DNA of 62,865 nt, counting the filler, from Globobulimina sp. (taxonomy: Eukaryota): NCBI GenBank assembly GCA_003354225.1. It is 35 parts of 35 records of this genome, joined end to end, with 100 filler letters (N's around TTAATTAATTAA, not from the genome) between each part and the next. Parts side by side here need not be neighbours in the genome. Positions count along the whole stretch, not along the records: positions 30,597 to 32,295 come from PIVH01012978.1; 34 more parts are not named here. One strand, written 5' to 3'. A program made the position numbers and the translations under genes. Position 1 is the stretch's first letter. Each line of letters opens with the position of its first letter. Below are positions 1 through 62,865 of the stretch, in pieces. The notes under the pieces were generated by a model that saw only the letters and a list, made by a program, of their open reading frames with translations, did not search any database and was not told the DNA's origin.

Positions 1-373
1 ACAAATATAGCATATTAGCATTTTGAAATTGGAAAATATTGCATTAATATGACATTAATATGATGAGCGAGCATTAATACTGCAAAATATTGCATTAATA
101 TCGCATTAATATGAATGCTTTCTTAAATACCTTATTTATTTATCACATTTTGGTAAACGAAATGAAGAAAATGTACATAAATTATGCATCGGATTTATGT
201 TTGATTTGTTATTTGATAAATATGTGACTGCTCTTGATATCTACAGGAAATTTGTAAATTTGACCATGGCCTTTTGGTGTAATTTGAAATGTATTCGAAA
301 TATTATCACATTGTTTACAATTCATCCTTGCACTAAGACAAAAACTTTGTTTTCAAAATACGTGTACGATAAT

Positions 374-1417
374 TTAATCACGAGTTGTTATATTAAAATT
401 GTGCCATTCTGCTGTATCAATGACAGTATCAGCATCAAAGACATGTGTTACCTCCATAGATATTCTTATTAATAATTGAGACTCAAAAATATGACTATTT
501 GGCACATAAAATAATGTCGACGATGCAACAATTTGTTTCCTGAGGCCACCCAGTTTTTCTTCAAACATATAATCCATTTTATTCTCAGCATGCTCTGCTA
601 TCACATTGATAGTGCATTTGAGCATGATATTGGAGATATTATTTGGTAGCTTTAATAACTTTATAAATGTCCGAAATGAGCCATATTTATCAGTGACTCT
701 TCCTTGCGGAATTATAACGATACAAAAACAGCCATTATTAAAATTTGGTGAATAATAACATTGTCCAGAATTGGATGTTTTAAATGCATTCAATAAATCA
801 TTATCTATATTCCATTCATAGTCACATTGTGAATCCATTGATACTTTATTCATATTGTAATTATTTATGCTTTTTAGTTTATCACTTTTGTATTTTAATT
901 TAATATCAATCAGTTCTGCATAACAACAAAATGTAATCGATTTATAATCCAAATATTGCTGAAGTTTCATATTATATCTAAACCACCCGGTTCTTTTTCC
1001 ATTTGTGCGCCGTAAATATTTTAAAGTGATGGCTTTTTTCCATGCAATCCGTGCAACGGAACAAAATAAATGAGCGTAAATAGTAAACTGTATAATAGCG
1101 GGTGGTAATATATCTTGTAATAATTGCAACTATACAATGATATCTCCTTCATTCGAACTGTTGATGCAACGATTTAGATATGCTATCAATTGAAATGGAA
1201 TGCTAATTACATTAAATGTTGGTCCATTCAATAATTCATCATGTTTGCTCTCAAAAAATTCTTGCAATGCTTTACCTGTCAATGTCCAATCGATAATATC
1301 ATTGTAATACTTATAACACAATTTTTCAAGATCAATTGGAACAAAAATAACAATATTTTGCCGAATATATCCACAGACCAATGCATTCCGTTGAGCTGGA
1401 AATAGCAGACGGCTCAT
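374..1417 (-). pseudogene. Protein with two MATH/TRAF-like repeats, interrupted by an in-frame TAG at 1130-1132
   Basis: ORFs 1130..1417 and 374..1129 share a frame and are separated by one TAG (GDIIV*LQLL). Two similar blocks are present (DWTLTG..FF..GPTF and EWNIDN..AF..SPNF). Domain identity is tentative. Confidence 0.55.
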
Positions 1418-1455
1418 TTTCTAAGCAGATTTGCAGACTGTTTTCTACCTTAAAC

Positions 1456-1701
1456 ATGGGAAATTTCATGGGTAACTTAATGGGTAATTTCATGCCGTGC
1501 AATCCTCGTGGTTCTCATCCAACCGTCAAGTATAAGCATAAAGTGATTACAACAGATCCAGCGCCAGTTGCTACCATCAACAGTAAATCCTCAATTGATG
1601 AAAAAACAGGTCAACCACTGATTGATATTGTTCATGCAGCGGATATGGAAGATTTGTATCCAAAAATACAAAACAAAATCCGTACAAAAACAATACAAGC
1701 A
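1456..1701 (+). CDS. Unknown protein, 5' part; begins MGNFMGNLMGNFMPC
   Basis: ATG at 1456, reading frame open to the contig end, divergent from the gene starting at 1417. Confidence 0.5.
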
Positions 1702-1801
1702 NNNNNNNNNNNNNNNNNNNNNNNNNNNNNNNNNNNNNNNNNNNNTTAATTAATTAANNNNNNNNNNNNNNNNNNNNNNNNNNNNNNNNNNNNNNNNNNN
1801 N
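1702..1801. other. Artificial contig linker (N44-TTAATTAATTAA-N44), first of 34 spaced about 1.8 kb apart
   Basis: The identical 100-nt spacer, with stops in all six frames, recurs throughout. Contig lengths fall from about 1701 to 1698 nt, consistent with size-sorted concatenation. Confidence 0.99.
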
Positions 1802-1808
1802 TAGCAAT

Positions 1809-3278
1809 ATGATTTCTTGTAGGTTGATAGTGTTTATTATATTGGTGTCAGTATCTTGCAAAACAATAGATTTAACATTGTCTGTTTCAAGCACTGATAT
1901 AATACGAAAACTGCCAGAAACATTCATTGGATTTAACCTTGATTATTGGGAGAATAATGAACAACACTTTGGCAATTCATCCATACCATATATTGACTTT
2001 TCAAATAAGAATTTAATTGCTTTAACATCAGCACTACAACCAGCGGTATTGCGTATTGGTGGAAGTGGCGAAGACTCAGTCATTTATAACATATCCAATG
2101 AATGCAATGAACCATGGAAATGGAACATCTCTGCTTCGTATTATTGCTCTGAAGTACATCCACCAAATTATTACTGTTTAACCAAAACTCGCTGGAAACA
2201 AATATTTGACTTTTTAGATGCTACAAATTTGAAATTAGTATTCTGATTAAATGCATGTTATGGTAGAAAAAGCAAAGAGGAACAAATGGATCTCAGTAAT
2301 ATCGATTCTTTATTATATTACACTGGAACATCAAACCATACATTAAATATATCGCGTTTGTATGGTTTTGAATTTGGTAATGGTATGGCTGGCAGTATAG
2401 ATTCACAAATATATTCATATGATTTTATAAGGATGAATACTTTGATAAATACATACTTTGCTAATTCTACAAATACAGTGCCAGTATCCATTGGTACTGA
2501 CAATCAATATAAAAACACGGAATATATCGAACAAGTATTAAATATGTCGAATGAAAGCATGAATATAGTAAATTATCATCAATATACCAACTGTCAGCAA
2601 CAGAAACAATATGTATTTGACAAAGATTGCTTAGCTGATATTACTTTAGTACCAGCACAATATGGCGAGATATTAAACAATGCACATCAAATAAACACGA
2701 CACTGATGGTTGGCGAATTAGCATTGGATCATTCTGGAGGACAGGACGGTGCATCCAATGTATTTGTGAGCAGTTTTTATTATATGTATCAATTAGCAGA
2801 ATTAGCAAAAGTGAATGATATGAACTTAGTACAAAGACAAACTTTAAGCGGTGGTTGGTATGGTTTATTGTCAAACAATAACAGTTTTATTCCAATGCCT
2901 GATTACTGGATACTTTATTTATGGAGAAAGTTTATTGGAAGTAATGTGTTGCAAACTTCGTTAACAAAGAATCAAAATGTTACTGGGTATGCATTTGACG
3001 GAAAAATGGACAAAGATATTGTTATTATTTTAATAAATTTTAGTGATGGAATTGCTGCCAATGTTGAATTGGAAGTAAATGGAGGTTTAGATATTAATGC
3101 ATATACATATCAGGAATATCATATGAATGGACCTTTAGATTCAGAAACGGCATACATTAATAACAAGCCTTTATTGTATCACGATGGTAAATTTCCAACA
3201 TTGGCAGCAAAATCTGGTGATGGCAATGTTGTGGTTGCGCCTGCCACCATTGTATGGATTCTATGTGTTCCACAATAA
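1809..3278 (+). pseudogene. Heparanase-like glycoside hydrolase family 79 with signal peptide; in-frame TGA at 2244-2246
   Basis: Motifs FIGFNLDYW, LQPAVLRIGGS, LVF*LNA (family LVFGLNA), VGE, VQRQTLSGGWYGLL and PMPDYW. Both ORFs are in one frame. Confidence 0.85.
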
Positions 3279-3819
3279 CCGTTCGAGTGGTGAGTGGTTG
3301 TCTTAATTTCATCTTTGTTCTGTTCTACGGTCACGGTTTTATTTAATTGCAATGCGACAAAACTACGTGATGGCCCGCCATGGTCCTAGATGTCCAAACT
3401 GCTGTTTTTTCCAGCCAGAAAACTGTGTCAATGTCAAAGTTTTATTATGTTTACGCGGTATATCGGTTACACGCATCTCTTTATGCTCATTTTGCCCAAA
3501 TNNNNNNNNNNNNNNNNNNNNNNNNNNNNNNNNNNNNNNNNNNNNTTAATTAATTAANNNNNNNNNNNNNNNNNNNNNNNNNNNNNNNNNNNNNNNNNNN
3601 NGAACGTGAATTTACGGTGAAATAAGGCAAAAAGATGTAAATTTTCGATTTTTTTAGCTATTTCTTAACAATTTTTAGTTTTTTCAGTTAGAAAAGATAT
3701 TATCAGCTTGTTTTTTGCAGTGCTTAAAAAGAAATAGGCTAGAAATATACCTTTTTGGATAAATAAAGTTGAACGTGGCATTTTTAAGTATTAAATAACA
3801 CACAATATTTGCATTTTTT

Positions 3820-3947
3820 AGCGCAAAACAGTGCAAAATTATGATTTTCTTCGCGAATTAGCGCGAAATTTTGAATCTTTTGACGCGAAACAGCGCGAAA
3901 ACTAACATTCTTCTAACGCGAATTAGCGCGAAAAACTACTAGCCCTA
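3820..3947. repeat. Cluster of CGCGAA motifs ending in ACTAGCCCTA; possible hAT-like transposon end
   Basis: About six (G/A/T)CGCGAA units in an AT-rich background. The reverse complement of the end reads TAGGGCTAGT. No partner end is visible. Confidence 0.35.
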
Positions 3948-4132
3948 GTTATTGCCAACCAAATAATAAATTAATTAGGTATAGTACAATGTAACTGTAA
4001 AGGTTGTTATTGAAATGGTCCCCTGAATCTACAATACAATCCATAGGTGATCACGAGGGGTTTGGGGGGGTTTTGGTCAAAAACTGTCATTTTTTGGTAG
4101 AAAAACGTTAAATTTTCGCCAAAACGGCTATT

Positions 4133-4941
4133 TTATAACATTTTTGGACCAAATAACGACTTTTTGGTCGATTTTGGGCCAATTTTGCAAAAATCATTGA
4201 AATAGTGGAACTTATTACCGATTTTCGTAGATTCTCCCACTTTCTCTTCTGCTTTACCACCGGTCGTCATCAATGAGTCGATGGAATTTCGAGATGCGGC
4301 AATACTGTTTTGCATTTTATCGACAATGGATCTGCATTCATCTCCTAATTGCCCCATCGTGTCAGCCGCTTTGTCCGTTTCGGTGATGTAATCGGCAGCG
4401 ATCTTCAACTGACGTTCATACATATCAGCACGATGCTTTTCTGCAGCCAATTCTAATTTGAGCGATTTGATTTGGTTTCTCAACTCTGTTTGAATAGCAT
4501 TCCTGAAATAATGTAATAATAATGCATTCCTGAAATAATGTAATAAATTTGTAGTGTTCAACCCTTCTGATACTTCCGATTCCGTTTCAACTGCTTCGTT
4601 GCTTTCACCAGCTTTCAAAAAGACTCGACTTTCGTCGATTTCATAATCCTGAAAACCATTATATTTTCAATATAAACAAACATTAAGAAAACATTCAGAT
4701 TTACCATCAATTTTTCTCTGTCAACCTTTCGATCACAGTACCAAACACCCCTGTACACCCAACTGAATGTGCGTAAATCAAATTTTCTGTCTGACAGTTT
4801 GCATTTGGAAAATCCACCCATTTCCGGTTCAGGGTACAGAATGGTGGTGTCGATTTTCACTGGATTGAGAGTAAAGCGTGGGTGTCGCGCTCCGTACATA
4901 ATGTGTGGGACTTGGCAAAAAATGTTCGGATCACATCTTCT
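4133..4941 (-). CDS. Spliced unknown protein with coiled coil (partial)
   Basis: Intron 4704-4649 (GTAAAT..TTTCAG) joins ORFs 4615..4899 and 4133..4618 in frame (KLM|DYEIDESRVFLKAGES). Confidence 0.5.
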
Positions 4942-5425
4942 CTATAACAAACAATATTTCAATGAACACTTCACTTAATCGTTAATCAACATTTTGGCAA
5001 ATATTAACCCGTTTTTCCTCTTTTTCCCCCCCCCCCCCCCCCCCAGGACCGTAGTCTCTTGGCGATCCGACCTCCGAATCGGGAGATACGGTATCCGAAA
5101 GTGCGGGAACGACCAAATTTTACGGAAATTGTTATAAAATTTTATTGAGATGTGCGTTCGGGCTGAAATTTTGTTGGTAGTTAGAAGACCCATAGGGGAA
5201 CATAATATCCTTCGGTTTTTGGTAGGCGATCGCGGAATCGGCGAAATCTCCGAATTTCCGAATGTCAACCCGATTGCCCAATTTCGACTTTTAATCCATC
5301 TNNNNNNNNNNNNNNNNNNNNNNNNNNNNNNNNNNNNNNNNNNNNTTAATTAATTAANNNNNNNNNNNNNNNNNNNNNNNNNNNNNNNNNNNNNNNNNNN
5401 NACATGTACAAAAACGGATTCATAC

Positions 5426-5596
5426 TTTATGACTTTCATCATGTATTCTTTGCTCCCATCCTGCCAGTTTGGATAGAATGGTTTCAATTGTTTTTGAATC
5501 TGAACTTGGTGTGTTTTGTGTATTTAGTGATTGTTCCTCTCCATCGGTGTGATGTTCTGTTCGTACATCTGAAGAACAGTTCAATTCGTTACCCAT
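5426..5596 (-). CDS. First exon of an unknown protein, MGNELNCSS... (possibly myristoylated)
   Basis: 57 open codons from an ATG, ending at an AAA|GTATGA donor. Not in the ORF track. Confidence 0.4.
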
Positions 5597-5952
5597 GATT
5601 TCAAGTCAACGCTGTCCACTGCGAAAGTTTTGCTTTGCCAAAAAAACATCAACAATCACTGAAATACATCCAAAATAATTATAATTGTCATATTTTTTCT
5701 CTTAATGATAAAAAAATATAATTAAAAAAACAAAATACAAAATACATTCTACACAACAACAAACAATTTTCACTTTAATTCACCAAACAAAAATGCATAT
5801 ATTTAAACAACATTCCATTCAATGAATAACAACCTATACAATATTAACAGACCCAAAAAAAAACGAAAAAATAGAAATAATAATATACGTATAACCTTAA
5901 AAAAAATATTCCAAACAAAAAAAACCAAAAAAAAAGGCTTCAAAGCAACTTT

Positions 5953-7101
5953 TCAATCATCCTGTTCCTCATAATATTCATCATCATATTCCAAAGCATT
6001 ATAATCACCATCAATAAATCCGGCAGTTTCCATACCATCCTCCGCTTCATACAGCCCATCATCGTTTTGCTGATTCCCCTCAATGACTATACTATCATTA
6101 ATAAGCGACCTCGAAGCCTGCTTCTCTGATATTTTCGAGGTACGAACCATACCAATTTCATATCCACTTTTATAATAATCTTCGTCATGCATAGTATCCA
6201 ATAACTCGTCAGACTCCGATTCAAAATCCCCGCCTTGGCCACGGGTCTCCATCTCCTTTATAACATCGTCCATCATCATATCATTTCCGATCACCACATT
6301 CTCCAAATTATTATTAAAGGTCAGGCCTCTGTCACGTCGTATTAATATATCAGAAACTACTGCATTATCAGACTCATCATCACCTTGTACATAAAAAAAA
6401 CGTTTTTATAATTTTGTGTGTGCCTAAATTAGCACAGTGTGTGTATAACATACCAGTGGCAGTCACAGGACTGCTTATATTGCGACTAAAATCAACCGAA
6501 TTATTCACAATCTTAGACCTCCCATTTTTATCTGCATCGTTCCCGTACACGTGGTCGCTATACAGCTCATTGGGCGGAGACATAGTATCCACAGCATCCA
6601 CACCGTCATACTCTTTCACACAGACCTCTGACTTGGCATTTCCCTCTCTGTGGTTCATCAGCACTATAAATAAAACCAGAACACACACGCATATCAATGC
6701 TAGTGATAGCGCACCAATAATAAACAATAGCCTATCACTCCAAGTCACTCCTTTTCCTGCTCCATGCAGCATTATAATACTACCATTCATTGAGGTGGAC
6801 GTATACGTAGCAAATGTGCTCGGGGTTTGTGTGGGTGGCAGTGTCACCTCCAATGGTGCTTCAATACGAGTACTAACACTGGGCAAATGCGATGGGTACA
6901 ATGTAGGTGTAATACTAGGGTATAAGCTAGGCGATGTTGTCACATTATGGCGTGTTGGTGATACAGTGGTTGGATATGAACTAGGCTGTATACTTGGTGG
7001 TGTACTTGGGGTACGCCAGTAGTTGTTGTCATTGGTAGTATTCGGCTGGGTAGCTCCCCAGGGTTTTTCTTCGTTGTCAGCGTCGGTGTTCATGTTGTCG
7101 G
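5953..7101 (-). CDS. Type I membrane protein: Pro/Thr/Ser stalk, TM helix, acidic tail (partial, spliced)
   Basis: PSxxPT repeats, hydrophobic LLFIIGALSLALICVCVLVLFIVL, and an intron G|GTATGT..ACAAG linking to the acidic exon. Confidence 0.65.
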
Positions 7102-7201
7102 NNNNNNNNNNNNNNNNNNNNNNNNNNNNNNNNNNNNNNNNNNNNTTAATTAATTAANNNNNNNNNNNNNNNNNNNNNNNNNNNNNNNNNNNNNNNNNNN
7201 N

Positions 7202-7538
7202 CAGTTTTTATCCATTTGGGATGTTGCTTTTCCGTATTTAGATCCCAGTTTCTTGATAATTTTATTCAGTTTGCTCTTTTGTATACTATCATATGAATGA
7301 GTATCTTTAAAAGAACCTCTTCGAGCCTTACCAATCGCGGTGCGGATAGCTGATACAAAATTAGCCACTCTAGAAACTAACACCTCAAAACAAGAATATG
7401 TATATATTAATTACCTGATACAATAACTACATCATCGTCATTGGGTGGTGATAAATATGAGGAGACGGAGGATGCCCGGATGTTTTTAGCATTGTATTTT
7501 GTGTTTAATTGGTTCGCGATATGAGTTATTCTATTCAT
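7202..7538 (-). CDS. Peroxisomal 3-ketoacyl-CoA thiolase, 5' part, with PTS2
   Basis: Spliced translation (intron 7414-7350) gives MNRITHIANQL..PNDDDVVIVSAIRTAIGKARRGSFKDTH. RITHIANQL fits the PTS2 pattern R[LI]x5[HQ]L. Similarity is lost after KDTH. Confidence 0.85.
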
Positions 7539-7597
7539 TGAGGATGTACGTCGATCAGTTCAGTAAATAAAAAGTTTATATATACATAAGCTTCACC

Positions 7598-8844
7598 ATG
7601 GAATTAAGCGTAGAAGCAGATAATACCACCATTTTGAATCTAGTCGTTGTGTTTTGCATCCTAGCAGCTTTAACATGTGGCACAGACCTGGAACAATTGA
7701 AAAATAGAATAAAAAAACCAAAAGGAGTGAGTATAGGCTTACTATGTCAGTTTGGAATCCTACCCGCGACTGCTTTTGTGATTGCTTATATATTGGAAGA
7801 GTTATTTGAGGACTTTTCGCAACCACAGGGAGTTGCATTGATCATATTAGGCTCATGTCCAGGTGGCAATGTCTCAAATATATTTTGTTTTTTATGGAAT
7901 GCAGATTTATCACTCAGCATTGCTATGACCACCGCGTCATCACTCTGTTCATTTGCATTTCTTACTGTAAATTGCGCTATTTATATACCAATGTATTCTA
8001 AAGGTACAAAACTGCAAATTGTATTTCTTTATTTCGATGGATCTTAACTTGAAAATGAAAACGTTTCCAAGCTAGAGATCCATGTGAAACGTTATTACAA
8101 TGTGCTTAAAAAATGATTTGTTTCAAAGGAGACACAGTGAAAATGGATTATGAATTATTAGCATTTTCTGTAGGAATGGTAATATTTGGTATTTGCGTAG
8201 GTTTTATCGTGGCTTATTATGATAATAAAACAATGAAGAAAATACTTGGAGTGGGAGGTGTGTTTGCGACTTGTTACATGATTTGGAGAGCATTATTTGA
8301 CAATGCAACCGGTACAGCACCAATTTGGACATTATCATGGCAAATATGGGTAGCTCCAATATCATTATGCAGTGTTGCATGGATATTCTCATTAATAATA
8401 GCAATAATGTTTAAATTACCTAACAAATCTGTATTGAGTGTGTGCTTTGAAAGTGGGAATCAAAACAGTGTCTTAGCCATAGCGATAATATATTTAACGT
8501 TGGATAAATATGATGATACTGACATTCATTTAGCGATAGGTATTCCCATTTTGAGCACAATTATTGCAATATTGTTTAGTGCCATAGGTGGCCTCATCGC
8601 AAGTCAATTAAAATGGGTTCATTGTAAATATGAGGAGGATATACGTGATGGTGATAACACGTTGACATTAAGTGTTTTGATTTATAGATATAAACAATGG
8701 AGAGAAAGTAAAAAAAATATGCAATTATTAAGCAAATACGATGCTGATTACGGTGGCACAAAATTAAATGTTGTTGGTCATGATAATGAAATATTAATAG
8801 AAACTATAGCTAATAGTGATGAACAACAAACACACAATCTGTGA
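7598..8844 (+). CDS. Bile acid:sodium symporter family (BASS/SLC10) transporter
   Basis: Motifs GLLCQFGILP, GSCPGGNVSN, ADLSLSIAMT and ESGNQNS. Intron 8004-8128 restores the frame (SKG|DTV). Confidence 0.9.
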
Positions 8845-9001
8845 TCCAATCATTATTTTAACTTTTATTTCATCTCTATATACATATAAAAAAATAGCAT
8901 GNNNNNNNNNNNNNNNNNNNNNNNNNNNNNNNNNNNNNNNNNNNNTTAATTAATTAANNNNNNNNNNNNNNNNNNNNNNNNNNNNNNNNNNNNNNNNNNN
9001 N

Positions 9002-10701
9002 AAGCAAATTCAAAAAAGCAATAAAAGCCATTCAATCGCAAAGTGATGAAAAAGAAGAACAAAAAGTATGTGCATCACATGATATATATACATATTAAAC
9101 GACAAACAACCTACGTACGCTTTTTCAGCAACATAACGAACCCGCTCAAATTGCGAAACCAGTTAAACCAAAACGCAATTTACGAGGCGTAGTGTTGGTG
9201 CCATGCACAAAGTATGATATAATATTTATTTTATATAAAATATATAATATGCTGAGTATATGTACTATATACAATGTATAGAATGGAATATAAAGCACCA
9301 CGCAGAGCACAAAGTGCAGCGAGCATTGTTAAAACTGTCACAACTTCTTTCTTTTCATATGACACCAAAAAACCACAACAATTAAATACGCGTAAAGTGC
9401 AAAGGAGAGTTTTTAAAGCACCACAACATCGAATAATTGGCTCAACGAATAACAAAGTTATTATGATAGTGGGTCAAACTGGCGCTGGCAAAACAACATT
9501 GATTAATTCTATGATGAATTTTATTTACGGTGTGGAATATGCAGATCCCTATCGATTTAGATTAATTCAAGAAAAAGAAAAAAAAGAAGCGGAAAGTCAA
9601 ACCGATCATGTTTCAACATATCATATCAAACACGAGGATGGCTGGAGAATTCCATACGATTTAACTATTATAGATACGCCAGGCTTTGGTATAGGGGGAA
9701 TTGAGAAAGATAAGCAAATTACAGCTGATATTAGATTTTTTTTCGAGAAAATATTAGACGGCATAGACGGTGTATGTTTTGTGGTCAAATCAACCTACTG
9801 TGTATTCAATAATGCATTCAATAATGTATTGAATTTATGGGCAAAAGGTATTATAATTAAATTCAGAGAATGTAATCGATTCAGGGAATCACATAATATA
9901 AAAAATATTTTTTCGTTCAAAATTTGATTTGCTTACCTTCTCTGAAAGATTTATTGGAAAATATATTTGTTTTATTGACATTTTGTGATGGTTCAAGACC
10001 TCCGGTATTGGACGCATTGGCACAACATCAAACATTAAGACATTGCAAAGTATTTAGATTAAATAATTCTGTATATTCTGAAGATCCAACTCACCGTAAA
10101 CCACTCGAAGATGATTCATTTGATCAAATGTTTTGGGCGATGGGCACCAAATGTTTTGATGATTTCTTTAAATCATTACATACAACAAAATCTATTAATG
10201 AATGTCGCGAAGTACTTAAACAAAGAGAAGCAATTCAAGTTCAAATTGAACATATTTCCAACAGTGTTGACAATGCAGTATCAAATCAGCAAAATATTGC
10301 TGAGCAGGAACGTTTACTTAAAGCCAATAAACAAAAAATCAATCAAAATACAGAAGTATTCCATGAAGTAACTGAAGAAAAATGGGTGCGAAAACCCTCA
10401 ACGAGTTCGATTATAAACTGTTTCGATTGTCGCCATGGCCATAAAACATGTTGTAAAGGATGTAAAGCGAATGATCACAGTCCATATACGTGTTATGTGA
10501 TGAATGGTGATAATGTTTGCGATGTTTGTGGTTGTGATGCGCGTTCACATCGAAATGCATCTTATTATTATGAATGGCCAACATTTACTAAACGAGTAAG
10601 TGACTGGGATTGGATTCCACAAAAAGAGCAACATGCTCGGAGATTGATATTAAAAAAAGCTCAATTAGGTGTATCCAAATCAGAAATGATATTAAAAAAC
10701 T
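9002..10701 (+). CDS. Septin/AIG1-like P-loop GTPase with coiled coil and Cys-rich region (partial, 3 introns)
   Basis: GQTGAGKT and IIDTPGFG motifs. Intron 9848-9948 gives WAK|DLLENIFVLLTFCDG. CxxC clusters lie downstream. Confidence 0.8.
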
Positions 10702-11115
10702 NNNNNNNNNNNNNNNNNNNNNNNNNNNNNNNNNNNNNNNNNNNNTTAATTAATTAANNNNNNNNNNNNNNNNNNNNNNNNNNNNNNNNNNNNNNNNNNN
10801 NCCCGGACCTCACGAAAAGGCCTTGTCATGGCGTTTTGTTTCTTTGTAACCAAAAAAAAATTAAAAAACGAGTGGAGAAAAAAAAAAAAAAAAACGAGTA
10901 AGATTGGAGAAAAAAATTAAAAAAACGAGTGGAGAAAAAAAATGCAAAACCACAGCAGTTGGCTAAAGTTCTTAAATTCGAAAAATATTTGCCTCAAACA
11001 GACATTTCTGGAAACTCTAGTTTGCGGCAAATATATTTCGAGTTATGTCGTTTCACCCAATTGCTGTAAATTTGATATTATTGAAAGCAAAATATATATA
11101 TAGATAAACTTGAAA

Positions 11116-12501
11116 TTACTTAATGCAGAATCGATCATCGTCGTCATCATCAGCAGCAGAAATAATATGATTGCAATCGGCTGGTTTCACAGTATAAGCA
11201 TCGTCGCACTCAGTGTCGAAACTTGTTGTTTTATCCTTCAACGTTGGAGCAAAAATCATTTCTGTTGTAGCATTATCTGCTTTTTTATTTTTTTTCTTAT
11301 ACCATTTATAAATAAATACAAAGAAACTGATCATTGCCATCACAAATACACAAAATACAATGGCCGCAATAATTTTCATGCCACCACTTAAATAATGTCC
11401 ATCGACATGCTTTTCTAAGAATAATTGCAATTTGGTATCAATTTGCAGGTTGAATCTATCCTTAAATTGAGTTTCAAAGCCATTCATCACTGAATCCAAT
11501 GACATTGTATTAATTTCATCGTAAATAGCATCATTATTAGTAATTATTGTCATTGATGCATTGCCGCTGTGATTGGATTGTAACAACAGCCTTCTTTGGT
11601 ACATTTTAGTTTTATCCCATAAACATGGTCCATTGTAACACCTATTTCCATCGACATTTCTCTCTCCGCCAGACACAGACACCTCAATATCACAAACATT
11701 AAACTCAAAAGTTATAAACCATTGCATAAATATTCCATACAGCCAACATTCTATGTCACTAAAATCATAAATAATCCATTCACGAAGCATAAAAACCACA
11801 ACTATACGAATGTCATTTTGATCTTTGTCACAATCATTACATTCTAATTCTTGAGTTGTAGCTATGTGGATTGTTGCGTGAGGAGCGATGGGTGCATATG
11901 TTGCTGATCCATGAATAATAGGTAAATTTTGTAAAGGTATATTAAATATACTGTACAGCATTTTGTGTCTATACATTTACAAAATTTACTGCCATGGTAA
12001 CTGAAGCATGGTTAAGCTAAGTATAAATACCTGGGGCTGGATTTGAAGTAACTAAGCATGAATCAAAATTACTACCAAAATCCCATTCAATTCCGGCCAC
12101 AGTGGACAGTACAACACCATTTGATTGGACAACTTGATTACTACTACTTGTAATTTTAAAATCAACCGAAACTGTAGATGACAAAAAGGGATTATCACCC
12201 ATTTGAAAGGAACAATCACCATTCTCAGTATAACCAGTCACCCATTCACTTGCATGCGATTGTTTGACTTGAACATCTGTACAATCTGTAATCACGCAAC
12301 CAGACACTAACGAGCTCATTATATTCTCGACATACACAGCCCACCACCACACCGGTGCTCCAACAGAGGGCGTTTCCAACGCAAATCCTAAAAAAAAAAA
12401 CTATTTCTGCAAATCTTTACAATGAAAAAAGAGTGCATGCAAAGGTACCTTTTACTTTAACACAAATGTTACCGTCAACACAGCCAGAGCCACCCCCATA
12501 A
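11116..12501 (-). CDS. Single-pass membrane protein with a possible expansin-like (CBM63-type) extracellular domain (partial, spliced)
   Basis: CVDGNICVKVK..WWWAVYVEN..VQVKQSHASEW..DFKITSSSNQVV, plus C-terminal TM IIAAIVFCVFVMAMISFFVFIY. Domain call is tentative. Confidence 0.45.
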
Positions 12502-12601
12502 NNNNNNNNNNNNNNNNNNNNNNNNNNNNNNNNNNNNNNNNNNNNTTAATTAATTAANNNNNNNNNNNNNNNNNNNNNNNNNNNNNNNNNNNNNNNNNNN
12601 N

Positions 12602-12901
12602 ATCCATATCAATACGTGGATTAAAATGCGTCAACATCAACCGGGAGAGACAAAACCGTCGCACCAGCTTCAAATCACCAGTCATCGAAACCTGTACACT
12701 TAGTTTCAAACTTTTGTATCGTTCTTTATTAATTGTTAATAATTTGTCAAATTTTTTGTTTCTAACATTTCCCAAATCAGACACTTCATAATTTGAACAT
12801 CCAACAATATCCTTCCATTGTTCAACTTTGGTTGAAAAGTTGTTTCTCAGAAACACTAAGTTCCCAAAGCCATTACATTTTCGGAGTAACAACAAATTCA
12901 T
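12602..12901 (-). CDS. NUMOD4-motif (HNH homing-endonuclease-associated) protein, 5' part
   Basis: EQWKDIVGCSNYEVSDLGNVRN matches the NUMOD4 pattern and is followed by LSRLMLTHFNP. Truncated by the contig end. Confidence 0.75.
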
Positions 12902-12998
12902 AGCTAGGTCGGTGCAAGGATACATTGTAACAAATGCATTAAACGGATACATTGTAACGATTTCAATTAACATTTGATTACATTAAATACGAACAAGC

Positions 12999-13643
12999 TT
13001 AATCAAAATGTCTAGATCTTGAATTTGAAAACTGTCTACGACCAAAACCCCGATCAAATCCACGACCTCTACCTCTGTAACCACCTCTTCCTCTTCCTCG
13101 GCCTCTCCCTCTCCCTCGATATCCTCCGCCATAATATACACCACGATTCCCTCCATAACTATTCTCATTATTACTCATTCCATATCCATACGAACGACTG
13201 GTATAACGACTATCATTCGTTTTATTTGCATTTGTTTCAATAGAAACATCCAAAAAATCACCAATCTCAAATTTTAATTGTTTTAATGTTTTTTGTGCCT
13301 CTTTATTGTGGTTATTCCGATCGATCCGCGTCACTTTGCCGCATTTTTTAACGACCATAGTTCCCTTTCGATCCGGATAGACCAAGGCAAAGGATAGCGA
13401 TGCATCGTAATTTGGCTTTTTCAATTCGGGAACAACTTCGGTTAATAGTTTTTTTAGTTCCAACAATGTGGCGTCCATCCATGTATGAATATGGATTTGC
13501 CCACTTTTCGGTAAATTACTTGGATCTCTATACTCCTCATCGTCAAAATGGCGGCCACGATGGACAAACACACGTATTAAAAATGGTGTTGTTTTCTCAC
13601 GATCTACAGAGAATGCTTTGGTGGAGGGACTATCTTGTGACAT
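12999..13643 (-). CDS. SAP18: Histone deacetylase complex subunit SAP18 with RG-rich C-terminal tail
   Basis: VDREKTTPFLIRVF, IHTWMDATLLEL, LSFALVYPD and KTLKQLKFEIGDFLDVSI. Confidence 0.95.
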   Translation of the reverse strand: MSQDSPSTKAFSVDREKTTPFLIRVFVHRGRHFDDEEYRDPSNLPKSGQIHIHTWMDATLLELKKLLTEVVPELKKPNYDASLSFALVYPDRKGTMVVKKCGKVTRIDRNNHNKEAQKTLKQLKFEIGDFLDVSIETNANKTNDSRYTSRSYGYGMSNNENSYGGNRGVYYGGGYRGRGRGRGRGRGGYRGRGRGFDRGFGRRQFSNSRSRHFD

Positions 13644-13693
13644 GATCAAACTGTGTCAGAGTGTCTAGCAAGTTTTTTTTTAGTGAAAGAAAT

Positions 13694-14275
13694 ATGGCAC
13701 AAGAAGATGCTAAATCTAATGAATATAGTGCATCAGAACAGTGGTCGCCTGCAGGGACCCAGGCAAAATTTAATGGAAATGTTGTGACATTCAGCACGAA
13801 TGGCTCAGCATATGGGACGAAATTAGTATCATCAGGTAAACATCAATGGACAATAAAATCAACATTTGCATCAACAAATTGTCAATGGGTTGGTGTATCG
13901 ACTCATTTTACAATATTGAATACCACATTCCATACCCAGCCAAATGCAATTTGGTGGTGTAATGGCTGTAAATGCATTGAAGGGAATGTTGGTTCCGGGT
14001 GGCAAGGTTCTATGTTTGCTGTGAAACCAAAGGAAAATTGGAAGAGTGGCGATTGTATAACAATTAAATTAGATTTAGATTCAAATACAATAGCATGGTT
14101 TAGAAATTCAAATGAAACGCCACATGCAACCTATTCAAATCTACCAAAAGGTAAATATAAAATTGCCGTTTATGGTAACGGGGGGCAGAGCGAAACATTT
14201 GAAATAGTATCATCAAGTGGACCAGACGATGGTTTACCAATTATATCAATTGAGAAAGAAGTCTCTGTAAATTGA
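13694..14275 (+). CDS. SPRY/B30.2-like domain protein
   Basis: SSGKHQWTIK, WVGVS, SGDCITIKLDLDSNTIAWFRN and YKIAV. Confidence 0.7.
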   Translation: MAQEDAKSNEYSASEQWSPAGTQAKFNGNVVTFSTNGSAYGTKLVSSGKHQWTIKSTFASTNCQWVGVSTHFTILNTTFHTQPNAIWWCNGCKCIEGNVGSGWQGSMFAVKPKENWKSGDCITIKLDLDSNTIAWFRNSNETPHATYSNLPKGKYKIAVYGNGGQSETFEIVSSSGPDDGLPIISIEKEVSVN

Positions 14276-14997
14276 AATATCACACGACAATCATAATGAA
14301 TNNNNNNNNNNNNNNNNNNNNNNNNNNNNNNNNNNNNNNNNNNNNTTAATTAATTAANNNNNNNNNNNNNNNNNNNNNNNNNNNNNNNNNNNNNNNNNNN
14401 NTGACTATTTTCTAACGTTTGATGATCATTTTCAAATTCTAATCATTTTCTGACTGTTTTATTAGTATTTGTCAATATCAGAAAAATTTTCCAATTATTA
14501 CAAAAACAGCTAGCAGAAAAGTCAGAAAAACAGCATTTATTTGAAACAGAAAAAGTTTAAAATTACATCTTGAATTTGAAACATATTATGTCTAGATGTT
14601 AGACAATAACTTATATACACAATCCATTCTTTCCTTATATCGACCATACCATCCATCATAATTTCTTCATATAGCGCTCTTAATAATTATAAGCTGGATA
14701 TAGCCAACCATTTAATTTATAAATACCCGCTAAGGATGGATCTGCAATATTCTGTTTTAAAATACCATATCCATTCAAATTAACCAGCTTGTAATAGTTG
14801 TGTCTGCTGACTATGATTTCATTTTGTACACTGTGTTCAGTGCACAAAATCGTACCGTTTCTGTGGAGAGAGCCAATATACCAGCAATCCGTTGGATGAT
14901 CGGACATTGAGATAGAAACCTTTTTTTTTTACAAAAGGCAAAAAACAGTCAATTCAAAGTTTTCGTAGTAGTGAACAAAAACGAGTTCAAGTTAATG

Positions 14998-16101
14998 CTA
15001 TTGGTTTTTGGCCTGCTTCGCCATCTCTTGCATATATTGCTGTCTCCATCGGTTCAAGCCAGCATTATGTATGATTTGCAACACCGTATTTGTATTCTGC
15101 CTCCACAGCGATAAACTTTTCGACAAATCCACCCATGAATTTTTATTAAACGTCCGTTGTTTCACTTTTGTAATCTCAATTCGCTGCGTTGAATAATCGA
15201 TTTTCGCAGACAATAATTTCTTTGTAATGGCTAAAATCACCAATTCTTCCAACTCATTTTGCGAATCCAATTGCAATCTCTCCAACAACGCATCAAACGA
15301 ATACAACGGAACACGTGCACCCAACGTACACAATGTCAACAATCTCATCTTTTTTTGTAAATGCGTATAAACCAAACCTAACTCAACCATTTTCTCCGTA
15401 TTTTGTGCATAAAACCTCTCAAAATCACCCACTTCGCCTTGGTACACAATCTCTAACAACGCATACAATTCCGCGTATTTTGCTGTTTTGCGCATCACAT
15501 TGCAAATAATATCCGCATGCATTAATTGCATTACATTTTCCATGTCAAACTCCTGCGAACTGATCGCCGCAATGATGGCTTGGGCGGCTTCGTCCACCAC
15601 ACTCAAATAATCCTTTTTTTCATCCTCCTGATCCAAATCAAATAATCTTAAATAACAAATCAAATATTTTAAATATGTTTCCTTTTCCGCGGCCTTTTGC
15701 GCTACGAAGGCGGCGGTTTGATATAAGCGTTTCTTGTCAGATAAATTCAAATATTTATCCCAATCCTTCTCAATCCATTCAGATAAACCATCCAAGCGAC
15801 CAGCAAATAGTTGCTGTGCTAGCGTGCTTTTTATGCGAGTGCCCACGTCCAACAATCGCTGCATTACTACCACACGAAACTCATTCTCGCGAGGGATCAG
15901 ATTGAATAATAAACACAATCTGTGGTGTAATTGAATAGAATTGAATTGAATTAAATGAGTGCAAGGATGTATGTGTGTGAGTATATGGAGCAATGTATGA
16001 CTCAACAATTTGATATTTAATTTGTTAAATTTGTCCGTTTGCGCGGACAACAGAGTGGAGATTTGATCAATATTTGAATTCAATGTAGCAACGTTCTCAA
16101 A
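14998..16101 (-). CDS. EIF3M: Translation initiation factor 3 subunit M (PCI domain), 5' truncated; in-frame intron 16006-15920
   Basis: KKMRLLTLCTL, ELEELVILAI..LLSAKID and QRTFNKNSWVDL..L..WRQN. Confidence 0.9.
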   Translation of the reverse strand, partial: FENVATLNSNIDQISTLLSAQTDKFNKLNIKLLSHTLLHILTHIHPCTHLIQFNSIQLHHRLCLLFNLIPRENEFRVVVMQRLLDVGTRIKSTLAQQLFAGRLDGLSEWIEKDWDKYLNLSDKKRLYQTAAFVAQKAAEKETYLKYLICYLRLFDLDQEDEKKDYLSVVDEAAQAIIAAISSQEFDMENVMQLMHADIICNVMRKTAKYAELYALLEIVYQGEVGDFERFYAQNTEKMVELGLVYTHLQKKMRLLTLCTLGARVPLYSFDALLERLQLDSQNELEELVILAITKKLLSAKIDYSTQRIEITKVKQRTFNKNSWVDLSKSLSLWRQNTNTVLQIIHNAGLNRWRQQYMQEMAKQAKNQ

Positions 16102-16201
16102 NNNNNNNNNNNNNNNNNNNNNNNNNNNNNNNNNNNNNNNNNNNNTTAATTAATTAANNNNNNNNNNNNNNNNNNNNNNNNNNNNNNNNNNNNNNNNNNN
16201 N

Positions 16202-17901
16202 CTGCAGAACAATTAACACAAAATGTATCCATATCGGCAACATTTAATCCTTTAACACATTACGATTTGTCTCAGTATTTGACAAAGTTAATATTGATTT
16301 GCCATGAATGTGATGATCAATTTCATGCAGATATGCAACAAATATTTAGTATTAATAAAGAGACCAAAGAAAACACGAAATTAGGTTTGGTTTATATGCG
16401 AGGACCCGTTAAAAAATTAGAACGTTGTTATGCTAAATGCCAATCTGATTACAGAGATGAAAAATTCCCGACAGCAGCTCACGTGTTAGATATTGTGCGC
16501 TGTAGTTTAATATTTGAAGATGTCTCCTCAATGTTGCTTGGAATGGATTTATTTCAGGAAACCTTAAAAACGAAAGAATTTTGTATTTTGGAGGTGGCGC
16601 GCGTCAAAAATGGCTTTTTAAAAGGAAGATATGCTCATGAAAAGGGTACAGTATATACTTGATATATACTTGCTATATAAATAAAAAAATGATATTTATG
16701 TTCTATTTAATATATAGCACGTTATACCGATATTAAATTCAATGTTATGATACGCAGCAAGAAATATAATGTGATTGGAGAGGTTCAATTTTTATTTCAG
16801 AAAATGTTGGATTATAAAAAGATTGCCCATTCATTGTATAATATAAAACGTACCAAAGAATTTGTGGATGATTTATCGCTGATATTGCCGGTCAAATTAG
16901 ATTTGGAAAAACAATTATTTATCCATGCAGCGCGAAACAATATCAATGGTTTAACAGATTTGATGGTGACACATAATTTTAATCAAGAAATGTTGTTACA
17001 ATTAAATCAACAAAAACAGTCCATATTAACTCCAATTTGTTCCATAAATTGCCAGAAAACATTAAATTTCTTAATTAATATAATTGCGCATAATGACATT
17101 AAACAGATATTAATAACACAGGATTCCTCCGGGTCATATCCGTTGAAACGAGCCATTGATAATAATCATTATAACGGAGTCTTAAAAAATATATTTGAAA
17201 ACGAGCAATTCGGCGCCAGTTTAATTAGAGAGAAAGACCACGCTCAAAAAACTCCGTTAAGCCGATGTTGGGATAGTAATAACGGGCTATGTTCATTATT
17301 GATTTTAAAAAATATTAAAGATAGAAAACAATTATTATCCATGATTGAAGATACAACCACCGGTATTACCTCATTGCAATATGCATTGCAATCCGGTGAT
17401 GTACAATGTGTACAATTTATTTTCCAGCAATTACAATACAATGATAAATTAGAAACAAAATTATTAACTTTTAAAGATTCTCAGTCGAAATCCAACTTTC
17501 ATTATGCTGCCAGAGGTGGCAATATCGAATGTATTGAATTATTATTATCAAAATGTCAAAATGAGCAACAAAAAAAAGAATTATTTGAACAGGATAAAAA
17601 TTTCCAATCACCTGCATTCGAAGCAATATTACAAGGTAAAAGCGAGTGTGTCGACTTTTTATTAGCTCAAATGAATAAGGCGCAGAAAAAAATATTTTTA
17701 AATACTAAATCGAAAATATTTTTAAATACTAAAATATTTTTAGATCCAATTAAATGTTTAAGAATGTTCAAATCCAAAAAACATGTGGAAACATTTAAAA
17801 TTGTGTTGTCCCACATTGACAGCGATGATTTGGGACTGTACGCTGTGTTTTTATTTGCAGCGGAAAATGATTTTGTTGAGCTCGCCCAATTAATCGTAAA
17901 C
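16202..17901 (+). CDS. RelA/SpoT-like nucleotidyltransferase domain fused to ankyrin repeats (partial); intron 16646-16717
   Basis: GPVKKLERCYAK, LDIVRCSLIF, RVKNGF, YTDIKFNV and GEVQF, then ankyrin-like units (TSLQYALQSGDVQCVQFI, NFHYAARGGNIECIELLL). Confidence 0.7.
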
Positions 17902-18001
17902 NNNNNNNNNNNNNNNNNNNNNNNNNNNNNNNNNNNNNNNNNNNNTTAATTAATTAANNNNNNNNNNNNNNNNNNNNNNNNNNNNNNNNNNNNNNNNNNN
18001 N

Positions 18002-19383
18002 GCGGACGAGGGACCCAAACATCTATCCCAACAGATAAATCGAACGAATCTCGACCTGGACGAGGACTTGGTAGAGGGAATCAACAAAATCAACAACACT
18101 CATCGAAATCACCCGGAAGACCAGGCATGTTATCTCGAGCATCTATAAGTTCTGCTGGATCAAGATCTTCTTCAAAGGAAAGGAAATATTTGACACCTCT
18201 AGAACAAATGGGAATCAATAAACGTCCAATAACTGAACGAACCGATTCATCCAGTCATTTACCCACCGAAGGACTCGCAAAAAAGAATAAACAAGATGAA
18301 CAAAACGAACCAGACATTGAAATTATACCCTCAGCGGAAGAAATGATACATGAAACGAGACAATTGTTACGGCTACCGGATTACCCATTACATTATGCCA
18401 AAGAATTCAATCAATCGAACCAATACCCTCCAGGTTTATTTGAACCATTAAAACCGAAACTATACGACCCAAGTAAACATCCATTAAAATGTATGTTCAT
18501 ACAAGAAAGAAAAGAGAAACCGCCACATATGAATCTTCCTCTAATAACTCTATGTCCCAGGATTACGGCAGAAGATATAGGACCGATATTTGATGTACAA
18601 AGTAAAAATAAAATCCCACCGAATCTAAACGTAGCAATCCTTGGTGACTCAACAGTAATAGGATTAGAAAATCAAATAACTGAAGTAATGAATGAACCAA
18701 TAGTGCACCAATTCATAAACTATTCCGGAACGAAAACATCAGGACATGTAATGAAAGGATACAGAATCAGAGAAATGGCCCCTTTTCTCCCCGGATTTAT
18801 CACTAATGACGAACATATAATTGTTATAAAAGGAATATTGGATACAGCTGATATAGTACACACACAATTAAAGGTAAAGAAAAATGAACCGAACGCTTGG
18901 AAGCATTTTTGTGATAATGTCATATCCGACTTGGAAACAACAATATTCAATATGGTATCAATACATGGCAATGTACTAATACTGGTATCATTAACACATC
19001 CTATACTTTCGGATACTGAATACTTATCGAACCCAAACGATCCTGGACATTTAAATCTAATCATGCAAATGGAAGAATATTACCGAGCCAAAATCGAAGA
19101 AATCGTACGATTATACAACATACCGGTCCGATACATCATGCTATGCACTGCAATAAAAGAGGAAGTATACAGACTAAAACGGGACGGAGAACAGGAACAA
19201 ATCAATGAAACAGGAATACAACAAATTATCCCTTTGGAACGACCATTGTTCTCATTCATAAATGGTATCAAACTTATGTATAATGGACGAAAACTATTGG
19301 CAAATGAAATCGCCAGAGAAACGATACAAGGATGGATAGAATTCAGTTCTTATGCATATGGAATGTTACATCCGGGAAACTAA
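18002..19383 (+). CDS. LINE ORF1-like protein with RG-rich N-terminal part and SGNH/GDSL esterase-like domain (5' open)
   Basis: Frame is open from the contig start (GRG..RGLGRG). VAILGDS resembles block I; INGIKLMYNGRKLLA resembles a degenerate DGxHxxxxG block. Confidence 0.6.
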
Positions 19384-19701
19384 ATGAGGTCAGTACTATT
19401 TATAATATACACAAACCTTTATGTAATAATCACATTTTAGAACCTACACAATGTTATCAACACGATACAAAGAAACGAAATTATACAAAGCCAAAGCCCA
19501 ATGAAATTGAACATAAATTTGATATCTTATATGCTAATGTGTGTTCTATGAATTCCAAGTGTGAACTTATACGTGATCATATTGAAACTATAAAACCTTC
19601 AGTATTATGTTGTGTCGAAACTAGATATAAGAACTGTCTAAATATCGAAAAATATGATAATTATGACAGTTTCCATAAAATGCAAATAGATAAAAAAACC
19701 G
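19332..19701 (+). CDS. LINE ORF2 N-terminus, APE-like endonuclease
   Basis: ILYANVCSMNSK..IETIKPSVLCCVET matches the retroelement APE motif I/II pattern. Confidence 0.8.
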
Positions 19702-19801
19702 NNNNNNNNNNNNNNNNNNNNNNNNNNNNNNNNNNNNNNNNNNNNTTAATTAATTAANNNNNNNNNNNNNNNNNNNNNNNNNNNNNNNNNNNNNNNNNNN
19801 N

Positions 19802-20151
19802 AATTAGCTGATGACAGCTGGGGAGTCAGTCCGTTAATTGGTATCATGCAAGATTCAATCAACAACCTTACAACATTTAAGCAATCTGCTTATTGGGATA
19901 GGAAAGGATATCAATATTGCGGTGGTAATGGATATCTCGATGCTTGTGATCGAAACGGCGCATTTTACACCGTTACATTTAAAAAAGAAACTGATATTTT
20001 GGAAATGATTTTAGATTTAAATAATTTGACCTTGCAATATATCATTAACGATAAAGACGATGGTCCTCAATTTGAAAACATTAAACCAGGTAAATATCGT
20101 TTGGCATTTACTGTGTCCAACTGCAAAGGATCAAAGTTTGTCATTTTGTAA
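19802..20151 (+). CDS. SPRY/B30.2-like protein, C-terminal part
   Basis: DILEMILDLNNLTLQYIIND..GKYRLAF, similar in style to 13694..14275. Confidence 0.65.
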
Positions 20152-20283
20152 ACTGTCCATGTTGTGCTGTTGATGTTTTTTTCTTTACGAACAATTTTTA
20201 CCCAACAACTCGCAGAGGAGAACACCATCCGTGCTTTGCTCCCATCTCTCAGCACATTAATTTGAGATCCCAGTCCTAAAAAA

Positions 20284-21501
20284 ATGCAACCGGATCCCTC
20301 CAAAATTCGCGAATTATTAAAAAAAACCACTCACCACGACAAAGATGAGCGTTTCATGGCCACCTCTGATTTAGCCGGCGAATTAGAAAAAATCGACGGC
20401 CAAATCGACAGTTCGTTGCAAACGCCAATCCGCGACGCCATCTTAAAGCAATTAGATGATACTTCAAATGACGTACAATCCATCGCCTGTCAGTGTCTAT
20501 GCCGTATCGTCCAAAAATTTGTGTGCCAGCAAGTGGAAGAGATCGTGGACAAATTGGGCGTCTTATTAGTCAACGGGCGCTTCGAATTGCGCGACATTTA
20601 CACCATCGCCTTAAAGAACATCATCTCGTCCGTGCCGGAGGACTTTGGCGAGAAAGTGAGCAAGAAATTGGTGCGCCAATTACTCGCCGGCCTGAAAAAG
20701 CGACAGAAGCAGACCGACACCGACGAGGAGCAAAAGGAGGAGGAACGCAACCATTTCAACCGCTTGATTGCGTGCTTGGATATTATGAAGGACTTATTGG
20801 GGCGCTTCGGGATGCAAATGGCCGACGACCATCCCTCCATATTGCAGACCATTGAGCCGATGCTGTCTGCCAAACAGATCGAGATCCGCAAGAAAGTGGC
20901 AGTGTGCTTGGGCGCGCTGGTGGGCACTGTGGGCGACGAGCTGTTCAACGGGCTGATGAATAACGTGATCAATGTGATCAAATCGGTCGACTTCCACGAC
21001 GTGAAGCTGTTCACTTTCATTCAGGCGGTGGGCATCTTTGCGCGCAACGCGGGGCAGAGAGTGAGCGTGTACTTGAAGGACATCGTGCCGTTACTGATCG
21101 CCATCTGCACGGACAGCAAAGTGGTGGAGGACAACAGCGAAGCGGCCATTGATTTGCGCGAGAATTGCCTGCAGACCTTCGACGTGATGATCATCCAATG
21201 TCCGAAGCAAATGTTGCAGCACACGGAGAAGCTCATGAATGTGGGCCTGACGCTGACGGCCTATGACCCCAATTACGACTACGGCGGAGGCGCCATGGAC
21301 GTGGACAGCAAGGACGAGGACGACGCCTTTGGCGACGATGACGGCTTCGACGATGACGGGTTTGATGATGACGGCTTCGACGACGATGACGGCGGTTGGG
21401 AGAATGACGAGAAAGGCGACGGAACCGGCGATATGATCTTGGAGGACGTGGGCGACGACGACACGTCGTGGAAGGTGCGGACCGCCGCCGTCAAGATGCT
21501 G
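20284..21501 (+). CDS. CAND1: Cullin-associated NEDD8-dissociated protein 1, 5' part
   Basis: DKDERFMATSDL, QLDDTSNDVQ, LRENCLQ, YDPNY and DDDTSWKVRTAAVK. Confidence 0.95.
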
Positions 21502-21986
21502 NNNNNNNNNNNNNNNNNNNNNNNNNNNNNNNNNNNNNNNNNNNNTTAATTAATTAANNNNNNNNNNNNNNNNNNNNNNNNNNNNNNNNNNNNNNNNNNN
21601 NCATAAATATTCATATATTAATAAATATTTTTTGATCGTAGATCATTCTTTTAATTTTAATTTTGCACTTTGTCAGCATATTTTTTTTCTTCTGTGGCGC
21701 TATATAGTTTTGTTGGACTTTTTTAGATTTTTATATTCAAAGGAATTAAGAAAAGGTTTAGTTTCAATCAAGTTTAGCAGAAACAATTAATGTAATATCC
21801 AGATGCAGACGATTATTTTCCCGGATTTTAACATTCTACTGGTTGAAGACGACAATTTTTTATTTTTTCGTCTTGTGCTGTCTTCTACGTGTACAGTAAG
21901 CTGTTTTTAATCTTAAATAAATAAACACGCGAATCAACGTACTGTAAAAATTCAAAACAAGTTAAATTAATTATCATTAATCCGAT

Positions 21987-23056
21987 TTAGAAACCTTTCA
22001 AATTACCATTGGAATCATATGAGGCAGCACATGCCAATGATGAAGCGACAAAATAATCGATCCGACATGATTCCAAAACTGTGACATTAATTGTTTGCGC
22101 AGTATCAACTGTTTCATTGCAAATATACGTAATCCGTTCTTCCGACCCAATTGCGCCGCCATTACAGGGCTCACCATTATAATATATAAATTCAAAAGTG
22201 CCACCATGTGCTGCACTATAACTTGGTTTATGATTTCCATTTTCCCAGTTTGCAATATACCGTTCACAAGTTCCAGTCGCAGTGTTATCCAATGAGCTCA
22301 TTACTTTCCTTGAACCACTTTGCTGAAAACAATTCAACCCATTTTGACACGGTGAGTAATAAATTCTATATCCATTATGGCCATCAAATCGTAGCGGATT
22401 AATCACTCGCAACGGGGCTAAATTCAATGTGGCAGATTCGCCTACAGTATATTGACAATTTGCATTCCGTGTATTCTCCGGAATACACGCTAATTTTGAC
22501 TCAATCGCTGTTTATTAATATTGTTATCTCAAACAGCACAATCAACAGTACATACTAAACTTATGTGATAGTCACAGGTTTGCATTTCCTGCACTCGATC
22601 CATGTACGCAACTGGTCCATTTTCAGCACACGTCCAATATATGGTGGTGCGTCTTGGCTGTTGAGTGAAAGAGCAAAATTCACCATTTTCATATTGGAAT
22701 ACAAACGATGCTGACGCAAGTGAGTAGGTTGGAGACTGTTTATTATCTACAGATAGATAATGATCGCACTGGTTTGCAGCTGGTATATACTGCGCCACAT
22801 TATTGGCAAAATTTGCATTTCCTTGCCTGCATTGAATACCATTGCGACAGGGTGTATAATAATAGGTTGCTTCTGCAGATAACGATAATTGAAGCGTCCA
22901 TTCTGATACAGATGTTAGATTTAATTCATATGGAGGACCTGCGCCATTGTTCACTGTATATATACATTCAAATGCATGTGTGGGCAGCATCAACGACAAG
23001 AAAAAAGTTAGTGGTGTCATGTTTAATACAATACCAAGGCTAGGTACAGAATTCAT
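21987..23056 (-). CDS. Secreted or membrane protein with two mannose-6-phosphate receptor homology (MRH) domains
   Basis: Two repeats of YYxPCxNGxxC..F.YxNGExC..R...y.C..C.Y...S.LAC. Intron 22560-22508 gives CDYHI|TIESKLAC. Confidence 0.8.
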
Positions 23057-23572
23057 AAAAATACATGACTAGTCATGAAAATAAGTAAATTTAATGTAAA
23101 CAGAAAAGAAACTAAACAGTAAACAAACGTACACAATTGCACGTACACACTGATAAACATTATTTAATAAACGTAAACTATAAAATAAATATAATAAACT
23201 AAAAAAAAATGGGGGGAAAAAAAAAGTAAAAGAATAAAAATATATAAATATAAAAAAAAAAAAAAAATTTCAATTATATCTGAGTCGATAATGAAAATAA
23301 NNNNNNNNNNNNNNNNNNNNNNNNNNNNNNNNNNNNNNNNNNNNTTAATTAATTAANNNNNNNNNNNNNNNNNNNNNNNNNNNNNNNNNNNNNNNNNNNN
23401 TAAAATCCGTAAATGAGGTTTTAAACTTTTAAAAAAACACTACAGTGACTACACTGTTTAATTGACATTTAAAATACAGTGGTTGATCTGGTATTGTCAC
23501 ATTCTAAATATATACACACAAACATTTTTGCTGGGTTTGTACTGAAAGTCTGAAACACTTATGCCCTGAAAC

Positions 23573-25099
23573 ATGCTGACAACACAGTGGCATGAAGTAC
23601 ATGAAAACAAATACATTACATACACATTAATTAGTATATCATTGATATTATTAGTTTCTTCGACAACGTTACATTTTTATCACCATTTTAAATGTCAGTC
23701 ATGCTGTCCACCTCCGCCAAAGTGGACAGTTCCTCGTCAACGATCCAGCATCATTCAAGCTGCAATTAAGGTATATCAATAATTTATTTTCCGAATTAAT
23801 TTAAAAATATGTGTTTCTGACTATAAAAAGCTTCGATGTTTATGTGCAACATCAGACGGTGAAAATTTTGATTTTTTCCCAATGTCATTTCCATTGTATT
23901 TAGTATTTGTGTTATTTATTTGTTGCATATTAATCCTAAAAATGTTTATTTTGCATCTAAACAACGATTTTATTAACAATTATAATTTCGAATATCCATC
24001 AATTAGTAATATACTTTCCTTCCACAGCATCGATAAATATCACAATGATGCTGACAATTTATACGATTTATTGATAATGATTATCGACATATTTCTGATA
24101 TATTCAATAATGATCATGTCATTAATTGAATCCTTATTTACATTCTATCGGTTTTATACAACATTAATGACAACAAAACATTTGTCATTGACCAAAATAA
24201 CAGACGTTCTCAAGAAATTCGCATTGTACACCGTATTATTTGTGTTTTTGTATGGCGTAACAATGAATTTATTTTTTTGGATTTTCCCATTTGTGATTTT
24301 ATTACATTGTGTGTTTAACTTTTATTGTAACTGGAGATTTGCGTCCATGCTAATAATGGCTTATTCGTCTTTCGTTGATATGCATATAAGTTCGCGAAGC
24401 ATGTCTGAAGAAATGGACGATGCCAATGGAAACGTCATCAAATGCGCGTATTTTATGAGGAAAGTATCTTTAATATCTACTTTCATACAAACTGTGTACT
24501 TAACATTATTTCTGTGTATTTATTATATAAATATGAATTTAATCATTTTTTATTTGCCTATTTTATGGTCTATTTCCTCATTTATTTTTACATTAAACTT
24601 TGTTAGGAATAGGAATCCAATCAAAAAAATATCCAATCGATTAAAATGTACATCCATAGCAACAGTCGTTAGTTCCCCGTCAATCGTTGAAATGCCACCG
24701 ACTGCGGACACAATGCATTCAATTTTATTTGCGGAGAATGCTGCCATCAAAAACACACAGATAACACAGCCAAAACGTGTTGCTTTGGACGGCAAAGCAG
24801 TACCAAAAAAGCAATATGATCTCCAAATAACTGCCCCACAGAAAGTGGAAGCAATTCTTATTTTGAAAGCTATTGACACATCAAACAAGACACCATTACC
24901 GAATGAAAACGTAGAAGCACCAGACACCATTAACGAAAATACGCCTTTAAGTAAATCCGACTCAAACACATATAAAAAAACTCCAACGGGCTGCGATTCT
25001 CCATCCTCATTTTTAGCTGACTTCAAAATAACGAATCCAAATGACAGACAGGTCTCATTCGGCAATTATGTGTCCAATACGTTAAGTAAAGCAAAACCG
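23573..25099 (+). CDS. Multi-pass (7TM-like) membrane protein with long cytosolic tail (partial, spliced)
   Basis: About seven hydrophobic segments. Shares YLPILWSISxFIFxLNFxRNR with 37793..39142. Confidence 0.65.
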
Positions 25100-25199
25100 N
25101 NNNNNNNNNNNNNNNNNNNNNNNNNNNNNNNNNNNNNNNNNNNTTAATTAATTAANNNNNNNNNNNNNNNNNNNNNNNNNNNNNNNNNNNNNNNNNNNN

Positions 25200-25237
25200 T
25201 GTTGTCAGGGTGGCTTTTTTCATCATTTTTCCTCCTT
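25200..25237 (-). promoter_or_regulatory. Shine-Dalgarno AAGGAGG and start of a divergent bacterial gene (MMKKATLTT)
   Basis: Reverse complement reads AAAGGAGGAAAAATGATGAAAAAAGCC. Confidence 0.75.
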
Positions 25238-25350
25238 TAAAAAAACTATTAACATAAACAGATTCGTCGGTTATTACAGAATTAATGGATTCATTCAGGG
25301 GGGCAGTAACCCAGATAACCTACTCAAATTAATAATATTTAAGTTAATAC

Positions 25351-25487
25351 GAAAAAGTGTGAAGTGATCTAAAGTGCCTAAAGTGATCTAAAGTTGTGGA
25401 ATTCTGTCAATTTATAAAAAACAATAGAGCGAAGCGATACCATAACTTTAGGCACTTCGAACTTTAGCTCACTTTAGGCACTTTTTC
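25351..25487. repeat. Intergenic imperfect palindrome built from 9-10-nt CTAAAGTG units (REP/MITE-like)
   Basis: Left arm GAAAAAGTGTGAAGTGATCTAAAGTGCCTAAAGTGATCTAAAGTTGTGG. Reverse complement of right arm GAAAAAGTGCCTAAAGTGAGCTAAAGTTCGAAGTGCCTAAAGTTATGG. Confidence 0.85.
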
Positions 25488-25664
25488 ATATCAACTGAAA
25501 TTTCAACTAATTCGTGACTTTTTTCAATATCGCAAGAAACCCCATGAATAGATACATTTATGACGTACAACCTTCATCAAGGTTCAAAACATATAAGGAA
25601 AATTAACTTGTGTGTCAATTGCTAATTGTGTAATAATAATTATTTCCAGCGATCAACAACAATT

Positions 25665-26898
25665 ATGACTGCAATAAAATCAAACCAGAACAACATTATG
25701 GATATTAAAAACAACAGAATTCCAAAAAATGTAAGGAAGATACATCTGATTGCCGTATGCGGGACCGGGATGGGTGCCCTTGCCTGTATGCTCAAGGAAC
25801 TGGGATTTGAAGTAACCGGTTCGGACCAGAAAGTATACCCTCCCATGAGTGATTTTCTGAGGGACAAAGGTATTCAGCTTGCCAACGGGTTTAATGAACA
25901 AAACATATCATACCGGCCGGATCTTGTGATTGTGGGCAATGCAGTGCGAAAGGATAATCCGGAAGTGCTGAAAATGGATGATATGGGGCTTTGTTTCTGC
26001 TCCATGCCCCAGGCTTTAAACACCTTTGCCGCTAAAGACAAAAAGCCTATACTGGTTACCGGAACCCATGGGAAAACAACCACATCGTCTCTTATGGCAT
26101 GGCTTCTTTTTAAAGCCGGACTTGATCCAACATTTATGATCGGCGGCATTCTGAAAAATTTTAACAGCAATTACCGTATCGGCAAAGGAGACCATGTTGT
26201 CATCGAAGGGGATGAATACGATACGGCGTTTTTTGATAAAGGCGCCAAATTTCTACATTTTGATCCACACATTGCTGTCCTGACAAGCGTTGAGTTTGAC
26301 CATGCCGACATATTTAACGACCTTGACCATGTGAAACAGACCTTTGGAAAATTCTTATCCGGCATGTCATCTCAAAGCACATTACTGGCATTTGACAATG
26401 ATTTGAATGTTGCAGATCTGATTAAAGACAGACAATGCAAAATACAAAATTACGGAAAAAATACAGACTCCTTCTGGAAACTTGATGGTATTTCCATTGA
26501 TCCGCCATGGACCCTTTTTAACGTTCTGAAAAACGGCACTCCCTTCGGGTCCTTTAAGGCACAGCTCATGGGAGAGCACAACCTGCTCAATGCGCTGTCT
26601 GTCATTGCGGCGGCAGATAACCTGATGGTACCGGCGGATGTAATTTCAGAAGCGCTGGAAACGTTTAAGAATGTAAAAAGGCGACAGGAAATACGCGGTG
26701 AAAAAAATGGGATTACGGTCATGGATGATTTTGCCCATCATCCCACGGCCGTCAGGGAGACAATCCGTGCAGTCAAACCCTTTTGCACAAAAGGAAGGCT
26801 TCTTGCCGTATTTGAACCACGAACCAACTCCAGCATGCGCAATATATTCCAGGATACATACACGCTTTCTTTTGATCAGGCCGATATTGTCTGTGTAC
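25665..26898 (+). CDS. mpl: Bacterial murein peptide ligase (UDP-MurNAc:L-Ala-gamma-D-Glu-mDAP ligase), 3' truncated
   Basis: IHLIAVCGTGMG, VYPPMS, GTHGKTTT, EGDEYDTAFFDK, EFDHADIF, DDFAHHPTA and FEPRTNS. Intronless. Start is at 25665 or 25698. Confidence 0.93.
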
Positions 26899-27008
26899 NN
26901 NNNNNNNNNNNNNNNNNNNNNNNNNNNNNNNNNNNNNNNNNNTTAATTAATTAANNNNNNNNNNNNNNNNNNNNNNNNNNNNNNNNNNNNNNNNNNNNCT
27001 CCCTCCTA

Positions 27009-28421
27009 ATGTCTACTTCGCAGAATGACATAGTAAGACTTAGTACGGGAAATATCGGAATTATACGTGAATGTAACAGTGATAGCGATAAGTACGAAAT
27101 TCGTGTATTTACCCCATTATTTGAAGACTATCAAGTGATTACATTGTCATCAGCCCAATTTGATGCAATCCTTGCAATTACAACAAACAGCAAAATTCAT
27201 AATTACGGCCTATCCACATTGGTAAATATGCATAAATTTAAAGTAATATTTGAAGAACCCATATTAATTCCTTTTGCACCAATAATAGATATGAATGATA
27301 AAACAATTGCATCCAAAATAATTAAATGGTGGAGTGACATCAAACAACTTTCAAATGAGAATAAATTTAATGTATTTATGTGTTTATCACATCATGAAAG
27401 AGGACCTATTGTTAAAAATGTTGATCAGTATTTAACAGAAAATAGAATAGAATTAATTAACACATTAAAAAATGGCAAAAATGAATTAAATGAATTACGC
27501 AAAGCATTACTGATTGACGGTGCAAATACGTTTGATGAAGGATCGTATGAATTAATTTGCAGAATAAACCATTGTTGCGATCCAAACTGTTTTGTTACAA
27601 GAGATGGCAAAGTAAAATCACTGCGGAATATCAATAAAAATGAGGAGTTAACGTGGAATTTTTCAAATGATAAATATTTATATTTATGCACAGAGATAAG
27701 AATCAAACAATTGTTTGAGGTTTGGGGGTTTGTCTGCAATTGTTTTCGATGTAAATCGTATTTTGATGATGCTCGAATATTTAAATGTATTAAATGTGCC
27801 AAAGCATCAATTTATGTGACATATAATGTTCAATTTATTGATAAAGAGAATGATGGTTTAAATATAACAACACAATTTAATGATTGTTTTGAGTGCAAAT
27901 ATGAATTACAACCTCATGAAATTGAATATTATTTGTCAATGGAAAATAGAATGAATGGAATTATTGATTTGATGTCAACGAATGAGACAGAAACAGAATT
28001 TGAACAAACATTGGAACATTTAAAACAATATTTGAGTGAGACACATTATAAATGGTTTCAACTGTGGAATGCCATGATTTTCCAATTTAATAATCATGAC
28101 AATAACAACAATAAGATATTTGGTAAAACATTAAAATATTCACTTTTAAAATGTTATCAAACAATGCATAAAATGTACAGTAAATCTATGAATTTCTGTC
28201 TGTATCAAATTGAATGGAAACTATTGAATTGCATTGTTGATCAATTTGGAAGAGAGATTAATTCAATTGCAAAATGCATATGTGATAAATCGGAAAGATT
28301 GTTAGTTAATAAATTGTATAAATCAATACATGGCACAAAAGGCATGACCACTATTGACGCCATGCTATGGCAAAAAATTACTCATATTGTTAATCTGATA
28401 AATGAATGCAAGGACAAATAG
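27009..28421 (+). CDS. SET-domain (SMYD-like) lysine methyltransferase
   Basis: RINHCCDPNC, SLRNINKNEELT and post-SET WGFVCNCFRC. Confidence 0.85.
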   Translation: MSTSQNDIVRLSTGNIGIIRECNSDSDKYEIRVFTPLFEDYQVITLSSAQFDAILAITTNSKIHNYGLSTLVNMHKFKVIFEEPILIPFAPIIDMNDKTIASKIIKWWSDIKQLSNENKFNVFMCLSHHERGPIVKNVDQYLTENRIELINTLKNGKNELNELRKALLIDGANTFDEGSYELICRINHCCDPNCFVTRDGKVKSLRNINKNEELTWNFSNDKYLYLCTEIRIKQLFEVWGFVCNCFRCKSYFDDARIFKCIKCAKASIYVTYNVQFIDKENDGLNITTQFNDCFECKYELQPHEIEYYLSMENRMNGIIDLMSTNETETEFEQTLEHLKQYLSETHYKWFQLWNAMIFQFNNHDNNNNKIFGKTLKYSLLKCYQTMHKMYSKSMNFCLYQIEWKLLNCIVDQFGREINSIAKCICDKSERLLVNKLYKSIHGTKGMTTIDAMLWQKITHIVNLINECKDK

Positions 28422-28479
28422 TGTGAGTTTTTTGTCATGTGTTCTGGGCCAAATCTCCTCGCAATTAAGTTATTTAGTA

Positions 28480-28697
28480 ATGGCACTCTCAGTTTTTGCT
28501 TTGTTGTTATATGCAATTGTATTCTGCTCTTCATTTGCTGCCTCTTCACCTAATATCTTGTTCATTGTCTCTGATGATTTGGGCTGGACAGATGTCTCAC
28601 ATCACAATGCAGAGTATTCAACACCAAACATTGATGCTTTGTATTCCTCGGGAATTGAATTAACAAATTATTATGTTCATTGTACTTGTTCTCCGAC
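28480..28697 (+). CDS. Arylsulfatase (ARSB-like), 5' part with signal peptide
   Basis: PNILFIVSDDLGWTDV, TPNIDAL, and the CSPT start of the CxPxR motif. Confidence 0.9.
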
Positions 28698-28797
28698 NNN
28701 NNNNNNNNNNNNNNNNNNNNNNNNNNNNNNNNNNNNNNNNNTTAATTAATTAANNNNNNNNNNNNNNNNNNNNNNNNNNNNNNNNNNNNNNNNNNNN

Positions 28798-29145
28798 TGT
28801 TGCTGTTGTTTGTGCGCAATGTGTGGCCAAAAAGAAGATTTCTTAATGACAATGCATTCCATTTCGAGGAAATTCTCACTGAAAACGATGACGAGAACCA
28901 CCACATCATCGACAACAACGAAAACAACCACAACCACCACAACCACTACGAAAACAAAAACAACCACAGAGGAACAAACTGAGACTGCTGTACCATCGAC
29001 ATCGATGGCGACACCTCTCGACCAAAAAGAAGAAGAAATTGAAATCAATTTTGCAAATAAGATAAAATCATTAGAAACTGCAGCAATGGTATCACCTGTT
29101 GATGTTCATAGTGATTCAGAACAAGAGTTGCGAGACGTTGCCTGA
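28798..29145 (+). CDS. C-terminus of an unknown protein with a Thr-rich tract
   Basis: Open frame with an ACN-rich low-complexity run, ending at TGA 29143-29145. Confidence 0.4.
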   Translation, partial: CCCCLCAMCGQKEDFLMTMHSISRKFSLKTMTRTTTSSTTTKTTTTTTTTTKTKTTTEEQTETAVPSTSMATPLDQKEEEIEINFANKIKSLETAAMVSPVDVHSDSEQELRDVA

Positions 29146-29317
29146 TCATGAAATGAAGCAACAACAAAGTCAACAATCTGTACGTGTTTGTTATAGAAAT
29201 TAATTGTTTTTTCATTGTACTGTACATGTTAATTATTTTTTGTTTTTGTTTTTTGTTGCACCATGTTTTATGTTTAATATTTTATAATTGAAACATTTCA
29301 GTAGAACTAGAACGAAC

Positions 29318-30496
29318 ATGTCTTCCTGTCCCGTCAGATATTGCGGCACCATTGCAATTGCCACATGCGATGCAGACACAGACTGCGACTCCCAATGGAA
29401 TTTAGATCCAAATCAATTGCGTTACACATCCATCACCGTGCTGGCGACCATATTTATTTGTTGGTTGATGCAGGAAGTGCTGGAAAGAAGATGTGATATG
29501 GCGCCACAGATACGCACTCGCACCGAAATGCACCACGATGCAAAGAAGACAAATAACCCAATAAAGTCTTACAAATTGAACAGACGTTTGACAAAATCGT
29601 TAGATTTGAAAGGTCGATTTCGTATTCAAAGACGCGGTTCGATTCATTATATTAAATCAGTATGGTCAGTGTTGTTATTATTAATGACGGCGATATTTGC
29701 GACACCCCAATGGTCCATGGATCACTTTGTCAAATTGGATGCGTCGACAGTTAATTATGGGCCGTACCAACATATTGCCGCATCGATAATGGCTTTTTAC
29801 TGTTGGGAGGTGGCGACAAACCGGTATGGAAAATTGGATTATTCTGTTTTGATGCATCATTGGTTGACAGCTGCAGCCGGTTTGAGCATTTTGCTGGGTT
29901 TTTACACTCCATTTTCAACCTGGTATGGCATTGCCAATATAGGCATGAGTTTCATTGTCGACTTTACGTTGGGGATTCGGGCGACTTTTGCCAATAAAAT
30001 TGGACAAACCACGCGAAGATTGTTTACGTTTACATACTATTATTATCTCTGTATAATGTGTTTGGTGTTTGGTGGAGAGATCTTTTTGATTATTAACGGA
30101 TTTGTGACTGCAAAGATACACATTGCGAGCGAAATAACCATGATATTGACCTGTTGCTGCTGGGCCTATGACGACCTGCATCTTTTGAAAGCACTTTACG
30201 AATTCAGTACGCATCCATATGAAGATGCAGAGGTATTTAATAAGAAAGCAACCTCGAGAGAAATGGGTGGAGTTTAGTACTGTATATATATATTAATATT
30301 AATATTAATGTTATAATGTATGCTGTACATATATACACAGAGAGAATTATTTGTTCTTAGTGTGCTTCACGATATCGATGTTGTGCGCCAAGTGAGTCCT
30401 GGGATGGAGGAAGAAGCAGCAGCAGCAAAGGGAGGACAAGGTGCTGTATTAAAACATGTAGTTTTGTCAACTAAATTGAAACACGGAAACCAGACA
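29318..30496 (+). CDS. TLC (TRAM/LAG1/CLN8)-like multi-pass membrane protein; intron 30272-30340
   Basis: FYCWE..VLMHHWLT motif, several TM helices, and in-frame exon joining. Confidence 0.6.
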
Positions 30497-30737
30497 NNNN
30501 NNNNNNNNNNNNNNNNNNNNNNNNNNNNNNNNNNNNNNNNTTAATTAATTAANNNNNNNNNNNNNNNNNNNNNNNNNNNNNNNNNNNNNNNNNNNNCGAT
30601 AATTTTAAGTAAAATTAAAAACAATGTTTATTTCCACGGAGAAATCTTACGTTTAAACTGTTTTTAATCGATGTGAATATGTAAAACGTTGCATTTTTAT
30701 CCAGGAAAATGCTGCTAAGCACACACGGAGTGATACG

Positions 30738-31403
30738 ATGAATAGCGAATCGAATAACAAATTGCCACTGGAAATACAGAGAAATTCAGATGTTTCATTG
30801 AATACAGTATCGGATTTTCCTCAACCACAAAATATGTTGAATTCTCATATTGTATCACCTTCGGTTTCGACAATAGAGCCAATTGAGATGAGTGCCAATA
30901 ATAAAAAAGAGCAAGGCATTGCTGAACGAAATGGATATATTTCCAAAGAGAATGGCATAAATTATATAAAATATTTGGATTCCTCTTCCAATGGTGGTTC
31001 GTGTTGGCATTACAAATCGAAATTATTTTGGACATGGTTCATTTATTTTTTTTGTTTTTGTGGCAATGGCTCTGTTTGTAAATGTTATGTTTGTCTCTGT
31101 AAAATCCCAATTTGCAAAAAAAGAATGCAATCAAGGAAACATGTGATGAATTTTATGTTTTCTGCCGCCAAAAAAATACAATATATTCGATATTATCAAC
31201 GATATCAGGCGCAAACATTTAACTTTATGTCAAATTGTCAAACTACAAAAAAGCGACGACAGAAAAAAACATCCTCATTACACAGCATTAATGAAACTGG
31301 AATAGTTAATAATATTTCTCGTGAGCAAGAAAGCAGTGACGAGGATGCAGAAAATAGTGCAATCCCTCGAGGAATATCGGAATTGACTGCTCAGAGTGAT
31401 TGA
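30738..31403 (+). CDS. Unknown protein with a Cys-rich hydrophobic segment (probably a 3' exon)
   Basis: 221-aa ORF with no recognisable family. Confidence 0.45.
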   Translation: MNSESNNKLPLEIQRNSDVSLNTVSDFPQPQNMLNSHIVSPSVSTIEPIEMSANNKKEQGIAERNGYISKENGINYIKYLDSSSNGGSCWHYKSKLFWTWFIYFFCFCGNGSVCKCYVCLCKIPICKKRMQSRKHVMNFMFSAAKKIQYIRYYQRYQAQTFNFMSNCQTTKKRRQKKTSSLHSINETGIVNNISREQESSDEDAENSAIPRGISELTAQSD

Positions 31404-31546
31404 AAAAAAAATGTCTTTGTAAGAAAAATATTCATTTAGATTTTAATGAGCCACTAACACAAAAACGCATGCTTACAAATTAATAATTGTGTGCAAGGAT
31501 GAATGTAATGTGTTTTTTGTTTATTTGGTAGTGATTGCAATGATAT

Positions 31547-32031
31547 TTAGTCCTCCTCTCTTGTCTGCATCTTAGTGTGTCCATTGATGACACGGATTCC
31601 TAATTGGTTTGCGAGCCTTAATGTTCTTGGTCGCTTCTTTGCAGATAAAGTGTTGCTGAATTCTGCAACGTAACAGTCGTTAAACATTAATAACATCCTC
31701 AAGTCCTAGAATTATTTTATTTGTATGAGTGAGCAAAAAATAACGTATATCATCACTAAACTCCAGGTGTTTTGACTAAAAATTTAAATTTCCCGTCTGC
31801 TTTCCGTCTATATCTATCTCTGTTTGCTGTTCTGTATCCAATATTAGGCATTTTACGCACTCCATGCCATCTTCTTCTTACTCTTGAATCAATTCCTCGT
31901 GGTTTTCGCCACGATGGACCCACACACTTAAATCTATCCGATTGATGACGAATGAATCTTTTTGGCCGAGGTTTGGCTTCTTTCTTCCAACCCTTTCCTA
32001 CTGCTCTAGGCTCTCTTGGATAACGTCCCAT
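31547..32031 (-). CDS. RPL32: 60S ribosomal protein L32 (eL32); intron 31761-31706
   Basis: [25 protein letters not shown] and MPNIGY. Exon 2 reads [33 protein letters not shown]. Confidence 0.97.
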
Positions 32032-32395
32032 TATTTGATTGCAAAAGGGTCGCTTGGTTGCTATTATCAATTGAAGATAAAGTTTTCACCAACTTACAGT
32101 TTTTAAGATGCAAGGTCCGATGAATCGGAAGTTTCATCAGATCATGGAAATGTATCATCTATATCGTTTCACAATATTTCGTTCAATCACATTGTTTTTT
32201 GTGTGCGCTCTTGATTGTACGCTATCGGATTGTTATGCTATTAAATGTTGTGGTACGTACGTATATTACCATATATCCGACTACCTACCATTGGTNNNNN
32301 NNNNNNNNNNNNNNNNNNNNNNNNNNNNNNNNNNNNNNNTTAATTAATTAANNNNNNNNNNNNNNNNNNNNNNNNNNNNNNNNNNNNNNNNNNNN

Positions 32396-33691
32396 GTTTT
32401 TTACAATGTCGATAATGTAGTTGTCAACAGGGTCCTTATACCCATGATCTTTTATTTGGTTTCTGTTATGAATCAAAAGATCCTTGTTTTCTATTTTTTT
32501 AATCATCAATTCTCTACCACCCATGTCACAGAGTCGTTTGACTTCATTAAGATATAAATTATATCTGGTGTTGTTACACAAAACATCGTCCCAAGATACG
32601 TCAATGAAATCTGGAAATTTTATATTATAATTATTTTTTAAAAACCTGATATAATTTTGTGGGCCGTATGGCAATATAAAATGACATTTTAGTATGGGAG
32701 TCCATGTTTTTTCAGTGGCACACATGACTTGACAATGTCGATTGATATATGTTAAGGTTTCTATAAAAAAACTAACAGAGCTCGAATCATAATATGCATT
32801 GTGCGGAGGGGTATATCCCCATCCATTATTACCCGTAATATCAAATCCATCAATACCACTAGTATTACCAAATAAAATATTACCCATTGATATGTCGCCA
32901 ATATATCCCTTATAGTTTGATACTAGTTTTTTTAATTCAAATCTATAGACACTGCGCTTTTGGGGGTGTAAATCTTTATGTAATTCAGAATTTAAAAATT
33001 TCAAACTTTCCGATCTTGTATTATTTGGCGCAACATAGATAGGTATAGAATGATCTTTGTTTATATTATGTAGGTGCTCAACTGTCGTCGATGCAATGTC
33101 AAATACCTTATCGGTAGAAGATAAAGCATATATTTCAGGGTCATAGCTGTCATGATACCAATGATTTTTGGTAGCTGTATCATAAATTTTTTCTAACCTT
33201 TCAAAGTCAAAATGCAATGCGTAGGTTCGATTAAACAAAAAATCTGTATAACACCAATCGCAATTGCCATAATAGTTTTTATGGCCGGCGTTAGTATGAA
33301 GATTTATAACGTGGGCAACTAATTTTTTTATTTCGCAAAACAGATAGGATTCTGTATAAACGCTATCGGTTGCAGGATATTCTTCCTGAAGATGAAAACA
33401 TTGTACAGGTAAAATAAATATTATATTGGGTTGTAAATCTAAAATTTCCGATTTAATTGCTGCAATAATTTTATTAACGCTTTCAATGTCTTCAGAACAT
33501 TCCCTTAAGGTAAGATCAAGATCATCTACAATTATAATATCAGAATCTTCGATAGAATCTACAAATTCAAAAACTTTATGGTTGGCAAATATAATATAAT
33601 TATCGAAGATTAACTCTGACCATGGTACAAAATTATTATTATTATGGCATCTACATATGAATGCCTTGTTATAGATACGTATGCGTTTCAT
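32396..33691 (-). CDS. Phage-type glycosyltransferase-like hypothetical protein (3' truncated)
   Basis: Intronless. C-terminal FIET..ATEKTWTPILKCHFILPYG..F.DFIDVSWD..R pattern recalls glycosyltransferase-like ORFs of large aquatic phages. Preceded by a sigma70 promoter. Confidence 0.55.
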
Positions 33692-33720
33692 ATCCCATCT
33701 GTATGTTTGCGTATGTTTAA

Positions 33721-33748
33721 ATTATAGCACATTCTTAAGATATGTCAA
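33721..33748 (-). promoter_or_regulatory. Consensus sigma70 promoter TTGACA-N16-TATAAT with extended -10 (TG)
   Basis: Reverse complement reads TTGACATATCTTAAGAATGTGCTATAAT, 30 nt upstream of the ATG at 33691. Confidence 0.85.
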
Positions 33749-33767
33749 GCTATAAGTTTTTTTTAGT

Positions 33768-34094
33768 CTACCAATTGACATTCCACACCAGCGTATTGTT
33801 AGTAGTGGTATTTGTATTGAGTCTGATATTGTATCCCAAATTGTAAAAATGCTGTTCTACTGTCTGCAACTCTGCTACTCTGGCTGGGTCGTTTGTGACG
33901 CCATAATATGCATTGTAATAAGATACGTTGGATGTCATGGGTGTACCACCGTCTATTTTGACACTTAGGTTACCTGCCTGTACCTCAGTGAGTATGGACG
34001 TTTCAATGTCAGAAACTTCGGTATGAATAATAATAGTATTAAGACTCTGATATCTGGCATCCTGAGCATCATAGAAAGTTTTAACAGGTACAGT
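33768..34094 (-). CDS. Phage hypothetical protein, C-terminal part (..LGYNIRLNTNTTTNNTLVWNVNW)
   Basis: 109 open codons from the contig end to TAG. Not in the ORF track. Confidence 0.65.
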   Translation of the reverse strand, partial: TVPVKTFYDAQDARYQSLNTIIIHTEVSDIETSILTEVQAGNLSVKIDGGTPMTSNVSYYNAYYGVTNDPARVAELQTVEQHFYNLGYNIRLNTNTTTNNTLVWNVNW

Positions 34095-34194
34095 NNNNNN
34101 NNNNNNNNNNNNNNNNNNNNNNNNNNNNNNNNNNNNNNTTAATTAATTAANNNNNNNNNNNNNNNNNNNNNNNNNNNNNNNNNNNNNNNNNNNN

Positions 34195-34467
34195 GTACTC
34201 AATCCAGTTTTCAGCACTTATTGCCGCAGTAAAACGAATGTATATTAAATGAGAAATAGTATTAAGCATATTGGTATTAGCAAAACCCTCAATACCATCT
34301 ACAGTTTTTATAGCAGCCCAAGCTTTTTTTGTAGCTTTAAACTTTTCTGTAAAGTCAACTCCAATTGCTACAGCATTAATATTGCGACTTTGTATTGTTA
34401 CCTTATTGCGCAAATCACCTTGGCATATTTTTCTATGCCGTATTGCTATTATTTGACATTCAGCCAT
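34195..34467 (-). CDS. Phage head-closure / head-tail adaptor protein (partial)
   Basis: GDLRNKVTIQ..WAAIKT..SHLIYIRF, directly downstream of the connector gene. Confidence 0.85.
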
Positions 34468-34468
34468 A

Positions 34469-35074
34469 TCACACTCTCAGACTTATTATACGGTTTAAGT
34501 TGTATGTAATCTTAGCAGTTGCGGGAAGATGCTCTAGACAAGATGCCTTGCTGCAATCACCACGGTTTGCGTACATCGCAGAAACGTGAGATAATATTCC
34601 AGCTATTACATCTTGGTCTACCGTGTCTGCGGCCTGATGGCCTGCTTTAAACGTGAATTGAATAGCTTGACGTCTTGTGTCTGCATCTTTTGGCCATTCG
34701 TTAATTGGTATTACAGATATGTATGTGCTTGATTGAGTAAGATAGTAATCAGTTGCAGGTACAAGGGTGAGTACTCCATTGAGATAATACTCAACGGATG
34801 TCAATTCATATACAGGAGACTTTCGTATCTCGTACTCTGCGGTTGAAGTAAAATAATCTAAAAAGCTCACATATGTTCTGTCGATAATTGTACGTTTTGT
34901 ATATAGTTCATAAAACTCTATTGCTGCATTGACCAGCATTTGAACATACGCTTCATCATCACAATCAGTCAATTTTAACTGGTCAAGCACTGTATCAAAA
35001 TCAATGAATAGCTTCTTTGATTTCTCAGTAACGATATAATCAGATAATCTACATGGTGCACAGCAATAGCTCAT
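34469..35074 (-). CDS. Phage head-tail connector protein (HK97 gp6-like)
   Basis: DDEAYVQMLVNAA..E.YT.R, SPV.ELTSVEY, WP..AIQFTFKAG and GILSHVSAMYANRGD. Confidence 0.88.
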   Translation of the reverse strand: MSYCCAPCRLSDYIVTEKSKKLFIDFDTVLDQLKLTDCDDEAYVQMLVNAAIEFYELYTKRTIIDRTYVSFLDYFTSTAEYEIRKSPVYELTSVEYYLNGVLTLVPATDYYLTQSSTYISVIPINEWPKDADTRRQAIQFTFKAGHQAADTVDQDVIAGILSHVSAMYANRGDCSKASCLEHLPATAKITYNLNRIISLRV

Positions 35075-35083
35075 TATTTATCC

Positions 35084-35413
35084 TTACGATACAACCCGTA
35101 TTGAACACAAGTTATCAAGTTCTTTTTTGGTAATATGAATTCCTAATGGGTTTTCTACGTTAAATAGTTTGATTTCTAAAAAATATCGGCCTTCACTTCC
35201 TGCTACCAAGAGTAGACCGAGTTTCATTATTATTTGTGAATTACCAGTAGTTGCATCGAATTCGCCAATTATTTCAGCCAAGAAGTCAGACCGTTTAAAT
35301 GTCTGACCTCCGACTATAACCTCAATGTCGTCATAGATGGAAATATCAAAATCCTCTAGTTCGACAGTAAGGGGTAAATCACTATTTAAAATGACGACAT
35401 TTGCCGATGCCAT
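35084..35413 (-). CDS. Phage hypothetical protein
   Basis: TAATG stop/start overlap with the upstream gene, within an operon-like run. Confidence 0.7.
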   Translation of the reverse strand: MASANVVILNSDLPLTVELEDFDISIYDDIEVIVGGQTFKRSDFLAEIIGEFDATTGNSQIIMKLGLLLVAGSEGRYFLEIKLFNVENPLGIHITKKELDNLCSIRVVS

Positions 35414-35799
35414 TATACATCCACAGGTTGCTTGGCAGTAGTCACCAATGCAGGAAATGGAACGCTTGAACCTGAACCAATATCAGCATTGGTAGTTTCA
35501 TTCCATTGTGCTAATAGTTCACTACCGCTAACCAGTACGAATGCTAAGTTCTTTGTACCTGTGATAGTGCTAGTCGCGTTATTGCCCGATTGAGCTGCAA
35601 CTGTGAGTCGTTTTTCATTTGTATTCACTGTCGTGATGATAAGGTCACCAGATGAAACTGAGTAAAATAAAATAGAACGAGCAAGGTTAGCTGCCAAACT
35701 TTGAGCTGAATCAAAATCATTCAACAGATGGAGAGCTGTTGCCTGTGTTTTGTAATAATCAAGCTTTGCGTTTAAAGCATTAGGTGAGTCAAAAGCCAT
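35413..35799 (-). CDS. Phage hypothetical (probably virion) protein
   Basis: SD-like AAGAGGA upstream; located in a head-tail module. Confidence 0.7.
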   Translation of the reverse strand: MAFDSPNALNAKLDYYKTQATALHLLNDFDSAQSLAANLARSILFYSVSSGDLIITTVNTNEKRLTVAAQSGNNATSTITGTKNLAFVLVSGSELLAQWNETTNADIGSGSSVPFPALVTTAKQPVDV

Positions 35800-35993
35800 T
35801 GTGTGTTATCCTCTTATCTGTCATTTTTAGGAATATTCCCGTTGGATACTATTATAATCATGTTCTTGTGCAAATGTATACTTATTTATACATNNNNNNN
35901 NNNNNNNNNNNNNNNNNNNNNNNNNNNNNNNNNNNNNTTAATTAATTAANNNNNNNNNNNNNNNNNNNNNNNNNNNNNNNNNNNNNNNNNNNN

Positions 35994-36486
35994 AGATGGT
36001 ATTCACTGCACAGTAAATTATCCGACAGACCATCCAAGATACATTGCTGCTGACAATGGATATTTTAGGGAATATGACGTTTTCATTCAATACACAAGTA
36101 AACATTTACATGTTCAAATATGTGACGATGTATTCAAAACAACTCAACATAATAAAGAACGTAATATTGATGTTTGGAGTCAATCTCATTCTGTATTTGC
36201 TGTAAACCACCCATCATTAGATGTATGGGAAGGGGAAGTTACAGATTTTGAAATGCGAATCTACGAAGGTGCTCCAACTACACTTGTTAGGCGAATTGTT
36301 GCTGGGCAAAATGCTTCAGATGGTGCGGCAACAACTGTTGGGCCAATAACCGCCGAACCGATAACCGTTGACCCGATAAATCGGAATATTACACACACAG
36401 ACGGTATTGCAAGAGTTGTGTTTGCTGTCATGGTTGGATTATTCATCATGATTGTTTGTATATTATTTTGTTGTTTAAAAACCTGA
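35994..36486 (+). CDS. C-terminus of a single-pass membrane protein
   Basis: Frame ends in TM VVFAVMVGLFIMIVCILFCC. Confidence 0.5.
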
Positions 36487-36906
36487 TTGTTGTGAGAGTA
36501 TTTTGTTGATTATTCACCTGATAATATACGTCTCATGTATGGCTCAGTATACTCGATACAGCTAACAGCTCATAATAAACATTCAATTCCACTTTCCCGG
36601 TCCTCTCTAATACCAAGTTACCAACGCAAATGAATACATAATAACATAGCGTGCCGGCATAATGTGAATGCTATTTTGAATGCGCAATCTCTTCATATAA
36701 ACACAATTGTACCTAGTATAGTATGGGCAAGTGAAGAAAGTTTTAGTTTGATACTTTATAAACATCAGAAACGTTATTAACACTGTACCGCGCTACCTTC
36801 TGTTGAAGAAAGATCCAAGCAATAGTCAAGACGTCGAAGAAGATGTGGGATGAATCAATATTATATATTACATATTACAAAGCCTCACATTGTCATGTTG
36901 CTGTAT

Positions 36907-37692
36907 TCAGTGTATTGTATTAACCAAACTAACCACATCATTGTCATACTCATTAGCTTCCATTCCTTCTCCTACATAGTTATTATTTAATAGAGCTGCT
37001 GGATCACGTGCACCTTCTACCAATTCAACATGTCTTTTTGTAACATTATCATCATTCATGGCAGTTACATTGCCATCATGAGTCTGACCAATATGCTCTT
37101 TTACTTTTACAATATCACCTGTTATTTCCCCCAATAAAAGCTCTCATTGTTATGTTTCAAGCGGCCCATTTTTTTTTTCTGCCACAAAAAAAATACAAAC
37201 ACAAACACTACCAATATTATCACAACAATCATTATACATATTTCCAATATTGGCTGTGAAATTGATACTGTTGCTACTGCAGAAAGTGATGGATTATTGG
37301 TTGGGAACTCCGTTGGTGTTGTCGTTGGTGTAATTGTTGGACTATTTGTTGGATCTCGTGAAGGAGCATCAGTTGGATCTGTTGTTGGGCTAATTGTTGG
37401 ATGTCGTGTGGGAGAATCCGTTGGATCTGTTGTTGGACCTGGTGAAGGGCTTAAAGTTGGAGAGTATGTTGGATTTTCAGTTGGCGTTTTGGTGGGTGAT
37501 TTTGTTGGATTTTCAGTTGGCATTTTTGTTGGATTTCCGGTTGGCGATTTTGTTGGATTTTCGGTTGGCATTTTTGTCGGATTTTCAGTTGGCGATTTTG
37601 TCGGATTTTCGGTTGGTGATTTTGTCGGATTTTCAGTTGGCGATTTTGTCGGATTTTCGGTTGGTGATTTTGTAGGCCTCTTTGTAGGATTC
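36907..37692 (-). pseudogene. PT-repeat type I membrane protein with an apparent frameshift near 37140
   Basis: PTxxPT stalk and TM, after which the tail continues in another frame (ORF 36907..37134) with no usable intron. Confidence 0.5.
37469..37672. repeat. 24-nt coding tandem repeat (PTENPTKS/M), about 8 copies
   Basis: Unit TTTTGTCGGATTTTCAGTTGGCGA and variants. Confidence 0.9.
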
Positions 37693-37792
37693 NNNNNNNN
37701 NNNNNNNNNNNNNNNNNNNNNNNNNNNNNNNNNNNNTTAATTAATTAANNNNNNNNNNNNNNNNNNNNNNNNNNNNNNNNNNNNNNNNNNNN

Positions 37793-39142
37793 TTATATTA
37801 TTTTGCTCATTCAATTTTTATTGTACCTGGAAATTTGCGGCAATGCTTATAAAACACTATAAATTGTGTACTAGTATGGCATTCTATACATTGTGCGTCA
37901 TTCTATAAATTTACATAATACATAAAAGGTTTGAGCGACAATATGGCCATATCAAATCAACAAGTTTTGAAAAGTGTCATCTTCACCAAAAATACATCAT
38001 TAATGATTGTGTCGATCAATGCACTCAATTTAACTTTATTCGTAGTTACATACAACGTCAATGTATTATATTATTTACCAATTTTATGGAGTATTTCAGG
38101 CTTCATCTTCTCTCTTAATTTCATACGAAACCGGACATTCCTGTCACAACACTGGTTACTACTAAAACAAACAAAATATTGCAAGTGCCTCTGTTATAAA
38201 ACAGTCAAAGCATATGTTGATGAAACAAATGTGTTATGCGAGTTTGTTACACCAGTTCCAGCTTCCAAGCAAACTCTCGTTATCACAATTGATCGACAAC
38301 CACAATTACCACATAAGATAGATACTAAACAGATCAACGAAATGACCCCTTTCAAACCACCACCATTTATCGCAGGCAGCCAATCTGTGACAGACGTTAT
38401 TGCCACTGAAACAAATCAATATTCAACGCAGTTAAAACGAGCGAATTCTATGCCAATATATAATCACAAAGGTGATTTTGGACACGGTTTAGCTGAACTT
38501 GATGAAGAAAAACATCCGTTAGCAGGTTTAGCAAAAATTGAAGTTTATGGTTTAACCCCACTTTCACGTAAAATTAGAACACCGGTCAGCTGCAGTCAGA
38601 ACCCCAAAGCTATGCAACTATTGGGAATACCAACAACGCCCTCATTTCAAACTCCATCTAGATCTGCGACAGGGACCGCTATATTACGTTACATAATGGC
38701 ACCATTATCAAAGCTACCGCGTGCAACTCCAAAATCATCCAACTCAAAAACACGAAAGTCTGTGGAAATTGAAAGTGATTCTGATTCAGATGGGACTGGG
38801 AGTGATGATGTGGATGATCATGAAGTAGTAGCACCGAGTACAAAATCTCCCAATTCGCCTTTATCGCTGCCTATGATGACAGAGGTCAATGAAGAGAAAA
38901 TTGGTGACTCTCAATTTCAATTTTATGGCAAAAATGAGGAAGGAAGTACCAGTGTGAAAAGTAAGTGTTCTCCAATCAATATAGAATCGTTGAATGATAT
39001 GTTTGTATCGTTGGATGTATTGGCAAAATATGGATTTTGTTCAACGAAAAGTATATTGGCAATGCATGAGATAACAAGTTATCAAAAGAGTATAAATATG
39101 GCAATGCGTGATCAGGATTCGGTTCATGTATATGAGGACTGA
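37793..39142 (+). CDS. 7TM-like membrane protein, C-terminal part; paralogue of 23573..25099
   Basis: YYLPILWSISGFIFSLNFIRNR followed by a Ser/Pro-rich tail. Confidence 0.65.
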
Positions 39143-39591
39143 GTGATATCAATAGTTTTCAAAACAATCCGCATTCAAAACACACATTTTATAACTACTT
39201 TAACGCTTATTATGATCGTTGTAGATTTATTTTATGTTAAACGTCTGGTTCGCTGATAATTGATATAAGCACAAACACAAAGTAATCGTAAGTCCGTAAT
39301 TGTAAGTCCGTAATTGTTGAATAAAAAAAACTTTCACCTTGCATTTTTTGTGAAATATATCATGAGTCATGGAAGCATGTTCTTTGTGGTATTATGTTTT
39401 ATCTCATTGAATGCGGTTGAATACAGCGTGAAACAAGCACCATCTACGTTGCATATGGATGTTGAACCACACGCATTGGATGAATGGGACANNNNNNNNN
39501 NNNNNNNNNNNNNNNNNNNNNNNNNNNNNNNNNNNTTAATTAATTAANNNNNNNNNNNNNNNNNNNNNNNNNNNNNNNNNNNNNNNNNNNN

Positions 39592-40436
39592 ACGAAATAT
39601 CCACGAAAATATCAAATGATAATATTAAAAATGGTGAAACAGGCACTGATGAAAAGGAGCCGCTTTTGCAAATTGAAGCAAATGTTAATTGTGTTTCTGT
39701 TGCAAAAAAAGAAACTCAATTAACACAAATGAAGAAAAGTAAAAAGCAGCGAGATGAGGAAGAAAAAGAAGAAAGAAAAGAGGAAGAAAAGCAAGAAAAA
39801 AACGCAATGATTGGTGTTTTTGCAAAACGTAAAAAAGAATTTGATTCGATTTGGTCGATTGGGAAATGCTTTTATATGGATGGAAAATGTAAAATGTACA
39901 AAGTTAAAAAGGAAGAAATAGATCCTTATTCGACTAAATTTATAGTTGATAATAATTATGTGATAAAAGTTGTAGATTTTGAAAGTTTGACAAATACAAT
40001 AAATGAATGTAATGAAATTGAGAGAAAACAAGAATATGAAATAATTGATACGTATTTGGATGTAGGAAATAATAAAACAATGATTGTGATGAAACACAAG
40101 AAAGAAGAACATGAAAAAGGAAGAGAGAGAAAAAAAGAAAAAGAAAAGGAAGTGCAAAAAGTAATAAGTGTTGACAAAATGAGAAGGGATTTAGGAGGAA
40201 TTCCAGAGGAATTAAGAATTCTGATGCAAATACAAAATGTTGTGGATGATAAATTGGATGGAATCAATTGGAATTCGTATAATTTCGGATTTATGGAAGA
40301 TATGCAAGACATTGTTAAATCAAAGGATATATTTCCGAGACTATTTAAAATCAAATTGAATTCTGTTTTGGCCAAAGCGCTCGCCGGAGCTGTGTTTACT
40401 TGTCTTATTGCCATTATTAAAGTATTTATGGAATAG
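39592..40436 (+). CDS. Lys/Glu-rich unknown protein, C-terminal part
   Basis: Long purine-biased ORF with a hydrophobic C-terminus. Confidence 0.4.
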
Positions 40437-40617
40437 ACATTTTCTTTTTTCATATTTGTTTAATATATTAACTATAACTTACTTAGCGGTTTGTAATCAC
40501 AACAATTTTAAATGATTAATTATAAATTATTCTCCCATAAACGTTAAACTGCAATTTCAATTCTGTATAAATAGTATTTTGCACATATCACAATAATCGC
40601 AAAATGCAATGTACATT

Positions 40618-40842
40618 GGTTCAGTAGCTCAATCGTTAGAGCGTGTGTCTTGTGGGTAATCTCCACACCATTTCAGTTATATCATTACTTTGTTTTGCAG
40701 AAATTTGTTAATGTGTTTTTTTATGTTTATTCAAAAAAAAAAAATAAAAAGCAAAAAAATCCAGGTTTACGCAGTGTTGATTTGATTGATTAATATTGCA
40801 ACTCAATACACATGGATGTGGGTTAAAATCCCGCCTGAACCA
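40618..40842 (+). tRNA. tRNA gene or pseudogene, anticodon TGT (40651-40653), with a 152-nt insert at position 37/38 (40655-40806)
   Basis: Acceptor GGTTCAG/CTGAACC+A, D stem GCTC/GAGC, anticodon stem TGTGT/ACACA, variable loop TGGAT and T stem GTGGG/CCCGC. Confidence 0.8.
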
Positions 40843-41389
40843 TCTTAGTATATTCATTTTATATTTTTTTAATATTTAATAATGCAGCTGTATCAATATA
40901 ACAAACAAAAAGAATAAATTAATATTAAAAAGCAAGTTACAAATTGAGAACCAATAAATACGAAACAAAAAGAAATGTCGTATTGGAACAATTAATATAT
41001 ATAAAATACACAACACCAAAATAAAAATATCATAAATATTACTTAATAGAAAGGAAAAATAAATAAAAATAAAATACAAAATATTAAAACAGAGAGAGAA
41101 AAATGTAAAATAGAAATTATTCAAAAACAGATTGAGAATCTATTTTTGCTAAAATAATATTTGTCGGATTAATCGCATTATAATCATTTGGTGGCGGAGG
41201 CGGTGGGATCGGTTGAATGGGCGGCCCCTTGTTGTGATTATTCATATTATCATTATTTGACAAAGCCAACGGTGGCGGCGGTGTATTATNNNNNNNNNNN
41301 NNNNNNNNNNNNNNNNNNNNNNNNNNNNNNNNNTTAATTAATTAANNNNNNNNNNNNNNNNNNNNNNNNNNNNNNNNNNNNNNNNNNNN

Positions 41390-43056
41390 TAAATTATTAA
41401 TAAATGATAATGTAAAGCCAAATAATTGATATTTTGATGTGGTTTGTAATAAAATCCATTCATTATCACCAAACATTTGCTTATTTTGTATCCATATTTC
41501 ATAAAATGTTGCCATGTTTTTTGATTTTCTATCAGGTGTTATAGATATTTGTTGATTATATGGTAATATGATATATATTCCGGTCATTGCCATACTATAA
41601 CAAACACCCAATGACATATCTGCAATGAATGTATTTTCAAAAAGTTCAACTTTTTTAGGTGTCTTTTGTGACCGTATGTTACCTGAACCACATTCACCAT
41701 TTGGACCATAACCAAACATATATAAGTTACCATTTTCTGTAATCACTCCAGAATGCAAATGACAACCTTTACATTTTATAGCTTTATCATTCTTAATATT
41801 ATTAAAAAAATCAACTTGTTTTGGTTTGGTTTGATAGGCTTCATTTCCATGACCTAACATTCCATGATATCCCCAACCCCATGAATATACTTTTCCATCA
41901 TCAGTAACACATAAACTATGAAGATTGCCACATGCTGCATCAATAACACGCATCGAACTTAATGTTTCTATTACTTTCGGTGAATGTTGCACTCGTCCTT
42001 TATATCCTAATTGTGCATATTCATTGTCACCCCATGATGTAAATAATTTATAACTTTAATACCTTCAATATATGATGTAAATAATTTATAACCCCATGAT
42101 GTAAATAATATATGCACAATTTCATATTCTTTAATACCTTCAATAAATTTTGGTGATTTAATACTTGTTTGATTGCCATGACCTAATTGTCCAAATGAGC
42201 CATCACCAAACGACCATAAACGACCATCTGCAGTTAATATTAATGAATGTTCATAACCAACAGCAACATGTAATGCTTTATATGGTGCTAATAACTGTGG
42301 AATATATATATTCTCATTATTTCCTGTTCCTAATTGTCCTCTGCCATTACCTCCCCATACAAATACATTTCCCTCTCTATCAATTGCTAAATTATGTAAT
42401 GTCGTAACTACAATCGCATCGATCACTGCTTTGTGTTGTGTTAGCAATAAATTTAATGCTTCATAATTTGACAATTGATGATCCGAAACATTTAAAATAT
42501 CTTTCCATTTTAAAATATTTTCTTTGCTGATATTAGTATCTGTTGTTTTTGTTATATGTGCGATATTAAACAATGTGGAATAAAAAACCAATGATCTGTC
42601 AATGTTGTATGATTTTGTTAATTGCGCGCCACCTTTAATGAATGCAGTCATTTGTGTAATTCTTTCATTTTTTTCAGTCGATTTAATATTATTTATTGTC
42701 AATAATAATTTATCAAATCCTTGCCAACAATTCGCAGCTGTACATTTTAGCGCATTTAATAATGCATATTCAATCAATAAATCACGTTCTGTCATACCGT
42801 CATATTTATCAACGGCAACTTTCGATTCATTTGGCTCAGCTTCATTATCACTGAAATTGTCTTCAAATTCATCCCATTCATCCTCATTTACATCGCGATC
42901 GTGTTTAATTTCTTGGATGTTTTCTTTACGTTGATTTGTAAAATAAGATTTAATCACATTTAATAAATCAAACTCTTGATGGCTATCTAAAATAGCAGCA
43001 ACTAATTCAATTTTACCAATTTCACTTAATTTTGGACATAAATCTAATAAAACCAT
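41390..43056 (-). pseudogene. RCC1-repeat protein disrupted at about 42030-42110
   Basis: GNVFVWGGNGRGQLG, VGYEHSLIL and ACGNLHSLCVTDDGKVYSWG. One blade has lost its ACG..HS..LT segment and the frame shifts. Confidence 0.8.
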
Positions 43057-43376
43057 TGATAAAGATCACGAAAATTAAAAAAGTTAANNNNNNNNNNNNN
43101 NNNNNNNNNNNNNNNNNNNNNNNNNNNNNNNTTAATTAATTAANNNNNNNNNNNNNNNNNNNNNNNNNNNNNNNNNNNNNNNNNNNNATGCACTAATAAA
43201 GTCATTAGGGTTTTAAATTCTGAAAAGATTAGAGATTTAAGCTGTTTTTAATCTAAATAATTATTGTCAAACACAACACAACACTCTCCTTACTATTATT
43301 ATTGTCAAACACAACACAAAAAAAGTCAAGGTTCTGAAAAAAAAGTCGAGTGGGATGAAAAACTGTATGCGATGAA

Positions 43377-44783
43377 ATGGACCTGTGCCTCAACCTTTAC
43401 CCTTTTATAACAGCAGATGAAACCATTGAATCAACATCAATATGTAACGTGCTGCCGCGCCAATTCTACGAATCATCGTCAGGTTCTGATCACATGTACA
43501 ATTATTGCAGACTAATTAGATATTGCGCAAGAAAGCATATCCGCAATTGTAATGTGCGCGGATGTGCAATATGTGAGAATTGGAAGTTTTTTATCACGAA
43601 TAAAACCAAATTATATTCGAAGATGAGTGCTGGTAATCGAGATAACGGTGCATTTACATGTATGTACGGATTTCAATTGTATCAACGGAAAAAATATAAA
43701 CAATGCATACAATTATTTGAGGAATACACCTTTGATAAAGATGCATATACACCTTTGGTATTTTACATATTAGCGTCAAGTTACCAGCACCTCACGCAAT
43801 TCGGCCGTGCAATTGACTGTTATCACATATGTCTTTCACTAAATAAAAACTGGGATTTTATCACACAATGTACTGAATTTAATTTGACAAATATCCAGCT
43901 ATCCACTGCCATCGCTACTGAGTTGAATAATGTTTTTAATTTATTGATCCGGAAAAAGCATATTAGTCAATGGAAGCAAAAATATATCAGATATCTATTG
44001 ACATTTAGAGAAGCATGGTTTGATACAGCAACGATGCAAACTTGTCATAAGATCGTAACACTGTGTTACTGGAACAATGAATATGAAAAAGGATATGAAT
44101 ATGTCTTAAAAATGATTGGTTTGGTTAAATCTGCATCTGTATCAGATGAGAAATGTGCCTTTGTGATGGAAGTTCATTTATTGTTAGTTAACATGGGCAA
44201 ATTGAATATATGGAAGCAACTATTATCATTTCAACATATTGATAAAGTTGATCCAATGTTTAAGGCATTTATGGGAATATTGCAATTGCAGCATATTGAT
44301 ATGAATTTATTGGTAAATTTGGTGGGATCTGTGAAACAACGGTCTGGTAATTATTATATTGATTTGATGGGTATTAATGGGAATGATGTGGCGATCTCTA
44401 AAATATTTTGTTCACTTTATGTTGACCATGTTCGTAATCATATTCGTAATAATTTATACAAGTTGTTTGGTGTACCGTTGTTTACATTGCTTTATTTTCA
44501 TGCAAAATATAGATTTTATAAACTGAAAGATTATAGGATTGCGTTGTTGTTATTTCGAATGTGTTTAAAAGTAAACAAATATGATCCAATGTGTTATTTA
44601 GATATGGCATTGGTAACCAAACATTGCTATAAATATGACTTGTCATTAAAATATTTAAATAAAGCAGAAACATTAAATCCATTGGTTTATGATATCAATA
44701 ATGGTGAAATGATTAAAAATCAGGTTTTAAAACTTAAAAATAAAAACTGTGATAAGTTGCATCAACATACTGTAACACCGTGA
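43377..44783 (+). CDS. TPR-like helical repeat protein
   Basis: YILASSYQHLTQFGRAIDCYHICLSLN and SLKYLNKAETLNP, plus an N-terminal H..C....C..C cluster. Confidence 0.6.
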   Translation: MDLCLNLYPFITADETIESTSICNVLPRQFYESSSGSDHMYNYCRLIRYCARKHIRNCNVRGCAICENWKFFITNKTKLYSKMSAGNRDNGAFTCMYGFQLYQRKKYKQCIQLFEEYTFDKDAYTPLVFYILASSYQHLTQFGRAIDCYHICLSLNKNWDFITQCTEFNLTNIQLSTAIATELNNVFNLLIRKKHISQWKQKYIRYLLTFREAWFDTATMQTCHKIVTLCYWNNEYEKGYEYVLKMIGLVKSASVSDEKCAFVMEVHLLLVNMGKLNIWKQLLSFQHIDKVDPMFKAFMGILQLQHIDMNLLVNLVGSVKQRSGNYYIDLMGINGNDVAISKIFCSLYVDHVRNHIRNNLYKLFGVPLFTLLYFHAKYRFYKLKDYRIALLLFRMCLKVNKYDPMCYLDMALVTKHCYKYDLSLKYLNKAETLNPLVYDINNGEMIKNQVLKLKNKNCDKLHQHTVTP

Positions 44784-45151
44784 ATTAGAAAAATCATTGT
44801 TTTTTCAGTGAAAAACATGCTTTTCATCGAAAATACACAGTTTGCATAACTTTGCATTGAAATTGCACTGATTTTACACACTTTTNNNNNNNNNNNNNNN
44901 NNNNNNNNNNNNNNNNNNNNNNNNNNNNNTTAATTAATTAANNNNNNNNNNNNNNNNNNNNNNNNNNNNNNNNNNNNNNNNNNNNGTTTCAGCAATCTGT
45001 CAGTCTGGAGTAGGATTTACCCACTCTTATCATCAAAAAAAAAATATGGAAAAATTCAATTAAATATTATATAGAATAGAAAATGAATGAAACAATATCA
45101 ATTCTAACAAAACAATTTGGTGATTTTAATGCATTTGATACTGTACAAAAA

Positions 45152-46102
45152 TTACCCATAAACTCCCGTAAATTCAGCTAAAGCAAATGCAATTAAATAA
45201 GCAGCACCAGCCGCTAACACACCATTGACAGTAATAAAAAATGCAGATTTTATCATTGAAGATTCTGTAATTTTCCCTTTAAAAATGCCCAAACAAAACA
45301 AAGTCAAAATAGTCAAAATAACAGAAATTAAAAATCGTCCATCAAATGATTTTGAATTTGAAATAAATTCAATTCCGGCAATGCCCTGTATTGTAAATAT
45401 AACATATGATAATAACGGGACACATCCAAAACATAGAAACGATATCAATGTCACAAATCCGCCTTTTACGGGCTGTTCCTGCCCCGTTGGTCGATATAAT
45501 TCCAACTCTTGAATCATCATATGATTAATGAACAATTTCTCGTATTTACTCATTGTCCGTAGTATGATCTCTGAGTCTGTTTTACTGACACCTTTGGACA
45601 TATATATTTCAATCATTTCTTGAATCTCTCCTTCTTTGAAATTCTCAAACTCCCATTCTTCCCTTTTACGCTCACCATCAATGTATTCAATCTCACTTTG
45701 CTCACTCAAATAATCCACAAATCCCATAGATATGGCAGCGGCCATTAAATTGGCAAAACCTAACACTAAAATCATATCAGCGTCAAAATGTGCGCCAGTG
45801 ATTCCTGCTACGATGGCAAATGTGGTAATAATACCATCCAATCCGCCATAGATCATCGGTTTCACATAATCTCCGATGGTTTTATGCTCTTCGCCAGTCG
45901 CCAGTTCTATCATATAATAGTCCTCGTCGTCACTCACATTGTCATTGGGGAAAAAGTTTTTCATTTTTTTCATTTTAGATTCATGCAATTCACGTGATTT
46001 TCGGGCATCTTTCACTTTGTAGGCATTGCGTATTTCAGTATTGACTTCTTTATTTTTTGATGGTGGAGTCAGTGCAGTGTACGCTGTGTATCCAACTGAC
46101 AT
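45152..46102 (-). CDS. VIT1/CCC1 family vacuolar iron transporter
   Basis: IYGGLDGIITTFAIVAG, LGFANL.A.AISMG..DYLS, EREEWE and SFLCFGCVPLLSY. Confidence 0.93.
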   Translation of the reverse strand: MSVGYTAYTALTPPSKNKEVNTEIRNAYKVKDARKSRELHESKMKKMKNFFPNDNVSDDEDYYMIELATGEEHKTIGDYVKPMIYGGLDGIITTFAIVAGITGAHFDADMILVLGFANLMAAAISMGFVDYLSEQSEIEYIDGERKREEWEFENFKEGEIQEMIEIYMSKGVSKTDSEIILRTMSKYEKLFINHMMIQELELYRPTGQEQPVKGGFVTLISFLCFGCVPLLSYVIFTIQGIAGIEFISNSKSFDGRFLISVILTILTLFCLGIFKGKITESSMIKSAFFITVNGVLAAGAAYLIAFALAEFTGVYG

Positions 46103-46156
46103 GATCACAGTCACTAAATGGAGTAAGGAGTTTTTTATTAATAATCAGTAAGGAAT

Positions 46157-46552
46157 ATGGTTTTTTTGGAGGATTTGAAACAAAAAGTACATCCTGAATC
46201 CATTGGAGTGGCGATATTTGTGCATGAATTGACTGGTTTGTCATACATGATTGGTGCATGGAGTCTTATGTATGTTGTAAATCCAACGTCATCATTGATG
46301 AGTAGATATGATAAATTGAATGAATATCAAACTAAAGCACATTCATGGACCAATAGGAAAATTCAAAAAATGCCAGGATTTATCAGGAATTCACAACGGT
46401 TAAATGTACCAAGATTGGTAACGTCTGGGGTTGAATCGTATTTGTTTAGAAACTTACTGCGACCCATTACAATCCCCGCTAAATTCGCATTTGCTGTTTA
46501 TGTCGCAAATGTTTATGCTCATCGTAAATATGGGCAGAAACACACCAACTGA
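46157..46552 (+). CDS. Small membrane protein, FAM210/DUF1279-like
   Basis: VESYLFRNLLRPITIPAK resembles the DUF1279 C-terminal motif. Confidence 0.4.
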   Translation: MVFLEDLKQKVHPESIGVAIFVHELTGLSYMIGAWSLMYVVNPTSSLMSRYDKLNEYQTKAHSWTNRKIQKMPGFIRNSQRLNVPRLVTSGVESYLFRNLLRPITIPAKFAFAVYVANVYAHRKYGQKHTN

Positions 46553-46783
46553 AACTATTCAGTTTGATATAGCTCAACATCAAAAATGTATATGTAGGAA
46601 ACACCAATTCCTATTTAAGGCATCCAATTAGCTTCTTGATTCAATCTTGGTTTTTGATTTCTACTCAATTACGAATTATGCATNNNNNNNNNNNNNNNNN
46701 NNNNNNNNNNNNNNNNNNNNNNNNNNNTTAATTAATTAANNNNNNNNNNNNNNNNNNNNNNNNNNNNNNNNNNNNNNNNNNNN

Positions 46784-48153
46784 ATTGATTCAGTAAAACA
46801 TAAAATATATTTCCAAACATTATCATAAACAGTGGCATTGCGCAAAGGTACAATATCTAATAAGATATACTTGCGTTGTTTCAAGTGCGTGATCCGAAAA
46901 TATTTCATTATCATTGCATTTATAAAATTCACATTTGATTTGTCACAATAGATGTCAATTAATAATAATTTGCCATCCGATATGGATGGATCTGCAATTT
47001 TATAAACGTTTCTTTTATTGTCTAAATGTATAAAATATGTCCAATATTTTCGTTTTAACAGATAATGTTCGGGAAACATTAATATTTCACCATATTGACT
47101 GGAATAAATGGTTTGTATTTGTCTCCAGGACAAACCATTGGGATATTGGTTTAAGATATGCCATATTTTAAATAATATGTTCATTCCACACAAATCCTCG
47201 CAACTATAACTCCAAATTAATGAAAAATCACAAATATCTCCCAGACCTAATGATACTTTCTTCATTGCGCCAAACTTATTTACTAATCTGTACAGATTTG
47301 TGCACACAAATAATGCTGAAAAATGTGTGTAAAATTCGTTTTGTAATTCCGATAATCGGACTTTCTCATTTTTGTTTTTGTTGTGGGTTAATAAGTAATG
47401 GAATATTTGTGATTGTTTGGCATATTCAATATTATCTAAGTTCAAATATTTTTCATTTTCAATATTTTGTCGGTTGAATAAAATTTTATGACCGGAAATA
47501 TCGTTATGAATTATAAATAAATGTGAACAGCATCCAATTATATATTTTATCATTGCGGACTCATATTTAAAGGGATATTCACAGCCAAAATGTTTAAGAT
47601 ATTCAATGTGAATATCGCTTGACACAATGCCTGATGGATTGTATCGTAATAAGTTGTACAAATTTATACCGAAATTATCCAATGTATTGTCATTTTTTGA
47701 TAATATCTGTTTGGTGGTGGCCGTTGACGGAATATTTAATATGTCATCCGCTATCAGAAAATCTATAATGACATTGTTTTCATCTGTTTCTGTTTTTGTG
47801 TGTGTCTCTGTTTGCGTTTCTGTGTGCATTTGTGTTTCTGTTTGTGTGTCTGTTTTTGTTTCGGGAAATAGATCTTCAAATTGGAGTATTTTTGGTGCTT
47901 GTTTTGTGGTGGATGTTTGTCGAATTTTCGAGAAAATATTTTCTAACTTTTCATTTGTGATTAATGATTCTTTGATCATTGCTTCATCCATTGCCAATAC
48001 ATTCAATTGCGTTTCTAAATTCAAATCATCATCAATATCCTCCAATAATCTTGAGAATTTATAGCTGGATAACAATTGGAAATTGAGGTGTCTTTTGTTT
48101 ATCAAATTTTTTGAGAAACGAAATAGATTATGTGTTAAGTAAGACATTGTCAT
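46784..48153 (-). CDS. Protein with up to three LOTUS/OST-HTH-like domains and a mitochondrial-type presequence (3' truncated)
   Basis: LYNLLRYNPSGIVSSDIHIEYLKHFG, VRLSELQNEFYTHFS and IWHILNQYPNGLSWRQIQTIYSSQYG. Confidence 0.6.
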
Positions 48154-48581
48154 TTTATTAAGATCACTTCAAAAAAGAAGGAGCGCGAAAGTTTCCGCAT
48201 CAGTTTGACTGTGTCGATCACAATAAAAACAAGAAAATAACCATCTCTCTCGAAAACCATTAATTTTGCATTGTTTATTATGAAAAAATAACTTTACTTC
48301 ATCACCAATAATATGAGTTTCTTTCTTTCCGATAAAATGCTTCCTCATTGTTTCAATAAATCGAAATTCAAATATTACCATCCAATCATCAATGACACCA
48401 CCTTCAATAAATTTATTTTTTAAAATTTCATAATATCCATCTACATTTTCAATGTTCTGTCGAATATGAAACCGTATTTTTNNNNNNNNNNNNNNNNNNN
48501 NNNNNNNNNNNNNNNNNNNNNNNNNTTAATTAATTAANNNNNNNNNNNNNNNNNNNNNNNNNNNNNNNNNNNNNNNNNNNN

Positions 48582-49338
48582 TGTTATTCATTACTATGTC
48601 CATGGCAAAAAGCAGCATACGTTTGTTTGTGGATTGGTGTACTTTGTTTTTATGTTGACCCAGAATGCCGGGCCGCTGTCGTGTATCCCCAATTTCAGCA
48701 CAAATGTGGTATATACATTGAATATGATATTTTTGGGCGCAATGATTGGGTGCTTACAAATTAATAAATTGTATGAAAATAAATGCAATAAATATCTGCA
48801 ACAAATAAATAAATTGGAGTTGGATACAAACAAAATCAGAGAATTACAGGAGCTGAGAAATGAATTGAATGATATTAACATAGGACATCCGAATTATATT
48901 AGTTATTATTTGAAAATTATTTCAATAAAATATCCATTCCAAGTTTCATTAATTGTGGTATACAATTCATTACTTTGCTTATTCAATATTTTGTACAATG
49001 AATGCTTAGAATGTGATAAAAATGGCAGTGAAGTGATTCTTCGTTTATTGTTGTTTGGTTTATTTTTAATCTTAGAAATATACATTGAGATAAAAATTAA
49101 CTGTTCGACAGTGCCCGTTTATGAACAAGCACAAAACAGCAAATGTGCAATGTTTGGGAAATCATTAAGGAATATTTTGGTTTTGATAGTTTTAATGAAT
49201 GTCTCGTCGATAAAAACGGTTTCATGTTTACAGTTTATTTTCAATCAATTAATCATTAATACGGTCACAATTGTCTCTGCCAGTTTTGTTGGACTCATAT
49301 TACTGAAGGAAATATGGGATGCATTCAGGGAGAGATAA
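48582..49338 (+). CDS. Multi-pass membrane protein, C-terminal part
   Basis: Long ORF with several hydrophobic segments. Confidence 0.5.
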
Positions 49339-49499
49339 TTTATGGACCTTTAAATAATTATTATTACCTTAATTATATGCTTTGTTGTGTTCAGTGTGTT
49401 GTTATTTTTCACGTACGTAAGAGAATACAAGTCTTACTTTGTGTAATGATAAGAAACGTTTTCGGTTTGTACGAAAACGGACAATCTGCTCGATTCGAT

Positions 49500-50279
49500 T
49501 TAGTAAAAACCACACTTTGGACGAGATGAAAGTTTAAACTTATTAAAGATGTCAATGTAGGATCTGTTGCATTGTCGCCGATGTATCGCATTCCAATGCC
49601 TTTTTTGGCATTTTTTATTGCAATAATAATATTTGCCACAACCTTTACAAATCGATAATCTTTTACCACTTTTAAGGCTACAATTTGCACATTGTAATTT
49701 CTTCATTTTTTTCCGTAAATACTTTAATAATTTGCCACCGTTTTCATTGAGTATTGGCAAACCTGAATGCATATTAATTCCTTTTTTTAATTGCAAATAT
49801 GACATTTTATATTCCCTTAATCGCATCAATAATATATACATAAATGATATCTTACTTCGGGAATCTGATTGTTATGAACAAATGATATGAAATAATGATA
49901 CTTTGCATGTTGATAACTTGTAAATGTGTAATGTTGAATATATCCGTTTAAAAATTCCATCCATCCATTCTCATTTGTTGATATTGTTACCCTTTTCTCC
50001 AATAAATGCATTGCTTTTTTTGCTTTCCCCAAATAATTAATAAAAATGCATAGTTTTCGAAGAATATATCATTATTATTAGGATCAAACATTGCTAATTG
50101 CTTATTATTGGCATACACAGCGAATGCTTGCTTTGTCAGCAAGTGATAAATGAACAAATAGCTTCATTTTTAATCCACAAAACCATATATGGTCACATTC
50201 ATCAATCAATTTATGGTAAACTAAATATTTATATTTTGCCAATGCACTCTCAAATCTTTGTAATTTCATCAAAACCCTT
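49500..50279 (-). pseudogene. TPR-like plus MYND zinc-finger gene with two frameshifts
   Basis: CANC..CKGC..YYCNKKCQKRHW..HRRQC. Frame breaks near 50038 and 49835 (extra TA in a TA run). Confidence 0.75.
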
Positions 50280-50496
50280 NNNNNNNNNNNNNNNNNNNNN
50301 NNNNNNNNNNNNNNNNNNNNNNNTTAATTAATTAANNNNNNNNNNNNNNNNNNNNNNNNNNNNNNNNNNNNNNNNNNNNTTTCTTTCTTTCTTTCTTTTA
50401 GCAATGCTTTTAGTCACAAATTATGGCAATATCCTTTTTGGTCTTTGTTGCTGGAAATCCGTGGCAATATCTGGTAGTATTTCACTGTCATACGTA

Positions 50497-50802
50497 GGTG
50501 GTATTTCACATGCATTGGTACCAGCGGGCTATACGGATGAATGTCAGCCATTGGATATCAGCGTGAATAAGCCATTTAAAATGACGTTACGTCGCGAATT
50601 TACTGCGTGGTATGCCAATGAGATACGGACCGCATTGGACGAAGGAAGAGACATAAAAGATATAAAAATAGATACAACATTAACAGCATTAAAAGATAAA
50701 CATGCGGGATGGATAGTATCTGCGTGGAATGAGTTATCTAAAAATAAAGCAGCATTGTTAAAAGGTTGGCGACTAATTATAAATCATTTGAATATAACTT
50801 AA
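50497..50802 (+). mobile_element. pogo/Tigger-type DDE transposase C-terminal fragment
   Basis: VPAGYTDECQPLDISVNKPFK..LR..F..W..WI..AW. Confidence 0.88.
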
Positions 50803-50882
50803 TTTTGACTGCCATGCTTTGAGTGCGAATGGTAAAATGTTGAGTGCTTAAATTTTACTTAGAAAAAAAACCAAAATCTTTG

Positions 50883-50975
50883 TTCTAAATGGATTTAATT
50901 TCGCAGTATTTAATTTCGCAATTCAATATCAAGTGCGAAATTAAATACAGTGCGAAATTAAATACATCTAAAGTA
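50883..50975. repeat. About 90-nt palindrome (TIR/MITE-like) ending in TA
   Basis: Two ATTTAATTTCGCA copies face two TGCGAAATTAAATAC copies. Confidence 0.7.
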
Positions 50976-52420
50976 TATAAAATAATATCGATCATATAAA
51001 CAATGAAAATATACATCACATTTCCATAAATAGACAATTCAATTTGTGAACATTTGACAAATAACATCATGATTTGTGAACATATGCATAGATACAAATA
51101 CTTAGGAATTGAATGGTTTACATAACGAAATTTAATGTTTATTTTTTTTATTCGGATCTTGAATATGAATATGTTTCAAACTAAACTAGTCGCATAAAAC
51201 TAGTTGGATATATTTTATTTTTTTAAACTAGTGCATAAATTCGGTTTGTTTGTACATTGTGTGTTATTGTTATAGTTATAATTATCGACTTCATATTCAC
51301 TAATTTTAACATTTTTGCGCGAATTTCCGTTGTTTTTTTGCCAATGTACATTTTAGAATTTGCACACGAAATCTATTTATTATATATGTATATTATTGGA
51401 CGGCGTTGTTTATATTTTTAGTATACAATTTTTTAACTTTTAAGCTATTCTCGTTTTAAATTGTAAATCTTGAATAAATTTGTGCTGGAATTAAAAATAA
51501 TGCCTTTGAGTTTGCAATGCTTATCATTGCTTGAAACAATTCCTTTAAAATCTGTACAATTCTTTTACTAAATTAATTAACTTAAAATGCATTGCATTTA
51601 CATACCAAAGCAAACAAATACTGGCTATATAATGATTGGAGAGGAAATAAGCGATTACAAAAAAATTGAGAGGCTGCTTCTTGCGTAAACTTAGAGAAAT
51701 GTTTGTGTTTAGAAAGAGAGAGAGATATAATATAAACAGAGACGGATAACTTGGTCAATTATTTGAATAATGGGAATCCAAAATTGTGTCGCCATCATGC
51801 TCATTTTTTTTACATCGAACCATTTCTTTGTTTTTTGAAAATATTCACGGAATGTTTGTACGGCATTTTTATTTTTTGGTTGGTAACCATTCCAATTTTC
51901 TAATTGTTTTGAGATCGCATCATCGCATTTCTTCATAATACAGCCATTATATGTCAGGATGCCATGCATTTGCCGATATGCCCAATAATTGTCCTCTTCC
52001 ATGCGATCCACATATATATGCACATTGCCTTTATGCTCGTCGAATGTGTCTTTGTTTTGCGTCGTAAATTTGGCGATNNNNNNNNNNNNNNNNNNNNNNN
52101 NNNNNNNNNNNNNNNNNNNNNTTAATTAATTAANNNNNNNNNNNNNNNNNNNNNNNNNNNNNNNNNNNNNNNNNNNNTATCTGTACTAATATGCGTACCT
52201 CTTATCGGGAACACTACTGTATATCGTTTAAGCAAACTCCTACGATATAGACGATGCTTGAGAGTGTTTTAATAATGCTAAATATATATTGTTTGATTGA
52301 ATTGATTGAAATCTGTATACATATATATATATATATTCTAAATTAAAAGAAAAACTTTAGCCAGCAAGTGACACGTCAAGACGAATGGTGTGAGGTAACA
52401 AATTAAACTAAAATCACAAA

Positions 52421-53666
52421 ATGAATTCACTCATCAATTTAATTTCAATCATAACAATCAATTTTCTGATTTCATGCAATGCGTTAATTGTTGAACATAA
52501 TTTTGATGCAGGAGTTAAGACTTGGCAATGCATGACGTGTTTTAATGTTTGTTATTTGATAATAATAATATGTGTATTGTTTAAAAGATGAAACCATTTT
52601 CTTATCAAACATTTTCTGGCGTTGCCATGTATGCGGCAAAGGATGCTCCGTCTCATTCATCCCCAGGAAATGGCAAATCTTACATTGATTTTGATTTAAT
52701 ATTAGAAAGAGATAATATTGAGGGCGGAGCCGTTTTTATCGAATTAATAGTAATCCCAGATATAAACATCAATGATATTGGAATAAAAAAAGAAGGCAAT
52801 TTACATTTATGTTGCAATCAAGAGTTATATGGAAAGTATGGATGTACATCGGACACACGCGGACAATTAATAATACCCAAACAAATTCGTGGTTTGTACA
52901 GGGAACAAATACCAATGGAAGGCGCAACATACCATCTTAAAACAGTTTAGTAGTTTTATTATATAATTATATGATGCGAATATGCGTAAATAATACACAG
53001 AAGGCACCCGTGGAGGTGACCGCCATTCACGTGTTTGCGTTGTCGTCATGTGATTCCCGTTTGCAATTAGCATCGGGAGAAGAGACCTCCATCACATTCA
53101 GTGGGAGCACGCGATGGATGAACCCGTATGGCCATTTACCCGGTGATGTGTACGGATATTTGCCATTTTATGGTTGGATGTGTATCATATATTTGTGTAT
53201 AAGTATAGTATGGTTTTGTTTTAACGCCATATATTGGTCGCAATTGTTGCATGTCCAAAACTGCATAACTGGCGTCTTAGCCATGTGTTTAATAGAAATG
53301 GCGACGTGGTATTTCCACTATTTGCATTTGAATAATGTGGGCGTAGTGCATCACGGCCCGTTTATATTGGGTTTGGTGACGACGTGTAGCCGCCGCATGG
53401 TCTCTCGTATGTTGGTGGTGGCGGTCTCCATCGGTTACGGTGTGGTGCGGCCCACATTGGGAAAGACCGTGAAAAATAAAATCATTATCTTGGGCATTGT
53501 GTATTGGATATTTGCGTTTATGTTCGAATCGCTAATCCATTATAACCAAACCGAGAAAGTCGAGTCGTGGATGCGAGTCATTCTTATCCCGCCGGTGGCC
53601 ATTATAAATGGCATATTTTGGTGGTGGACCTTTGTATCTTTAAACAAAACCATATATATATATTAG
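52421..53666 (+). CDS. TMEM87/GPR107-like (lung 7TM, GOST family) protein; introns 52514-52587 and 52945-53000; appears C-terminally truncated
   Basis: Signal peptide, WMNPYGHLPG..LPFYG, QNCITGV and VSIGYGVVRPTLG. Stops after WWWTFVSLNKTI, before the last helices. Confidence 0.88.
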
Positions 53667-54954
53667 TACTAATATATATTAGCAAAATATGTTTCCCATA
53701 AGTCAAAAAGTGTTACTAAGTGACAGTTTATATAGTACTTCGTTTCTATACATTTGACTACTTAGTTAGTTACTTGAGTTGTTTATTCGACTATGTCCTA
53801 CTACATGAAAGTAGATGCTACCGTTTCCCACGTGCACCCTCTTACCAAGGGGGAGGTTACCCAGTGTTATGCCAANNNNNNNNNNNNNNNNNNNNNNNNN
53901 NNNNNNNNNNNNNNNNNNNTTAATTAATTAANNNNNNNNNNNNNNNNNNNNNNNNNNNNNNNNNNNNNNNNNNNNAATTTTGACATTTCTGCAATATTTG
54001 GTCATGTGCTAACTGTTTGGTTTTTGTCTGTATTTCGTTTCGAATTTTTACATGAAAATCCTTCTTTCAGTTATTTTATTTTGTTCATTTAATAATGTTT
54101 CAAATATTATATTTTTGATATGATGTTGATATGGCTTTGTTTGTTTGTTTGTGACTCCCAATGACTCCTTTCTTTGTTTGTAATGCCATTTTATTTTTTG
54201 TGTCACCAGTTTCGTTTTGCGATGTGTTACGTATTTTTTTTTTGTTGTCATTATTTCGTTTGAATATTAATATTTTGTACAATCACTACTATTCACCATT
54301 GACAAATTATATAATTTTATAATAATAATCGGGAGCATTCCATTCCGGTTATTTCATTTTTTTTTTTTTGCTTTTTAATTTATTTCTTTTTGTTTTATTT
54401 TTTAATTTTGCTTTTTTCTTTTTATTGGGGTTTGTGGTGAATCAGTTTATATTCAACAATAATGTATTCTATATTTCATTTAATTGTTTCTATATTCTGA
54501 ATTTTCCTTTTTTTTTTAAATAATATGGTGTACTTATAATATTATTGTATTGTTTAATTTTGTATGTCTTACTCAGGCTATATCAATTAATCTGAATATC
54601 TCATCGATTCGTACAATCGTAAATAATAATAATAAATAATAATAATATAATTTAATGTTTAATATCTTTGTTAATTAGTTATCATTAATTTTGGTTTTTA
54701 TTGTATGTTATGTATAAATATATAAATTATCATGCGAACTGATGACTAGATCCAAAGTTTTGAAGAATAAGTTTACTGTTTTTTTGGCGTTTTCATTTCG
54801 GATTTGTTGGCATTTTCTTTTTCCTTCAAAAACTATATTTAAAAAATTCTGAGATGCAGTGCATAAGTTCTCCGGTGTCAAATAATGGATAACATAACGC
54901 TTCGCTGAACTAGTAATAATTCGAATAAAAAAGTTTTGGCTTTAAAAAAAAAGC

Positions 54955-55673
54955 ATGCAGTCTTTGAAAAAAGTGGTAATGAAAAATGTTAGCGTTCCAG
55001 ATGAATGGAGAAAGGATTATCCGCATTTTATTGCTCCATCAGAACATTTACGTTATGGTCATTTGTTTGTTTTGATTGTGTCATTATTCGTTTTTATATT
55101 TTCCTGTATTTATTATTATGAATTTGATCAAAAGACAATTACAGAGATAGTATCTTCAATTCCAAAGGATGCTGACTGGCACTGCGAATCAATCGGAACA
55201 TTCGTTGGAGAGTTTAATTTCGTTACAGATGCTGAGCCAGCTTGGGATCTCTCAGAAAATACAGCATCAGCATACATTGGATATGACACTGATATCAACG
55301 CAAACTATGTTTTGGGTAACAAAGGACACATTCAATATAATAATATTGTATCGAATTGGACAGCGTACAAATTGATGTCTGAATATGAGCCGTCGGTAGT
55401 GTCCATGTTTACGATTAGAGGAAATACTCCAAATGAACAGGAATGCAGTGATGTGACACAAAAACAATGGTGTCAATCGACTACAGTTAATAAATCAACA
55501 ATTATTGATGACAACGTAAAGGTGTACAAATTCAATTATTCTGAAAATATTATGCCTGTTGCATCAGATACAGTCATTTATACTGCAAATCTTAATCTAT
55601 TGAGATATTCCAATCAAATAACTACCAATATTACTGCTGTGGGCAATACGTCAATGATAATGAATGGTACAGC
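54955..55673 (+). CDS. Unknown membrane-anchored protein, 5' part
   Basis: Long ORF with an N-proximal TM helix. Confidence 0.55.
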
Positions 55674-56105
55674 NNNNNNNNNNNNNNNNNNNNNNNNNNN
55701 NNNNNNNNNNNNNNNNNTTAATTAATTAANNNNNNNNNNNNNNNNNNNNNNNNNNNNNNNNNNNNNNNNNNNNCGACATATTTTCAAGAAGTCTGCGCCG
55801 TTTTGACAACATTTGTAATTATTTCAAGAAATATAAAACCTAAAGTTTTTGCCGTTTGGTTTCATGAAACCAAAACATGAAATGGAAACCTGTAATATTT
55901 TCCAAATAAATTAAAACAAATCCGAAAGTACGTAGTATTTCACAATTATATTAAAGTGACGACTCACAGTGACGACAGAAATACAAAAATGCAAAAAACC
56001 ATTTCATGAAAATATTCTTGTAAAATCTGCAGTAAGTTTCAAGTAAAAAAAAGGTTTCAAGAATATATCCAACCTGAAATTGACGCTACGTCTACAGTTC
56101 TAAGC

Positions 56106-57075
56106 ATGGCAGCAGACGAACAGTCACAATATTCACTGGTAGTTAATGAAGATGAGGACGAAAACCCACGAGTGGTAAGTATCAATTATTTGAATGATCG
56201 TAAAACACGTTTAACATTCTGGTGTATGGTGTATTTTGTTAATGCGATGGCAATTAATAAGTATTTAATTCAACAATTTTATGTTTATCAAAATACAGGT
56301 TCTACGCAAGTTTTAGCATTATCAATTACTGCAAATATTTGTTTCTTGGGTGCATCAGTCATATTAATGTGTAGTATGTATTGTAAGAGTTGTAAGGCTA
56401 CAAATCTTTGGGTGTTGTGTTCTGCTTTCTTTTTTTTTGCAGGATTTATATTTTGCGGTGCAGCTGTTATCCGAGGTAAGTTATTTAATAATTCTATAAG
56501 TTATTTGATAATTATTACAAATAACAATAACAGGGATAACTCTTACATGCATTCATGGGTTCCATTGGAGGGATTTATTTGATAACACTGCTTGGTGCAG
56601 AATTGCATTTGAAGGACGTTTCTTATTTTTTCAATTATTTTCTATTTTTTTAGCAGTTGATGTTGCTCTATCGATTGGTGATGAGATAAGAAAAAGGTTA
56701 TTCTTTACGAGTTTGTTTTTGGCGGCAACTGGGTATTTACAAGGCGTTTTTTATGCTCATCAGCTATATGAACAGCGGCATTCACGTTGGTCAGATGCTG
56801 CGGATTTATATCCATATCGTACTGTATGTACTGGATATTTTGTGGTTGGTATTATGAGTTCATTTATTGTGTTATTTTCTTATTTTGATGGATTGCAGAA
56901 AAAAATGAATTCAACTGTTGCAACAATCATTTCATTGCTTTTATTGGCTGGAGTTGCTGAAGCAATATGGCCATGGATGAATTATTCTGCTTATTTGATG
57001 AATTATTCTGTTTATTTGATGAATTATTTTTCTGTTGCTTCGTTATTGGTTGTTTATGATTTGTATCATTTGTAA
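56106..57075 (+). CDS. Unknown multi-pass membrane protein with one intron (about 56477-56532)
   Basis: GAG|GTAAGT..AACAG joins ORFs 56106 and 56713 in frame. Confidence 0.65.
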
Positions 57076-57767
57076 GAAAAAAAAAATAAGTAAAAAGTAC
57101 TAGTTCTTAATTATCTTCATACAAAATGAAAACAGATCAATCACAAATGCCTCTAAGACATCTTACTAATCATGATATTCCGTGAAATTGCATTTTTTAA
57201 ATGTTTAAAACCAGACTTTACTTGAAAGGTTTGCACAGAAATCTGGAATCCTGGCGATAACTAACCTTTTTCTCACCAATATATTCATTTAATGTTCAGC
57301 TGCGGCATTAGTGGAGAAAACACGTTAATTCCCATGACATATAAAATAGAAAAACAGAAAGCAAGAATGTCTTATTCAACGTTATCCATTGAACTGACAC
57401 AAACCATGCCATAACCAATATCATTAAAACGTGCATTGTTTGGTTTCCGTTTTGAACACCCATCAGCTTTANNNNNNNNNNNNNNNNNNNNNNNNNNNNN
57501 NNNNNNNNNNNNNNNTTAATTAATTAANNNNNNNNNNNNNNNNNNNNNNNNNNNNNNNNNNNNNNNNNNNNTACAAAACTTTGTTGTTTTATAAAATCGT
57601 TTTTTGTGAATGCCATAATCGTTTTTTGTGAATGCGATAATCATTTTTAAAGGTGTCATGACATTGATCACACAAAAAACAGAAAAAATAAAAATTGATC
57701 ACACACTTTCACACAGAAAAAAAAAACAGAAAAAACAATAATCAAAATAATAGCAAATATAAAACAT

Positions 57768-59182
57768 TTATCCTAACACATTTCCATCAGTATCATAATT
57801 TGAACCATTCCCCATTTTATCCGCTTCGTTTATTACATTCCGATAACTCTCACAATTCTTACACGAAATAAACGGGGAACACAATAATTCATAATATTTT
57901 TTGGTAAACCCAAATGACAGCCAAATACAAAGTGCATTGACTGTGGAATCCACCACCGACGAAAATGTCGGATACAACGTCCAAAGACCAAATCCCAAAC
58001 CAAATGTACTAAACGCACTCCATGCGGACAATATACTCAATTTCAACATTATCGGCAAGAACTTATGAACAATGCTCGGCCTTTGCTTCCGTTTCGAATT
58101 ACTTTTCCCCCTCAACTTCCAGCGCAGAGAACTGAATATATTGCTCGCCGACGACACAGAGGACGCATAGCCATGTTTTATATGCGTATATTTGGAGGTT
58201 TCCACTGCTTTTTTGCATGTGACTGACACAGGAGCAGCATCCGCATCTATCGCCAATTTATAATCAGAATCGATATCATATTCAATAACACCTTCCGCAG
58301 AGGTTTCAGAATCAGTGTCGTCGATTTCCATCGCGAGTTCATGCTCACTCACTGTAATCCCATCAGGTCGGATCATGTCGCAATAGTTGTGCATACAGCT
58401 ACATTTTGACACATCTTTGCTACTTTTGCCATCACTCTGATTAGATTTGATTTTCTCGATCATTTCCTGAGTATCCTTCCGTTCCATGGCTGTCTGGTTG
58501 GACATTATTTGAGTGAGTTTGCGCAGTCTGAGATAGAATAAAAGCAAACAGGTAAAGCTCCAAATAGCATCACACGTAGCTCCAGTCCATATGGTAAGTG
58601 TCGAATATTTTGAGGCTTCGAACTTATCGCAATCTGCGGGAGATGTTATGTCACCGACCGCTGAGAAGTCAATGTATAAGAAAATCATATAAAAACTGCC
58701 GATCGTGCACCTGGAAACAGTGCGAATTGGTTGACAGTACTAATATAATATTAGTTGACAGCACTTAACATTAGAAAAAAGAAACAGATTGCCACCGAAC
58801 CGATGATTTTCGGGTTGTACGCTAAGAATGAACCTCTGAAGGATACGTGTACCAATGTCATGTAATAAAAATACATGGCGAGTTTGCCCATCATGAAAAA
58901 TACGATGTTGAATGTCTGTGCTTGACAGCTGAGAACCATGTATGGTATGTTTAGCTGAGGTATGTAATATAGAGATTGGATGAGATATAACATAAATGAT
59001 ACGATGACAAATGTGGTGTATCCGAATAACGAAATGAATGAGAATTTCTTGACGAGAGAATCCAGCAAGACACCATTTTTAATTACATAAACGTTGTATG
59101 TATAGTGGGTGAACGATGTGATTAGAAATAATGCGAAACCAGCAGACAAAATGGTAAATGTCAATGTCAGATACGGACCCAT
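57768..59182 (-). CDS. GPCR-like 7TM protein; intron 58769-58711
   Basis: Seven hydrophobic segments, a long third intracellular loop and VDSTVNALCIWLSFGF..YY..LC. Confidence 0.7.
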
Positions 59183-59369
59183 GACGTGAATGTTGGAACA
59201 ACAAAAAACGAAAATACAAAAATGGGTGCTTTCAAATGTCACTTTTTTTTTCATCTTCATTTACATTTTNNNNNNNNNNNNNNNNNNNNNNNNNNNNNNN
59301 NNNNNNNNNNNNNTTAATTAATTAANNNNNNNNNNNNNNNNNNNNNNNNNNNNNNNNNNNNNNNNNNNN

Positions 59370-59853
59370 GAACGCGTTTCATTTTATCTCCACCCCATAA
59401 TGTTCTCTCACCCCTCCCCTCCATTACCATTTTCATAGTTCGTATGTCCTTTCGCAATTGAGCGCGTTGTTCTTCCGCCCCATCCAAATCCTTAATTTCC
59501 TCCAATTCATTGTTATGCGTTGTGATTACATGAATGATATCGTTCAATAATGTGCTTCGTTTATGGCAATATTTTATTAGCTTATCGGAATTGGCATTGT
59601 TTAATGTTTTACAATATCTCAAACATGCAATAACTCGCATTGTTAATTTGCAGCCAGCCACAGACTTTGAACAATCAATACCATCCTTTGCATTGCCGCT
59701 TAGTTTTTGTTGTTGGTGCTTGTTCCTTCGTTTTTTTCGTCTTTTTTTGCGTTGTGCACGTTTTGCAATTTCTGCGGATTTTCTGTCACAACATATGGAC
59801 GCATAGTATGTCTCTAAAGTGGTCACACTCAATGTATCGCCCATTATGGACAA
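59370..59853 (-). CDS. Unknown basic protein, 5' part
   Basis: ORF containing an RKKRRKKRRNK tract. Confidence 0.4.
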
Positions 59854-59941
59854 TGCAGAAAGTGAAGCACTGCAACAGTTTTTATCATTGAAAATTGAGA
59901 ATTTAAATTATTATAAACACGCAATACAACACAAAACAAAT

Positions 59942-61060
59942 TCAATTTATTTCCCGTAGTACAGGTCTTGTAATACACGTCGGTCCTCCACCAGTACGAG
60001 CACAAATATCGTCAGCTTGAAACACAGTCACATCCATTCCGTGTAACCGCAGTCGTTTCAATGTTTCAGGATTTCCTTGCATTGCAATCACCTCTCCCGG
60101 CGCAATAGCGAGCGCATTACTGCCCCAACTGTTCCATTCCTCGTCCGGAACATCGATGCTATGAATACCGCAGTCTTCTAAAAATCGAAGGAAAACTACA
60201 GGCACTGCACGTTTATAAACCAACCACATATCATCGCATAACGGACTGCAAACCGATAACAAATGCAAACAACTGCTGGGACCTTCAAAATGAGGCAAAT
60301 GGACATCAACAACTACAATTTCAACACCTGATTCTCTCAAAATCCTACGCAACTCGCATATGCCTTTCGTGTCAGTTCGATATCCATTCCCAACGCAAAG
60401 AGTGTGCTCATTCAACCAAATAAAGTCTCCAGCCTCCAAAAAAGCAGATGTATCCATCTCATGGCCATAATGCGGAACATTGAGTGCTTCGAACATTTCC
60501 ACCATTGGCTGTACCTCACAAACACGACTTGCTTTTGCAAACTGCATCGGAATATATCCGGCGTCATACACAAAGACAGAATCGTGCGTATGGATGGAAT
60601 CGATGGTTGTCGAGTCATCCTGAGGCAGTAATATAGGCTCAATATTCTTGGAACGCAGGATATTTAATAAATGGTCAAATTGTTGACATGCTCTCTTGAA
60701 ATTAGGCTCTGCGACAAACAGACAGTGCTTCCAGTTGTTTGTTAAATGGTTTTGAGAAATAAAAGCTTGTGCTGGGTGTTTCATTATTAACTGTTTTAAA
60801 TGTCCAATGGATGATTGTCCTCCAAATAATTTACGAGCTGCACCGGTTGCAAATGAACGGATGGAATGGTTTCTCAATGATTTGCTATTCTTTTTGACAG
60901 TAAATGTGAATGGATCATTCATAATATTCGAACATAATGAATACATATTTTCGATTCGCATCTGATTTCTATGTGGTAATTTGTTAAAATGTACTTTATT
61001 AAAATATGTTGAACCTTTATACTTTTTGCTGTTTATATGTAATGCTAGAAACAGTTGCAT
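59942..61060 (-). CDS. Amidinotransferase / arginine deiminase / DDAH superfamily enzyme (start uncertain)
   Basis: DSIHTHD, LEAGD, GYRTD, CLHL, GSNAL and GGGPTCITRP. Confidence 0.88.
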   Translation of the reverse strand: MQLFLALHINSKKYKGSTYFNKVHFNKLPHRNQMRIENMYSLCSNIMNDPFTFTVKKNSKSLRNHSIRSFATGAARKLFGGQSSIGHLKQLIMKHPAQAFISQNHLTNNWKHCLFVAEPNFKRACQQFDHLLNILRSKNIEPILLPQDDSTTIDSIHTHDSVFVYDAGYIPMQFAKASRVCEVQPMVEMFEALNVPHYGHEMDTSAFLEAGDFIWLNEHTLCVGNGYRTDTKGICELRRILRESGVEIVVVDVHLPHFEGPSSCLHLLSVCSPLCDDMWLVYKRAVPVVFLRFLEDCGIHSIDVPDEEWNSWGSNALAIAPGEVIAMQGNPETLKRLRLHGMDVTVFQADDICARTGGGPTCITRPVLREIN

Positions 61061-61183
61061 TGTTATANNNNNNNNNNNNNNNNNNNNNNNNNNNNNNNNN
61101 NNNNNNNNNNNTTAATTAATTAANNNNNNNNNNNNNNNNNNNNNNNNNNNNNNNNNNNNNNNNNNNNAGTAGAAGAAAAAGCA

Positions 61184-62497
61184 ATGGCTCAAGTATATGC
61201 TTTGGCGAATAGTGATATCCCCGTTGGACCAATAGCAATTATGCCGGATGTACATTGGGGTAAAGGTTCTGTTGTTGGCGCCGTATTTGCAAACAAAACA
61301 AAAATATGCCCAATGGCAGTCGGTGTAGATATTGGTTGTGGAATGACTGCGATTAAAATGAAGACACTTAAAAAACATCAATTATCGAATAATATTCCAT
61401 TAATGAAACGTATTCAATATAATCTTAAGTCCAAAATCCCAGTCGGATTCAATCATCATCAACGTCTGCAATCCGATGCACATAAATCTGTACATGATAT
61501 TGCCAAAAATGCAGAGAATTGCAATCCATCCAACTGGCTCCATCGATACATATCAAGCAATCAAATAATTGCGCTCCAATTAGGTATATACAATATCACT
61601 GCTTGTGATTAGGAAACAGTTTGATTTCATGTTTGTTTTCATCTCAATTAAGGTACATTGGGCGGAGGTAATCATTTTATTGAAGTACTGCATGAAGATG
61701 TGAATGATTTGCGTCATTCTCCGACACATCGGACACAGCATAGAGTAAAAAGGAAATATGAGCTGGATGGAAATGAAGAAAGTGCAGTTTGGTTAATGCT
61801 CCATAGCGGATCGCGTAGAATTGGAAACCACACAGCTTCGTATTGGGAAGAAGTGGGCAAACAGAAATATACGCGGAGTGGTAAGGATCCATTGCATTGG
61901 CTGCCAATTGATAGTAAGGATGGACAGAGCTATATAAATGATATGAATTGGTGCCAACAGTACGCATATAAGAATAGAGAATTTATGTTGAATGCAATGA
62001 TACAATGCATGGAAGAAGAATGTAAGGCTGAGGCAGATTGGGATACATTTATAAATATACACCATAACCATTGCAGATGCGAAATATGCAATTACGTCGA
62101 TAATAAAACAGGTGATTTCATACAAAATGAGGAATTATGGGTCACTCGAAAGGGTGCAACTAGCGCAGAGTTGGGAGAGGTTGGAATAATACCTGGTAAT
62201 ATGGCGCATGGTAGCTATATTGTGGAAGGGATGGGGAATAGTGAGAGTTGGAAGTCTTGTTCGCATGGAAGTGGAAGGCGAATGGGCAGGAATCAAGCTA
62301 AAAAAAACATTTTACAAAAAGATTTTCTTAAACAATTGGATGATGCAAAGTTAATTTGTGATAGAGATTCGAGATTACGAGATGAAGCACCACAGGCATA
62401 TAAGGATTTGCATGAGGTTATTAATGCACAAGTTGATGCTGGTATTGTTAAAATAAAACACAGATTATTACCTCTTGTTAATGTTAAAGGTTTTTGA
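61184..62497 (+). CDS. rtcB: RtcB-family RNA ligase, bacterial (E. coli-like) type; intron 61584-61652
   Basis: MPDVHWGKG, VGVDIGCGM, QLG|TLGGGNHFIE, LHSGSR, HHN, TRKGA, SCSHGSGR and DEAPQAYK. Confidence 0.95.
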
Positions 62498-62515
62498 GTC
62501 CACACTCTGTAGTTT

Positions 62516-62865
62516 TTAAAAATCATCTTTTGCTTTTCTGATGGCAGCAAATACGTCAACATCCGATGTATCTTTATTCATTCCCAAATTGCTCCTAATT
62601 TCCAGTGAATCCGTTCTTAAAAATGGATTTGTTTTTAACTCGTCTTCCCATTTCGATGGCACTGTCCATTCCAGATTGCTTCTTTGAATCTGTACTGTTT
62701 TATATCTTTGTTGCAAATCTTTGTTTCCAGGCTCTAAACTTATTGCAAATCGTGCATTATTTAATGTATATTCATGCGCACAAAACATAATTGTATCATT
62801 ATTACATTTTGATTTTATTTTATTGATTGAGTCAAACATTTGTTTTGGAGTTCCTTCAAATACCC
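62516..62865 (-). CDS. Hydroxyacylglutathione hydrolase (glyoxalase II), C-terminal part
   Basis: FCAHEYTLNNARFA, TVPS...E..TNPFLR and FAAIRKAKDDF. Confidence 0.93.
   Translation of the reverse strand, partial: VFEGTPKQMFDSINKIKSKCNNDTIMFCAHEYTLNNARFAISLEPGNKDLQQRYKTVQIQRSNLEWTVPSKWEDELKTNPFLRTDSLEIRSNLGMNKDTSDVDVFAAIRKAKDDF

Follow-up and report, generated by a model that had tools for sequence, protein, structure and literature searches.

A frequent second class of intron starts, GTTNAG, in a Globobulimina sp. genome window is consistent with out-of-register pairing to U1

The stretch of Globobulimina sp. DNA analyzed here (hereafter the window; 62,865 bases, ~32% G+C, gene-dense) contains ordinary GT-AG spliceosomal introns with a distinct and frequent 5′ class, (A)/GUUNAGU, which occurs beside an exon-side class, AG/GUA. 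This GTT class is real in the window and statistically sharp, comprising about four in ten of the resolvable introns (7/17, or 7/19 when two ambiguous introns are included), where an earlier note on the same DNA had estimated roughly a third. Judged from sequence, the class appears to match the out-of-register U1 pairing already known, though its frequency is undescribed for any organism that we found in the literature. All seven GTTNAG donors listed in the earlier note were recovered at their positions and on their strands (7/7; Table 1), and its statement that the last exon base is never G and in five cases A held on recounting (five A, two T, no G).

The seven introns sit in six unrelated genes across 43 kb, range from 53 to 87 nt with an A+T content of 64–81%, and all have U2-type ends, starting with GT and ending with AG (7/7). 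Position +5 is A in all seven, +4 varies (U in four, A in two, G in one), and four carry GUUUAGU. AG at +5/+6 is present in 7/7 GTT donors compared with 65 of the 2192 GTT sites on both strands of the window (3.0%; binomial p ~2e-11), and AGT at +5 to +7 in 6/7 compared with 28/2192 (binomial p ~3e-11). Their boundaries were tested without using the motif, by reading frame, homologues or transcript-like contigs, and choice by motif therefore does not explain the AG enrichment. Specifically, one boundary is supported by transcript-like contigs, five by colinear homologues and one, that of the 7TM protein, by frame alone. The motif is not sufficient for splicing, since at least six sense copies of GTTNAGT within read-through open frames (8574, 15387, 25081, 26289, 34795 and 58014) give no sign of splicing.

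Several special classes of intron were considered and rejected. Alignment of the seven introns left only G1, T2, T3, A5, G6 and the terminal AG invariant, and the lack of whole-intron similarity is at odds with a transposon-derived introner family. Selection for an immediate in-frame stop (GTT TAG) suits just the three phase-0 GTTTAG introns and is hence not general. The U12-type 5′ site has the consensus [AG]TATCCTT, which occurs in 0/7 GTT donors, and minor introns were discarded on this basis. No snRNAs of the minor spliceosome are reported for Rhizaria in a published survey (PMC11347168).

Table 1. Introns of the GTT class and individually described introns of the GTA class in the window. 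The slash marks the exon-intron boundary.
Intron	Coordinates	Strand	Length (nt)	Phase	Class	Donor	Positions −3 to −1	Remarks
eIF3m	15920..16006	-	87		GTT	aatt/GTTGAGTC	ATT	in frame, no stop
MRH-domain protein	22508..22560	-	53	1	GTT	ataa/GTTTAGTA	TAA	
TLC-like membrane protein	30272..30340	+	69		GTT	tgga/GTTTAGTA	GGA	
RPL32	31706..31761	-	56	0	GTT	tgga/GTTTAGTG	GGA	acceptor TTCTAG
TMEM87/GOST-like, intron 1	52514..52587	+	74		GTT	agga/GTTAAGAC	GGA	sole GTT site without T at +7
TMEM87/GOST-like, intron 2	52945..53000	+	56		GTT	aaca/GTTTAGTA	ACA	
7TM protein	58711..58769	-	59	2	GTT	taat/GTTAAGTG	AAT	acceptor TTTCCAG
Comparison intron	12388..12448	-	61		GTA	AAG/GTACCTTT	AAG	T11-AG acceptor; frame only; sole alternative donor makes a stop
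Ankyrin-repeat gene	16646..16717	+	72		GTA	AGG/GTACAGTA	AGG	AGT at +5 to +7
Classical-donor intron	56476..56533	+	58		GTA	GAG/GTAAGTTA	GAG	GAG/GTAAGT; spans a frame shift from one ORF to the next
RtcB	61584..61652	+	69		GTA	TAG/GTATATAC	TAG	G at −1

The RPL32 intron is absent from transcript-like contigs and present in an evenly covered run. In run X3, two contigs join across the intron, whose minus-strand ends are GT and AG; depth on the RPL32 exons is in the thousands, against zero in the outermost flanking bins, and adapter letters occur at the loose ends. The kind of run is not recorded, and X3 was called transcript-like from its depth. Run X2, with an even depth of ~5 in 30/30 bins, keeps the intron in one 498-letter contig, and in run X1, from a related source with 90–99% likeness, one contig also skips the intron, connecting 31702 with 31761 through two odd letters. 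Pfam Ribosomal_L32e matches exon 1. The read comparison covers positions 30597–32295 and, with them, the RPL32 intron alone among the seven.

Five further GTT boundaries were examined against homologues. The spliced TLC-like product reads 'REMGG/RELFVLSVLHD', and 'GGR.L' spans the junction in 6/7 fetched homologues, the seventh stopping at '..IGGV', that is, at the junction point. An alternative pair (donor 30267, acceptor 30344) was rejected because it would remove the GGR conserved in the homologues. The spliced MRH product, 'CDYHI/TIESKLACIPENT', is colinear with 4/4 homologues with zero residues gained or lost, one of them (P0163) reading 'CDYHLTIESPLACIPENT' across the junction, and the cysteine spacing equals that of the second repeat of the protein. 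A donor 9 nt downstream would insert three residues, against the colinear homologues, and was discarded. Splicing of the first TMEM87-like intron yields 'HNFDAG/MKPFSYQTFSG', identical to a metagenome contig (L001, 'HNFDAGMKPFSYQTFSG'), and at the second junction 'HLKT/KAPVEVTAIHVF' is colinear with 'HFNE RAPVTVTAIHVF' of L001. This contig runs as a single 557-aa open frame through both junctions, which are also colinear with the database proteins P0031 and P0032; in the metagenome scan, each of six loci was one long open frame without introns. An in-frame TAG directly follows the donor of the second TMEM87-like intron, and upstream GTs were rejected as its donor since they would lose at least 16 residues.

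Reading frame is uninformative for the eIF3m intron, because its 87 nt are in frame without a stop. In a tblastn comparison of a homologue (P0035) with the window, a 29-residue gap corresponds exactly to the 87-nt intron, and 'N[IL]KLLCLLFN' spans the junction in 5/5 fetched homologues, two of which are named as MMETSP transcriptome entries. Alignment with PDB chains was limited to the C-terminal PCI part, outside the intron question, and a profile search with the eIF3m alignment found no relatives among the genome contigs and viral contigs. The nearest named relative of the eIF3m protein is an MMETSP entry labelled 'Ammon…' (51%); that of the TMEM87-like protein is from Reticulomyxa filosa (59%), and further relatives lie at 90–94% protein identity. 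Both named relatives are foraminifera, and by these matches the DNA was read as that of a foraminifer or a close relative. For the 7TM protein, the donor is the single frame-compatible GT for the TTTCCAG acceptor, its basis being frame alone.

Two short database proteins of relatives have unusual ends: P0147 ends '..GGV', just where the TLC-like intron falls, and P0032 ends '..VQVNYIYIYI'. Both look like gene calls that continue past the end of an exon and read into an intron starting with GT.

For comparison, ten GTA donors were resolved in the window (1135, 4704, 6453, 8004, 9066, 9212, 12448, 16646, 56476 and 61584; one acceptor of this set lies at 9128). Nine of the ten rest on frame alone, and motif support exists for RtcB (61584), whose spliced product contains 'QL-G-TLGGGNHFIEV', a motif that we take to be conserved in RtcB, with Pfam RtcB on both exons. 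The donor at 16646 is the sole frame-compatible GT ahead of a stop. ORF-bridging GT..AG pairs were listed automatically and, the raw list being too noisy, used only after editing; the intron list is incomplete, since it passes over small exons and masked parts. The RCC1 junction at ~42062, the third GTPase intron (9848 or 9872) and 12030 were left out as ambiguous. Candidates at 6092, 11807, 28175, 53203, 8574, 25081, 58014 and 34795 were rejected because the reading frame continues straight through, and those at 23117, 20136, 48241, 59978 and 7482–7512 because a gene begins or ends there.

The two donor classes differ on both sides of the boundary. AG at +5/+6 occurs in 7/7 GTT versus 2/10 GTA donors (Fisher p=0.0023), and G at −1 in 0/7 versus 7/10 (Fisher p=0.0098). 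The claim of the earlier note that GTA donors mostly have G at −1 is thus borne out by seven of ten, but the contrast is less sharp than it had implied, as three of the ten lack this G and two carry AGT at +5 to +7. These two, GTACAGT (16646, plus strand) and GTATAGT (1135, minus strand), indicate that an AGT placed one base late is not confined to GTT donors. The thiolase that the note had counted among the GTA genes found no counterpart, no thiolase family being matched by Pfam among the 114 ORFs of at least 90 aa.

We compared the pairing of both classes with the U1 5′ end (AUACUUACCUG, as printed in PMC4856993), assuming a standard U1 for this organism. The seven GTT donors form 2–5 pairs in the canonical register versus 7–8 in the +1 register, with the shifted count higher in 7/7. 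Crude free energies, which force all possible pairs, were calculated for three registers (canonical, shifted and bulge). For GTT donors, the canonical energy is positive in 7/7 (+0.9 to +6.1 kcal/mol) and the shifted register has the lowest energy in 6/7 (+0.5 to −3.6 kcal/mol), corresponding to weak predicted duplexes. The description of these donors as the U1 consensus shifted by one base, given in the earlier note, therefore agrees with pair counts in 7/7 (7–8 versus 2–5) and with the best crude energy in 6/7, on the assumption of a standard U1. At the eIF3m donor, a +3 bulge register scores above the shifted one, and at the first TMEM87-like donor, without +7U, the shifted score is ~0. Among GTA donors, the canonical energy is best or equal-best in 8/10, reaching −10.7 kcal/mol with eight canonical pairs at 56476; the donors at 16646 and 1135 favour the bulge register, which at 16646 is best with −6.7.

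The most likely reading, to which we give somewhat better than even weight, has a standard U1 5′ end paired to sites of the GUU class with an offset of one base. The U1 of this organism would presumably have the standard 5′ end (ACUUACCU) and pair in the register proposed. In such a duplex, −1A would pair with U10, +1G with C9 and +3U with A7, and on the intron side +5A, +6G and +7U would pair with Psi5, C4 and A3, leaving +2 and +4 mismatched; equivalently, +3/+4 could be drawn as a bulge of one base or as an asymmetric loop. With C9 taken by +1G and U10 opposite −1, the shifted register should not select for G at −1 and should favour A there, and the GTT donors match this prediction (G in 0/7, A in 5/7). 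The cut at GU would be set by U6 and U5 rather than by U1. In addition, the AGA of U6 ACAGA could form contiguous pairs with U2, U3 and U4 of GUUU in the normal register, so that the site might hold U1 shifted while U6 is unshifted.

A variant second U1, or a single changed U1, could instead pair with GUUNAGU in the normal register, as in Entamoeba. Such a change has precedents in Entamoeba, where ACAAAC replaces ACUUAC and matches GUUUGU, and in a Mastigamoeba variant (bioRxiv 10.1101/2022.06.08.495308), and two U1 species could serve two coexisting donor classes. Against this, +4 varies among the donors (U in four, A in two, G in one), as is more readily expected of a mismatch or loop position than of pairing to a dedicated complementary snRNA; the GTA class, including the perfect GAG/GTAAGT at 56476, fits standard U1; and most lineages with odd donors are reported to retain standard U1 (bioRxiv 10.1101/2022.06.08.495308). 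We consider a variant U1 unlikely. Rfam at gathering scores returned 0 matches in the window, with no U1 or U6 gene there.

Alternatively, U1 pairing may be of minor importance, with the two classes reflecting a split into U5-class (AG//GUNNN) and U6-class (NN//GURAG) donors and GUU..AGU held by U6, U5 loop 1, U1C or LUC7. A two-class model of this kind, with anticorrelated exon and intron information, has been described in diverse species (PMC11732430), and the same anticorrelation appears here in the −1 and +5/+6 counts (G at −1 in 0/7 versus 7/10; AG at +5/+6 in 7/7 versus 2/10). GUUU can also pair contiguously with the AGA of U6 ACAGA (scheme in bioRxiv 10.1101/2022.06.08.495308). However, the normal U6 register puts A5 and G6 of GUUNAG opposite C and A and thus unpaired, so that it leaves the conserved AGU unexplained, and a shift of U6 would misplace the cut. 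Compared with NN//GURAG, the intron-side class of the window has an extra U after GU and its AG(U) one base deeper, although it shares with the published classes the anticorrelated exon-side and intron-side information (PMC11732430). We regard this explanation as fairly unlikely and retain out-of-register U1 pairing as the preferred one.

Shifted, bulged and asymmetric-loop U1 registers have been proven in human cells (PMC4856993; reviewed in PMC9311317): the shifted register by Roca & Krainer 2009 (cited via PMC4856993 and PMC9311317), and the bulged and asymmetric-loop registers by Roca et al. 2012 and Tan et al. 2016 (PMC4856993). According to the same study, validated non-canonical registers account for ~1.5% of 201,541 human sites (PMC4856993). 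The human shifted-register sites, as these sources describe them, resemble the GTT class in having a GUUAAGU-type donor without G at −1, pairs moved by one position and a cut at GU. They are, however, rare exceptions, whereas the class here makes up 7 of 17–19 introns and is known from sequence alone; in addition, +4 is mostly U in the window, which would create a second mismatch unlike in the human sites.

The asymmetric loop 1 (+3/+4) and bulge +2/+3 registers offer a second likeness, with GUUUAGU in 4/7 GTT donors and AGU at +5 to +7 facing U1 positions 5–3 (PMC4856993). The oligonucleotide that was used to test the asymmetric loop, ACAG/GUUUAGUAUA, contains GUUUAGU, and the asymmetric-loop 1 class comprises 52 human sites after curation (PMC4856993). 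Yet the human asymmetric-loop sites retain AG at −2/−1, which anchors the normal register (PMC4856993), while the GTT donors have G at −1 in 0/7; membership of asymmetric-loop 1 was consequently rejected despite the 4/7 with GUUUAGU, and the shifted description is favoured. In Entamoeba, GUUUGU(U) donors occur in ~88–90% of introns together with a co-evolved U1 (bioRxiv 10.1101/2022.06.08.495308), and resemble the GTT class by having U at both +3 and +4 and a preferred base at +7. They differ in having G at +5, near-uniformity and a changed U1, whereas here G is at +6, +5 is A in 7/7, and the class coexists with GTA donors. An Entamoeba-type transformed donor was therefore rejected, given +5 A in 7/7 and a share of only 7 of 17–19 introns.

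From these 17–19 introns in 63 kb, we infer that the GTT class extends genome-wide. More tentatively, and with rather less than even confidence, we propose that in foraminifera or in this lineage out-of-register U1 pairing is a second main mode of intron-start recognition, as opposed to a seldom-used rescue, serving a fifth to two fifths of introns. A hint comes from the relative R. filosa, for which Table S4 of an intron survey gives 36 minor, 2,011 minor-like, 615 hybrid, 29,850 major-like, 6,244 major and 11,851 'non-canonical' introns (PMC11347168). The last category, with donors that resemble neither consensus, amounts to 23% of 50,607 introns, compared with 4% in Plasmodiophora brassicae in the same table; the authors leave the R. 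filosa figure undiscussed, and the table is silent on donor motif (PMC11347168). This is an independent hint of many unusual donors, for which poor annotation is an alternative explanation. A recent rhizarian genome paper tabulates R. filosa with two introns per gene, averaging 87 bp (PMC13746701).

A local or sampling effect would mean that the class is real in these genes and not major genome-wide, or that its share is inflated by under-counted GTA introns. The window of only 63 kb, the incomplete intron list and the apparent truncation of two host genes speak for such an effect. It is countered by the spread of the seven introns over six unrelated genes and 43 kb, with no mutual similarity beyond splice sites, and by the many donors unlike the major consensus in the annotation of R. 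filosa (PMC11347168), and we judge it very unlikely. In the literature on foraminifera and Rhizaria, which we searched without the R. filosa genome paper, where a remark is possible, no description of GTT-type donors was found.

If the proposal of a second main mode were true, no earlier organism would be known to have a genuinely two-register code at its 5′ splice sites, and the same code could account for the 23% 'non-canonical' annotated Reticulomyxa introns. Splice-site models built from GTRAGT training data would overlook or wrongly place some four in ten such donors; gene models would then be systematically wrong in foraminifera and their relatives, which are ecologically important and whose genomes are few and poorly annotated. 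A common non-canonical U1 register would also provide a natural test bed for uncoupling U1 binding from the choice of cut by U6 and U5, which has so far been approached through rare human sites and minigenes only.

Pfam analysis of the 114 ORFs of at least 90 aa identified RPL32, eIF3m/PCI, SAP18, RCC1, GOST/TMEM87, RtcB, VIT1 and HEAT-repeat families, as well as bacterial- and phage-like ones. Every 1,800 bases the window carries a masked block, N44 + TTAATTAATTAA + N44, and ORF ends at these blocks are artificial because the 12-base island stops all six frames. The eIF3m frame (16102–16560 region) lacks the first 111 residues of the homologue P0035; beyond the masked block, the minus strand contains no such coding stretch and the plus strand carries the adjacent ankyrin-repeat gene. 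The eIF3m gene is 5′-truncated, or else masked blocks conceal more than 100 bases. The TMEM87/GOST-like gene (53650–54900, plus strand) loses sense after '..SLNKTI', with no GT there, and ~190 C-terminal residues of L001 and of the homologues P0001–P0003 are absent from the whole window; this copy looks truncated, or the assembly broken.

A GH79 glycosidase frame is interrupted by a single in-frame TGA at 2244–2246 (plus strand), at which no intron fits. The ORF before it reaches column 126 of the Pfam profile and the ORF after it starts at column 128, so that the stop takes the place of one residue; it could be a pseudogene mutation, a sequencing error or a read-through codon. Between 32351 and 37744 (minus strand) lies a run of closely spaced ORFs without introns, each stop abutting or overlapping the start that follows; it contains matches to a phage head-completion protein and, below the Pfam gathering score, to the C-terminal domain of T4 gp5, as well as PT repeats. 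This region looks like phage- or bacterium-derived DNA within a eukaryotic contig. A bacterial-type Mur ligase with N-terminal, middle and C-terminal domains (25626–26951, plus strand) and an ORF with a NUMOD4 motif (12557–12982, minus strand) lie among eukaryotic genes and are candidates for horizontal transfer. Finally, in the RCC1-repeat gene (41990–42140, minus strand), AAG/GTATTAAAG recurs through a tandem duplication of ~75 bases, which shifts the frame; a clean RCC1 repeat would result if the bases separating the two TTATTTACATCATGGGGT copies were excised, though this stretch is without GT..AG ends.
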